Positions 1 to 64,000 of a stretch of 64,000 nucleotides of DNA are shown in pieces. Where the stretch lies: the NCBI GenBank assembly GCA_000934665.2, contig KZ538698.1, forward strand, positions 1-64,000, given 5' to 3'. The translations under genes and the position numbers were made by a program. Below the pieces are notes generated by a model. The model did no database searches. It was not told where the DNA came from and was given only the letters and a program-made list of their open reading frames with translations. Source of the stretch: Catajapyx aquilonaris. Its lineage: Eukaryota. Every line of letters starts with the position of its first letter. Within the stretch, counting starts at the first letter, position 1.

Positions 1-427
1 TTCATCCAGGGTTGTTGGCATCGGTGGCACGTACACAGCATCCTTAACGTACCCCCAAAGGAAGAAGTCGCATGGCGTCAAATCCGGCGACCTTGGGGGC
101 CAGCAGGAAAGCGCCAAGTCTTGCAGGTGCGACCTATCCAACGACGAAGGAGCACATTGTTCAGAAACTGGCGAACATCTGAATGCCAGTGCATTGTTAC
201 TGCGGTTGAGTCAGTGACAATGGACATGCTGGCACGAGTATGGGAGGAATTGCACTATCGGATCGACGTTTCTCGAGTGACCAAGGGAAATCATATAGAA
301 CATCTATAAGGTATGAAAAAAACTTTAAAACCTCCTCTTTCATTTGGTGTATAACACGTTCATGTACGGTTGATAGGTACGGAGCTATATGCATTTGTAA
401 TTATACTATTCATTTGTAATCACCCTG
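1..427. mobile_element. Tc1/mariner (maT-like) transposon relic, 3' part, with an internal inversion
   Basis: Minus strand 1-190 encodes HWHSDVRQFLN...WPPRSPDLTPCDFFLWGYVKDAVYVPPMPTTLDE. Plus strand 191-309 encodes the C-terminus IVTAVESVTMDMLARVWEELHYRIDV...HIEHL*. Right end TTGTAATCACCCTG is followed by TA. Confidence 0.85.
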
Positions 428-2160
428 TACTGTATATAATATAATTATACTCTTGGACAGTAAAATGTACCCCACAAAACAATTGCTCAAAAGTGTTGTA
501 CATGTATACATCGTGTTACAGTATATACTCCGTCTAGCAACATATCAACGCAGAAAATACAATCATGCTTTTTTTCTCGAATATTATTGTATTTCCAGAA
601 ATAGCAGTTTTTGCCATCAGGGCAGACGTTTTTGAAGAGGCTGCAGATTCCGCCATTAGGATGAAAACAGTCAGTTGCTGGTGCATAACATTTTGGCGGA
701 ACATAACGCATAATTTTGTCAAACTCAGTCCAATAAGGTGCCCTAATATCGTACAGAACATGAATAATCTGGTGGAAATTGACGAGAATGAGTAGCCCTG
801 CAACCACCTTTATCATAAAACCACCTTTCACGCTGCCAGAAGAGCCAAAAATCTAACCCAAACATAGGAAAAGCAAGAATCAGGTAAAACACTACTCGTG
901 ATATTAACATGAATTAAAGGAATGCAAGAAATAAAAATGTAAGGTGAGCGCTAGATGATATGATTTAAGGAGAAATAATTACAGTCAGTTGGGGAAACTG
1001 AGCAAGTTAAAATAAAACCGCAAAAAACTGGAAAAAATGTGCTTAATATCGAGTACTATCCCGTATTAAGCTACCACTTTTCTTGGGCAGGGGAATTGGT
1101 TGGCCTATCGATCGGTTCATTAAAACGAACCGTCCCTCATTCCAAACATTTGCAGTTTGTTATTCATTGTTGGCAACAATGTTGACATGTCTGGAATGAG
1201 GTACCGTGCAGGTCGTGCTATCGGATAGTCTGATAAGCCATCCATAGTTTCTCCATCCTAACATTACTTTTACATCCTTTCATATTTTTCATGTGTATCT
1301 TCCACAACGAAGTTACATTTATCTGTATTCCTCTGCAGAAGTTAGTTAAGACCATAATCTAAGTCATCGCATTCATTAACCAAAATTTTTCAATTGTTTT
1401 CTGGTTTTAAAATGTATCATAATTATAGTATTATGGCACTTTTCTCAATATTAACATCTCACCTACCCCGAATTATGTGATATTACTCAAGCGTCCATCA
1501 TTAATAATAATGATTATTAGGTTTAATAGTGACATTTTATACACAAGTAAGACTGCGGATTGAAATTATTCCTTTCCTCCAGGCCACACTAGGAACTTTA
1601 AGGATTGTAACACAAGACGCAGTTATAAATCTCCGCGATTTACGTTATTTGCCACAACGATTAGGCCCATCCTTTATAACTTTTTGAACAGAAACGCCAT
1701 CTGGCACTCCCTCGTTCGGACTTTCAGCCCTATTGTTCAGCAGTTTTAAAATATATGATCAGAAATGGAAATATAGTTGCAAATATACCGGTAATGTCAG
1801 ATATTCGTGGATAGTACAGTAAGTTATAATATAAATACGACTCTGCTCAAATAATGAATGCAGATTTTAAACAAAGTAAAACAGTGAATCTGCACGAAGT
1901 AGAACTTTTTGTTAGGAAATATCTGGTGACCTCTGGCTTGGGGCCCTGAAAACTTTATATGGCTGGGTGGTGGTGGGAAAGCTACGTAATTTTTTCTCTG
2001 TCCTGAATTTTTTTGAGACATTATAAGGCAAAATTACCCTGGTTGATTCTATTGGTCTATTTAGAATATTCATTAAAAGATAATGGCATTTTAAGGCTAC
2101 AAACAGACGTATAATGGTGGTCATCAGGCGACCCTTGTATAGTGCGTTATCACGGGTCTT

Positions 2161-2486
2161 GGGGAGGCGGAGTGGTGCTGCGGTAACGTATGCGCCCACG
2201 GATGTTAAGGTCCCGGGTTCGATCCCAACCCGGGGACACCCCCTTCATCTCGTGCAGAGTTCAGGGTCACCTCTGGCTTCGTCTCGGGTGGTATTTCCAA
2301 CAGACTAAACCACCCAGGGGAGTTCACTAAGAATGGCCACAGCGTCAGATGCACTGCACCTTGCACATCCCCTCCTGTCATCCTGCCCGTGGGCCCGGGC
2401 GTTACGTATAAAGGCTCCAAATGTACTTGACATAATAAATAAAGGTCCGTGCTGCATACCTCAGATGAGGTCAAGCACTACCCCGG

Positions 2487-2560
<74 letters not shown>

Positions 2561-2585
2561 CATCATCATCATCATCATCATCATC
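2161..2585 (+). mobile_element. tRNA-derived SINE (family A) with (TTA)n(TCA)n tail
   Basis: GGGG start, B box GGTTCGATCCC, near-identical to 61242-61648; ATCACGGGT occurs on both sides. Confidence 0.85.
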
Positions 2586-2614
2586 ACGGGTGGCCCTCCA
2601 ATGGGGTATAATAA

Positions 2615-3108
2615 ATCCCACCAAAAACCTTTCTGTAAAACAAGGCCAAGTTCTCCTGACTGCTTGGCCGTCAAAAGTGGTGAGATCTGAAATACGGCCA
2701 AGTTCAACGTCGTACCGGTACTCATTACTGGCATTCTCAACTTATTCAACCTAAACCACTAACTTTATTTTTCCAGGTCGACCTTAAGTTTAATGATCAA
2801 AAAATTTTAAATGAATTTCTCCTCATGTCACTTGGCCATTGCTCATGCCCGAGGAATTGTTGAATTCTGCAACTCTTTCAATGTTTTAAGAGCAATGGCC
2901 AAGTGACATCAGGAGAAATTCCATTAAAATTTTTTGATGATTATAATCGACCTGGAAAAATAAAGTTAGTGGTTTAGGTTGAAGAAGTTGAGAATGCCAG
3001 TAATTGACAACGACGTTGAACTTGGCCGTATTTCAGATCTCACCACTTTTGACGGCCAAGCAGTCAGGAGAACTTGACCTTTTCTTACAGAAAGGTTTTT
3101 GGTGGGAT
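2615..3108. mobile_element. Foldback MITE (arms ~230 bp, short spacer)
   Basis: ATCCCACCAAAAACCTTTCTGTAA... is mirrored by ...TTACAGAAAGGTTTTTGGTGGGAT; the arms pair nearly to the centre. Confidence 0.8.
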
Positions 3109-3595
3109 CTCACCTCTTTTTGTAGGCAGGACTGTAGGATAATGATAATAAAGCTCGGGGAGCCCCCTACGGTTGGGCGTGGAAGCAATGGTCCGTTAAA
3201 TATTCCAAATAAGGTAATGAATAACTTAGAGCAAAATGTGTAGGTTATATACGAAAGTATGTAAAACTCTATCTTTTCCTCTGAATAGGTATGATTTTCT
3301 TCTGCTTTCTCATATTACGCTTCCTTTTTTCTGTTCTGGTTGTGCGAATTGGACATCTGCTACACCTGATCTCATAGCCCATTCGCGATCCTTAACCACG
3401 TCTGTCGATGCCTTATTAGCCCTTTTGAGTATGGATAAGTCTGGTCGATAAATAGATCTCAATCTATCGTACTCCAGAATAGCTGACTCTTGAGCCTTGA
3501 TGTTAGTAAAGGAGGCATTGATGAAACGCACTCCGTTGAGACTTTTAACTCTGGAAAGGTTTTGTATTTATAATTATGTATTTATATAGGTATTT

Positions 3596-3913
3596 TTTAA
3601 ATGATACCCCGTGATAGGGCCCTAGGCCCTCTTAGGCTTACCACCATCTGGGAGTGGAACCATACTAAGATAGTATTGAATTGATTCCAAGGGTAGGTAG
3701 GAGGGGATGTGCAAAGTGCAAGTGCAATGTCGTTATATGGTCATTTTGTGAACTCCCCCGGGTGGATTAGTCTAGCAGACATTTCCACCCGAAACGAAGC
3801 CAGAGATGGCCCAACTCTGCACGGATAAAGGTGGGAACCCCGGGTGGGGACCGAACCCGGGACCTTAATATCCTTGGGCGCGTGTGTTACCGCAGCACCA
3901 CTTCGTCATCCTG
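3596..3913 (-). mobile_element. tRNA-derived SINE (family A head/core, CACGGGGTA-type tail)
   Basis: Reverse complement of the head/core seen at 13658; TSD ATTTATATAGGTATTT at 3580-3595, with the right copy split by the 3924-5870 element. Confidence 0.8.
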
Positions 3914-3923
3914 ATTTATATAG

Positions 3924-5870
3924 GAGGCATTCCACGTCAACTGGACCCCCCTCCCCGACAAATCTTTTCCGATTTCGACCAAAACTGAGTATGTTGTAGT
4001 ACCCATGTATCTATGCAAGTGCCTCATTTTGTTTGTCCCTGCGACTCGTGGTTGCATAACTACAGGGTGGGAAAGATACGGATATTTGCCAATTTTGGCT
4101 CGGTCCGCCATCAGTTGGAGGGCCATAACTTCGCAAGATTGTAACATATCCGAAATGTGATTAATGGGACTGTAAGCTGTTTCAACACCCCTTCAGGTGG
4201 TGGAACACATATGTGTGAAAAAGCAGCATTTCGAATTAAAGATGGCGTCCAAATGTTAGATTTGCATTTTCCCCATCGATGGACATTTTTTTAAAATTTT
4301 TGAATTGCGCTTAAAATGAAGATTGAAATGTTATATTGAGATGTAGGCAAAATCTGGATGGACGATTTTTGATTTTAATTGATTGGACACATTTTTATAA
4401 GGCCCAGCGCTGTCGCCCTGCAATTATTTTGCTTCCAGTGCACAGTGTAGTGGTTGATTGTGGATTTGTGCAATACTGATGGTGACCTGTGTGGCATTCC
4501 AGTTTTACTTTAGGAACATCACCTGGGGACAGCCTTGAGACAGGTCGCTGCCCATCAAAAATCCCGAAAAACTCCTAAATTCCCTGAGGCATTTGAGGTG
4601 CATGATTAGAGGGGACTCCGGCCTAGCAGCCAGAAATAGAGTACGTTTACATGGGACTAAAAATCGGCCTGATCCAGGCTTCCTAAGCAAGGCCTATCTA
4701 CGCAAAGCCTGCTCCCACTTTTGCCACTGCTACATGGGACTGACTATACCGGGCACTACATGGGACCGAGGGGGTGAGACGCCCGAAAATAGTCCCTACC
4801 ATGCCGGACCATACTCCGCTCCTCACAGCAAAATGTGCAATATGTGTAGCTCTGCAGCTACCGCATGGGCTGCCCGTGATAATTAGGCAGTTGAATTACA
4901 TGTACCAGCATCGTTTATTCTAGAAAGCCACAGATACGGGGGGACTATTTTCGCGGCCGGTAGTCCACTCAGAAGCAAGTCCTGGGCTGTCCCCTAGCAG
5001 CCAATCACCGCCATCGCCTTAGGTAGACCGACAACGGATCAGATAAGGCCGGTCTATCGTATAGGCCCAGCGGCTACATGGGAGTAAACCGGTTCGCCGA
5101 GCACAGGCGGCCGTAGCTAGGCCGATTTTTAGTCCCATGTAAACGTACTCACTAGTCCATCCTTTTCTTAGGCAGGACTCCCTTCTAAACATGCACCGCA
5201 AATGCCTGAGGGAATTTAGGAGTTTTTCGGGATTTTTGATGGGCAGCGACCTGTCTCAAGGCTGTCCCCAGGTGATGTTCCTAAAGTAAAACTGGAATGC
5301 CACACAGGTCACCATCAGTATTGCACAAATCCACAATCAACCACTACACTGTGCACTGGAAGCAAAATAATTGCAGGGCGACAGCGCTGGGCCTTATAAA
5401 AATGTGTCCAATCAATTAAAATCAAAAATCGTCCATCCAGATTTTGCCTACATCTCAATATAACATTTCAATCTTCATTTTAAGCGCAATTCAAAAATGT
5501 TTAAAAAATGTCCATCGATGGGGAAAATGCAAATCTAACATTTGGACGCCATCTTTAATTCGAAATGCTGCTTTTTCACACATATGTGTTCCACCACCTG
5601 AAGGGGTGTTGAAACAGCTTACAGTCCCATTAATCACATTTCGGATATGTTACAATCTTGCGAAGTTATGGCCCTCCAACTGATGGCGGACCGAGCCAAA
5701 ATTGGCAAATATCCGTATCTTTCCCACCCTGTAGTTATGCAACCACGAGTCGCAGGGATAAACAAAATGAGGCACTTGCATAGATACATGGGTACTACAA
5801 CATACTCGGTTTTGGTCGAAATCGGAAAAGATTTGTCGGGGAGGGGGGTCCAGTTGACGTGGAATGCCTC
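3924..5870. mobile_element. Non-autonomous long-TIR DNA transposon, Sola-like
   Basis: ~750-bp near-identical TIRs (GAGGCATTCCACGTCAACTGG...CCAGTTGACGTGGAATGCCTC); 4-bp TSD ATAG at 3920-3923 and 5871-5874; no transposase ORF inside. Confidence 0.85.
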
Positions 5871-5896
5871 ATAGGTATTTATAATTAATTTAATTT

Positions 5897-6120
5897 CCGT
5901 CCCCGTCACCTCTGCTTGGCCGGGTCTTTTTCCTCTTTTCACCCGACACGCCGGGGCAGGATTGTACTCCCTTAGCTGCCCGGGCCCAGAGAAAAGGTCT
6001 GGTGTATCTGAGAGAGTCGTGAGTGACTATAAACCGAGGATGTCCCCCCTTGGGAACCTTCCCTTCCCCCCAAAACGAGCCGAACGGCTCGAGCACGGGG
6101 TAATAATAATAAATAATATT
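5897..6120 (+). mobile_element. 5'-truncated retroposon 3' end (candidate partner-LINE tail)
   Basis: Ends in hairpin CGAGCC-GAAC-GGCTCG, then AGCACGGGG(TAA)n; flanked by TAATTTAATTT repeats; no tRNA head. Confidence 0.55.
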
Positions 6121-6399
6121 TAATTTAATTTATATAGGTATTTATAGGTATGGAAAATTTTGCATTTGTATTTGTATTTTACTAATTTTAGGTATTTAGG
6201 TATTTGTATTTGTATGAAATGCAGTCACAGCTTCAGTCACATAGCTAGCGGTATGCAGGAGGGGGGGGGGNGAGGGGGTGAGGAGATGAGAACGTGGGGA
6301 AGGCAGGAGGAGCACCAGCATAACTGATGGAAATTCGAAGGAAAAAGTAATCAGTGGTAAAAATGCCGCATCTGGTAAGCAGCAGCAGACTTCGTGAAA

Positions 6400-6837
6400 A
6401 TATTTTTTTTTTTAGCATCTAGACTCGAAAAAGTGCCGTTTTCAGATTTATTCTGATGTTTGTTTGACAAGCTCTACCAGCATACCAAATTTCAGCATCC
6501 TAGGACCACTGGAAGTTCCGTATAATTTTGATGATCAGTGAGTGAGTGAGTGAGTCAGTCAGTCAGTCAGTCAGTCAGTCAGTCAGTCAGTCAGTGTCAT
6601 ATTTTGGCCGTTTCGGGAGTTTTTAGGATTTTTAAAGTCGGAAATGAAAAGAGATATGAACATGGAGGTAAGGGGGTATTATTTGTAATCGATTATTATC
6701 TACCCAAATAAAAATTTCGAAGCCACCTATGTTCACCAGTGCGAAGATTCGAGGGGGTCAAAATGACGTGAGTTGTCTCGGGTAAAGGTGGTCCGGCAGT
6801 GCGGCGAGAACTTGGCGGGGGCACTGCCGTGCCCCCT
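6400..6837 (-). mobile_element. Helentron/DINE-1-like non-autonomous element
   Basis: Terminal GC hairpin GGGGCAC-TGCC-GTGCCCC, internal IR CGGCAGTGC/GCACTGCCG, internal (GAGT)n(CAGT)n microsatellite, CCAAATTTCAG motif. Left boundary approximate. Confidence 0.6.
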
Positions 6838-6839
6838 AA

Positions 6840-6874
<35 letters not shown>

Positions 6875-8074
6875 ATATCACGGGTCTTTTAACTGGCCTT
6901 CCATAAAATAATGTGTCATAATAGATAAAATGACTTCAGTCGGAACTTTCAAAAACCGGTGAGTAGGCCCTATAACTACTAGTATGCATTTATAATTGCC
7001 CTGAACTTAGAAAACTTGTTTATACGAAACTGCAAAATAATAGGCTAACTCTTTTAGCTAGTAACTAATAGAGTAATAGGCACCACGAGTTACCTCTGAG
7101 GAAAAGCATAGTCGACTGGAGCACACCTTCACTCATCCCCTATCTATGGCGTCCGTATGCTTCCCTTTGGCTATAATGTCGGGTCACCGTGACCAGAATT
7201 GTTTATGCGAGTACAATGTTGGTTCCTTCAACTCATGGCTATATCCGGAAATATGATGTAACCTCCCAGGATTTTAATCCTCCTCCAACAATCCCAAACA
7301 CTCATTTCTTGCCTTACTGTTAGATTCGGATCTAGACTGATGATAAGACACACGGCCGTATTTTACTGCCTTGAGCGATATGGATTCTTGAAAGACTGAA
7401 AATGCACCCTAGGGTGCCAAATGTTCCTGCATTTGTCATATTTCACAGGTGACATTCTTTCGTTTGAGCCCTGTCCTGAGTTTTTGCACCTTAAAGGGGC
7501 TTTTTCATCCCCATATCTTGACAACTTGGCTCGTGCAGGTGTATATGTGTGCTTTTTAGTTGTATATATTAATCATTATGATGACGAAACATTTGTGTCT
7601 TGTACACTGGGAGAATAACTACTGAAACCCCTGTACAATTGAAAAATAATACTAATGAGCACGACTTCAAGAAATTCACATAAAATTTAATAGTGCAATT
7701 TTATTAACCATAACCTACGACTGTAAAATGTTCTAACGTATGGTAATGTAGACAATGAAAATATCAGTAAATTCACATTTTCCTCACAAATTAACACCCT
7801 CTGCATACGAAAAACATTGCCCCACTTTTTGTAATACCAAGCACATAAAATGACACCGTCTCCCTTTATTAGATTACAGTGCTTAGATTTAGTTTACAAT
7901 ATATTATCCTCACTCTCTGTATATCACGACAAACATTTTTGCTCCACTTTTCATGCCCCGAAATGGTCCTGTACACTGACAGTCCTTCAGAAAGAAAGGC
8001 CATTGAATATACAAGCCAGCTTCACTTTGCTTAATGGAATCAACGCCTGACTACACGACGCAATGATATATCGG

Positions 8075-9327
8075 TTAATTACATGGAGTGAGGCCAAATG
8101 GTGAAGGAGCTGGAGCATCGCACGCTGTTGAGTAAGCTTCGAAGTTTGGGTCTACGACTATCCGGGCATATTCTGTAATTAGGGCATGTAATTGACTATA
8201 TTGCCGAGTGGGAGCCAAGAGGTGTAGATTTCTCTGTAGTCTTACACCTGAGCTCCGACCATTTTTGATGAGGTTTGCATTAAACCTTTCCAATCCAATA
8301 CTCTATTCGCAAGGGACAAAAACAGGGCGTTTGCTTGCAGCGCAGTTAATTGAAGTAATTGGGGGAATAAGTACTTTCGCAGTAATTGTGAAAAAGTTGC
8401 TATGCGTCTAATACGCTATAATCCAATCCCTGGAATTAACAAAATTAAATCTGTGTTAAGCGTCACAAATGTAAAGGGTGCAAAAATCGTGTTATTTTAG
8501 TTGATTTTGTTTATTTAGCCAGTGGGGTTATTCCCTCATGGAAAGACCGTTGCGCTTTTCGTATACATAATACAGTAGTCCACCTCAATGCAGATGGTAT
8601 GCAAGTGTCAGCATGTGTGTGGGCTGAAATATTCCAGAAATTAAATTAAAACTTATATTGATTGCCTAACTGTTAATGTATAAATGTTCCTATTTCTGGA
8701 ATATGGGTTATTCATAATTATGTCCTTCATATCCTATATATACTCCTGAGACTTCATTTGAGCTCTATTTTTAACCTAAAAATAATTGCTATACCTTTAC
8801 TCACATTTTTCATGTCCAGTAAATTTGTGACGTTTCCCTCAGCCACAATTATTACACAATAAATAATAATGAAATTCAATAGCGTGTTCCTGGTCAGTAT
8901 TGCAATCCCCATATTGACTGTTTTCCAACATGCAGCCCATTTTTATAGCACACTCCAGCTCCACCTAATTTCACTGCAAGGAGGAAGGTTTTTTTTGCCA
9001 GCAACGTACGGGGAAGGTTATTGATGCCCTCCACAAATCCATTTTCGGAACGCGGCACCGCAGCAGCTGGACCACCTGCCCAATCAGCGGGGTGTTGATG
9101 GAAACCGTCCTTTGGGACATGGAAGGAATAAGCATATACTGTATTTCTCCTTCACTCTTTGGCCGAATAGGTCCAATAATACCGGCACGTCTCAGAGAAG
9201 GCAATGAATACACATGTATGAAGCTGACGAAATTGGCTTCTGACACTCCAAGATGTGCTCGTGATGCTCCAATCAGCTTCAGTATATCCTTCGTGATTTG
9301 AAATAATGGCTTTGTGCACCACTCAAT
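8075..9327 (-). CDS. Candidate last two exons (9327-9010, 8302-8075) of an unidentified gene
   Basis: Two open frames join in phase 0 through CCC|GTACGT and TTGCGAATAG|AGT; the peptide looks protein-like; no family recognised and upstream exons not found. Confidence 0.35.
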
Positions 9328-12300
9328 CTACTCCATGAACTGTAGTACATAACGAATGTCGTACGGTACTTAAGTTCGAGTGGTATAAATAGTGCTAATG
9401 ACTCATCAGCACTCTCTCTATTAATCACCAATCAAAACCAAATTAACCTAATCGTCTGATCATGCCATCATTCATGTTGAATATTAATACACGCATATAT
9501 ATGATCGCAAAACAAGTGCAATTTGTACCATCCTGCGTACTGTGATACCATTAAGGAGATGATGCTATATTAACTTTTTTTAACCATTTTATGTAGCTTT
9601 TTTGGAAGAGACGGTCGCCCCGGATATTATCGCCGGTAATGCGTTTCGCAATCACAGCGCCCCCCCAGTTCTTGATCCCTCCAATCATTTCTCATCATTA
9701 GCGTGTTGCTAACAGCGGGAAAAAATGCAGGCTTACATCATTTTCCAAAATTCATTCCAGAGATAAGAAGCTGAGAGCAAATAAATTCCGCGAAATTAAA
9801 CCCGTAGCATCTCCATTATATAGATACGAGTCTTACATCTTTGCTCAAATCATTTTGTACTAGTTCAATCAGTGTGGCAAAAGAGGCATGGATAAAAAAT
9901 AGTTTGACACTTAATTCAATTAAAGCGCTTATGTGCGATTCTAGGCTAGGTTAAAACCCATCTAATTGGCTGCAATCTTCTGAAAATGACAGTGGGGGCA
10001 GGAGGAGATGGGTGGGTGGGGGACCGGGGAGGAAATCAATAACCATTCCCTTTAGGATGTTGGCGATATGGATCTTTTGCCATATTAAGGCGCAGATAAA
10101 AATAATAGGGGGCTTGGGGACATGGTTGCAAGAAGCGTCAGATGTCAAAGGTTTTTGAAAAGATTAAACTTATACTTTAAAGTGAACTTATTTGTCTTTT
10201 TTGTACAGTATATATATTTTAGTAGCTGGACTGTTTGACTTCTTCATTTGCCGCCCATTTTCACGACATTCCATGTATACTTTACAAAGTGAATGAAAAC
10301 CTGACTCGGCTTGCCGACTGATAGAACGTCAAATAATATTATAGTAGAGAACATCGGAAATAGACTCGAAAATATAGGATTCTACAACTTGTATTTGTAT
10401 TGAGTCGGTGTCTGTTTCCACGAACTGAGTGCAGACAGACACTGAGGGAAAAAAGGACATAAAAAAAAGAGTCCGGTGAAAAGTTGAACCGAATCGAAAA
10501 CCGGTGTGTATCCCTCATCCCTTGATCGAAGCTTTTCCGAATGTGTACCTACCCAATTATCCCCTGCCGTCCTCTTTGTAATGGAAACAGGATTATTCCC
10601 GGAGAACATCCGGGAAAGAGAAAAGCAAAGGCAAGGCTCTTCCCCCCCCCCTCCCCCCTCCCCCCGCAGAGGATTTACTCGCTTTCACTGGAAGGAGTAG
10701 GAGGAAAGCCTGGAAAAACTCATTAGAAATCCTCAACCACATGATCCACACCTGATAATAAATTTAAAGCAGCGCCTCTTTTTCATATCGAGTAAAGGGT
10801 CGAGTTGAGCCTGGAGTATACCTGAATTGGGGTTGAATATTTACAATTAAATTCATGGAAGGTCGTACTGGATAGCCTCTCATAAATGGGAATATGCCGT
10901 TATGGATATGATTGTAGCACTCTCTGTATGATACAAGTGAAGAATTCATTCTGTATAAGTGCGTTTGACTGGGTGAAGAACACTCGGTTGAAAATTTCAG
11001 TGACAGTACCGTTGCATTGCCGTCTGCATGTACGCAGTATTTAAAAATAAATCGCAATCAGCAAGTCATAAAACTTTGCTGATAGCATATGGTACAGTAT
11101 CATGTCAATACACCGGTATTGTATGATAGAAATTAAATAATTCTTTTGGCATCTGTCTGTTGTGATATCGTTCAAGTAACATTTCTAAAGAATACTATAA
11201 CATTTTAAAATAATTTGGCTAGTAGGTCACTGTTCCGTACATAATTTATTGCAGCCTTTCATTTTAAACAATACTAATTAAAAATGACATGGTGCAATAT
11301 TGCACGAAACAGTGAGTCAGTGACCTATACTAGACTATTTCTGATTTCTTTAATGTGGAAATAATTTTATTAGCACAATGTGGTGGGCTGTTCACATTTC
11401 AGATTTCCAATATCAGTGTCTCCATGTATCATAACACTGTTTTCTGTCAACTTAGTGTCTAAAGTAATTATGAAAATGGCTTCACATTAATATCGGCAGT
11501 GTGGTACAAAATAATTATCGCAATATGCGTTCATGTCGACACAGAGGCAAGTGGTACTCAAACAGCTATATTCCCTGCCAAATCTGACAAAGTGTTATTT
11601 ACTTTTCTCCTATATAATTATGCGAATGGTGAGAGTAATGATTTTGAAGCACGTTCAAAAATGCCAGGAGCGTTTGTATTGACGCCGACTGAACTGAATT
11701 GCATCATAATGATTGTATCCAGATTTCATACATCACCACTTGAATCATCGAGGTCATCCAGTAAGGACATCGAACTTTTCATTAAAGAAAACCAGGTAAG
11801 CTGTTATTTCGTGCAGATGTCGTTGCTTCATAGTGAAAAATACTAAGAAGCTGCAAAACATTATGCAGCATAAAAAGATGGTGTCATATATTGAGATGTG
11901 GTGTATTTGTGTTAACGAATATTTACTGTAGCTACTTGAATCTAAGTAAGTCGCATCCCTATAGTTTTAATCAGTCAAAGTTTGGAAAAGAAGATTATGC
12001 TTTGTATCTGATTCTGTATCTTTAAAGAAAAAAAGTGCGTCTTAAATTCGAGTAAATTATTGTATTTAAAAATCAATATTAAGCATATGATTAATTAACG
12101 GCAATCTACATATCGGTTTCACATTGCTTTAATCGCATAACTTTATATCTGTGATAAATATACAATATGAGAACGTTACAACACACTAGCATTCTACAAG
12201 ACTAGCGCTGCCATATTGCGTGATTTTAAATGCTTCAATAACAAAGTTCAGCATTTAAAAACTGTTTTTCGAACTTCTTTTATGCGTATTATACTCTGCT

Positions 12301-13657
12301 CTGTCTATTCAACTCTCAGGACAAACTGCAGTATAGCCAGCAGGCGAGTCTCGATCTAACATGCCTTCCTCACAAATTGCAGTCTAATGTAACTTTGTTA
12401 TAACAACAGGTCAACAGATAACAATCATCTCAGCTTAACTGTCATGACACTGAATAGACACTGATAATACAGTAATTGACAATCCCGTATAATATCCGGC
12501 AACTACAGTATTCCGTTCCCGGAAGTAACTCTGCCGTCAAGTCAGCTGTCAACCCCCTGCAGCAAAACTAATAACAAGCTTTTCATAGACACTGTACTGT
12601 CCGTATAAAATAAATCCTTCCAGGATATTACGAGTATACGGAACATCACTTGACATTTTCATTTACAGCCTAGTATACTTGCATTCACCACACGCCCAAA
12701 AAAGAACATAATTATTGTCTATATGAACTTACATAATTATACACCACCAATATTACTATACCCGGTAGATTCGGCCACATAAACAGGCTAATTGTTACGT
12801 AATAAACATTAATTCGATTGGCACTAAGTTTTAACTTGAAAAAAAAAGTGATGCCCGAGCCTCGATCGCTGCAGTCCAGGCTGTCAACTGCGCCAAGTTA
12901 GGCGCCAGGCCGAAAGGTTGTTTACATCGATCAACAATTGAAAGTTTTCCACATTGGAACGCCTTCTGCCGGTCGGCACCCCGTCAGGAAAATTGACTGA
13001 GCAGGGTGTGGCAGACACCTGAAACTTTTACCCTGGCACTCCTTCACCACACCACCTACCCTCTCATGTTCTGATCCCAAAAGGAATTCCAGATTGGCGT
13101 CAGATCATGGCGGCCAAGCCACAAGCGGCATGTACAAGTATTCAAGCAACTTTTTCATCCCGAGCACGTAAGTACTAGCCTTATCACACACCCACACTCA
13201 TCAGCACCAACTTTTATAACCAAGGAATGTTAAAAGCAACCATAAACCCAACAATGGTTCCCGGTCTTTGACCCATAGACGCCCAGCTATTGTCGTAAAA
13301 AGTATAATTCTGGTTTGTATCATAGCACTTGGTGAAGGCATGGCTTGTTTAGTGCCCAATATGTACTATCACGACCGCAAAGGTGGAGATGATGCATGTT
13401 GCTAGGCTCCAACGAGTTTGTCACTGTGAAATGGAAGTATACCGGCGGGTATTTCAGTAGCATATACGGTACTCGTACGTGCAATACTACGTTCAGTTAG
13501 AATGTTAGACAGTTTACTTTACCAACTTTTGCTTATCCAGTGTTGAAGCTGAGGCTTATACAGTCATCAACATAATCTCATGGTATAGCCTGCAACACCG
13601 AATGGATCTTAATTCTCATTATTTTTTGGCTTGGTGTTTAATATTGGCGTTGCAAAT

Positions 13658-13983
13658 GGGGAGACGGAGTGGCGCCGCGGTAACGCGCGCGCCCACGAAA
13701 GTTAAGGTCCCGGGTTCAATCCCCACCCGGGTTCCCACCTTCTTTCGTGCAGAGTTGGGCCATCTCTGGCTTCGTTTCGGGTGGCAATTTCCGATAGACT
13801 AAGCCACCCGGGGGAGTTCACAAAATGACGATTAGAGACATTGCACTTGCACTTTGCACATCCCCTCCCACCCACCCTTGGAGTACACTAATTAAGATCT
13901 TCTTAAACTCGCTCCAAAAATCAAATTCCAATGGTGGTAACCCACCCCCCCTAAGGAGTAGCATAACTCCCCCCGTGGGGTAA

Positions 13984-14052
<69 letters not shown>
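13658..14052 (+). mobile_element. tRNA-derived SINE (family A2) with (AT)n tail
   Basis: B box GGTTCAATCCC; 17-bp TSD ATATTGGCGTTGCAAAT (13641-13657, 14053-14069); near-identical to 41851-42202. Confidence 0.9.
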
Positions 14053-14059
<7 letters not shown>

Positions 14060-15087
14060 CGTTGCAAATATTATTATTGCTGATGTACGATACAAGTGTG
14101 TGTATATTGTACTCATATAGTGTGTTGTTGTTTTTATTAACACAGTGTGGCCAGCAAAACCATATGCATAGAAGAGATTGTTTGAGTATGAATCGTCAAG
14201 TCTGCTGTGATACTAACGGATACTAAAATAATCTTCACGAAAAAAAGCGCCCCTGGGCACCAAAGGAATTGAAAAATTACTAAGCTAAAGAGAAAATATT
14301 TGATTAAGAAGTGATTTGTTCGAATCGTCAAGAGAATGTGAATTTTATTTGCATTCCTGTTTGTGGGACCAAATCGGTCGTTTCAGTGACATTCTTCAGT
14401 GTTCGGAGGCCAGTTAGGCTTGCAGGACATTCAGTATGCACAGTACTGCTTCCTTTACTGAATAGATCGTACAGTGCAGTTAAGCCACATTTAATAGAGT
14501 ACAGACGTAAACATTACTTGCAAAAAATATCATTCCAACCATATTAGCATAATTTATACATGTACAGTATACATTCACAGTTGAGATGGAGGCATGTAAA
14601 TAAATGGTACCGCAATTCTATATTTTCTCATTTTAAAAAACTAATTTTTTAATGAAAGTGTTCCAACAATGATAGAAATAAAGTACCGGTACAGGCTTCG
14701 TTATTTCTTTTCAACAAAATATACAGACTCATTTGTACAATGTTGCCTCAGTGTCTCTCAAATTTTTTGCAATAGTCTTCTTGTGGAACATGGTTCAGTG
14801 CGTACTCTAAATGCTTCCCCATGATTTAACTGCCTCCTTTTTGACACCCGATGGGGTGTTTTAAATGAAGACTATAAGGAGATGGTAGTGACTGGGGGCA
14901 AAGTATATAGGGAGGAGAGGTAGAGGTGTTGGGTGAATACCTCTGAAGTGTGTCTCAAATACCTTTGGTAACTTATATATTACCACTTCCATACCAGTTG
15001 TACGATGGTATTTTCTCTACATTGATCATACTCTCGGATTTCGAAATACGTATAATCCCGGAAGACTCCAAAAGAAAGTGCTGGAAA

Positions 15088-18000
15088 ATGGAGAAAGACG
15101 TGAGTTGTGTGGGAGAGGAAATATTTCTGCAATGTAGTGTGAATTTCTTTGTCGTAAAACTTAGGAGACGTACAAAACTTCGATTAATCATAAGAACTTC
15201 ACTTAATGATATTCGTATCGTTCCCAAACTAGCTCTAGCACTATTTGTTGAATATTAATTAGCCCCTTCTAGCACTTCTCCAGACCTGTATCCCGTTCCC
15301 CGCACTGATTATTATCACAGTACTTTCTCATGCCCTATACATTTAAAATTCATTTCTAATCATTGGCCCCCTTTATGGCACATTTCATTGGTTTACCATT
15401 CTTCTTTTGAGAAGGCACAAAAGTAGCTTTTCTATGCATTTTCCTGTGAATGCAGGAACTACTGTTGACTTTAAATTGTATATTAAATTTAAATGCACAT
15501 TGTACCTTTTCAGTATAGTTATTGCCTGCTCAGAAAAGAGGGCATAAGATTAGTTACCTCTTTTCATAAGCAACGAGGCTAAGAGTGTACACTGTACTGT
15601 ACAGTATTGTCAGTATATAATTTCTTCGATTATTTCCACCATTTCAATCGCTTTCATTTTGCCCAAAGTCCAACATGCCAAATGTTGACACTACCCACAC
15701 CAAGCCAGGCCATTTGCCCAAAATTCCTCTTTTGCCCCTAAATGTATGCGCCTAGGCCTAGCTCTCGTAGAGAAGACTAAAGGTGCCCACGGGAGACGTT
15801 GGCTCCTTTCCAGATTCGACGAGTTTGGGAGCAGGAAGGAGGTTAGCGAGCTTGGACGAATTGCAACAGGCTGAAAGGACGAAGGGAAAGGAGTGGAAGG
15901 AAGACGTTTGCAGGCGGATGGAAGGATGCCTTCGACTCAGGGAGGACCAGCTCCGGAGACTAGAGAAGGATTTCTGCTTCAATTTGCGCCTACTGGGGGA
16001 AAGGGATCGGCAGTTTCAGGCTTGTGAACGTCATGTCAAAGGTATTTCTGCTTGTAACGATCAAGTCAATTGTTGTGCAGTGGCATCAGGGAGTCAATAT
16101 GAAACCAAAACTAACGATAGAAAATACACAGCTGCGGAAAACTGTTTGATATAATGGGTAAATTCTTAAGAAAACCATTGCAATGAATCTTGTATGGACT
16201 ATCACGTTAATCCATGTAAATTCAAAGTTGGCCAATGTTACAAACGTATGTGTCGGTCGTTGGGTAGCACACAAAAGCTTGAAACGTGTCGTCATCTGCG
16301 AGGGAGACTTTTGCTGTGACCAATAACGATAATAATAAATAGAATAGCCTATTTGCACATAGGCATAGAGGGAATTGATTTCAGAGATGTTCACTAGTTC
16401 TTTGTTTACTCTTCTATTCTTCTACTTAAAAAAAATAAATACGGAGTGTGAGGTGGGAGTCAGGAAAAAGGGCGCTTCGATATAGCTATCGCCACAGTCG
16501 GAATCTTCTTTACGCATGCGTGGTCTATCGCAGCTGAATATGTAGAGAACGTTGCCATCAAAACCTTAAGAGAGATTTGAAAGAAAAAGTTGGGCAGGCT
16601 AAAGTCACTGATGTTGAAACCCTGGATTTTTATAGTTGATATGCCTCGGATTTTTTTTAAACAAGATGAAACTTCAGAAAGTAGCTTATTTGACATTTTC
16701 GAACTTCCACAGCTTCACCAGAGCAACCTCCCATATAAAAGCGAGGAGCGAAGCTATCCTTCTGAATATGTAGAGGGTAAACTCTATCAGTAATGCCGAA
16801 AATGCACTTGTGAACTTTATATCGAAAACAAGTAGCAAAGTAGAAGGGTCTGATTCTCTTATGATCTCAGTCTGGTAACATATAGCACTGTCACCATAAC
16901 TCCTGCAGTAGAAACATTATTGTCCATTGCTTTGGAACTTGGATATCTTTCTAAGGAACTAATTTGTGCCGAATATGTAGCCTGGATAGTCACGTCGACT
17001 GAACTATGATAAGTCGTACCGAAAATAAATTCCTGGCCATAAAATACACATACAGGGTACTGCAGTAATTTCATAATTACGAGTAGCTAACCAATTAGCA
17101 CAAAGATGACCCAGAGGTATTTTGAGGCTCAGAACTGCAATACTAGCATCTTCCAAACTGCTTAGGAGGCAAGAGAGGTCAGACCTGTGCAGCTTTGTGA
17201 TGCTCGAGTCTATACAATGGGAGAGGAGGCCAGAGTGTCCGAGCTGTGTAAAGCCGGTCAAGCCTCGCATGCTGAACATTGACTTTCTGAACAAACTGCT
17301 GGCATCTGCTAGATCTTCACGCAAATTTTGCTTCAAAGTGGCCAACCAGTCCCCTTTCACCATACAGTTCGTTACATCGGTTTGCAAGAAAAGTTTGTCA
17401 GTTTCGGAGTGTGCAAACTGACAATATCAAATAAGTTCCCCTGCCCCTCCGTTATAGAAAAAGGCGTGGCGGGGTGGGTGAGAACTTGTATATTAATGCG
17501 AGTGGATATAGTTTAAATAGGCATAAAAGCGGCCATTTGCTTCTTGACAATAATATTGTTAGGTGGCACTACTACTCGTACATGAGTCGTGACTGACTGA
17601 ATTATCTGGCACCCATATAGACATTCAATTACAAAAATGTTGTATGCAAACAGAGGCGAAAAACTGAAAACTAATTCCATTGATGGAAGGTATGCAAGTA
17701 ATTGTTATAATAACAATCTGGCATGAAAGAGTGTCGCGAATTTTTTTCCACATCAGTTGGTGGCCTCTAATGAAACAGCTTCCGGATCATTGTAGGAAAG
17801 ACGCTAGTTTTCACATTCTGTCCTGATGAATGGTATATCTCAAGTAGGTCATGTATTAACTTATCAATTGGTGTGAAACATGGCTTCTGCAGTACTGATA
17901 TGCAACAATTTTATGGTTTCTGTTAGAAACTTTTCTCGGTATCCCCAAAAAGGTTGTTTGCTACTCCGAAACAATATATCTGCAATATATTGATTACTTG

Positions 18001-21000
18001 ACCAGCCATGCGATCAGTATAAGTTAATGCTGAAGTCTTACCAGGGCTTTTCAATTACAATCCTCAGTAAACTCTGAACCTATATTTATAGTAATCAGGT
18101 GGGTTATTGAACTGATTGCACTATACTGTATGCATGTAGTGGATGTGATAAATAGAGCTATAACATGCATTCCATGAGAGAATATTATTGTAAATGAACA
18201 ATCAAATGTTGACATAATGCGGGCAAAATGTGGCCGTAATGCATGCATTTAACAGCGAGTATCACCTGCTCCCTCGATTTCTATTAGTTTAAAAATAAAA
18301 TAATAATCAGTATTATCAGCAACGCGAATGGAAAGTGGAAATACAGTATTGTGCTCGTAGTACTAACCATATGCAAGGAACGGAAATTTAACGTGCCTTC
18401 GCTTTGAGGGATGGTATAAGGTTTCTAGGCGATCATTTTAAATATAAGGATTGTGGGTCTCCGCAGCATAAAGTTACAGAGATAATGGACGGTAAACAGA
18501 AGGGAAGGGGTTAACCACTTTGGTACTCCGGTGTACACCTGTAGTGGTATACCCCAGGTACTCCTTAATATCTTACTCTTTGGTACTCCGGTGTACACCT
18601 GTAGTGGTACTACCAGCCTACCAGGTACTCCTTAGGTATCTTACTCTTTGGTAGGCCTATTTCTTGGCACTCCATGAATTTTGGTACTCCAGTGTACACT
18701 TTATACAGTCGAGTGGTTAACCTCTTGACAGAAGGTATGAAATATCATGGCACGTATGCGTCCCTCCACGCGACCTTACTTTTTCCATTTCAGTAAGGTG
18801 TTTCCATGCAACTTAAATTTAAGATATGATCCCATAAGGCGTAGCAGGCTATGGCCTATAGGCGATAGAAGTGTCGTAGGCTGTATACATAGACACTAAG
18901 TACATATACATATTATCCTGCAATGCTCTGACGGAGCCAAGCACAAAATCATTGAAACTCATCCTGGTTCAGCAACACAGGCTGTTCCTCCATCCAACTC
19001 CGTCCGCGACAATTTCCGGAACCTCATCTTTGAGCCGTGGAATCAACCGGGAGTAATCAGTGGTAGGCATTACATACTAACGCCATTCCCCGCAACAATA
19101 GCATAGAAGCTCGACCCGCATGCCTGTGCAGTTCACCAACAGACATACCGCTGGCAGGGGCCACTGCTCTCCTAACCGTTGTCCCCCCCCCCTCCACAGA
19201 ACACACACGGAGCCCGGTTACGACCAATGNNNNNNNNNNNNNNNNNNNNNNNNNNNNNNNNNNNNNNNNNNNNNNNNNNNNNNNNNNNNNNNNNNNNNNN
19301 NNNNNNNNNNNNNNNNNNNNNNNNNNNNNNNNNNNNNNNNNNNNNNNNNNNNNNNNNNNNNNNNNNNNNNNNNNNNNNNNNNNNNNNNNNNNNNNNNNNN
19401 NNNNNNNNNNNNNNNNNNNNNNNNNNNNNNNNNNNNNNNNNNNNNNNNNNNNNNNNNNNNNNNGGGGGGGGGAAGAGAGAGAGAGAGAGAGAAGTTCCTA
19501 GGAAACATCACACGAGTCTCTCTTGGGGTATATGCTACTAAATAGCTATATTCCAACCGCACTTTCAGGGAGGGATAGACTTAAGCAAAGCTGAAAAGCG
19601 ATCTCTACGTGGGTCATTTACCGTCCGTTTGATGTCACAGCGTAATAATCACCTTGTGTCATGCGGATTTTCCACTTCTACACTCCTTCTACTACTCGGT
19701 GTGCCAAAGCAGGTGCCACCACATTCATGGAAAAATGTGACGGGTTGTCACATCGATCATATTGGGGAAAGATATTCCTAAAGAATAGAATAAGGAAGGA
19801 TTTCAAAATTCGGGCCAAAGTTCAGCTCTCTTACTCTCTCTCTCTCCCACTCTTTCCTACTCTTAATAATATTCTTCTCTGCAAGTCGTCAGACTTGGAG
19901 GTGCCTTGAATTCGTTAAGGTGAACAAAGGATTCGATTCCTTCCAGGCAAGGAAGAGCAGAGAGTGAACGGTAGTGCCTACAGCTATCTGTTAATGGCAG
20001 GAGGAAGATATAGCTAGAGACGTCGGGAAAATAATCATTGTATACTGCACTTTTATGGTTAAGGAGTATGATCAAAATCCGCTCAGAAAGTTGGACGGAT
20101 TGTGGTATAAGGGCTCGTAAAAGTCTTGCGGGTAGTTCAAAGAAAGAAATGTTGGCCCTTATAGAATGAATTCAGATATAAAGGACACTTGCTCGATTTT
20201 TCTCTCGATTTAAAACTGTACTCGTAGCATATTTTTCACCTCTGCATCGCTATCATATTAACAGTCGATTTCCTTGATAAATTGAAAGCATTATGGAACA
20301 CCAGGGTATATATTTGCATCCCAACGAAAATAGTGGGTCAAGTGGGAGCATAGTGCAAAAAAGTAGCCATTGATCGGCTCGTACTCGTGGAATGGCTGAT
20401 CTTTATACGATCTCCATGAGGCCACCCAGTTTTGACTTGAGAGGTCAATAAATTTCTAATTCCACACGATGATATATGGCTTCCATGTAGTTCTAATCCA
20501 TATTTTTCGTTCACGTCGATTCAGACTGTGAGGTGCCGTCCAGGGCTGTATGAGTTACTGTGCAATCATGTCGAGGCTTTATCTGCTTACGTTAGTACTC
20601 ATATAATGCATCATCCGCCGACAACATTTACGTAACTAAACCTAAACATTCATAAACACTGCCCCATTTTTGAATGTCCACCACATAAATCGCATAATAT
20701 CTGAAATGGGGCAGAGATAAACTCTGTGTTAGCCCATAGTGTGTAAGACCCAGTGATGCAAACTGTGCTAAAGCACGAAACTATTGTTACGACCACTCTA
20801 GTACAGTATATATCTACAAACACTTCGAACTCTATCAGTATATACTGTACTAATTGCAGTTGATTGGTTGTACTGTCCAGTAAGGTCAAGGCGGTTCACC
20901 TCCAAGCAGGCAATTGACATTGCTTGGTCCGAAGGAATCCTATAGCATCACTCTCCGAGCTTGATAGATTGAGAAGCCTACGCTTTCCTACTCCCCTAAT

Positions 21001-21409
21001 GCCACAAGTCTCAGCCTCAGGCAACTAAGCTTACTGGGGACATACTCCTAACATAATGGCATTCCCTCACAGACGGTTCGTTTCATACTCTAAGCTGCAC
21101 ATAATATAAGTAAGCTGCTGACCAGTTAATTAGAGTAGTTCAATATAATTAGGGCTATGTGTGATTCAAACAGTTTTGTAAACATTAAGAGAATATAATA
21201 CTGCTTTAAGGGATCATGTTAAACACCTTCTACAATATTAATTAGATGCCTTTTCAATGGACAACTGCAGCTTAGGCTACTACCCTACGTATGAGTTTGG
21301 ACAGAGAAATGTGAGCACTGAGTCACTGACTGCTGTGAGTGGTGCCGAATTAGTCGGTTGGAAGGAGGATTTAAATTTCTATAACTTGTGTGGTAGATAT
21401 TATATGTAC

Positions 21410-21501
<92 letters not shown>

Positions 21502-24500
21502 NACTGTATTGTGCCTCACCTTCACAAAATTAGTACCGCCGTAAATAATACATGTCGCCAGTTAGTTTGACTGCACATGTCTAACTGACAGCCAATTTAA
21601 GCAATTCTCCAACAATTTTGTAAAAATCTCTCGTGGAGTGTGTGCAGCTTTGGCTCTCTGATTTCACTGCTTGTGAACTACGTGTTAGACTGTATAGTTT
21701 TTGCATAAAAATAAATGTGTGCTGGATGAGAAGTGACTGCGATATAATAATCTATTTGCTGTGCAGAGATGCGAATGATGTTGGAGGCAAAGGAGGTTGA
21801 GACAAGTCGAGTGAAGAGAAAGTTGTCTGAATTAGAGAAAGAGGCAGAGGCCATCCGCCAGAGGGAACTGAGCACCGCAGCCATGTATCAGCGCAGACTA
21901 CAAGCCGCACAGGCGGAGCTGGCGGATCTTAAGAGGTTAGTTCAAACTTCCCCCAAGTTTATTCCCATCTCACCATCCAATAGCAGGAATGGCAAATTCC
22001 AGACCAGCATCAGGTTCTGGCTTCCCCAATCGAAATTCCTGTTCCCACCTACGAGTAGGTTCTTCGATCGGAACTGATGGGGATATATTGGTGCAATAGG
22101 GTTGCAAGTCCAGGGTGACAGTAGAGTCTTCATTATAGGAATTAGGAATGGGATCCGAACATCCCTGTAACCCACATCAATACCTTAGCGCCTAATCTAA
22201 GGGCTAAACTAAAGAGAAAATTATTGTCGGAGTGCTGTAACTCTATTGATTGCCTTAGAATAGGCAAACAACCCAAAGTGGTGATTTAACTATGTTTATT
22301 TTGTAAATTGCGCACTTTTTGGACTATATGTCGAATTATTATGAAGTATCCGCGAAGTAGGCATATAAGAAATTTTATACGGCATATAGGCCTACTATAT
22401 ATGTATCTAGCAAGACTGAGTCTCTTTTGTAAATCCATACGCATTTTTTGCAGGGGGTTACGGTGAAATATTAGTTTTGCCATGCACTATATAGGGTGCG
22501 TCAGCACGGAACAAATAGCAGCATAATATGTTGCTAGGTGACCAAAAAAAACCATCGTAAGTTCACCCAACCACACAGCATAAACGTAGTGATTTAGCAG
22601 GAAGCCCTGATTTGTAACTCCAGCAGGCTCACAAACAGAAAGCTTTATTTACTCATAACCTAAAAGCTCCGGATGTGCAGTGAAAAAAATAGTGCCTACC
22701 ATGCAGCATTATTGAATATGTCAAATGCATTCCTACGCTGAAAATTCAGTCACTAGCTGCTTTCTGCAACAAAACGAAATTTAACCTTTTTTGTGCCAAT
22801 CGAAAACTAGGACCATCACATCGGGCACATTCGCGTGTTACACCAAAACGAGGAAATAATTGTGACCGAGCGTCACAGTTACTGACCAACATGTATACAG
22901 TTTCATTGAGCAGCAAATTAACTGGCATGTATGTCGGCTCAACAATTCATGCTGTGGCATAAATAGTTAATGCAAAAGTGGAAGAGAGGTGCACAAGCAC
23001 CATGTCATGCAGTCTATGACAATATCAATATAGGAACATATAAAATACCTCACCTTCAAAATAGCTACTTGCATGTCGTATTCTCTAATCAGTATCATTT
23101 AGTGCGTAACTTTTTTTTAACTGACAATGTAACTACAGTAGATACAAGTTCCTGACATGAATACACGTCTGCATGGCGTTGTGTCACAAGAGCCCTTAAT
23201 AAGCTACTATACTGACAGCTATGGTCAACAATTCAGACATCAGTGTCCGGTAACGGGGCCCATGATCTGAAAGTGAGGCGATAAATCTTTGGCACCACCA
23301 AAAAAAAGGGAAGGACCGGAAATAATAAGAAAAGTTGGACGCAATAAAACCGTCCTCGCGCTGTCTTTGATGCTCCTTTGGCCAATGCAGTGCACAACAG
23401 CCAGAGGCACTTTTTTCCTCCTTTTCTCAGGACAGGAGCCTATTTACACTATGGCGACAGGCGTCGCTATTGTCTGGCAAAAAAAAAAGTTGCGCAAAAA
23501 AATGGTGGAAAGAGTTGAACAGGCGAATCAAGAAATGGAATCCTCCTATCCTCTCTGCACGCTATGACCCGTGAATGGAAATGAGAATCCTGAGGCTATA
23601 TCAAGCCTATCACTCTCAGTAGCCTTTTTTTGTCCCCTGGAATTTACCCCCGAAATGTAATATGGCGGGTTAAAGGGGTGTTCTGCAGAGGAAATGCAAC
23701 GTTATCAAAGGCATCGTGCGTTGTGAGAATGATGCTTGAATATGACACTGCGATGAGAGACACAAAAGATACGCAGGTTGGACCTGCCTCACACATATAA
23801 TGACTTACTGAAAATATACCTAAGACTATTATTTTCATGTCCAAAATTCACACATGTTTTCAGCGTAGCATATACTGTCCTACAAGAAATAAAATAACAC
23901 TTAGATTCATCCAAAATTGGCAAAATTGTAAACGCCTCTACTCACCAGCATAGCATCATCTATTGATCTCCTTTTCTGGCTGGTGAGTGGCATGCACTCG
24001 GGACACTTTGACTCCAATTCCGCTGCTGAACCTCGTCCACTATTTCCTGCAGACACGATCCTCATTACCTCGCCTCGGAACGACTAAAAAAGGAAATGGG
24101 GGGAAGGCCTTGTAATTCCACTAGGTAATTAGACCTGCGATAATTCGCTCCAATTAATATTCTTCTGCGTGTCGCCTGCAAGTTGAGGCGAAACAGTGGC
24201 CACGGAGGAAAACCTCTAGATGCTTGTGTTTTATTGTTTCTGTCTACCCACTTCGCCTATTCTACACTCCTACCCACCACTTGTTTTTTTTTCTGGTTGC
24301 AAGTAGAATGCATCGCACGTTCGAAATACTGTGGACCAATTAGCATTCATAACTTGCTTCACTCGATTATATTCTTCTGCAAGGGGGTAGGGGATGGGTT
24401 ACAATCTGCGTTCACATTCACCGTCTGGTGGGGATGTATAGGATGTTCAAAGCCATTTTCGGGCCCTAAACTGATTTCGTACAAACGTATTTTAAATAAT

Positions 24501-27394
24501 GGCAGATTATGGGGCTTCGCCAGACATATAGCCTACTGTATAGGCTACTCTATAGTCGATCGGATAAGCTGATACTAACTTTTGATATATGATGAAATGT
24601 CTTGTTTGTGGTTAGTGATACCATATGTCACTTAAGAATCAGTGACGTATTCACACGAAGTAATTTCAATGAATTTGAAATGAAAAAAGTGAGCAAATAA
24701 ATTAATAACTAGCTAGTTCCGCAGTTCGAACAGAAGGCGTTCTGGGCATTTACTCCACCGCACGTGAGAGTAGGAATAAAGTTTTAAAAGTGAAAAGGGG
24801 AGAAGAAAAAAAAGTTTCGAAAAGTTCTAGGTACTTTTGAAAGGCGATAAAGTCAGTTTCTGAGCTTCTTTGTCAGCACTCCTACCCTGACTCTTACTTA
24901 TTAGCAGGCCGGTAAGTTATCGCCATATTTTTCGTAGGCTACGCCAGATTAGTAGGCCCTAGCATTATTAGTAGTTTGAAAATATTTTCTCGCGGCCTGC
25001 TCAATTAAATTTTCGAGTTATACAAAAAGGTTACGAGAAAAAGTAGCCTAATTAAGAACTTATATAATATATAAGAACTTATATAAGAAGCCTGTAAGAA
25101 GCAATTAAATGAAACAGGTTTGTTTAAAGTTGCTTTCCAATATTTTGCCAGTTACATTTTTCAAGTCATGAATACAGTCGTTGGCCCAATAAGGTGACAC
25201 ATTTTTAAAGGTCTTCACCGGGTTTGTGTTCATTCCAGTCCTTCTAAAGGCAAAGAATTCTTCCTACCCCTATCTTTATTTCTTCACCTTCCCTCAATAG
25301 ATCGGAGGCAATTTCTTCCTTTCTTTGCTGGACTACTGTTATCCCAAAGTCCTTCTCCCTTCCCATCCGTGGGTGCCCCCCTTGCCCCATTTTCCTTCTT
25401 CTCTTCTACTTATCTTGATCACCCGAGCATGCCAAGATTGCAAATGACGAATTTTAAAGGCGATTTCCGATTCTGGATCCCTTGTGACTGTTTTTTGGGG
25501 TTGGAATAAGATAATTGTGCCTATCCACTCCCTGACCCTACCATTTCCTGGTCTTGATACCTGGCTTATAGGTCTAAGAGTATGCATAATTATTATGATG
25601 CTGCATATTATACGAGAAGATCCTACCACTGAGAAGCTGCCACTTGGTAATTTGCATTGTGTCAAGTTACCCCCAGTAAAGGATAATGCCTTTAGCATGG
25701 CATCATGCTAAAGGCATTACCCTGTACCATGGTTACTTAAACACAAACACTATGATCAACTTCAGGTGTAATATTGCAGCCTGCTAAATGGATAACGGCT
25801 CAGTGACTAACAGTAGACTAATCTACAGTTTATTATACATTGTTGGCACAATGCCATTACAATGTAAATATGAAACATAATAGCGTTGTGCCATGCATAT
25901 GACACTGTATACCGTCTGTTTTAAAGTCAACTATGATTTGTGTATGCGGTTCGTGAACAATGAACATGCTTGTCTCAAGTTGGTGTAATATATTGGCGAA
26001 GCTTCATGTCGGACTGCATGCACATCCACATGCATAATGCAATCCATCATAAAACCAATTACTACGTCAGGAATGTCCGCAAAATTTCCACAGACAAGGA
26101 TCTCCGTTGACTTTTGAAACACGTGGTATCGATCTCCTCTTGACTAATTAGATTTAAACTGCCCGCAGAATCGCAAAATATGCTAACTTCCAAAATGGTA
26201 CCAACAACACTGATGGTATCATGGAGTGACCATATCTTACCGTCTCTTCCCTCTGTTGTCACCATTAGGAAGTTCTCCGAAGAGCATACGTCGGAGCGCC
26301 GGCACCAGGAGGCGCAAATGGATGAACTGCAGGCTGCCGCGGAAGTACGAACTAGAGCTGTGGAGAACCATTGGCGAATGCTCACCTCTCAGAAGGAAGT
26401 AAAACATCAGAAGAAGAGAGAGGAGGCTGCTGGACTGAATGTCAAGGTCTACTGCTCATTTTGACTTGATTGCAAATCAATCACCACACCAGATTACTGA
26501 GATTAGGGATTTCATTTGACTACAATTGGGGAGTGTCAGACCGGATCCACGGGGTGCAGTTTTCCAGTGTTGTCCATACGGGAAAATCCACATAGCCACA
26601 TCCACATAATTCAATGGAACAAACATATTGTGTCAAATAATATATCACTTTTGACCATATTAGGCAAACTTTCGAGCAGCTTATTTAAAGAATGCGATAT
26701 GACACTACAGACCACTGGATACCTGATACCCTTCTCCAACAACTTAGATAGATTACTCACCGGTTGCTATTTCCGCAGTGTGAAATCTTATGAGGCTATT
26801 TCTCGTGGACTTTGGACCTCGTAAAAAGGTGGCTTGAAATACTTTTTATAAATTAAGCCGAGCCCCCTTACATGACAACTTTTCTGAAATTGCAGCATCG
26901 ACCTTCAGATGGTGACGTTCCACTTGCAGCAGCTTAGCTATCACAAGTTGTTATTCAACACTTGGAGCTTCTTATCATGCCGTGAGCCATACAATGTGCC
27001 ATATCATGCCTTTGTCTGGGTTTTTGGTCATTGGGTACAGGTCACCTGCACCATAAACTAAGGAAAAAGTTTTCCACATAAATAATCTCGATGATAGTAT
27101 GACTTTTTGTTTTTTTGTTATCCTTTTTTTTGTATTCTTTGGTGTTACGACTGCAAAGCAGTTCATTCGAGATATGATCAACTTACAGTTTGGTGTCATA
27201 ATAATTAGCCTACAAAAAAACTAATGCATGAATGAATTCCTACTGTGCGTGATAACACTGTGTAATTCCTGATTGTACCTATTCCATGGAATGCAAAAAC
27301 GCATTGATGGAGCCTTATCAACATTGAACTCCCAAAGGGTACTATATCTTTTTGACCCACATTTTGACTTCCAGAAAGTGATAGCATGTAATCA

Positions 27395-27456
<62 letters not shown>

Positions 27457-27473
27457 GTAGTAGTAGTAGTAGC

Positions 27474-27523
<50 letters not shown>

Positions 27524-30500
27524 ATCAAACTCGGACTATCCCTTCCGCAATAGATTATAATAGCTATTAATACACGTACAGTACTACTCATTGGCGTCAG
27601 ACACTAAGCAGTTAACAGTAATATCAATATTAAGTAGCTCCGTAATAGTAGTAGACTGATGATCATATTGTAAACTCATTATGCCTTGCATTTGGCACAC
27701 ATGTTGGTATGACACGTATGGTCGTAAAATTACGGAACAACCCGTGTGACTTCAATGTTTCTCCGAAGTTATTGTTGTTGCTGGGCCTAAACACCATAAC
27801 GTAAAGTAGTTGAACTTTCGAACTTTTAAGCACTAAGCCAACTTGAGCGGAGCTATAACAGTATAAGTTCTAATAATACTACATGCGCATGCTTCTGTTC
27901 CGAATATACTGTCGTGTAACATATGTTACCCGTCCTTTGCGTTCCCCTCCAAAAAAACAAAAAAAAACAAAAAAAAACTTATCTAAGTAACCAAACAAAA
28001 GGTCATATTCTTTTGCACGAAGAAGATAAGGCGTCTGATACGATTTGATGCCAAAGGGTCCACCTTCCCAGCACAAACTCTATGATAGAAATACCTTCCG
28101 CTTATTCCTTCTTTCACCACCTACGCAAATTGGCCACACGCCTGTCTCCGAACAACACACACACAACGCCGGAGAAAATAGATTCGTAAAAATGTACCAA
28201 CTGCCAGACAGCGTATTTCCTCAATATAATGGTTTGTTTTAAAAATATTGTAGCTATTGTCTGATTTTATGCCCTCATTTATATAGTTAGTTCGCCCGCT
28301 ACAAAATGCAATTAGACATAAGAACGAATTCATATGCCACACATAATTTTTGCAATCAGATATGAATATCAAAATACTTAGAAATGGACAATATATTTAA
28401 AACACTATGTATAGGCCTATACAAATTACTGAACCATGGAACCCTTACAAAACCACAAGTGATTATGCCCAATTTATCACATGAAAGTGTTTTATAACCA
28501 GTGCATTGAATTAATGAACTACTTTTGTTTTCAAATTTCACAACGTGTTATTGCATCAGGCAATTCAATTGCGGAGGGTATTGATAACACCAATAGGAAG
28601 TAAAGACAGCCCCCCTTATCTCAAATCGGCGCTGTAATGAAGGGAAGGGTGGGGTAAGTTATGACGGGTTATGATTACAAGCTGAGATTTGGATATAGGC
28701 ACGTGCCATCATTTTAGATCTACTCTACCAAGTAATTTCGTCGCCCCAGCGTATTTTTCTCTCAAAGAATATCTGTTGGGTCTGTGACGTAGAAAGCCTC
28801 CAGGATCGATATCTGCGTCGCTTCCGAATAATATCTGTATAGTGTTATGTGACGGCCAAGTTCATTGACTTGGCCTGCACGTGGCATCGAATAGAGCCTA
28901 CGCGAATTTATTCGACGTCGCAAACACGCATGTGCACCTGTACACAATATGAATAAGACTAGACTTGCAGGTCCTTGCCCAGTATGAAATCCACTTTTTT
29001 GCACTGTTAAAAATACCGAATGTAGAGTACATGCGGCTCACAGTCCATTAATACGGTATCATTATATAGTAAAATTACTATCACAATTTGTAGGAGATAA
29101 TTATGCTAAATTTGTATACAATAAGTTATTTTGGTGCACTGACTGATTAATTTAGAATTTGTTTATGCCCATTATTTTGTTCCCTTCAGTGTCGGGATTT
29201 GGAGAAGAAACTCGCTTTCGTGGAGGGCGATTATGCTAAACTTCAGCTGCGTTTATCCGATTTCGAAAACGAGATCGCCATGCTGAAAAAGAGCCTCCAG
29301 ATTGTATCAGACTCAAGAGAAACAGCCATAAAATCATTGGAAGAGGAACAGAAGCGTCGAAAGACAGCAGAACAGACTTGGGCAGACCAGTAAAAATTGG
29401 ACCATTTTTTATTTTGAGACCCCAAAATGTTTCAATTTATTTTTCAATCCAGCGGATCCAAGATGAAGCAAGAGCTCATGAAGCTGATGAGCCAAGACAA
29501 ACCCACCGTACTGGTGTCCGAAGTATCTCACCTTCAGCAACGATTAGCAGCCGCCGAGAAGCTCAACATCGATCTCCGTCAAGGTTTACAACATCAAGAG
29601 AAAAGGTGATTAACACGCGATTACCACCCAAATCATCGAGTTAATAAGCCCTTATTTCACAGGCACCAAAACGAGATTCGCATGATGGAATCCAAGCACG
29701 AGGCTAAGATTCAAGTGGTCCTTGAAGACATGCGTCTTCTGGAAGAAGAGTCTCGAAAACTAGAAGCCGTCTTACTGAAGAAGCAGTTAAAAGGTCGGGT
29801 TGACACTAACCAAATGGGACCTGACGCCAAGCAAGGTCAGGATAGTGAGAAGGCCAATCAGCAAGGACTTCGCGCAAAGCAAGGTACAGTTGAGTATTGG
29901 CTTATCTCCTATCTTGAATGGATGTTCAAGGGCTTCTTTGGTAAGAAGCAGTTTTCAGTGAATGGCCTTCGAACCAATTGCGGGCTCGTATCAGTATAGA
30001 TGATGACATTGCTTCATTTGGCGTGTGTGAAAAATTGCCGTGTGGGTTAGATTTATGTGACGGTGTGTGTCTACCGTGGTGTCTACGTTTCGATTGCTCG
30101 GTACAAGAGCGCACGCTACTATGACGACAGACATCGATTGGCTGCTGGGCAAATCTGCAGAGTTGCCGAATCTGACCCCTTGACGGAGAGCAAAATTTGT
30201 CGAGCTCTATTTTTTTTTTCCAGATGAAGGGTGTGAGACAACGTCCTTGATATTTGAGATAAACCTTGTTTGCCATGTTGCATACTGTGCAGGATGACAC
30301 ATTTCCCACGTGGTTTTGCAGTCAGATTTGGGTTGCAATGTTAATGCCAAGTTACTATTTTCACAGACGAAGAAAGGGAAAGTCGGCTGGAAAGCCGACT
30401 ACAAACTATGGAGGCATTACTCCAGGACCTCCATCAGTCCAAGAATAAAGAAACCGACCTAGACCCCCAGGAAACAGCCAGGGAGATACAAGACCTGGAA

Positions 30501-30815
30501 AAGACCGCCGAAGAGCTCGGCCATATGATTCTGACACAACTGACTAGTAAGGGCGCGTTACCCTCCGACCCCAACAGTGTCCTCAAGCTCTTCGAGTACC
30601 TCAATCGCACCTTCCACGATAACAGAAGGTCAGAGTTGGCCGCCATCCGAAACCTGCAAACCCAGGTCAAGCAGTTGAAGATGACAGTGACCGAGTACAA
30701 GGCGACACCTCCGGAAGAAGTCATTGTCAAAGGTGTTTCGGCCCCAATGGTACCCAGGCCATGCCGACCGGTCATCAAAATTGTGGCACAACCTAAGCGA
30801 CATGTACGTCTCTAA
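15088..30815 (+). CDS. CCDC57: Coiled-coil domain protein 57-like gene, 8 exons, 550 aa
   Basis: Exons 15088-15099, 15771-16041, 21767-21935, 26269-26446, 29190-29389, 29453-29605, 29663-29883, 30367-30815 join by GT-AG in frame (1653 nt). LEKDFCFNLRLLGERD resembles CCDC57 LQEDFVYNLQVLEERD. AATAAA at 31230. Exon 1 is least certain. Confidence 0.75.
15771..16041 (+). CDS. CCDC57: CCDC57-like exon 2
   Basis: CTCTCGTAG acceptor, AAAG|GTATTT donor; carries the conserved DFxFNLxLLxERD motif. Confidence 0.8.
18515..18716. mobile_element. TTAA-flanked (piggyBac-type) MITE with internal ~60-bp tandem repeats
   Basis: TTAA|CCACT...AGTGG|TTAA; repeated TTTGGTACTCCGGTGTACACCTGTAGTGGTA unit. Confidence 0.6.
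19230..19463. other. Assembly gap (234 N)
   Basis: Run of N. Confidence 1.
21409..21501. repeat. (TA)n microsatellite
   Basis: Directly visible. Confidence 0.95.
21767..21935 (+). CDS. CCDC57: CCDC57-like exon 3
   Basis: TGTGCAG|AG acceptor, AAGAG|GTTAG donor; coiled-coil peptide MRMMLEAKEVETSRVKRKLSELEKE. Confidence 0.85.
26269..26446 (+). CDS. CCDC57: CCDC57-like exon 4
   Basis: CATTAG|G acceptor, AAG|GTCTAC donor; phases match neighbours. Confidence 0.8.
27397..27523. repeat. Compound (TTA)n(GTA)n microsatellite
   Basis: Directly visible. Confidence 0.95.
29190..29883 (+). CDS. CCDC57: CCDC57-like exons 5-7 (29190-29389, 29453-29605, 29663-29883)
   Basis: Three coiled-coil exons separated by 63- and 57-nt GT-AG introns with consistent phases. 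Confidence 0.85.
30367..30815 (+). CDS. CCDC57: CCDC57-like terminal exon
   Basis: TTTCACAG acceptor, open to TAA at 30813-30815. Confidence 0.8.
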
Positions 30816-31117
30816 GGGTGTGTCATGAAGGCCAACCGGTTGACATTAATTCAACATTGCATAACGCCCATTATTTCCTTGTTGAGTTTTTCAAATATTT
30901 TTTTATAGTTTGATATAAGCTACCAGCCTGGGGGCTTATTTATGCGGTTCGTGACGCCAGTCGTTGACGTTCAGGCATTCATTAACACTATATTCAGCTG
31001 CCACTTGTAACAATCGCGGTTGAAGGTCGTGAACCGATCGTCTTCCTGGCTTCCTGGACCCAATCCTTGTTGTACCTGTCGCCCCTAGGTTAGTCCTGCT
31101 ATTTTTGTTGAATATAC

Positions 31118-31128
31118 CGGTCACACTT
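31118..31128 (+). promoter_or_regulatory. Ohler motif-1-like element upstream of MCRIP
   Basis: CGGTCACACTT versus consensus YGGTCACACTR, ~390 bp upstream of the MCRIP ATG. Confidence 0.35.
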
Positions 31129-31514
31129 GTCACATGCTGGCGAACCACATCGGCCTTTGCCAGGTGTGTCGCAACATTTGGACCATATCCAACAATTCCG
31201 GTTACATTTTTTTTGTGTAATCAATGTACAATAAATATGTAGCATCCTAACCTTTGACATTGGCAACCTCTAACCGTACACCCTACTGAAATAATTTGTA
31301 CCGGCAAGAGGTACCGGTGTATCGGTATCCCCCTCCCGCTACGTATCCTTGAAACACCCCCCCCCTCTGGGCAGATTGGATGTGACCTAGCATGGGGGGG
31401 TGTGAAGCTCGAGGCTGGCGGGGGAGGCCGGGTGGAGCGGAGGGCTCCCTTTTTAAGCCTTTACCCACAATGCTATTCCAGAGACAGTCTGCGCAGGGAT
31501 CCGATCCAGAGAAG

Positions 31515-34500
31515 ATGTACGCGCTCAACAAGGCGCCAAGGAAAATCGTGGCCAAAACCAGGCGTGGTAAGAAGACACCCCCCACACCACCCAGTCCTCC
31601 ATACCACACCCCACCCTATGCTGTCAACTGTGACCCCCACCACCCCTCCGCCGCCCTTCCCACTGCTCACACACAAAACCCTCACCCCTCTTTCGGTTTT
31701 GGTTTGCGCTCAGCTCGATCTCTTCAAAACATTGGTTGTTTTTTTTTTGTTTGACCCCGTTTCCTCTTCCATTTCTTGTTTGTCTCGCAGGACTTCCCCA
31801 GAAGTTCGAGAGCCTGGAAACGTTTAGGGATCTGACAAGAAAGAAGTCGGATAACGAGGAGGTGGAGATGAGGTGAGGATGGTGACCTGCTCAATAAGCT
31901 TGGGGATGTGTTGTAATGTTGGTTGGCATGCTAAGGGTTGGGAGTGTGGGATGTCCCAGCTGTTGTCCAGCACATGCAGAGTCAGGCCTGGCTCTGTGCG
32001 GACTAGTGTGGTGGTTTGTAAATTTGTTGAGGCCTGGTTCACATGTGGCCACTTTAAGTCGCAGAAACTGACCACTTTTGGAAAGTGGTAAGTTTCTGTG
32101 GCCAGTTGCTGCGACTAAAAGTGGCCATGTGTGCACCTGGCCTAAGTTGCGGCTCAGAGGAGACGAGTACACTGAGGTCCACTTTGGTCACTTGTAGCCA
32201 CAAGGTAATTGTTGCTCCAGGGGGTCAGCTTGCAAGACAACCCCCTAGGTGCAGGTCAGAAACCCCCACCGACCACTGCACCTCCCCATGGATGGGTCAA
32301 GGATAGGAATGGAAGGGGGCGGCTGTGGCCTATTATTTACAGTAGTGACCCCGGAATTTTCCTGGGAGGACCGTGGAAAACCACAGAAAACCAGTCAGGA
32401 TCGCCGGCCCCGGGACTCAAACCCAGGACCTCCCGATTAGCAGTCAGACGCCTTATCCACTCCACCAACCTGCATCGGTAAACCACGTAGATTTCGGCTT
32501 ATGCGTACTCCGAAGATATGGAGAAGATATTTTACAAATAATAACAGCTATACTTACCCGTCCAGGGAAAACACTGAATGTGTCGGGAACAGTTTTACTC
32601 GTCTAGAAGTCCCTAAATTAATTTTCAAAAAAAGGTAATAAAAACTCGAATTATGAGTACTTCCGGCCAACTGTTAGGCTGATTTAATTATGAAATGCAT
32701 GAATATATGCGGAATAACAACCTTGAGAACCATGCCAGACGGGATTTGCTGAAATCTTCGTACTTTACAAGAAATAAATAAATACGTATTTGCAGCTTTT
32801 TGCCACTTCGCGAGAAGTAAATGTGAGTTTTCCGAAGTGCCAGAAAGCTGCAAATACTGGAAGTATTAATTTATTTCTCGCCAAGTACGATGATTTCAGC
32901 AAATTCGTCTGGCATGGTTCTCAAAGTTGTTGTTCTGCATATTTTCATGCATTTAATAATTAAATCAGCCTAACAGTTGGGCGGAAGTACTCCAATATCG
33001 AGTTTTCATAGCCTTTTTTGGGAAATTAATTGCGACTTCTAGACAAGTAAAACTGTTCCAGACACATTCATCATGTTTTCCCTGAACGGGTAAGTATAGC
33101 TGTTATTATTTGTAAAATATCTTGTCCGTATCTTCGGAGTATGCGTAAGCTGAAATCTATGTGGTTTGGGCCTATCTGGTAGTGAAGGGGTTAAATGAGT
33201 CAGTTATAATGGTGCTCTATGTGTGTTACCTTGTACAATTCTAATGGCCACAGTAATTATTTTGTGCCAATTTTTAGGAGGTTGCGTGGTTCCCACATGA
33301 AGGCAACTTTTTTTCCCCATTGATTATTATGTGCCTGTTGCATTTGCACGGCAACAAAAGTGCCTAGGTGATGCTGGGGTAGAAGAACACCTCTATGTCT
33401 TTAGAACACTATGTGCCATTGGACTGAAGGAATTGGGAACCCAGTGTACTTAGATTTCATGCGGTTCCTTGGTCCACTCATATTCCCTACTTTCACTCGA
33501 TATTCCATGGAACGCAAAACCGCAAGTGCTATGTTCGGGGTGAGTTGGGGGGGGGGGGGATGAAGTCGATGAAGTCCCACTCACCATACAGCTCCTGCTC
33601 AAGCGACAAGCGTTGAACCACCTGGTATGGGTTCAGTTTTGCTGTTGGAACTATTTATCCTGCACTCTATTCTGCAAATCATAATAATTGACAGTTACAT
33701 GCATCAGGGGTCCCTTACTCTGTGCAGCCGTGTCACGAGGTCTGGGTTGGCCATGCCCAAGGACAGCCTTCGTCACCCGTCTCCTTATGGAATTCAGTAC
33801 CTTCTGCCTAGCGGCAGACAGGGTATTTATCAGTCCTAAACGCTTAGATCTTGCGTTGATGACTTATGATGACGGGCGAACTGTTGTCTGGATGATTGGA
33901 CATGATGTCTGGATGTGGTGGCTTATGACTGGGTGATGGATGACTGGTGGCAGCCAAGTTGATGTTTTGTTTTGTATTAATTTTGTTGTAAATGTCAGAG
34001 TGAATGGGCTGTTGGGCCTTAACGGGCATGGTCGGTCCAATAAATTCCTAATCAGTTACATTTTAAGGGCGATAGCCCTTAAGTAAGACCGTAGCATAGC
34101 GTTTCAACAATGAATTTTTCCTACTTGTTGTTCTTCTTGTTCTTCTTGTTACGTTTTTTTTATTCGCCCTAACTCAAGTTCTGCTGTAGGTAGAGCTTCC
34201 AAATTTTGAACGCAGATCCCCACCGTCGTGACTTGATTTCCTACCATTTACACTTTTACTTAATTCCTCTTCAAAACGCCGCAAAAAATTTAAAACCACT
34301 AAAAAATACGGTTTAATTTTTTAGCTCAGTAACTATTCGGAATTTGGTTCCTTCATCAAAGGGCCGAAGGTGCAGTGGGATGGTGCGGATCTATGTTCAA
34401 AATCTCACAGTTCCCACTGCTGCAGGATTGGAGCTGTGATTTTTTTACCTCTTATTTTTTCTTTCATTAATTCATTTGTTCATAATGCCATCACCTTGAA

Positions 34501-37500
34501 ACGACAATTCTTGTTTACCCACTAGCCATATTGTTATTAGCGAAATGTTACCCTGCCGCTGGTGTGAACTCATTGCACTTATTACAGATTATTACAGTTG
34601 AATCCGGATATAACAGCCTCGGCTATAACAGACTTGGTTATAAAGGCTGTCCCGGCATGCTTCCATTAGGCACTGTGTATTTTCACTCCTCATGTAACAG
34701 ACTCATTCTCACCTCACCTCGGGTATAACAGACCATTTCTTGGACCCTAGGTGGGAAAATATTGTTTTCCAGGTATAAAATTTGCAAAAAGGAGATGGCA
34801 GAAGGAAATTTCGGATATTTTGGTCCTGCATAATTTTCGGGTGAGCCAATATTGCATTTGTGACAGATTTCATTAATCGGTATGTAGTCTAGTAGTGCAT
34901 AGTACAGCCACATTGAAAGCGGAATTTTATGTTTACGTTGCGTGACGATTCGGCTATAACAGACCTCGGCTATAACAGACTTTTTCCGCAGTCTCTTGAA
35001 GTTTGTTGTATCCGGGTTCAACAGTACTACTATTAACCCCGTTCGCTCCCTGCTATATCGCCATCGCCAGGTAATACCGGCCAACTCTTAAGCTGATTTA
35101 ATTATGAAATTATGTTACAGTATGCAGAATATCTTCCTTGAGAAATGTGCCAGACTAATATTTGCTGCAATCGTTGAAAATTAAATAAGTTTGGGAGTTT
35201 TCAGATGTGACAGAGGCAAGCCACATATACGCGTATAGTATTGATTTAATTCTTGGAAAGTTCCACGATTTCAGTAAATTCGGTTGGTACTAGTGGTACG
35301 GTTCTCAATGTAGATAATAATTGAAGGGTTGCCCCGAATAATGTTGTAAGTGACATTGGTGACAGTTGCCTAGTTTTGGTTTCCGCGGGTCCCGGGAATA
35401 GGAAAAGATACATGTCCTGGGCATTTCCATGCAAACACAGACATACTGTCCGTTCGTTACGCAGGTTTTGCAGACATGTACTTGCGTATTTTATTGTAAC
35501 GTGCCAGACGAACTGATTTGCTGAAATCGTCGCATTTCGCGAAAATTAAGTACGGTTGGGAGTTTTCAGATGTGACGGAGGCAATCCGCAGATAAGTATT
35601 GATTGAATTCTTGCAAAGTACCACGATTTCAGCAAATTCGTCTGGTACAGTTCTCAATGTCTATATTCCGTATATTTTAGAGTATAGGCTATTTCATAAT
35701 AATTAAATCAGACTAACCGTTGGCTGGTAGCACTCGACTTTCGTTTTTTTACGACTGTCTCTGTGAAAATAATTTTAGGGACTTCTAAGCGACGAAAATC
35801 GTCTCCAATGCATTCATAGTGCAGACTGTATAGTGTAGAGCATAAGTTATGTGTACTGTCAAAAAAGAACTGAAATTAGATCAAACACTTTCCCTTCAGT
35901 AAAAAAAAGAGAAGTAAGACCTCCGCGGCGGAATGAAGGTACTGAAACAAGACAGGCGCACGTAAGACCTTCACCAATCGATTTAAGCTGTACCATAGGT
36001 CTTACTCAAGCAATTCTCAAGTACGGTATGGAACGGCTCGTAAAATGACTGCTGCAAACTACTCAGAGCAGTATACGCAGGATTTTATTATGAAAAAAAA
36101 AAAAATGGGGAAAAACTAAACCCATCCTAACAGACTTGGTCCAATCGAAAAAGACCCTCTAAAATTCACCAATTAACGTTTATATGTGAAAAATTAAACG
36201 TTAGAGTTAAAATCAGCATCTTAAAGAGGTGACGATTCTGCATGAATGTTTCATGGCAATAATTCTCATTAATTGCAAAGAAATTCTATGTGCTTAATAT
36301 TGAAGTTCCTAGTTTCATAAAACACTCATATGGAGTGGCTCATGGAAAATTAATGGGTGGAATTTTCGTCGTACTACTATTACTATTAACTATAGGTCTG
36401 TTGTTACTGCTAACTTAGCAGTACCATTGCACTACACTGGTACTGCGAAGTTAGAAGTAACTAGTAGTACGACAGAAATTCCACAAATTTGTTTTCAGAA
36501 AGGAGAGTTCATGAGCAGTGAATTGGAAATTGCTTGAGTAAGACCTATGGTACAGCTTAAATCAATTGGTGAAGGTCTTACGTGCGCCTGTCTTGTTTCA
36601 GTACCTTCATTCCGCCGCGGAGGTCTTACTTCTCTTTTTTTTACTGAAGGGAAAGTTTTTGATCTAATGAATCATAAATTACAATTTCGCTTAACATAGC
36701 ATGGTTACCTTCCATGATAGTGTGGTAATCAAAACTGTGCTGTTTTTTCGGCCTCTGCGGAGGGTCCCAATGGTCACTTGCCATTCAGTCGTCATTCAAC
36801 TCAAGAGGGTCATACCACCTGGTATGTCAACAGTTTCACCACATCTTTCCGGGAATACCAATATCATGCATGTGTGATCTGTGTTTACATTATTCTATGC
36901 TTTGTTCAATAAGGTCGAGTTTCATTTATCCTCAACATGTAACATGGCACAGTTTGGATTTCCACAATTCAATTAAGTTACATCACCACAGACATTACTG
37001 TCAAGAAATCCTGTAATGGTATTTTCAGTGGCCATGGTTGGTGCTGGTTATCCAACTCCCCTGTGTCAACCAGAGTTGGCATGTTGCAATTTTTACAAAT
37101 TTTTCCCAACTGTTTTATATGCTCTAAGAAATGGAAGAAAATAATTGGTTACCCTGTGATAGACTGTGGCCTCTTAGGGAGATCCTCTTTGAACTCCCCA
37201 ACTTTATTAGTCACTGCACTTTTGATGAATTTTGACACTGAGAGGAAACAGGAACTCCTAGAAAACCCAAACACACAGAGAACCCATTGAAACATGTTCC
37301 ATATGACAAACTCCTCTGTCCAATCTGGGAGTTGAACTCACCTCAGTACCTAGTACCTCAAGAGAGCTGAGCTGTTGCACTAACTGCAGCTCCGTTGTGC
37401 TGGAAGCTGATTTGAATATTGATATTGGCAAAGTGCTTCCAATAGTGGAAGAGAGGCTGGTAGAACTATTTGTGAAAAGTTTTAACTAAGTGTATCCTGT

Positions 37501-40500
37501 CACTAGTAACCATCAGCAATCAAGGCAAAGTTCTCGGGGCAAAGTATTTGCAAACAAAAAATAATAATAATAATTCATACACCATTATCAGCCATCGGCT
37601 CTTTAGGGGGGAAGTTTGTTTTGCCTGGAACTGTTTGCTTTCATTTTACTGTGGTCTTTGGGATAGGATAGGGACGGAAGGAAGCGGCTGTGGCCTATTA
37701 ATTACAGAAGCAACTCTGGAATTTTTCTGGAAGGACCGTGGGAAACCACAGAAAACCACGGTCAGAGTTGCCGGCCCCGGGATTTGATCCCAGGACCTCC
37801 CGATTAGCAGTCAGACACCATATCCCCTCCTCCAAACTGCTTCGGTACAAAAAAAATAATAATTAAGAAATTAAGGAAATAACTGGAGATCTGATGGTTG
37901 TACATTACCCGGAAACGTTTGGCTAAAAAAAATTCTCCAGTAAAAGAAATTTAAATGAGCTTTCATTTACTTATGAGATGAAGCTGAAAATAACTTTTTT
38001 TTAGCTCACAAAAATGGTATGTGATATCAGTTTTGTCAGCCATCTTGTATCCAATATGATTTTAGAGGTGTGCACCCTGACACTCTGAATTTTTCTTGCA
38101 GTTCACCAAAGCCTATATTCCATAGCACAGTCAACGGACGGAAGTTAAACAGTCAGCATTCTCAACAAGAGATCATTACACCCCAGCATGAAGAGCTTAT
38201 TAAATACGTATATGGCTGTGAGTTAGATATTTTGATATCTGCATGCCCTCAATAGACAGAACAAATGGTACACTACTGGGAAAAGTAGCCTTTTACTCCC
38301 TCAAGCAGTGCCAGTGCGGCACAGGTAGAAGTATGGGCGAGTGTGAGTTGATTAACGCGTGCTTCCACTTGCACCCACTTGCCTGGCTGCTTGGTGCTGC
38401 ATGCGGAGGTTCAAGACAGATTTTTTCCGGTAGTGCGCTATAGTGCTACTATCTGTTTATTTAATATAGATCCCTGTGTTTGACTCTAAAAGACTCCCAG
38501 GCAAATTATCCAAAAAAATAATGGTATGTATCGTTAGAAAACTTGTTTAAATCCACATTACATATATGCGAGTTGTTTTCCTATCGCCAGTCTCTAATTT
38601 TTTATGATAAAAAGGAGGAAAAGTGTCATTTTTTGACTAGTTGACGATGTTACACCACAAAGTGAATTTTTTATGACACTTTCAGGAGGCCAAAAAAATC
38701 CACCTGTGAACCCTGGATAGTGCACATTTTTATCTATCTAATGATATATTTGAAACATTGAGATCGCCATTTCTGTAATCATGATTAAGTTAATTGCACA
38801 CCTCTGTTATCTCGGCTGTTTATAATCCGAATTACTTCACGAATGTATCGACTGCAAGCCAGAAATGTGCGTGATAAGATTACACCGTACTCTATTACAC
38901 TAAATTTTTTAAAAGTATTTAACCCTTAACTAGTGACCTGGAAAATCCTAACACTCACGGTGACCTGGGGTGTTTAAAGACCCCAGGGGATTTTTAAAAT
39001 ATAAATTGCCTTTAATGATAAATATTTGCTTTTTAACTCTTTTACACAACACCTGCAACTGTTTTCTACAATTTGGTTTAATTTTCAACTCTCTAGCTGC
39101 CGTAGAACGGAATTTAAAAAATCATATACCTAACTACAATGAAACATTTTATAACAAAAAAATTGCACCTGGGGTGTTGAAAGACCCCAGGTCACCAGTT
39201 TTAAGTGTTAAAAGTATCACCGTCTATTCCCGCCAGAAAGCGGGCTGGGTCCTTTTCTATTAAGCTTACTAAAACAATACTTTAAAAAAATTTAGTGTAA
39301 TAGAGTAGAGTGTAATCTTATCATTTAACATTTCTGGCTTGCCTTCGATACATATGCGAAGTAATTCAGATTATAAACAGCCGAGATAACAAAGGTGTGC
39401 AATTAACTTAATTATGATTACAGAAATGGCGATCTCGATGTTTCAAATATATCATTAGATGGATAAAGATGTGCACTATCCAGGGTTCACAGGTGGATTT
39501 TTTTGGCCTCCTGAAAGCGTCATAGAAAATTCACGTTGTGATGTAACGTCGGCAACTAGTGAAAAAATGACACTTTTCCGCCTTCTTTTTACCATAAAAA
39601 ATTAGAGACTGACGATAGGAAAACAACTTGCATATATGTAACGTGGATTTAAACAAGCTTTCTAACGATACATACCATTATTTTTTTGGATAATTTGCCT
39701 GGGAGTTGCTTAAAAGTCAAACACAGGGCTCTATATTAAATCAACAGATAGTAGTACATATTCACCTCCACTTCTTGATACGTAGATTGTTCCAGTCATG
39801 GCAGACATGTTTTTACTCAAACCCTGATAATTGCACAGGATATTTCAATGGAAATATGTCTGTGCAGGTTTACAATTTTTTGGCACTAAGCAGAAACTAA
39901 GCAGAAGTGTGCACATGGGCAATTTGGTGCAAAAGGGTTCATAAAACAGATTATATGCAAGTAAATCCTACCTGTAACAGATGCTTGAATTTCGATCTAA
40001 TACTTCTGGTAAATCATGTATTTTACTTTCCAGCATGGAACAAAGTTGTCAAGGAATATGAACAAGTTCAGCAGGAACTAGATAATGGCCAAGGTAATGG
40101 GCTATCTTCTCTTTTTGAACAAGTTTTTGATATGATAATTCAACCCTACACCCTAACTTACTCTATATTTGTTTTGCAGGGCGCTCAAGAAACCCAAGTG
40201 TTGTCTATTATGATGAAAGGCCCCACTCCATAGAAGGTGAGGTTTTATCACATGGTCTGGTATAATAAATTATTGAGACTTTGAGAGACAAATAGGGACA
40301 GTTACAGACTCGCATGGTACTCATAACTTCAGGCAGTTTGTTGATGGGTGGTGGAGGAGTCTGACAGCATCTATGTAAAGGTGGTAGCGCACCTCCAGTC
40401 ACACCAAGAAGGAACCGAGTTCTTATGAACAAGCGAAAATTGGAGGGGGGAAAAAATGTTTTACATTTTGTGTTTGGGATGGTGCTTTAGAGAATGTGAT

Positions 40501-42399
40501 ATGGATTCATGTGGTACTCATATCTACCGAGAATTTGTCGGTTGGTAAAGTGTGGATTGGACAGCATTGTCTGTGTAAAGATGGTGGCATCCATTCAGAC
40601 ATTCACCAAGGGGAATGGTGTTATTCAGTTGCGTGCATGGCCTTAGAATACTTAGGTCTGGTCACTCCCTCTTATCACCTGAGGAGGTGTTTTGCGGGAG
40701 GTGCTCACTTGAGAGCGCCTGTCTCTGATGTAAATACATGTGGCGACCCTACCGGACTGTGCTGAACTTCAGTAGAAGGGAAGAGTCTGTCAAAATTAAG
40801 AATCTCATATAAAAAGTTCCAGGTGTCACAGCTCCATTGACTGGCGTGTCAGTGGCACTTCTCTCAGACTAATTATTTTACCATTCTGGAATATTAATTT
40901 TACGCAGCTTGTAGAAAAGTGATTGCAAGCTACAGTAGAGTACATGGCAGATTCATATAGTGCAGTGGCCACTGATATAGTGTGTGCATTCACCAATATA
41001 TTTCGATAGGTTTTGTGTTACATGCCCAAACCCCATCAACAGTTCTCTTCTTGGTGTACAGTGTACACCAGAAAGAGCCCTGCCATTTAGGCACTGCTAC
41101 TATATGACTAACACTCCACCTCTTGGAAAACTTTCTTAACTTATGGGTACCATCAAGTCTTAACTATTGCTCTCAAACAGCACCTCCAAATGGCTGGTGT
41201 AAAAAAATTAATATCACTGTTTTCGTATTCATTTGATCCATCCTTGTACTCTTAGACTGAATTGCACAATCACTGGTTTTGCTCAAAAGCCCGGGGTTAC
41301 CATTGTTATTAAATCACATGATGCCTCCTTTCCCTGCTCGGAAAGTGAGGGGGTGGGTTCACAAAAACAGTCAGTGAGATGGTGGTAGCACGTGCCATCT
41401 GCTGGTGGAAGTCTTCATTTCCATCCACAAAAACTTAAGGGAAAGAAAACGTAAAAACCTGTAGTAACAGGGTTGTTTACACCACCCTTACAGACTGGAC
41501 TTGTGCCCCTGATAAGAAAAAATAGCTGTATCGTGCATATTTTAAGGTAGGAAGAGCAGGCTTAGATCAGCCCATTTCTTTATGGTATGCCATTGGGATC
41601 ATGCACAACATGTGAACTGACAATTTACATTTTCAAAGCTTGTGAAAAGCTGTCATGATGATTAATTATTAGTATCAGCAGTTACTTTTCACTTGTCTTT
41701 TGCTGTGGGTGCAGCTATGTCACTGATAGGAGCACTCATTGTGGGGAGAATTCAGGAGCAGAATCGTGATTCCACATTGAATGGGTTAATTTCAGTGGTA
41801 ACCCCAGGGTTTCAACCTAAACATGCGATGGTTTAACCTGGCCTTTGAGAGGGGAGACGGAGTGGCACCGCGGTAACGCGCGCGCCCACGGAAGTTAAGG
41901 TCCCGGGTTCAATCCCCACCCGGGGTTCCCACCTTCTTTCGTGCAGAGTTGGGCCATCTCTGGCTTCGTTTCGGGTGGCAATTTCCGATAGACTAAGCCA
42001 CCCGGGGGAGTTCACAAAATGACGATTAGAGACATTGCACTTGCACTTTGCACATCCCCTCCCACCCACCCTTGGAGTACACTAATTAAGATTCTTCTTA
42101 AACTCGCTCCAAAAACAAATTCCAATGGTGGTAACCCACCCCCCCTAAGGAGTAGCATAACTCCCCCCGTGGGGTAATGAAAAAAAAAAAAAAAAAAAAA
42201 AACTGGCCTTTGAGAAGCAAGCATAGCCTGACTATCATGACTTGCAAGTGTCCCTGTTGAACAAGATAGCTCTGATACTGCTAAAGTTAATCCCATAGAT
42301 GTCTAAATCTGTATTCTCTCCTTGCCAGGTTTTCAACCTTTTGATCTGGAGGCCTGGTGGGGAAAGCGATTGTTCCAGAACCTCACACAGTCCACTTAA
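31515..42399 (+). CDS. MCRIP1: MAPK-regulated corepressor-interacting protein (FAM195 family), 6 exons, 145 aa
   Basis: Exons 31515-31566, 31791-31872, 38102-38217, 40034-40093, 40180-40236, 42329-42399 give MYALNKAPRKIVAKTRRG...TPQHEELIKYVYGSWNKV...FQPFDLEAWWGKRLFQNLTQST*, typical FAM195 motifs. MCRIP1 versus MCRIP2 cannot be resolved. Confidence 0.92.
32031..32142. mobile_element. Short PIF/Harbinger-type MITE
   Basis: GGCCTGGTTCACATGTGGCCACTTT...AAAGTGGCCATGTGTGCACCTGGCC with TGA/TAA flanks. Confidence 0.55.
32210..32479 (-). mobile_element. Lm1-like tRNA-derived SINE fused to a body segment of the 52684-type SINE
   Basis: Homologous to 37570-37846 and 55309-55620. Minus strand of 32210-32270 matches TCTGACCTGCACC...GGTGTCTGGCAAC of the 52684 SINE. 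Confidence 0.7.
32480..33190. mobile_element. Foldback MITE with piggyBac-type right end
   Basis: ~340-bp inverted arms; right end GAAGGGG|TTAA; left terminus missing at the SINE junction. Confidence 0.75.
33710..34050 (+). mobile_element. 3' fragment of R1-like LINE
   Basis: GLGWPC-coding segment homologous to 62640-62720 (-) and 48150-48240 (-). Confidence 0.55.
34061..34450 (+). mobile_element. Possible Helentron/DINE-1-like element
   Basis: T-run, then hairpin AAGGGC-GATA-GCCCTT, a (CTT/GTT) microsatellite and a CCAAATTTTG motif. Right boundary approximate. Confidence 0.4.
34595..35024. mobile_element. pogo/Tigger-type MITE
   Basis: TA|CAGTTGAATCCGGATATAACA...TTGTATCCGGGTTCAACAG|TA with CTATAACAG subrepeats. 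Confidence 0.75.
35036..35800. mobile_element. Degenerate relative of the 32480 foldback element with an internal ~165-bp direct duplication
   Basis: TTAA|CCCC start; shares CCGGCCAACT...GCTGATTTAATTATGAAAT; 35147-35311 is repeated at 35501-35659. Confidence 0.6.
35875..36668. mobile_element. MITE with ~140-bp TIRs
   Basis: GATCAAACACTTTCCCTTCAG...CTCAAGCAATT is mirrored at 36527-36664. Confidence 0.8.
37570..37846 (-). mobile_element. Lm1-like tRNA-derived SINE
   Basis: ACCGAAGCAG head, degenerate A/B boxes; flanked by ACAAAAAA(A)TAATAAT repeats. Confidence 0.8.
38443..39757. mobile_element. Long foldback element (arms ~475 bp) in MCRIP intron 3
   Basis: 38443-38918 is the diverged reverse complement of 39275-39757. 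Confidence 0.85.
38923..39207. mobile_element. Nested TTAA-flanked (piggyBac-type) MITE
   Basis: TTAA|CCCTTAACTAGTGACC...GGTCACCAGTTTTAAGTG|TTAA with two CCTGGGGTGTT-AAAGACCCCAGG hairpins. Confidence 0.75.
41851..42202 (+). mobile_element. tRNA-derived SINE (family A2) with poly(A) tail
   Basis: Near-identical to 13658; TSD CTGGCCTTTGAGA (41838-41850, 42203-42215). Confidence 0.9.
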
Positions 42400-43824
42400 G
42401 GTGCAGCTAGTAGGCAAAAATAATGTGCAAATAATAAATTTAGCTGGCAATTTTTCTTCAGTTTCGTTGGAGAGAATATTCAAAAGTGTGTGTCTAGTAC
42501 AGTACTTTATTTTTTTAACTCTCTGCCCTGGAGCCCAGTCAAGCAATTAGTATTGTCAGATTATGTTTTGCCAGTGAAAGGTAGGCAGTGACACAAGTCA
42601 GGTGCCATGTGATGACCAGAGAGAACAAGAAGAAAATTTCAGGCATTCAGGGTACTTTTACTTCATAGCGGTAAACTTGAATCGCAGCATTCCATACATA
42701 GGTCCTATGTATTACCAGACTACTTGTGGCCTGTGAAACCAAGACCTTCAAAATTAAGTGGCATAGATTGTTCTCATGCCCCCTTGATGTGAGGTCATTC
42801 TCATCAGAATATTAGAAGGAACACTGACAGGTAGCATTTTCTTTCTTATTGCAATGCATCAGTACAAAGAAGTTGCATCTTTGCAGTTGACCTGAGATCC
42901 AAGTCATGTGTTCTTCTAGACTGATGAGCATGCCAGTTGGTGTGACTGCACAACACCAAGGGCCAGTTCAACTACGATCTCAAGAATTAATGTGCCCGCC
43001 ATGTGTTTTGCACTGATGAGTACATGAGCCATGACTTGACTGAATGTTTTTACAGGTGTTGTCGAGATAGTTAATATGAAACATTCATAAGCTGCTTAAC
43101 ATCTTGTTAAGCAAAATAAAACTAAGGATGTTCATAACTTGTGAAAGTAGAGTTCCATGTTGTAGGTGAACTTCAATCATGAAGCCGTACTTAAGCATTT
43201 AGTAGAAGTCAGTTAATAGTTGAACTTTTATACACTTGCTATGGTATGTGATGAGTGATAATTGGTTTTATCAGAAATAATAAATTCTAGGTCTTTAGTT
43301 AAGGATATGTTCAAACTTGCACTCCACCCTATTGGTGCTTCCTTATTCAAATCGAAATCAGTGCATCCAATGTATCTTGTTTATATATTTTGTGATGAAA
43401 TTCATGCCTGTCGCTTCAAGTTAATGAAATGGTTTTTGTAAAATTTGTGTAAAATATTGCATGTCATGGCTAGCTGTGCAAGAAGAGTAATGTACTCATG
43501 GAGTACTGGATACATGAAAGAGAGGCTAGTAACCTTGCTTCATAAAGCCAGTGCCCTTGTTGTCTTGGGTGCAACCACCCATTTTCTTTAAGAAATAAAG
43601 TGGTTGTTGTGATTGTCATTGTTGCATTGTATTGTGCATTTTGCTACAGCAATTTGATTTGCAGGGTAAAAGCTTCGGAGTTTAGCACAAGTGGAAACAA
43701 CTAGGGGAAAACTAAAGCAGAACTTCTATAACTAGAAGATCCATAAGTTGAAGAAATTAAAGCAATGGGTCATCACAGTGTGAAGACGTAGAAACTCAAC
43801 TTCCAGAAGTCAGATTTCTATATA

Positions 43825-43990
43825 CAGTAAAACCTCGATATAACGCTCTTGTGTATAATGCTTTCCCGCTTTTAATGCCTCTTTTTCCCAGTCCTGTGAT
43901 CGTTTCCATTAGGTAAATTTTCCCACATGTCCGGCTTATAACGTTACTTTTGGGCGGTCCCTTGAAGAGCGTTATATCGAGGTCTTAGCG
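43825..43990. mobile_element. pogo/Tigger-type MITE
   Basis: TA|CAGTAAAACCTCGATATAACGCTCTT...AAGAGCGTTATATCGAGGTCTTAGCG|TA. Confidence 0.7.
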
Positions 43991-44104
43991 TATCATAAGT
44001 TCTTTCTCCATAACCCAAACTATAAGAAACAATTTACTCTAGAATATTGTTATGCAAAGGGCAAGTTTCCACTGCATCTGGCTTTGTTGTAAATGGGTTT
44101 CCCT

Positions 44105-44480
44105 GTACAGTACCACCTCTACTTTCTTCCATGACTGGCCTCGCACTAACAGCATTTGGTCATCGGCAAAGGCCTGAGAATCCACCATGGCACCTCCCAC
44201 CATCCGGACAATCCTGAACCAGGAATCCATCCCTAGATTCCATAGACATAGAGTGGGGCCCATTCTGGAGCCCTGGGGGCAGCCCCTTGTCATAGTGAAG
44301 CTGTAATCCGGCAGAATCATCTCCCTCGGGCCCACGAAGCTCTCCACCATCCTCGCCAAACCACGGGGACAGTCCTTCTCCACCACACACCTCATCAGCT
44401 TACCGTGTAGAATGCTGTTGAATGCATTACAGACATCCACAGATAGGACTTGTGCATTTTGAAGAGCAGGGGAAAGATTT
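44105..44480 (-). mobile_element. Non-LTR retrotransposon reverse transcriptase fragment (R1/LOA-like)
   Basis: AFNSILH, GCPQGSRMGP..LWN and AFADD RT motifs. Confidence 0.85.
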
Positions 44481-44963
44481 TTCATCCCACCAATGTTGGC
44501 CTAATAGCATTGACTGTTGCTCTAGAAATAAAGTATTTGTATTGGTGAATTTTGTTAAGGAGAAAAGGGAACACCCAAGTAGTTGTACAAGTAGTTGTTG
44601 GCAACTTGTAGCAGTCGCTGAGTCGGTCCTTCCAAAAAAAATTGCACGGTTCATCTTTTCCTGGAAGTCTGCTTCCTTTGTGAAAAATAATCACTTAAGT
44701 TTTTTCCATGTTTACTTGTAAGCCATTGCTCTCTAATAAGCAGTTTAGTGGCAACAAATAATAGCCATATTAGTCGGACAAGCATTTTGGATCATTCTGT
44801 ATGTGTCACCTGGAACAAATGGGTTAATTGAGAAAGAGATTACAGCACACTACAACAAATTGAGTGAAAAAAATGTAACTGGGAATGCAGGAAATATCCC
44901 ATGCATCAAATTATTACGGCATCATGTTCTGTAGCACACCTACCCTGAAATTGAACTTTCACT

Positions 44964-45217
44964 GGGGCGACACGGTGGCGGAGTGGTTAGCGCCGCAGCC
45001 TTCCACCTCTAAGGTCCCGAGTTCGATTCCCGGGTCGGACGGAGGATACGTATGTGGATAGAGTTTCGATGGGTTCTCTCCATGTTCGCGTGGGTTTTCT
45101 CGGGGTTCTCCCGTTTCCTGCCACTATCAAAATCCATCACATTACAGGCAAATGATTAAAGTCGGGTATTCAAAAGATGATCCCCTAAGAGGCCCAAGGG
45201 GCCTATCACGGGGTATC

Positions 45218-45275
<58 letters not shown>
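44964..45275 (+). mobile_element. tRNA-derived SINE with V/Meta-like central domain and (TTA)n tail
   Basis: A box TGGCGGAGTGG, B box GAGTTCGATTCC, core GTTCTCTCCATGTTCGCGTGGGTTTTCTCGGGGTTCTCCCGTTTCCTGCCAC; TSD ATTGAACTTTCACT. Confidence 0.85.
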
Positions 45276-45278
<3 letters not shown>

Positions 45279-45346
45279 GAACTTTCACTGGGCCAGAATT
45301 TCAATAACACACATTCTGATGGAGCAGTTGAACTGCAACATAGATA

Positions 45347-45896
45347 CAGTAAGTAGCCGTTTTATGCCGTTCCATTTTACGCCGTTTCACATTAATGCTG
45401 GTTTGAAAATAACATTATTTTGACAATTTTTTAATAGAAAATGGTTGAAAAATTTGAAGATGACAGCACAATCTAAACATAAACACAGTCACACTGCGAC
45501 ACTTCTGAGTCCAAACACACAACATAAAGGCTCTTTTTTTGTTTTTCGTGGTGCTTTGTGGCGGGGTCTATCAATAAATACAGTACCGTATTGTTGGTCT
45601 CGGCACTCATTGAAGTATTCTAACTGTTGTTAAATATCTTTTCCGTAGAAGGGAAAAGAGCACTCAGAACTTGATGATCCTCAACCTGGAACCTCCCATT
45701 AAATGTGTGTAATAAATGTTTCAAATATTGAGCATTAAAAACAGCAATATTATTTCTATTTATGGAAAAATTGTGGAAATCTTGGAACCTATCTCATTTA
45801 CTTACATTATAAAAATTTTTGTCTTGCGTTAAGCCTTTTCACTTGACGCCGCTATGTTGCTGGAACCAATTAAAGGCGTAAAATTGGTATTTCCTG
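45347..45896. mobile_element. Degenerate Tigger-type MITE
   Basis: TA|CAGTAAGTAGCCGTTTTATGCC versus GGCGTAAAATTGGTATTTCCTG. Confidence 0.5.
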
Positions 45897-45957
45897 CACT
45901 GACATTGCAATGCTAACTTCTAAAAATGTCAATGATGGAACTAACAATTATTATTAA

Positions 45958-46839
45958 CCCTGTAGCGGGCATTGTTGCCTGAGGGCAACAATTAATTTGC
46001 GCAGGCGCCATAAGCTTCAACATTGGTCCTGGAAACCACAGTGTGGCTTGATGTCACCGTTAGTTTCTTAGCTTCCGCTGGATGACATGCAATGTTGACA
46101 ATGTTACGATCGGGATATGGTATGAAGCGGAGAGAAGCCAAGGTCGTTGAAAATGGCGCGAAATTTGAATTTGCTGAAGCAGCAATTGTTTCTGGAGCTG
46201 ATTAGATATAGGTGCAGATATTAAATATCCAATTGCATGTGTAACACTGCAAGAGTAGCTCTCTCGTCGCCATTTGAGGCCATTCTAATTTTGCCAGCAC
46301 AATTTCATCACAATTTTTTGGCGGCGCAGGCACATATATTGCTTGAGGTTTGAGTCCTAAGTCATTGTACTATTTTTATTCGAAAATGGAAATATGTACA
46401 GATATGACCATTACTACGTTTTAAAGGCCCGGCGATTACAATTTGGACTGGAATATAGATGGCCCAGAGATCTCAAGGGGAGCCGGTAAACGACAGGGGA
46501 TCGTGACCCCCCACCCCGAGCTGCATGAGACGGTGGAAGGGTGGGGGTTATGATCGCCTTTAGTTATCTGGTCCCCTTTGCGATATGGATGCCATCTATT
46601 TATCAGATGAAATTGTAATCACCGGACCTTCAAAACTTAGCAAAGATCATCTCTGTATGTGTTACCATTTTTGAATAAAAAAATACTCGCCTTGACTTTT
46701 GACTCACCCGGTGTAACTTCAAAGTCATTGGGTCAGAGATGACCAAAACATAATAAAAACCATCCTTACGTCGCATATGATGAGAAAAAGGCGTTAGAAT
46801 TTTTTTCTTCCCACAATCCTAAATTGGTGCAGTACAGGG
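45958..46839. mobile_element. TTAA-flanked (piggyBac-type) non-autonomous element with internal diverged palindrome 46372-46683
   Basis: TTAA|CCCTGTA...TACAGGG|TTAA. Confidence 0.7.
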
Positions 46840-47859
46840 TTAACGGTCGATGACACCAGTACTTCACTGGGTCTTTAGAGAAGCTTATTTTGTTGGAAAA
46901 AAAACTGGTGCTTATTCAAAACCAGCTTAATGATTTCTTAATTAACCCTCACTTATGCAAGTGTGCCCACCCAACACTAACTGTATGCAACCCCATGAAC
47001 AGATGAACGAGTCACTCAGGCACCAACACAAGAGGAAGGCATTCACCAGTCCCACCAACCAGCAATAACAGTTAAGTCTCTTGATACATCCACTGGACTC
47101 TTTCTTACTATGGGAATTGCTTATGTCATATGGTAAACCCCCTCCATGAGAAATCAATGTTTTTGTTTTTAATACCTTGTGATAGGGCTTGAGAAATCAA
47201 TGTTATCAAAAGGACTGTCCTTACTACCTCAACTTGCCACCATTACTTGATTCCATCACATAATTATTAACTCAATACTGTCATTTGAAAGGACAATCTT
47301 CTGCAATACAACATGTTCATTTTGACAAGCCCCTCATCCATCAGAAAGGTATATGCAGCAAGCACATTTCAGTAATTTATGGCTGTGTTACATCAGTAGG
47401 CAGCCTGGTACTGTACTTGTGCACAAGTTTCTGAACTCGCTGGGAGCATGGAAACCAGTGAAGCTTCTGAGACCTAATGTTAGGATGCATCCTGGTCGCA
47501 CCGAGAACTGCCCCCTAAACCCAGGAGTAGTTTGATGTCACAGGGGAAGAAGAAGGATCTTCAGAATGTAGGAATACCTTCCAGATAAGCACCGGCAGTT
47601 CTACTTTGATTTGTGTCATAAAATTATGAGCCATAATGTCATAACAGTCATGAAATAAAATTTTACACGACTACCTCCAATGGCAGTTACCTCCTTTTTT
47701 GCTGACGGGGTCAACCTCTTTTTCTTTCTTCATCTATGTATTTGGAATGCCACACACTTGTAACTTCTTGACACTAACAGAGTTTATTGGGCGATATAGC
47801 CTATAAAATACCCTCCACCCATTCCTACAGGGATAACAAAAACACCATAAAAATTAAAA

Positions 47860-49020
47860 TGTTTGGTTCTCTGCCTCAGTCCCAGCACTCGTCCAACCCC
47901 ACAGCGCCAGGCCCTGAACCACCAGCCCTGTCTTCTTTTTCATTGTCTGGTATCGTCACCAGTTCGTCTCCCCAAGCGCTAGTGCACCTCGTCCTGAGCC
48001 ATCACTGCCAGCCCAAACAGCTCCATCATGTCTCGAGTCGTCGCTCTCTCCCGGCTAGGAGACATCGGGCTCCACATCCTGTCGTTGCCCCCAGTTGCGG
48101 CCGGCATTCAGCTCAGTTAGAAGATGGTTAGCCACCAGGGAAAAGTTGTTAAAGATAGGCAGCATCGTGGCGGTGACCAGAGCCTCCCTAGAGCAGGGAC
48201 ATCCAAGCCTCTTTGACACAGCCGTACATCGTAACATCCTGCGTGCTTCGGCTATTTCAGGTAGGGAGCAGTCTCATATGATGTGCACAGCTGATTGATT
48301 GCCCCTCTTGCATTGACACCTCATCCCTGACGGATCATCCTCTTCTTCCTGTCCCCCATCTGCTCTTCTTCCCAGATGGAATCGGCCGAGGTAGGTTTTA
48401 TATGGTCCATGACCCTATATCAACCTTGCCAGATGGCCATGGATATGTCTCCGGGTCGATACAGTAGGGAAGAACGCAAAGTACCACGAGTCCCTCTGCC
48501 GCTCCCACTCACTCTGCCAGGTATCCACCGCCATACACATCGCACGTCGTCGCACTCCCACGGGGAATCCGGGAGGAATCGACGTCCCACCATGACCATG
48601 AGTGTCATCACCTTCTTGGCCTTCTCGTCAGCAAGCTCATTCCCCAACCTTAGTTCCCTGATGCCCCTTCACCCAGCATAGGCCAATCTCTCGTCCAGCA
48701 CTCTTCAGGACCCTCTGTGCGTGCAGGGCTGGTGCCAAGGTGGAACGGGGATTCACCACCATCTGTAGAGCCGACAGGAAGTCCGAGACCACCCAGACAG
48801 GTCGTCTCGAACCAGAGGCCGCGGCCATCTCCACCGCTTGGACGATCATTTCCAACTCAATGTCGAAGATCCCCATTTGAGTAGCAAAGGGGAAGGTGTC
48901 GCAAGCGACAACCCGCAATCCAGCATCCATGGTCACCACTGCTCCTCCAGTGCCCCGCTTCATGACCAAACTGTCCGTGAAATAGAGGTGGTCCACTCCG
49001 ATTGGCGTCCCATCCCTTGA
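47860..49020 (-). mobile_element. R1-like LINE relic: RNase H plus C-terminal CCHC region, frameshifted
   Basis: YFTDS, ELEMI, VSDFLSALQ, WVKGHQG, GNELADEKAK motifs; C-x-C...H...C downstream. Confidence 0.8.
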
Positions 49021-50493
49021 CACTTAACTTCTTGACACTGTGCCACTCTTTCTGCTCATTCATTCATGCTACTTGCTTTAGCCCTTGCTTTAACAATTTT
49101 GTGTTCGGTAAAAGCAATAGCATAAATAAATGTCTTCCCTGAAAACTACGATTTTGGCAGTTACCTCCTTATTGCCCTGTGCCCTATATATTCAAATAGG
49201 ACCTGTGCATAAACATATGGTGAGTTGGACCATGATGTGCTAATCAATTTCTTTTGTGCACACTAATTGTTTTAAGAGGGCAGTCACTCAAACATGGGAT
49301 TAAGGAGTTGGATTTGTGTCCCTTTGAATAGAGTCCAATTGTTGAGTTCAGAATGGCTTGTGTTGGATCTTGTCTGTAATCATTGTACACTCACCTTTGA
49401 ATAATTTTTTTTTAAAGCTCTTCTCACATATTACAACCATTTCCATGGAAATATGACCTTAACCCTCCAGCTTAATATCTCTCCTCTTCATTATCACCTG
49501 CATTTAGTACCATTCTTCCATGTGTTTGGAAAGGTGTCCAAAAGGCTGGGGAGAAAATGTGACATATTTTATTCCTTACAAAAATACAGTCTGTTTGTCG
49601 ACCAACAATAAATAATACCTCGATCGAGTCTAGAGAAGGCACAAGTTCGTTCAACAAAATAAGTACCCGAAGAATAATTTTTTGTTTAAATCTATGAAAA
49701 TGAAATGGTCATTTTCTTTGAACTGGAAACTGACTAGCTTTAGTACAAAATGAGATTTAATGTACTGTACAATATGTTCTTTGACAATATTATCTAGGTC
49801 CTAGGATGTGCAGTGAAATAGGGAACCTTATTCACAAGTTTCACGCTAATATCACTAGAAATAATGCGGACTAAAATTTACTGTTCCACAGATATCACAA
49901 CAAAAAATTATTTTGGTCAAAGACAAAAGCAATCATTGGACAGCTCTTTATTAACACTTCTTTAGCATGTGTTACATAAGTGCACCAAAAAATTAACTGT
50001 CTTATTATAGTAATATATTCCTCTCTTGAGACAATTACCATTCAATACGGTATTGGACACAAGGTTAACTAAAACATGCCAAGAAAATCAGATAAATATG
50101 AAAACCAGAATGGCAACTGCCTAACAACTTGCAAATACACAAACTAACAAAATTCAAAGAAGGTCTGTTCTGGATTCACTGAACATCCAAGTGGTGGCCT
50201 TCTCATGGGGGCATCTGCTTTGAAGAATACGCTACACAACAAAGAGGAATAATGGGTTATTTATATGAATTACCATTGAATCACTTCATTAGAAATGGTC
50301 TACAGTTTATAGAGGCCGGTAATCTGGCCAAGTAATCAGGACCTGTTATATTGGGACAAAATACAACTGCCAAGGAAAACACATTGGCAGATACCTGTGC
50401 ATGAAACTTCAAAGGTGGAATGTTCCACAGTTGGAACACTAAGTTCGTGAGAAATTTGATCTGGCGTTCGACCGATGCTTCTGACTTGGGACT

Positions 50494-50618
50494 GTAGTAG
50501 TAGTAGGCTACTAGTGATAGTAGTAGTAGTAGAAGTGGTAGTAGTAGTAGTAGAAGTGGTAGTGGTAGTAGTAGTAGTAGTAGTGGTAGTAGTAGTAGTA
50601 GTAGCAGTAGTAGTAGTA
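50494..50618. repeat. Imperfect (GTA)n microsatellite
   Basis: Directly visible. Confidence 0.9.
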
Positions 50619-51363
50619 CAGTTGAATCCGTACATAACAGACTTCAAGGAACTGCGTCTATTTTAACCTAGGTCTGTTAGCCAAATCACCACTTTTTCAG
50701 CGAAAACACAAAGTTTTCTACCTTCCATAGGACTATAATGCACACTACTGCATACTGATTATATTAATGAAACTATCCATGAAAATGCAAAGTTAGCTCA
50801 CCCGAAAATGCAGGACCAAAAAACCCATAATTTTCTTTTGTGGTCTCCTTGTTGCCAAATACTGGATACCAGAAAAAGAATTACATATTTTGACTCTTTC
50901 TACAAGTGTAAAGAGCACCTCTGAAACTTGCATGAAATTTTGGCCCCCTTCGTCGGAATAACTGCCTCTTTCAGGAATGGGCTCAGGTATAGTGTGCCAA
51001 ACCCTATAGGAATCAAAGTCAGCTCTGTGACCCATGACAAACGATAGAAAACATTGAACAGAGCACATGTGTGGTGGAAAACTTTCCAGTAGAAAGCTTA
51101 GTGTTAGATCAGTGACATGTGGGAAAATTACCCCCGCTCCAGTATGCAGTGCCTTCCTCGTGTGGAAAATGAAGCTGAGTAATCAAAAGCACCATATTTT
51201 TCCAGAAGAAGCAAGACATGGTATGATGCGAAAAATGAGTCTGTTATTTCAGGAGTAAAAATACACAGGGCCTTATGGAAGTATGCTGGGACTGGCCTTT
51301 TGCATCTGTTATAACTGAAAGTCTGTTACAGCAGAGGTCGTTAAGTAGCTACAGATTCAACTG
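50619..51363. mobile_element. pogo/Tigger-type MITE
   Basis: TA|CAGTTGAATCCGTACATAACAGAC...GATTCAACTG; related to 34595. Confidence 0.7.
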
Positions 51364-51471
51364 TTTTTCAACAGTTTTGAGGTTTTCATATCAGCAGAAA
51401 CTGTTTAATATTCATTGGGAAAACATTACACAGTTTCTGCTGATATGAAAAACCTCAAAACTGTTGAAAAA

Positions 51472-51831
51472 CAGTTGAATGTGTACATAACAACCTCTGC
51501 TGTAACAGACTTATACTGTACGTGTCTTATTGAGTTTGTACCCTCATCTTTCCTCTACATACCCATGTGCATATCACAACGATTACTTTATCTGTTACAA
51601 AAATATTTACATTTAAATATGTCACAAAGTCACCCGGCTATGAGGGGTGATTTTGTGAGGCAACTAGGCAAAAATGGTCTGTTATTGCCGAGGTGAGGTA
51701 AAAATGAGTCTGTTATTATGTCAGGAGAAAAAATACACATGGCCTTATGGAATTATGCCGGGACAGGCCTTTCGAGTCTGTTACAACCGAAAGTCTGTTA
51801 TAACTGAGGCTTTTATATCTGGAGTCAACTG
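51472..51831. mobile_element. pogo/Tigger-type MITE, second copy
   Basis: CAGTTGAATGTG...GGAGTCAACTG|TA; 51700-51831 directly repeats 51230-51363. Confidence 0.7.
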
Positions 51832-52683
51832 TATTATGAGAAACATTCGGTCAATTTTTCGCCCCCTTTTCGTTCAAGACCTTAACTTTGTGAAGTCCTC
51901 AGAGGCCAATTTTCTTGGGCTAATTTTTTATTGTTATAATTTCAAGTTGTACAGTACCCAAAGGGACCGGATCACAGGTGAAAACTTTAAATTATATTCG
52001 TGGACTGACTTTGTGACAAGATGATGCTGTCACAAAGTCACCCCGCAAAACTATGAAATTATCCCAATACCCCCCCTTCATATCTTCCACAAAACAGGTT
52101 CAATCTTGCATCATCTTTGATCATTTCTTAGCCAATGTATCTATCTTTTAAAAAAATTACATGTTTTACTCTCTTCGCACCTGTGCCAGTTGTTATTATA
52201 AGGAAATTAGTCGAAGGTAGAGACAACAATCCTCACAGTGTACAGACTTGGAATGTGACTACCAACAATGCATGAGGTACAGGAGCTTTCGCAGCTGGCC
52301 TCTAGGTGATACTACATACCTGCTTTCCTGCTCCTCTGCCTCCCTTATCAACCGATTAAATACATCTCTCATAGTGGGCCCTCTGGCAGTCTGCACTTCT
52401 TGGGAGAAGCTGGCGCTGCCCACGCTTGAAGCTGTCATGTCTATATTCATGGACCACGTGGTTCTCATGAGTGACACAAATGAAACCGTGAGTCTGGAGA
52501 ACTCGAAGGAAATCACTGGCGCTGCTGATCCCGTACATGCTTAGGTACTGCTCCTGTATGAAAAATTACAAATGACACCTGTCATATACACCAGTAGGTT
52601 ACTTGTATACACCTGATCCATCCTGAAGAGATGCTGCAATGAGTTACAGTATCAATTCCTCTCTCAATTAAATAAGGAATTGC

Positions 52684-53035
52684 GGGGAGGTGTAGATGGC
52701 CGAGATGGTAACGTCTCGGCTTGCTGAGTGAAAGGCCCCAGGTTCGATCCCCGCCTGGGGAACTTTCCTTTCACCTGCGTCAGGAGGGTCTCTGACCTGC
52801 ACCAAGGAGGTGTCTGGCAACCTAACCTCCTGGGGAACAGCACATGACCCCTTTACAGACCTTGCACTTGCACCTATATGTTCCCTCCCCAAAAATCCCT
52901 ACCCCTACCCTACATCCTTGAATCCTTGCACCGGAGACTGAAGTTAATATCTAGAAAAATGGAATTAAATGGTGGTATTCCACCCCCCTAAAAAGGCTCT
53001 GCATTATCACGGGGTATAATAATAATAATAATAAC

Positions 53036-53101
<66 letters not shown>
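52684..53101 (+). mobile_element. tRNA-derived SINE (family C) with (AAT)n tail
   Basis: A box TGGCCGAGATGG, B box GGTTCGATCCC; TSD AATAAGGAATTGC (52671-52683, 53102-53114). Confidence 0.85.
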
Positions 53102-53106
<5 letters not shown>

Positions 53107-53122
53107 GGAATTGCCCATCTTA

Positions 53123-53303
53123 AGGGTGGTATCCACTGCTCAATATCAAGGGGTTTCAACCTGTTCAACATTTTGAATCAACTCCTTGAGCGGGCTTGAA
53201 CCGAGTAGAGCACGGCCCTACTCAGTTCAAGCCTGCTTAAGGGGTTGATTCAAGGAGTTGAACGGGTTGAAACCCCTTAATATTGAGCAATGGATACCAC
53301 CCT
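53123..53303. mobile_element. PIF/Harbinger-type palindromic MITE
   Basis: TTA|AGGGTGGTATCC...GGATACCACCCT|TTA; arms pair almost to the centre. Confidence 0.8.
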
Positions 53304-54005
53304 TTAGATTAGACATGCAACTCACAATTTTGACATAACTTATGCAAAATTATTGTTTAATTGACTTATGACATATTCATAAGTGAAATACTACTGCACC
53401 CAAAACTTAATATACCGCATAAACACAAGTATTTTACCATTAATTTTACTGTACTGGGACAACATATTGTATATTTACCAAATATTGACCCATATATTAC
53501 AGTACTGGCTTTATGATTTACACTGCAACATCTGATAATAATGGGCAGCTGCAAGTTGTTACTTGTTTAGCACAGGAGAAGCAAGCCAATGATTTATAGA
53601 ATTCTTCTAGAAGCTAAACATATTAGAACCTAGCTACTAAAATAATGGAAAATGACTATTATCATACTAACTCAAGATCTCTGAGGCGAATTTTGAGTAA
53701 AATCTGTGAAATGCACTGAGTTACTGAAAGTTATGTGAATTGCAAAGAGGGTCTTGGAAGAGTGTGGAGACCACCACAATGTTAAAAATGTCTACTATCC
53801 TGTTGCACCACTGCTGGTAGACTGTTAATGAAGACTTTATTATTTTGGGTTGGCAACAAGAACCTCGCCATATTGCAATGACTTCAATCCACTGTCTAAA
53901 AAGTGGGCCTTTGAAATGGAATGCTATTCCCAGTTTAAAAAATAATGCAGGAAAATGCAACCCATTTCCTTCACAGACAAAACGTTTTCATTTGGTATGG
54001 AGATT

Positions 54006-54258
54006 TCGTCGTTAATCTGACAAAAGGACGAATTCAACATTTCCTAATTTTACAGGAGAGCCAAAAGAAACCTGCAAACTGCTATACAAATATTGGACAT
54101 AAGATGGCCTTTTAATTTTCCGCTATAACTCTGACGCACTTGTCCCACGTGTTCCCCGTTTTGTCAGAATGTGACTCAACACTTGATGGTGCTGGCAGAG
54201 GCCATGACTAGATTTTAGAAAAAATGTCGAATTCGTCCTTTTGTCAGATTTACGACGA
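54006..54258. mobile_element. MITE with ~37-bp TIRs
   Basis: TCGTCGTTAATCTGACAAAAGGACGAATTC...GAATTCGTCCTTTTGTCAGATTTACGACGA. Confidence 0.65.
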
Positions 54259-55308
54259 CCTGCTTGATTCCTTTGTTTCCACGGAAAAGATGTGTTGCAG
54301 AATCAGTTTCGACTCATTTCTGAATAATTATTTGATATATTGAAACTCAATTTTTGCCTCCTTTGATCACCAAATGGAAAATCTGGATTTGAAAATTCAC
54401 TTAGCTTCGAACTTTAAATGGTCGCAGATGATTATTTGCAAATATTTATTTGCTTTTAATCCGGAAATGACAAAAAATGCTCAATTTTTGGAGTTGTGTA
54501 TTGTTTACTGAAAGTAATAGTTCTTAAAATAATTTGTACTCCAGAAATTATATAATTTTAGCATACATATTGCAACTCCAAATATTGCCAATTTTCTATC
54601 AATTTATTTTAGTTTTTTAATACTCTATACTCCTTTTAGCCCTTTGTGTCCGCCTTATATTACACCAATTGTCTGCAGATGCAGTGAACCTTTGCATTAA
54701 CAATGTTGTGCCAACTATATGGGAATATGAGAACCCTAGTGATGAAATCTGTTACTTATTCTAAATGTTGAAGAAAGAACAGTTTTTGAGAAGTTTACAA
54801 CTACACAACATATGGGGTAGAATGTTAATGCTGTACAGTACAGGTATATTTAAAAATAAGATTCATGGGCTCAGAGCATACAGATCTGATAACAGATGAC
54901 GTGGCAGCTCATGTTGAATTTCCCATCACCCAACACCTGTTAATAAGTAGTCACGACTTTGTGCCTGTTGGCTCCAATTAACTTTCCTCGCATATGTTTT
55001 TAATGCCACCATTGCATTGTGGTCATCCTTTATGGGATTATTTCAGAAATGAGGAAAATATACCAGTGACTATGCTTATGACTGTGTGCCTTTAACAATA
55101 TATTGTATGAATAATTTTAAACCTAGACAACAATAATTGTCTTAATTGCTACCTTGTAGCAAGAATAACTAAAAATAATTTCAGAGCTGCTCATCATTAT
55201 TAAATGAGTCGAGTCCAGTGATAGAGCCTACTTGGAATAGTCTCACCCTGAATTATGCTTCCAGAATAGATTGTACATGAACACTTTTGTGGATGAAATG
55301 CCTTAATA

Positions 55309-55620
55309 TAATAATAATACAATATAATAATTTGTACCCCGTGCTAGGGCCATGGGCCCTCTTAGGGAGGTGGGATCCCACCTTATTTTTTTTATCTGGA
55401 ACTCTTGCTTTCGTTTTTACTTCTCGTATATGGGGATGGGATAGGGACGGAAGGAAGCGGCTGTGGCCTATAATTACGGGCCCGACCCCAGAATTTTCCT
55501 GGTGAGACCATGGGAAACCACAGAAAACCACGGTCAGGGTCGGCGGCCACCGGGATTCAAACCCAGTACCTCCCGATTAGCAGTCGGATACCAAATCCCC
55601 CCCGCTACCACTGCTTCGGT
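55309..55620 (-). mobile_element. Lm1-like tRNA-derived SINE with CACGGGGTA-type tail
   Basis: 16-bp TSD ATGAAATGCCTTAATA (55293-55308, 55621-55636). Confidence 0.85.
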
Positions 55621-55904
55621 ATGAAATGCCTTAATAAAAACCAGCGAGGGGGTTTGCCAAATGATGACAAGAGGGGGAGAGAGGGCGATTGGCTTTAAAA
55701 ATTTCAAAAATGTGATGTCGTATTACGTGAATCAACGCATATTAGTCTATTATTGGGAACAACCTAACAAGAGATTTCTGTGACATGAACCCAAACCGAT
55801 CCTCCAACATATTGAATATATTGATAAATTCAGTCGAAAACCATGTCATTCAAAAATGTTCATCCTGTGGGGAGCTGTTCTGCCCAAGTGTCAGCCTATG
55901 TATA

Positions 55905-56016
55905 CAGTCCTTGAATCCGGATATATAACAGCCTTGGCTATAACAGACCTCAGTTATAAGTTATAACAGACTGATTTCCTCGATCCCTTGAAGTATGTTT
56001 TATAGAAGTTTTACTG
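55905..56016. mobile_element. Short pogo-type MITE with mismatched ends
   Basis: Left end resembles the 34595 family; right end mirrors the neighbour at 56021. Confidence 0.55.
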
Positions 56017-56020
56017 TATA

Positions 56021-56584
56021 CAGTAAAACTTCTATAAATCGAATCTCCATGGGACCGGGAAAAAACTTCGAGTTATAGAAGATTCCAGTTAGAGAAGTTT
56101 GGATTTTTAAAGCACAGAACTCTGTAAGAGAGCCTATCTTTATATGCAGCGATGAAAGGTGTTCAAAACTTAAAAATAACTGTCACTATCACACTTACAA
56201 TGTTCCTCATTGTTTTGTTGAGAAAAAATCTGTTATGGACATTTGCCTACTCTTAGATTCAAGGATTCAATTGTCACAATCGAGTCAAACACTTCTTTCG
56301 GTACGTCTGGTAGACGGAGATCAGGAAATTGAGCCTTTCTGTACATGTGGCCTACTGTCGACCCTTCGGCTGGGAAATGAGAAAATTTTCCTTACTCGCC
56401 AACATGAACTTCGACTTAGGGAGACTGAAAATGCATTGATATCCCATCGTAAGGCCCTGCCTGCACTTCGAGTTATGGAGAACTTCCAGTTAGGGAAGTT
56501 TATTTCCTATTATTTTACATTGTGACCAACCAAGCTCATCATTTTCTTCGACTTAGGGAAGTTCGACTTATAGAAGTTTTACTG
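56021..56584. mobile_element. pogo/Tigger-type MITE
   Basis: TA|CAGTAAAACTTCTATAA...TTATAGAAGTTTTACTG|TA with TTCGAGTTA/TTCGACTTA subrepeats. Confidence 0.8.
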
Positions 56585-56963
56585 TATGTTTGAGGAGCTG
56601 AATGTGCTCAACACTTCTCTGCAAGAGGTCAAATCAAGCAACATTGTTTCATAGCATGAAAACAAGTGAAATTTTTCTTCAACTCGAACTCTGGCTGGCA
56701 GGAAAAAGTTGAGAAATCTACATTTGAAATGTTTCATCGGCTACAGGAGTGTGTCGAGGACAGTGGCTCAAAATTCAAGAGCGAGTCACCTCCACACACT
56801 TGCAAAAAAGGAGGGTTTCGGGGAGGGGGTCACGCATTTATGGAAACATGCCCAAAACTTCTTGAGTTAGGTTAAAATGAACTCTGTCAGGTAAAAAATT
56901 CCAGCACAAACACAACACTGTAGTGTGAAGTATATTTGACTTTATCCCCAAAAAGGCCAGCAT

Positions 56964-59900
56964 TCAATACACTTCCAGATCATGCGAGAAGAATATGGCT
57001 GCATTGTCCCCACCACAAATGAGGCTGGACCGGAAAACATCCAGAGTGTTGATGGCCAGGTGGGAGTCGGGCAGCGCTGCCTTGGTTGCTACCCGTCCTT
57101 GCGCCAGACTACCACTGAGCCACAGCGATTCCATGGGTGCCTTCAGTGCCTGCGAGTATGTGCCGCCGGCTCTGGACTTGAGTGCATCATTCCACTGCCA
57201 AGTCTCTCCTCCAAATGAGCAAGTGAACAGATGGTTCGGATTCAAGGGATGGAACTTCAGCTCACGGACTGGGGAAAAAGCAGCTCAATTATCCGACAAT
57301 TGCGGAAGAACATGCCAGTACCTTCTGATGTATGTCCCTTAAGCAGGGTGACAGGATACTTTTCCCTCCGGATGTCCCATATTCCGAGTGTCCCTTCCTC
57401 CGTCCCTGTCGCAACAATGTGGGGCTGGGTTGGATGCTGATCAATGCAGGTTATGCCCACCATCTGCAAGGATAATTACTGAATTCACATTTGTGCAGGC
57501 TCATTATAGATGTACCTTGTCTTCGGAGAAGGTAAATATGGCAGCGGGTTTATCACATGAGGTAAGCAGATCGTATACTTTCAGCTGACCTCGCAGGTTG
57601 GCCACCATCAACTCATTGTGCTTTAAGTAGCAGACACTTGTTAGCCAACCGCTCTCGCCTTTATCTGCAAACATTTAATTATACAGTCTAGCTTCAGTAA
57701 TTAATGAACTGTGTTCGTTACCGATGGACCGCATTGGCTCTTGTCTTGCCGGGTTGAGCATAACTATCCTGCCGTCTTCGCCAACAGTTGCGATTTCCTC
57801 CTTAAAATTAGTAACTGCAGTGCATGGCAGCTCTTTGTACCTACAGACAATATGGCACCAGTTAATTCGTATTTTACAATAAATCTTACAGCATGAGTTT
57901 GTTTCTGAAAATCAATTGGTACTTTTTGTGAATCCCCGTCCATCCCCGCAGCAGCTTGAACTTCCAAGCTGCATTGAGGGGGGGTCCAGCCAAATAGATT
58001 TCGTACAGCCGTACGCTCCCGTCAGAGCTAGCGGTCAGAAAGCGATCCGAGTCCATGAACTTGATGTCCATGAAATCGGCCTGTTGAGCCGCCATGTCTA
58101 CACCGACCGGCATGAATCCTTTTCCAGTCAAATCCTCCTGCTGGAACTTCCACAACTTCATCTCATTAACCTGCAAAAACGTGCATTAGAATTTTGCACT
58201 CACATGCTTGTAACACTTAAGTAAGTTCGGGTAAGTGCGACAATGGGGAAAGTCCGGAATTGCTTATAATATATAACATAAGGTGGCAGGAGCTATCAAA
58301 AATCACGAAAACGTTCATGATGACCTTTGTCCACTCTGCTAAAAGTAGCACAACCTTCTCTCTTTCATAACATCAAGAGCTAAGTTATTAGCTAAAATAG
58401 CAGCCAAGTGCAAGGTGGCCTTTAAACTTTGGCAAGTATGTAAGTATCATTTGCAGAATTTCTCACGAGTCATGAATCTCATGCTGCATAACCACTCTGG
58501 AAGTGTACATAAGAGGTTAAGGTGTGCTGTCACGCTGTTATTGTTCCATTTTGGTGGTATAATCATGCTGGTTTTAAACGGGGCCGCACTTGCCCCTAAC
58601 AAGTCATGGTCAGGGGCAAGTGCGCACCCAATTAATATGATGGATCGAATTGCAATATTGGGGGAATAAAACTAGCGGGCACCAAAAGAGGAGACAAGAC
58701 ATATTTTTGTGGGTCACCAGTGGATATTTTGCAAATGGCAACTGGCTAATTTCGAACACTGGTGTGAAAACACTTCCACAGAATGCATTTAAATCAGATA
58801 ATGCCAGTACCATTAGCCAACCTGTTGCAGAGCAGTGAATAAAAGTGTGTCATGTAAGAACTCATCAGAATTTTTTAAAATTCAGAATATACAGACTGAC
58901 AGAGGAAGTTTGTGTCTTTGTGGCACTAGTCCTATGCAACCAGAGCAATGTTTATTACTGTGAGAGAATTCCACAGTTGCACTTACCCCATATCGCGGGG
59001 CACGTGCGGCACTGTGCACCACGTGCATATTTTAATTATTTTTCGGAGCACCCACATAGATGAATGTTATGCAATACGCCATTTTGAAAGGCAATAATAA
59101 GGTAAGGTACATCCCAGGTATCAAACCCATATGTGCACTGCAACTTTTTCTATTTTGAGCCCATATTTGGCCCATATTGGACTCATATTAATTAATATTA
59201 TGGCCCCCCATATGGGTCCAATATAGAGAAAAGTTGCAGTGCCCATATTGGCTACCCATATTGGACCCATATTAATATGGGCTGGCATTGTGGGCTGCCC
59301 AGATGGGGCCCATGTAGGGGCTGCCTCGTCAGAATCACGGGAAGTGACTTACTATTAGCTGCAACCTCGTTGCAGTCTTACACTCTGACAGGCTGTTGCG
59401 ATGGTTGGTTGTTTGGTTGCCAGAGAAGTCTAGAAGTGCCTGGCTTGTATGGCTCTTTTTGTTGAGCCTTTGCAGAAAAAGCCGCCTTTCCATACTGAGA
59501 GTTGTCCTGCTTGCACCAAAAACATTGCCATCGAACTATTCTAGCAAATTTATGTCACAATGAAGTAGGTCGGGGGTAAATGAGCCGTATGCAGTTGAGT
59601 CTCCTGCCACCTTTGTGCACATGTAATGACCAAAATTAATTCGCATTGTTGTGGGATAAATCGGAGAAGACTTGCAACAATAATCCGATGGCAGCGCCAT
59701 ATGGACGTGGGTTGAATATGGGCTATTTGGCCCCACATACCCCAGAGGCTGAATGTGGGCACAATATGGGCTATATGCCCCCACATAGCTCACATAGTGC
59801 CCATATGGGTTTAATATGGGCTATATGGAGCCCATATATGCCCACATAGGCCCCCATATAGCTTGCTACCTGGGATATTGTCCATCACTTATTGCTAAAT

Positions 59901-60166
59901 ACTGAGGAAGTAGCATGCCTTTAAACCGCACCTAATCAAAATCCGGCCGCACTTACCCCGACTTACCCTGTTTATTCCCCCCCCCCCCACGCCCCTATTT
60001 TTAACTGCACTTATTTTATTCTGCCCAGTTTAAGAACCTTGCTCCCCCATGATCCTGTCAGGAAGACTTGTGTTGACTGTGATCCAAGGAACCAATCTTC
60101 AGAGGCGGGTCTCCATCTGATTTTGCTCACTTTGTGAGGCGTGAACTTCGCAAAAGAACGCTCCAT
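56964..60166 (-). CDS. NUP43: Nucleoporin Nup43 (WD40), 6 exons, 363 aa
   Basis: Exons 60166-60038, 58170-57923, 57840-57722, 57664-57516, 57463-57322, 57268-56964 join in frame (1092 nt). Motifs KVSKIRWRP, FLTGSW, IATVGEDGRI, HPTQPHIVATG, FHPLNPNHLFTCS, INTLDV. Confidence 0.95.
59113..59874. mobile_element. CACTA/EnSpm-type non-autonomous element in NUP43 intron 1
   Basis: AT|CCCAGGTA...TACCTGGG|AT (2-bp TSD) with dense subterminal CCCATAT/ATATGGG repeats. Confidence 0.75.
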
Positions 60167-60277
60167 TTCCGACGCGACCTCAGTCAGACGGGGCTCAACC
60201 AGGCTCAACTGTCACTAACGGTCACAGCCATGGAGGTAGTAAAATAGTGGCCATTTTATAGTCGCTCCAACCGGTGT

Positions 60278-60373
60278 CCAGGATTGGTCAAAATAACGCG
60301 GGTCACGATTGGTCAAAACAACGCCGGCGTTGTTTTGACCAATCGTGACCCGCGTTATTTTGACCAATCCTGG
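60278..60373. repeat. 96-bp perfect spacerless palindrome in the NUP43 promoter region
   Basis: Centre GCC|GGC at 60325/60326; each arm has two GATTGGTCAAAAYAACGC units. Confidence 0.95.
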
Positions 60374-60490
60374 CGGCCGGTCACTAGCGTCCCCACCCCC
60401 ATTCCCCAACTGAACAGCCTGGGGGTGTGGGTGGGTGAGGTTCCGCAGGATGGAACAGCCGCTTACACGTCCGCGCTTTTGTGGGTAGGG

Positions 60491-60497
60491 TATAAAA
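60491..60497 (+). promoter_or_regulatory. TATA box ahead of the histone H3 fragment
   Basis: TATAAAA followed by CATTC at 60515-60519. Confidence 0.45.
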
Positions 60498-60553
60498 CGG
60501 CCAATTTTCCCGCCCATTCGACCAGTCTTGATCAGGTGCTAGCTGAATCGCGT

Positions 60554-60736
60554 TTGTTTGAGGACACCAACATCTGCGCCATCCACGCCAAGAGGGTCAC
60601 CATTATGCCCACCAGCTTGCCCGCCGCATCCGTGGAGAACACGCTTAAAATCTACAGCCCCTGTTAACCTCATCCGACCTCATCACTAAAAAAACAGCCC
60701 TTTTCAGGGGTACCACACCTATCACGTAGAGAGAAG
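60554..60736 (+). pseudogene. H3: Histone H3 3' fragment with stem-loop and purine-rich downstream element
   Basis: LFEDTNICAIHAKRVTIMP[7-nt deletion]QLARRIRGEHA*; AGCCCT-TTTC-AGGGGT-ACCA at 60696-60715; AGAGAGAAG at 60728. Confidence 0.9.
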
Positions 60737-60803
60737 TTATGCAATTCTGAGCATGTAGTTATTAAGGTAGCACCATTGTCGACTGGCTTGTTTGTACCGG
60801 AAG

Positions 60804-61040
60804 GGAAACGCTGCTCTCGACAAGGTGACCTGGATCATACCCCGCCTATTTGAGGACGCCAGCCTGTGGGCCATCCACACCAAATGGGTCACCATCATGG
60901 CCAAGAACATCCAGCTCGCCTGCCGCATCCGTGGAGAGCAACCCTATTTCCACCTGCCCACATTTGATAACAGCCCTGTTCAGGGCTACCACACCTGTCA
61001 CGTTGAGATATGCAGTTAGTAATTAAGGTAGCATCATTTC
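60804..61040 (+). pseudogene. Chimeric histone H2A/H3 fragment with histone stem-loop
   Basis: [14 protein letters not shown] (H2A GNAARDNKKTRIIPR) in frame with [31 protein letters not shown] (H3); AGCCCT-GTTC-AGGGCT-ACCA at 60972-60991. Confidence 0.8.
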
Positions 61041-61239
61041 GCAAGGAAATGGTTGCGCTAGTAAAGACATGACTCCGCTTGACCCCTAACCCCCAGTATC
61101 TAGTAGTCCTCATACAGCAATGATAATGGAGATGGGAAAGGAAAGGCAGGTGTTGGTGTATGTGTTAATTGGAACTGGGAGGTGTGAAGCCCAACATCCA
61201 TGCCACGCTGCTGCCCAAGAAGATGGGGTAGGTGTTACT

Positions 61240-61241
<2 letters not shown>

Positions 61242-61324
<83 letters not shown>

Positions 61325-61648
61325 TCCGGGGTAGTGCTGACCTCATCAGAGGTACGTAGCATGGACCTTAATTTATTATGTCAAGTACATTGGAGCCTTT
61401 ATACGTAACGCCCGGGCCCACGGGCAGGATGACAGGAGGGGATGTGCAAGGTGCAGTGGATCTGACGCTGTGGCCATTTTTAGTGAACTTCCCCGGGTGG
61501 TTTAGTCTGTGGAAGTACCACCCGAGACGAAGCCAGAGGTGACCCTGAACTCCGCACGAGATGAAGGGGGTGTCCCCGGGTTGGGATCGAACCCGGGACC
61601 TAAACATCCGTGGGCGCGTACGTTACCGTAGCACCACTTCGCCTCCCC
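61242..61648 (-). mobile_element. tRNA-derived SINE (family A) with (TTA)n tail
   Basis: Reverse complement of the 2161 copy; 16-bp TSD GGGTAGGTGTTACTTA (61226-61241, 61649-61664). Confidence 0.9.
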
Positions 61649-62309
61649 GGGTAGGTGTTACTTAACTACCAACAGGAGGAAAAATAGTAATGTTTGATAG
61701 CATATTTGCAAAAACCCACAGACCGGTTCTTATTTCAATAAGACTGGTGTAGGCCTAATTGTGTATCTTCTGCACATATCTTAGAAGTGACATGCTACTG
61801 CCACTTGCACTTAGCAGTTTGCATATGTATAGTACAGTGCAATTATTAAATGAGGTTTTTGTAGAGTACGACAATACCTTCTAGCATATATGGTCAGTGG
61901 TAACCAGTCATATTTTGACGGTGATATTATTATATGTTTGGTACTTTGATTCAGTTTGTGATTTGAAGCTCTTATTCTAGGCCACATCCACTTTCAATTT
62001 AGAGGCAAGTAAAAGCAATGTTATTATTATTATGTATCGTACATAGACTATTACTAGCAGGGGACCCGTTCTTCATACAAGACAATGCCAATGCTCTATC
62101 CATCATCTCTGGAGATCTATCCCCTTACACCATAGGATACACAGTAGGTACAGAATGGCCATGGAATAGATGATGTGGTGAAAATTTACGTTTTCAATCA
62201 GTAAATAGCAGCTGAGGCAGCTAAACCCACTCAAGGTAGATAAAAAATTAATATATTTTCATTGCTGGAAATAAAGATCAAATTGATAGGTATTTACATA
62301 CATAACATC

Positions 62310-64000
62310 ACGACATTAATCCCATGATGGGGTAGCCAGGATGACCAAGTACATTCGCAAGCATAAAGATGTGGATGGTAGAGCAGAGATCTTCCTCGCC
62401 CCATGGGCTCTTTGCATGACGTCAGCCCTTCACCCACAGCCCCAGGGTAGGCCTACTAGTCTAGGACATGCTAAGAATACTTTAATAGCGACAATGGTTA
62501 CCCAGCCCATGAGGGCTGCACCATCTTCATCATCCACAGTCCCCTATTTATTAACAAACAATAATTACAATCCAACATAGCAAATGGCAAACCCAAACCC
62601 CCACAGGCGTTTACCAGACGACTCAAATGTCTGTCCACGATAAGGCAGAAAGTATTCAAGTCCTCCCACAGTTTAGCCGTCCGAACGCCCTTGGAACATG
62701 GCCACCCCAGTCCCCTGGACACAGCAGCACACAGAAGAGAACTATGGGCCCATAGAACCTCAGGAAGGAGACGTGCTCCGCATCCTGTTGTCCAGTTCCA
62801 CAGGGACAGGCAGTGTCCCCCTTCAGTCCAAATCGATGCAAATAAGCCAGGAAAGGGCCATAACCAGACACTATGTGTGCTAAGTGTCCAGGAACATGTC
62901 TATCTTCGGTCACCAACGAGAAGAACCGGTGGTACCAGCTGCCACGAGCCCTGCTTCAGCCATTTTGCCAGGACTTCTCTGCTCTTCCCAAGGATTGATG
63001 TCTCAGCACAGCCTTTGTCACTGGCAAAAATCTCCACCCCACCGTCAGGGAAGCTGTCTGCTTCGCTTCTTGGTCCGCTAGCTCGTTCCCAGGAGTTCCA
63101 TTATGTGCCTTAACCCAGCACAGCTGCACCTCAGCCACTATACCATGAAGAGTCTGCATGGCCGCTCCACTGCCAGCGATAGTGACCTGGGATCAGCGAT
63201 GGTTTGTAGAGCCGACATTGAGTTGGACACTACCCAGGCCACCTGTCCATGTCACCAGGAAGGCTCATGTCCACCAGAACCTCTAGCGCCCTTCCCACCA
63301 TTTTCATCAGCTCCACCTCATTGATCCTCACTGTGTTGACGAATGGCATCAGCTCGATGAACTGCCTGTTCCCCTCCCCTGCCATGCACAGCAATGCGCC
63401 ACCCGCACTGCAGCCTCTGGTCACTGAATCGTCCGTGAAGGCGATAAGATCTAGGCCTACACCTCGCAGAACATATGTCCATGTTAGTATGTCCAGGCGA
63501 CGCCACAGCCAAGGGGGAATCAGATGTCGTAACGTGTTGTTTTTGGCACCATCAGTCCAGAAATCACCTGAGGGATTCTAGCACAGCGTTGCTCCACCAG
63601 TTTGTCAACTCTAGGCACCAGCAGGGGTACCAACTGAAAAGTTGTACCAAATTTTGACGCTGATTGACTTGACATGTCAAGGGCATGAAATCGAAATTCC
63701 CTTCCTTTAGTAGGTTGACATATTATTCTCCATAATTGACCTCCCATTGTTTGACCTGTGATCTGCAGACAGAGTTCCTAGCTTGAATTGATTCCATGCC
63801 TTCTCAGCCCGCCCATGACAGATTTTCCCTACACCTGCCAGACGTGACCTTCTGACCCTTGCGGAGAGGCTGTGCACATTTCACGAGGGTTCAAGAAATA
63901 GTTGGTGACCCACGTCAGGTCAGGTCCAACCCCACCCGTTTTGCCATATCATATAGCATGTAAAGAGTTCCTAGCTTGAATTGATTCCATGCCTTCTCAG
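62310..64000 (-). mobile_element. R1-like LINE relic (RNase H, CCHC finger, 3' UTR), degraded, runs off window
   Basis: WVKAHNGTPGNELADQEAK and HIVSGYGPFLAYLHRFGL..TACPCG..QDAEHV motifs in broken frames. Confidence 0.8.

What the first reader, a model, noticed from the sequence alone, without database searches (positions are those of the whole stretch)
60480..60780. Mini histone-gene cassette divergent from NUP43: promoter and 3' processing signals kept, coding region mostly gone
Seen: TATAAAA (60491), CATTC (60515), ~35 nt, only the last ~33 codons of H3 with no upstream ATG, a stem-loop with one stem mismatch, ACCA, and a purine-rich element 17 nt on. Sequence past the cleavage site is shared with the second cassette, so it is DNA-derived, not a retrocopy. 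Known: stem-loop plus downstream element direct SLBP/U7 3' cleavage. Inference: it could yield a ~200-nt non-polyadenylated histone-type ncRNA, or terminate NUP43 upstream antisense transcription; the null is a dead orphon.
Basis: partly seen in the sequence, partly recalled or inferred. Interest (0 to 1): 0.75.

Follow-up and report, generated by a model that had tools for sequence, protein, structure and literature searches.

The report
Scrambled histone debris beside NUP43 duplicate
The supposed mini histone gene is most likely a dead patchwork of histone-gene scraps with a damaged RNA-end signal, but the neighbouring nuclear-pore gene copy seems to have acquired a histone-type promoter from the same wreckage.

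Summary
The motifs are present at the stated places, but the cassette is not an H3 gene that lost its middle and kept its signals. It is a chimera: an H4-type promoter and leader fused to H3 codons 104-136, which carry a 7-nt frameshift. The second cassette is an H2A piece fused to the same part of H3. The stem-loop's second pair is broken, which is true of only 2 of 198 such hairpins in the genome. Signals are no better kept than the coding remnant (1/41 vs 4/94 private changes; weak test). CATTC sits 7-9 nt too close to TATA. Verdict: decaying histone orphon debris (0.8); functional ncRNA about 0.07.

Side result: NUP43 has two intact copies (dN/dS 0.14). In this copy, about 50 nt before the ATG, the upstream DNA becomes an H3-type CCAAT-CCAAT-TATA promoter inside a palindrome. 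Its 17-mer occurs elsewhere only at histone promoters (6 of 6 exact hits). It may drive NUP43 (about 0.45); expression is untested.

The scan earlier noted gene-less histone stem-loop repeats elsewhere in this genome. I confirmed such a family; this cassette is not a member.

The parts
56964..60166 (-). NUP43 copy A: six exons (60166-60038, 58170-57923, 57840-57722, 57664-57516, 57463-57322, 57268-56964), intact 363-aa ORF, all introns GT-AG
   Evidence: Gene model (by eye, no RNA support); top PDB hits of exons 1 and 2 include human NUP43, E 0.0007-0.002; paralog at G000:C776:34924-36321
60198..60218 (-). Last upstream stretch shared with the other NUP43 copy (5' leader); homology ends here
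   Evidence: 18 of 21 identical; 2 of 5000 shuffles reach the score when only the 70 nt before each ATG are compared; not significant in a 400-nt search space
60241..60325 (-). H3-type promoter (two CCAAT 17-mers at 60307-60323 and 60282-60298, TATAAAA at 60260-60254) pointing at NUP43
   Evidence: Local score 66 against the H3 promoter of L029, shuffle maximum 37 of 500; 17-mer elsewhere only in histone promoters
60270..60381 (.). Palindrome of 112 bp (53 of 56 pairs; inner 48 perfect) holding four copies of the histone CCAAT 17-mer
   Evidence: no other copy found in the genome
60382..60556 (+). H4-type promoter and leader: GTCCG element 60469-60473, TATAAAA 60491-60497, homologous cap-like site about 60524; CATTC 60515-60519 is not at the usual spacing
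   Evidence: 82.5% over 60430-60509 to the promoter of an intact H4 gene (L021); GTCCG upstream of TATA in 7 of 8 other H4 promoters printed; spacing
60554..60648 (+). H3 codons 104-136 plus stop, with a 7-nt deletion near 60611; joined to the H4 leader over a 3-nt overlap
60696..60715 (+). Histone stem-loop 1 with a G.G mismatch at the second pair (60697/60710), then ACCA
   Evidence: folds in a shifted register with a 3-nt loop, -6.4 vs -9.0 kcal/mol for an intact H3 copy
60726..60737 (+). Downstream-element-like purine tract with a 5-nt insertion after its core
   Evidence: Alignment with 21 H3 3' regions; pairing to U7 untested
60804..60846 (+). Decayed piece of H2A coding sequence, fused to the second H3 remnant over a 3-nt overlap
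   Evidence: Scores 35-44 against three H2A genes; 0, 0 and 1 of 1000 shuffles reach them; junction
60846..60946 (+). Second H3 remnant (codons 104-135), stop lost, 12 private substitutions, mostly replacements
60972..61038 (+). Stem-loop 2 (stem intact, first loop base T>G), downstream element and flank shared with cassette 1
61088..61223 (+). Further decayed H2A C-terminal coding piece (clearest at 61177-61223)
   Evidence: tblastn E 0.003; 83% over 47 nt to L086

Best explanation
60240-61230 is the wreck of a small dispersed histone cluster (an orphon-type pseudogene mosaic). DNA deletions and fusions at short overlaps joined an H4 promoter and leader to the last third of an H3 gene (cassette 1) and an H2A piece to another H3 3' end (cassette 2). 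SHOWN: chimeric anatomy, frameshift, broken stem pair, single copy. INFERRED: the signals look preserved only because cassette 1 died recently (three of its four private coding changes are silent, as if inherited from a working gene). The H4-type TATA may still fire weakly, but the roughly 190-nt product would bind SLBP poorly, be cut inefficiently and have no function. If anything here is under selection it is probably the left, H3-type promoter arm, which has replaced the upstream region of an intact NUP43 duplicate.
For: Promoter and leader are H4-type. 7-nt frameshift. Cassette 2 is an H2A-H3 fusion and more H2A debris follows. Second stem pair broken in only 2 of 198 genomic hairpins; fold shifts to a 3-nt loop. 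SLBP's base-specific contact is to the G of that pair, and a mutant altered in the 5' adenosines plus that pair does not bind SLBP (PMC10388802 and PMC3884669, passages). Private changes in coding vs signal: 4/94 vs 1/41 (Fisher p 1.0) and 12/101 vs 3/41 (p 0.55), pooled p 0.45. Broken H3 copies are common: at least 6 of 27 fetched loci have a nonsense codon, frameshift, lost stop or truncation, and four of them (L003, L008, L016, L018) still carry perfect stem-loops. L018 is another H3 3' fragment broken at the same codon.
Against: The rate tests have little power, and the point estimates lean slightly towards better-kept signals (2.4% vs 4.3%; 7% vs 12%). The G that SLBP contacts is retained; only its partner changed. 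The H4 GTCCG element and TATA are intact. Cassette 1 has fewer private changes than cassette 2 (5 vs 15, binomial p 0.04), which could mean constraint. The genome has a real multi-copy family of H4-type promoter plus non-coding body plus stem-loops, so such RNAs may exist in this organism. The direct parents of the pieces may be missing from a 20,583-contig assembly.
Confidence: 0.8

Rival explanations
1. Functional histone-type non-coding RNA of about 190 nt (60524-60716), capped and ended by SLBP/U7 cleavage, acting for instance as an SLBP sink.
For: TATA, H4 GTCCG element, ACCA and GAGA core are intact. A gene-less family with an H4-type promoter and twin stem-loops exists in this genome (6 of 12 sampled hairpin loci). 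Cassette 1 is less decayed than cassette 2.
Against: Broken second stem pair (2 of 198), shifted fold, insertion beside the downstream element, no excess conservation of signals, single copy. The multi-copy family keeps perfect stems in copies only 74-88% identical over their long blocks, which this cassette does not.
Confidence: 0.07
2. The two hairpins terminate upstream antisense transcription from the NUP43 promoter by U7-type cleavage; hairpin 2 backs up the damaged hairpin 1.
For: Divergent TATA boxes 231 bp apart share a CCAAT palindrome. Hairpin 2 folds canonically (-9.2 kcal/mol), and GTTC loops occur in other hairpin loci. No AATAAA/ATTAAA on the plus strand before 61845.
Against: Both hairpins carry changes absent from 21 of 21 aligned H3 3' ends at the rate of the flanking dead coding DNA. 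The other NUP43 copy has no such structure upstream.
Confidence: 0.08
3. A copy of the mobile gene-less repeat with histone stem-loops that the scan noted elsewhere in this genome.
For: Same outline: H4-type promoter, no gene, two hairpins.
Against: Against 12 hairpin loci the window shares only the 18-29 nt hairpin with the 11 histone-less ones. Genome searches return only histone genes. Its hairpins are 276 nt apart, not 28.
Confidence: 0.03
4. Assembly or amplification artefact: an inverted chimera made the palindrome and the joins.
For: Fragmented assembly; the inner 48 pairs of the palindrome are perfect.
Against: The arms diverge outward into related but different H3-promoter sequence, and each piece has its own decay.
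Confidence: 0.02

Closest known systems
Histone orphons / dispersed histone pseudogenes from birth-and-death evolution (concept recalled; search listing only)
   Same: Solitary, DNA-derived histone-gene fragments with promoter and 3' flank, decaying by frameshift and substitution.
   Different: Here the pieces are fusions between histone types (H4 promoter to H3 end; H2A to H3 end) packed against the start of an intact non-histone gene.
Replication-dependent histone mRNA 3' end (Rfam RF00032; SLBP plus U7 snRNP; PMC3884669 and PMC10388802, passages read)
   Same: Hairpin, ACCA and purine-rich downstream element at the same spacing as this genome's intact H3 genes.
   Different: Second stem pair is G.G in hairpin 1; first loop base changed in hairpin 2; no histone ORF upstream.
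Promoter capture by duplicate genes, e.g. primate LRRC37 taking promoters from BPTF and DND1 (PMC3371713, abstract and outline read)
   Same: A duplicate gene whose upstream region is replaced by a copied promoter of an unrelated gene.
   Different: The donor would be a replication-type histone H3 promoter, amplified into a four-CCAAT palindrome, and the recipient a spliced nucleoporin gene. Activity is not shown here.
Gene-less twin stem-loop repeat of this genome (earlier scan notes; re-examined)
   Same: H4-type promoter, no gene, histone hairpins.
   Different: No sequence homology beyond the hairpin; that family is multi-copy with intact stems and hairpins 28 nt apart.

Membership tests
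Functional replication-dependent histone gene | Intact histone ORF with ATG | tested here: not met
   Only codons 104-136, frameshifted
Functional replication-dependent histone gene | TATA promoter of histone type | tested here: met
   H4-type promoter, score 119 vs shuffle maximum 35
SLBP/U7-processed RNA end (RF00032) | 6-bp stem with G-C second pair and 4-nt loop | tested here: not met
   Hairpin 1 has G.G at pair 2 (2 of 198 genomic hairpins lack C there) and folds with a 3-nt loop. Hairpin 2 meets the stem but has a changed loop base.
SLBP/U7-processed RNA end (RF00032) | Downstream element complementary to host U7 | tested here: inconclusive
   GAGA core matches intact genes; host U7 not found with RF00066
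SLBP/U7-processed RNA end (RF00032) | Transcript ending 4-5 nt after the stem, bound by SLBP | not testable with these tools
   Needs RNA data and a binding assay
Histone orphon/pseudogene | Homology to histone genes with disabling lesions | tested here: met
   Truncation, frameshift, lost stop, replacement changes
Histone orphon/pseudogene | Outside an intact cluster; DNA-derived | tested here: met
   No intact histone gene in the 64-kb window (tblastn); promoter and post-cleavage flank present
Histone orphon/pseudogene | Neutral evolution | tested here: inconclusive
   No difference between signals and coding scrap, but few changes; no sister species held
Gene-less twin stem-loop repeat of this genome | Sequence homology to family members and multiple copies | tested here: not met
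Promoter capture by a duplicate gene | Recipient has a paralog with a different upstream region | tested here: met
   C776 copy: no homology beyond about 50 nt before the ATG, no TATAAA in 600 nt
Promoter capture by a duplicate gene | New upstream region is homologous to another gene's promoter | tested here: met
   Caveat: a one-mismatch form also lies in the H3.3 promoter, so part of the match may be a shared factor site.
Promoter capture by a duplicate gene | The captured promoter starts the recipient's transcript | not testable with these tools
   Indirect only: intact ORF, dN/dS 0.14

The most novel reading that the evidence does not exclude
A duplicate of the nucleoporin gene NUP43 has been rewired onto a replication-type histone H3 promoter, amplified into a four-CCAAT palindrome. 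The locus looks like a divergent H3/H4 promoter pair whose H3 side now drives a spliced non-histone gene (possibly S-phase-timed) while the H4 side fires into a dead H3 scrap. The boldest extension, that the H4 side makes a functional histone-ended ncRNA or terminates antisense transcription, I put at about 0.15 in total.
Probability: 0.45. Interest if true: 0.5.

Novelty: new member of a known kind. Interest (0 to 1): 0.3.

Why it matters
The by-product matters more. If the H3-type promoter drives the NUP43 duplicate, it is a natural test of whether a histone promoter alone can give a spliced non-histone gene S-phase timing or histone-locus-body recruitment, with the other NUP43 copy as built-in control.

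Tried and rejected
Expression: the look-up of sequencing runs for window 56900-61200 (kind rna) gave no RNA holder listed; this is no evidence either way, and no reads were laid. Host U7: RF00066 found nothing at E <= 1 (65 of 48,450 candidates scored), so downstream-element pairing is untested. Rfam at gathering threshold: 0 hits in the window. The microRNA-family hits at 60285-60368 (best 47.7 bits, cut-off 70) just reflect the palindrome and were rejected. Searches for NUP43 relatives with exon 2 failed: no hit or generic WD40 proteins, so the lineage and the ancestral NUP43 copy were not determined; no shared neighbours between the two copies were seen. L058 looked like the reciprocal 5' half of the H3 remnant but is an intron-bearing H3.3-type gene. 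At two mismatches the 17-mer is at background (113 hits vs 97 for the reversed control), so only exact and one-mismatch hits were used. A paper search for the TGGCAAC motif upstream of the C776 copy gave nothing usable (listing only). Searches for a histone promoter captured by a non-histone or nucleoporin gene and for non-coding RNAs with histone stem-loops listed no such case by title; the library is open-access only, so this does not show absence from print. No supplements were read.

Full report
OBSERVATION. The window is G000:C1289:1-64000 of a 286-Mb, 20,583-contig assembly. 'Arthropod' comes from earlier scan notes and was not tested here. The flank shared by the two cassettes matches exactly only at 60756 and 61017; three further hits have two mismatches, against two for the reversed control. 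The gene on the minus strand is NUP43: exons 1 and 2 hit human NUP43 among their top PDB matches, and a six-exon model gives an intact 363-aa protein.

ANATOMY. A genome search with 60440-60780 gave 33 matches, a lower bound. Those I fetched and examined lie in histone loci. The promoter part (60430-60509) matches one other place, at 82.5%, and that place is the promoter of an intact H4 gene. Over 60382-60556 the H4 locus scores 119 (shuffle maximum 35); the six other promoters tried score 16-49. The GTCCG element upstream of TATA is present in 7 of 8 other H4 promoters printed. The H4 leader joins H3 codon 104 over a 3-nt overlap, and the H3 scrap has a 7-nt deletion. Cassette 2 is an H2A coding piece (60804-60846) joined over 3 nt to H3 codons 104-135, and more H2A debris follows to 61223. 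The locus is therefore a mosaic of H3, H4 and H2A scraps, not one H3 gene with its middle removed.

ARE THE SIGNALS KEPT? A pattern leaving the partner of the second stem G free finds 198 hairpins in the genome (reversed control 1). Only 2 lack C there, and cassette 1 is one of them. It folds in a shifted register with a 3-nt loop at -6.4 kcal/mol (33 of 200 shuffles as good), against -9.0 (0 of 200) for an intact H3 end. PMC10388802 (passages) states that SLBP binding needs this G, the only base-specific contact. PMC3884669 (passages) states that a mutant changed in the 5' adenosines and the second pair does not bind SLBP, and that fly SLBP is essential for cleavage. The G itself survives here, so loss of binding is inferred, not shown. 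I aligned both cassettes with 21 H3 3' regions (all 21 loci given to the script passed; they are 21 of the 33 matches). Private changes in coding vs hairpin-to-downstream-element were 4/94 (plus the deletion) vs 1/41 for cassette 1 and 12/101 vs 3/41 for cassette 2; Fisher p 1.0, 0.55 and pooled 0.45. This shows no excess conservation, but power is low and the estimates lean slightly the other way. CATTC lies at position 26 from TATA, against 33-35 in 19 of the 20 promoter rows that have it (27 rows in all). Broken H3 copies are common (at least 6 of 27 loci), and four of them keep perfect hairpins. Cassette 1 has fewer private changes than cassette 2 (5 vs 15, p 0.04). Three of its four coding changes are silent, which fits recent death better than RNA-level constraint but does not exclude it.

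INTERNAL CONTROL. Earlier scan notes described gene-less stem-loop repeats in this genome. I fetched 12 of the 198 hairpin sites, chosen from contigs I had not already examined. Eleven have no core-histone match. Six form a family with twin intact hairpins 28 nt apart, five of them showing an H4-type promoter (the sixth is cut by its contig end); five belong to a second repeat group. The window shares only the hairpin with them. A maintained element of this kind looks different from cassette 1.

THE NUP43 SIDE. A 112-bp palindrome (60270-60381; 53 of 56 pairs) holds four copies of a CCAAT 17-mer. The pattern has 10 exact hits in the genome and 0 for the reversed control. The six outside the window are all histone promoters, five H3 and one H2B. 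Of seven one-mismatch hits outside the window, four have an H3-type gene in the fetched locus, one lies about 1.9 kb before an H3.3-like gene, and two have none. On the minus strand the left arm continues into a TATA box and aligns with an H3 promoter (66 vs shuffle maximum 37), 94 nt before the NUP43 ATG. NUP43 has a second intact copy on C776: 305 of 359 residues identical, dS 0.57, dN 0.078, ratio 0.14, bootstrap 0.10-0.20 (pairwise, so not branch-specific). The copies share leader sequence only to about 50 nt before the ATG. The C776 copy has no TATAAA and one CCAAT in 600 nt. So this copy's upstream region has been replaced by histone promoter DNA while its ORF stayed intact. Caveats: no expression data; the old initiator-like sequence in the shared leader may still set the start; the motif also occurs at the H3.3 promoter, so part of the similarity may be a shared factor site; and which copy is ancestral is unknown.

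MECHANISM AND VERDICT. Most likely (0.8), rearrangement at short overlaps in a fast-turning histone family left a pseudogene mosaic whose plus-strand cassette is young debris with a damaged 3' signal. Rivals: functional ncRNA 0.07, antisense terminator 0.08, mobile repeat 0.03, artefact 0.02. Separately, capture of an H3 promoter by the NUP43 duplicate is about 0.45. The nearest precedent I read is LRRC37 (PMC3371713, abstract and outline). (listings only, open-access library) showed no histone-to-nucleoporin case. The orphon concept is recalled; one search gave only a listing. Interest 0.3; new member of a known kind.

Noticed in passing
window 60167-60381 and G000:C776:34324-36321 (L048): NUP43 is duplicated; both copies are intact (dN/dS 0.14). 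The window copy's upstream region is an H3-type promoter palindrome; the other copy's is TATA-less with two TGGCAAC motifs.
   Followed up: yes
window 60554, 60846; L018 (G000:C2582:22510-22700): Three H3 3' fragments break within about 5 nt of each other at codons 103-104, each with different upstream DNA: a possible recombination hot spot. Unexplained.
   Followed up: partly
L078, L080, L081, L083, L088, L089: Multi-copy gene-less family with twin intact stem-loops 28 nt apart and, where visible, an H4-type promoter; a better ncRNA candidate than this cassette.
   Followed up: partly
L079, L082, L084, L085, L087; also L005, L008, L011: Second repeat group ending in a single histone-type stem-loop, some with a GTTC loop, also inserted inside histone clusters.
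   Followed up: partly
L011, L013, L019, L009, L012: Intact-ORF H3 variants with strongly altered residues 26-33 and 77-82 (two lack K27), under histone promoters with perfect stem-loops.
   Followed up: no
L058 (G000:C3136:5193-8209): The H3.3-type gene has a TATA-less promoter with the same double-CCAAT module as one replication-type H3 class.
   Followed up: partly
L043, L009, L023: Further histone chimeras: H3 CCAAT module fused to an H2B promoter; an H2B-type 3' end straight after an H3 end; an insertion of about 370 nt in an H3 leader.
   Followed up: no
window 58171-60037: NUP43 intron 1 is 1867 nt here but 102 nt in the other copy; both start GTTC. The long intron has repetitive inserts.
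   Followed up: partly
G000:C776:about 21000-33200 (L049, L048): Open frames that look like exons of CLCA-type genes upstream of the second NUP43 copy (label recalled, not searched).
   Followed up: no
window 3921-5873, 38493-39706, 61390-61648: Long inverted repeats (705-nt arms, 98%) and tRNA-like dispersed repeats, probably foldback or SINE elements.
   Followed up: no

Follow-up and report, generated by a model that had tools for sequence, protein, structure and literature searches.

A reading frame in the 64-kb window (the whole stretch of DNA analysed here, 64,000 nucleotides) runs from H2A-like codons straight into the 3' end of an H3 gene, and a second H3 fragment nearby starts at the same codon. 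The question raised by this locus is whether such an arrangement is a gene, a mobile cassette carrying histone 3' ends, or the debris of histone genes, and how two H3 pieces came to share one start point. The evidence presented below indicates that the locus is very likely debris of histone pseudogenes, non-functional and of the orphon type. Its history is probably that of a single H2A/H3 join, followed by a local tandem duplication and then by neutral decay. Ordinary genomic decay, yielding neither a gene nor a jumping element, is thus the most likely reading.

The window is animal DNA with 41% G+C, a CpG observed/expected ratio of 0.64 and 236 N. Histone sequences were sought over its whole length, on both strands, using nhmmer with DNA profiles built from the genes of other organisms (18 distinct H2A, 3 H3, 3 H4 and 20 H2B coding sequences). 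These genes were located by means of a degenerate pattern for the H2A motif IIPRHLQLA, which recognized 68 loci in prokaryote genome records, most of them MAG contigs with eukaryote histone repeats; one bacterial ORF with a chance match to the motif and ORFs without the usual start were left out of the profiles. The DNA profiles detect no intact H2A, H2B, H3 or H4 gene in the 64-kb window, and H4 and H2B are absent altogether, with best E-values over the whole window of 0.82 and 0.2, respectively. The histone pieces that are present all lie on the plus strand and in gene order, with profile matches at 60552–60648 and 60844–60939 for H3, and at 60803–60853 and 61175–61232 for H2A. Their coordinates, together with those of the neighbouring features, are given in Table 1.

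Table 1. Features of the histone locus and its surroundings, in window coordinates.
Feature	Position	Strand	Description
Palindrome	60270–60381		112 nt, 56-nt arms, 95% complementary, without spacer; four CCAAT-box-like GACCAATC/GATTGGTC
TATAAAA	60491–60497	+	~25 nt before a CCATTC initiator-like motif; candidate promoter; read directly
Pre-junction segment, unit A	60518–60553	+	Ends in Arg codon CGT; candidate heavily deleted spacer and H2A remnant
H3 fragment, copy A	60554–60648	+	Codons L103 to stop; TAA at 60646–60648; nhmmer E 9.9e-19; Pfam PF00125 26.3 bits
Stem-loop, copy A	60696–60711	+	AGCCCU UUUC AGGGGU, G.G mismatch at second pair; then ACCACACC; RF00032 17.8 bits
3' flank, copy A	60712–60779	+	Reaches TTAAGGTAGCACCATT; ~65 nt beyond expected cleavage site
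Purine-rich block GTAGAGAGAAG	60726–60736	+	HDE-like, judged by eye; 3' of copy A stem-loop
Spacer before H2A piece	60780–60802	+	21/36 ungapped matches to H2A consensus; 15/1000 shuffles reach this
H2A fragment	60803–60845	+	Codons ~67–81, one codon (3 nt) deleted; nhmmer 60803–60853, E 0.0027
H3 fragment, copy B	60846–60941	+	Codons L103 to ~134; nhmmer E 3.8e-20; PDB H3 chains E 7e-9
Stem-loop, copy B	60972–60987	+	AGCCCU GUUC AGGGCU, six pairs; then ACCACACC; RF00032 18.0 bits
3' flank, copy B	60988–61040	+	Reaches TTAAGGTAGCATCATT; 15 nt of purine-rich block missing
Intervening segment	61041–61174	+	134 nt between copy B and H2A C-terminus; contig depth 20–51, at or near single-contig level
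H2A C-terminus	61175–61231	+	Codons ~104 to end (GGVKPNIHATLLPKKMG and stop, 61178–61231); stop TAG 61229–61231; nhmmer E 2e-8
SINE	61242–61648	-	~410 nt; (TAA)n tail 61242–61325 as read on the plus strand; just past the H2A stop

The H3 profile has only two significant places, the third-ranked match in the whole window having an E-value of 0.041, and the assignment is concordant with Pfam PF00125 (33.9 and 26.3 bits) and with PDB H3 chains. The two 3'-end fragments are referred to as copy A and copy B; with their 3' flanks, they extend over 60554–60779 and 60846–61040 on the plus strand. Both alignments open at profile position 308, so that both pieces start at the identical nucleotide of the H3 gene, at codon L103 plus at most 2 nt of G102. 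The earlier observation that H3 begins at the same codon in both fragments therefore holds down to the nucleotide. Codons 1–102 are absent from both copies, neither of which has a complete ORF with a start codon. A 7-nt deletion after 60611 breaks the frame of copy A, in which the TAA is kept. Copy B carries 10 replacement changes in 34 codons, including CGG>TGG and CGC>TGC, and has lost its stop. A third copy considered at ~59040–59115 was rejected, since its score of 13.5 is surpassed by random tiles of the window (up to 17.5).

The 14-residue H2A peptide ahead of copy B, taken alone, has no match by phmmer against the PDB, by Pfam, or by BLASTP against an H2A ORF. The H2A identity of 60804–60845 is established at the DNA level, by comparison with the H2A genes of other organisms: besides the nhmmer match, the ~42 nt ahead of copy B reach a best local score of 22 against these genes, a value attained by none of 400 shuffles (10.2 ± 1.3). 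H2A DNA at 60803–60845 abuts H3 DNA from 60846 onward, and the in-frame H2A-H3 chimera predicted at 60804–61040 is real. It was also correctly noted that no ATG precedes the fusion; the open frame, 60771–61019, contains none ahead of the H2A-H3 join.

An H2A C-terminus at 61175–61231, overlooked in the original prediction, changes the context of this chimera. It is the best tblastn H2A match in the whole window, scores 25 bits with Pfam PF16211 (cut-off 20, E 1.6e-5) and matches PDB H2A chains. The H2A profile recognizes this piece and the fragment ahead of copy B only, the next match having an E-value of 55. The two pieces are separated by 329 nt on the same strand, with gene order kept; the intervening sequence consists of H3 copy B (195 nt) and a further 134 nt, and H2A codons 82–103 are missing. 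Because the H2A C-terminus and its stop follow 329 nt downstream on the same strand, H3 copy B, as judged from the sequence, is located inside an H2A pseudogene and is not a free-standing fusion. No complete H2A ORF is present, codons 1 to ~66 and 82–103 being undetectable.

The sequences adjoining the two H2A pieces were also compared with H2A. The stretch 61041–61177 was rejected as a remnant of codons 82–103, as 353 and 484 of 1000 shuffles do equally well, and the end of the H3 cassette, GGTAGCACCATT, resembles codons 99–102 at chance level only (218 of 400 shuffles). A read-through translation of 61040–61228, with X at stops, retrieved no candidates from a large protein index. The spacer before the H2A fragment may correspond to H2A codons 29–38, fused to codon 67 across a common GGAAAC; nhmmer has no H2A match over 60780–60802.

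The copy number of the H2A/H3 junction was assessed with read contigs placed on 59900–62100 at a likeness of at least 80%. Four runs of one sample cover the stretch, and the contigs of three of them were used, together with a fifth run from another sample with the same species label; the latter contains almost none of the stretch, is without cover of 60196–61231 and provides no evidence either way. These contigs also bear on the idea that the chimera is an assembly artefact, in which reads of different histone genes were merged. Histone genes are multi-copy, and the contigs break at 60574–60577 and inside the palindrome, which speaks for such an error. Against it, an independent contig build gives a 692-nt contig that spans 60574–61230 with 0 differences in each of the three runs, including the copy B junction and the sequence up to the H2A C-terminus, so that the reference assembly is not alone in having the junction; the three runs represent one sample, which is possibly the assembly's own source. 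We regard an artefact as hardly credible.

The bin that contains the H2A/H3 junction (60788–60861) has a depth of 20, 21.3 and 24.1 in the three runs, exactly that of the one contig spanning it. Depth is 425–812 over the coding bins of copy A, 128–288 over its 3' flank (60640–60787) and 24–293 over copy B, compared to a baseline of ~20, and a value of 10^5 is found for the SINE, the positive control; such summed depths do not translate into copy numbers, copies of less than 80% likeness or rare ones escape, and all three runs are from one sample. The raised depth over the H3 coding part and flank implies that other DNA in the animal resembles them, while in these contigs the junction is found nowhere else. 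An excess of this kind is expected of the ordinary multi-copy H3 genes of the host. Among the contigs listed, none bridges the left junction of copy A with 31 nt on each side.

These results are at odds with the suggestion that the H3 pieces belong to a mobile cassette. According to this explanation, two adjacent sites each received, in independent events, a discrete H3 3'-end cassette with fixed ends (L103 to CCATT), which was either mobile or repeatedly captured from histone-repeat DNA outside the chromosomes; one insertion, copy A, would follow a stretch resembling a promoter, and the other, copy B, would be inside H2A. It would account for an H3 start that is identical in both copies while the left flanks differ, both by eye and in the H2A test. 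Other contigs, with a likeness of at least 80%, cover the cassette including its 3' flank without its borders, and the reintegration of circles from tandem repeats is proposed as a source of orphons in the accessible part of PMC3225859. The excess depth is equally well explained by the multi-copy H3 genes of the host, however, and the junction bins are single-copy. No terminal repeats, target-site duplication or transposition gene surround copy A or copy B, and no further copy of the cassette or the junction occurs elsewhere in the window. The left flanks are weakly alike in collinear order, as described below, which favours one event over two. The original prediction had named dispersed copies as the check on mobility; at a likeness of at least 80%, in three runs of one sample, the junction is single-copy, and the cassette explanation is unlikely.

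If the join arose only once, H2A sequence is expected ahead of copy A as well. The upstream segment of copy A alone has no H2A signal, 382 of 400 shuffles doing equally well. Global alignment of 60512–60553 (42 nt, comprising the pre-junction segment and 6 nt that include the first CCATT) with 60772–60845 (74 nt), allowing one long deletion, gives p-values of 0.006–0.036 with four gap settings; the score is reached by 18–71 of 3000 shuffles and by 48–145 of ~3980 random 42-mers from the window. With the two upstream regions aligned from the junction as anchor, p is 0.014 (42 of 3000 shuffles and 68 of 4972 random 45-mers), and a plain local comparison of the upstream segments gives p-values between 0.03 and 0.33. 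Since these tests were chosen after inspection of the data, we grade the upstream homology as moderately supported; for the H3 part, the homology of copies A and B is clear (E 1.7e-17). Weakly but collinearly, the 42 nt upstream of copy A thus appear to resemble the spacer and H2A fragment that precede copy B. Aligned in this way, both copies would have one and the same H2A R81 codon as the Arg codon in front of LFED.

The borders of the units point in the same direction. CCATT occurs at 60513–60517 and 60775–60779, and TCATT at 61036–61040. The units so delimited measure 262 and 261 nt, an arrangement that slippage or unequal exchange between short repeats would be expected to leave. A tandem repeat was not called by TRF, and the sequence after copy B has no significant likeness to the start of the unit (p ~0.15), leaving a third unit start unsupported. 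The shared breakpoint, which had been described as unexplained, finds its simplest explanation in the common descent of the two copies, given the collinear likeness upstream.

Copies A and B are identical at 76 of 95 nt in the coding part (~80%) and at 81 of 98 aligned positions in the 3' part (~83%). The near-equal divergence of coding and non-coding sequence fits neutral drift after the duplication of an already dead piece. The differences between the copies fall 8, 1 and 10 times on codon positions 1, 2 and 3, a distribution less even than purely neutral decay would give. Replacement changes number 2 in copy A and 10 in copy B; this difference, which is not significant by a rough binomial estimate, leans against an equal age of the two. 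The 3' UTRs do differ between the copies, as was noted earlier, and they do so by indels. The downstream motifs that they were said to have in common are contained in two blocks, one of 40 nt (90% identity) and one of 27 nt (85%), with the homology extending ~50–65 nt beyond the stem-loop.

The last of these features is relevant to a retroposed origin, in which reverse transcriptase would have started at the 3' end of an H3 transcript, changed template at codon 103 to codon 81 of an H2A transcript and given rise to an integrated chimeric retropseudogene. The two parts share one orientation and their join is clean and in frame, features also of the template-switch chimeras reported in the accessible part of 10.1101/2025.02.02.635956, and both LINE and SINE activity are evident in the window. 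A mature histone mRNA would end before the point to which both copies extend, ~50–65 nt past the stem-loop. In addition, the unit has neither an A-rich or microsatellite tail nor a surrounding target duplication, and retroposition, which we consider highly improbable, does not explain the H2A C-terminus that follows downstream on this strand.

Both stem-loops are histone-type in shape. The one after the chimera is fully paired, as had been predicted, with six pairs and a GUUC loop whose first base is non-consensus; at 18.0 bits it remains below the gathering score. Both hairpins reach ~18 bits against a gathering score of 34 for Rfam Histone3 (RF00032), and no histone stem-loop at gathering level was found by Rfam anywhere in the window. 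A histone stem-loop downstream of the H2A stop was not found either. The hairpin at 61721–61747, which would be ~70 nt past the H2A stop with the SINE removed, has a UUCA loop that is vaguely histone-like; it was rejected as a histone stem-loop, having a bulged stem of 11 pairs (ACCGGUUCUUAU UUCA AUAAGACUGGU), no Rfam match and a z-score of -1.35.

A metagenome scan for the stem-loop returned one contig, whose likeness to the window is limited to 28 nt. This contig (L001, 3400–3903, minus strand) has an identical stem-loop, AGCCCTTTTCAGGGCTACCACACC, with a CAAAGAGAA block downstream. Before the stem-loop, a TATA-like box is followed by ~300 nt with a ~50-nt direct repeat and without a histone ORF. 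The stretch adjoins retroelement-like ORFs.

Upstream of the histone debris, the palindrome at 60270–60381 contains Rfam matches below gathering scores, and the TATAAAA region is not multi-copy in the read contigs (depth 17–47, bins 60418–60565). A TATA-like box on the minus strand at ~60252–60258 and the plus-strand TATAAAA give this region a layout that resembles a divergent histone promoter. No histone remnant was found on the minus side of the palindrome.

The promoter-like elements and the stem-loops could be taken together as a unit in use, in which the TATA box at 60491 and the initiator would drive a putative short non-coding RNA with histone-type 3' processing at the stem-loop of copy A or B, for example an SLBP-binding RNA. 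The distance of ~25 nt between TATA and CCATTC, the presence of two stem-loops and the purine-rich block after that of copy A are all compatible with such a transcript. The condition of the stem-loops is not: copy A has a mismatch at the second pair, in copy B the first base of the loop departs from the consensus and the purine block is deleted, and both score about half the Rfam threshold. Decay of the unit looks neutral, and its use is very improbable. A broader proposal, which we hold to be quite improbable, is that the H3 3'-end module (L103, stem-loop, downstream element and CCATT) might be a discrete unit that the lineage copies around, within a more general habit in which RNA-end signals of histone type are carried to non-histone DNA; a short RNA with a stem-loop at its end would in that case be made from the TATA unit at 60491.

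We return to the single join and local duplication, for which we infer the following order of events. A solitary H2A gene copy would have been broken, and an H3 3' fragment (L103, stop, 3' UTR, stem-loop and ~65 nt of flank) would have been inserted together with 134 nt of filler by illegitimate end joining. The H2A R81 codon would thereby have been made to abut H3 L103, with a possible overlap of at most 1–2 nt (GC), as judged on the profiles of other organisms, and H2A codons 82–103 would have been replaced by the H3 piece and the 134 nt. Deletions upstream of the join may have come next. The unit of ~262 nt, comprising spacer, H2A piece and H3 3' end, would then have been duplicated in tandem to give A and B, probably through slippage or unequal exchange at CCATT. 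Such a tandem duplication has the consequence that both H3 pieces start at one base after an Arg codon. Neutral decay would have followed, with CpG transitions (CGG>TGG and CGC>TGC), the 7-nt deletion, loss of a stop and the hairpin defects, and the H2A piece preceding copy A was presumably lost for the most part through deletions. Insertion of the SINE after the H2A stop appears to be the last step.

The SINE is flanked by a perfect 16-bp target duplication, GGGTAGGTGTTACTTA, at 61226–61241 and 61649–61664, the only one at the locus. Four other copies in the window, at 2161–2572 (94% identical), 3699–3905, 13658–13868 and 41851–42062, have identities of 79–94%. The family is very abundant, with a read-contig depth ~10^4 times the single-copy level. 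Other repeats are found on both sides of the histone debris. The ~800 nt at 59050–59860 are dense in copies, both direct and inverted, of a motif resembling CCCATATGGGC and may be internal repeats of some element. At 60034–60166, a second contig of 1173–1318 nt, present in both samples, matches at ~85% with several small deletions; this stretch is probably a piece of a low-copy repeat, to the left of the promoter-like region. An open frame on the minus strand at 62900–63200 contains an RNase H-like motif, CWVKAHNGTPGNELADQEAKQ, and may be part of a decayed non-LTR retrotransposon.

The combination of H2A and H3 was also sought in other sequence sets. The IIPR/LFED join is absent from the best 150 of 182 H3-like protein representatives. 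In viral contigs, a scan with a single protein and a search with the degenerate H2A pattern returned nothing, and a scan with an H3 alignment returned 52 loci, none with H2A beside H3. PF16211 had no match in three of the records with these loci, nor in the controls.

The locus is thus histone-derived and non-coding, with no intact histone gene in 64 kb. The original suggestion that a histone cluster gave rise to these pieces by deletion is correct in kind, as the DNA is decayed, truncated H2A and H3 sequence with intact genes absent from the 64 kb; its mobile alternative has found no support, the junction being single-copy in the read contigs. The locus provides a small, clean case of multi-copy histone genes shedding fragments, which are subject to illegitimate repair joins, local duplication and decay. 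It is a warning to annotators that an open H2A-H3 frame may be a pseudogene mosaic. Its wider relevance is only that of a negative control for claims of mobility on histone stem-loop cassettes in this genome.

Histone orphons and pseudogenes were reportedly described by Childs et al. in 1981, and an 'orphon' histone cluster of Chironomus is said to have been described by Hankeln and Schmidt in 1993. We adopt the definition of orphons given in the accessible part of PMC3225859. Like the orphons described there, the pieces at this locus derive from tandem histone genes, are located away from an intact histone gene and have lost their coding capacity. Unlike an orphon that is a whole solitary gene, the locus is a mosaic, with two H3 3' ends in a fragmented H2A copy and a local duplication. 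A literature search, which was not exhaustive, found no description of this H2A/H3 arrangement.

The 3' ends resemble those of replication-dependent histone mRNAs in the six-pair stem, the four-base loop and the ACCA after the stem, and copy A has a purine-rich block ~15 nt downstream, like the histone downstream element. They deviate from the RF00032 consensus in having A-U in place of G-C as the first pair and a defect in each copy, with scores of 18 versus 34 bits. As in the template-switch chimeric retrocopies of U6/LINE-1 type covered by the accessible part of 10.1101/2025.02.02.635956, two unrelated gene pieces are arranged head to tail in one orientation; in contrast to these retrocopies, the locus has no tail or target duplication, its sequence continues past the mRNA end, and the host gene resumes downstream. 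An H3 sequence outside its normal gene context is likewise a feature of the transposon-amplified histone H3 of fungi, as presented in the accessible part of PMC6710886. In the fungal case a transposon carries and multiplies H3, whereas here neither transposon ends nor further copies of the junction came to light.

H2A and H3 are joined in seven proteins among the best 150 of the 182 H3-like representatives, and in five of these the H3 part begins with RLVREIAQ. The predicted fusion proteins P0059, P0093, P0127, P0128 and P0138, from public gene sets, resemble the present chimera in having H2A followed by H3 in one frame; they differ in entering H3 at RLVREIAQ (~residue 70) rather than at L103, and their sequences are intact. 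Their intact state makes it probable that they arose as gene models running from one histone gene into its neighbour via a cryptic acceptor. The present locus belongs to the long-known class of histone orphons and pseudogenes, of which the H2A/H3 mosaic and the micro-duplication are particulars and not a new kind.
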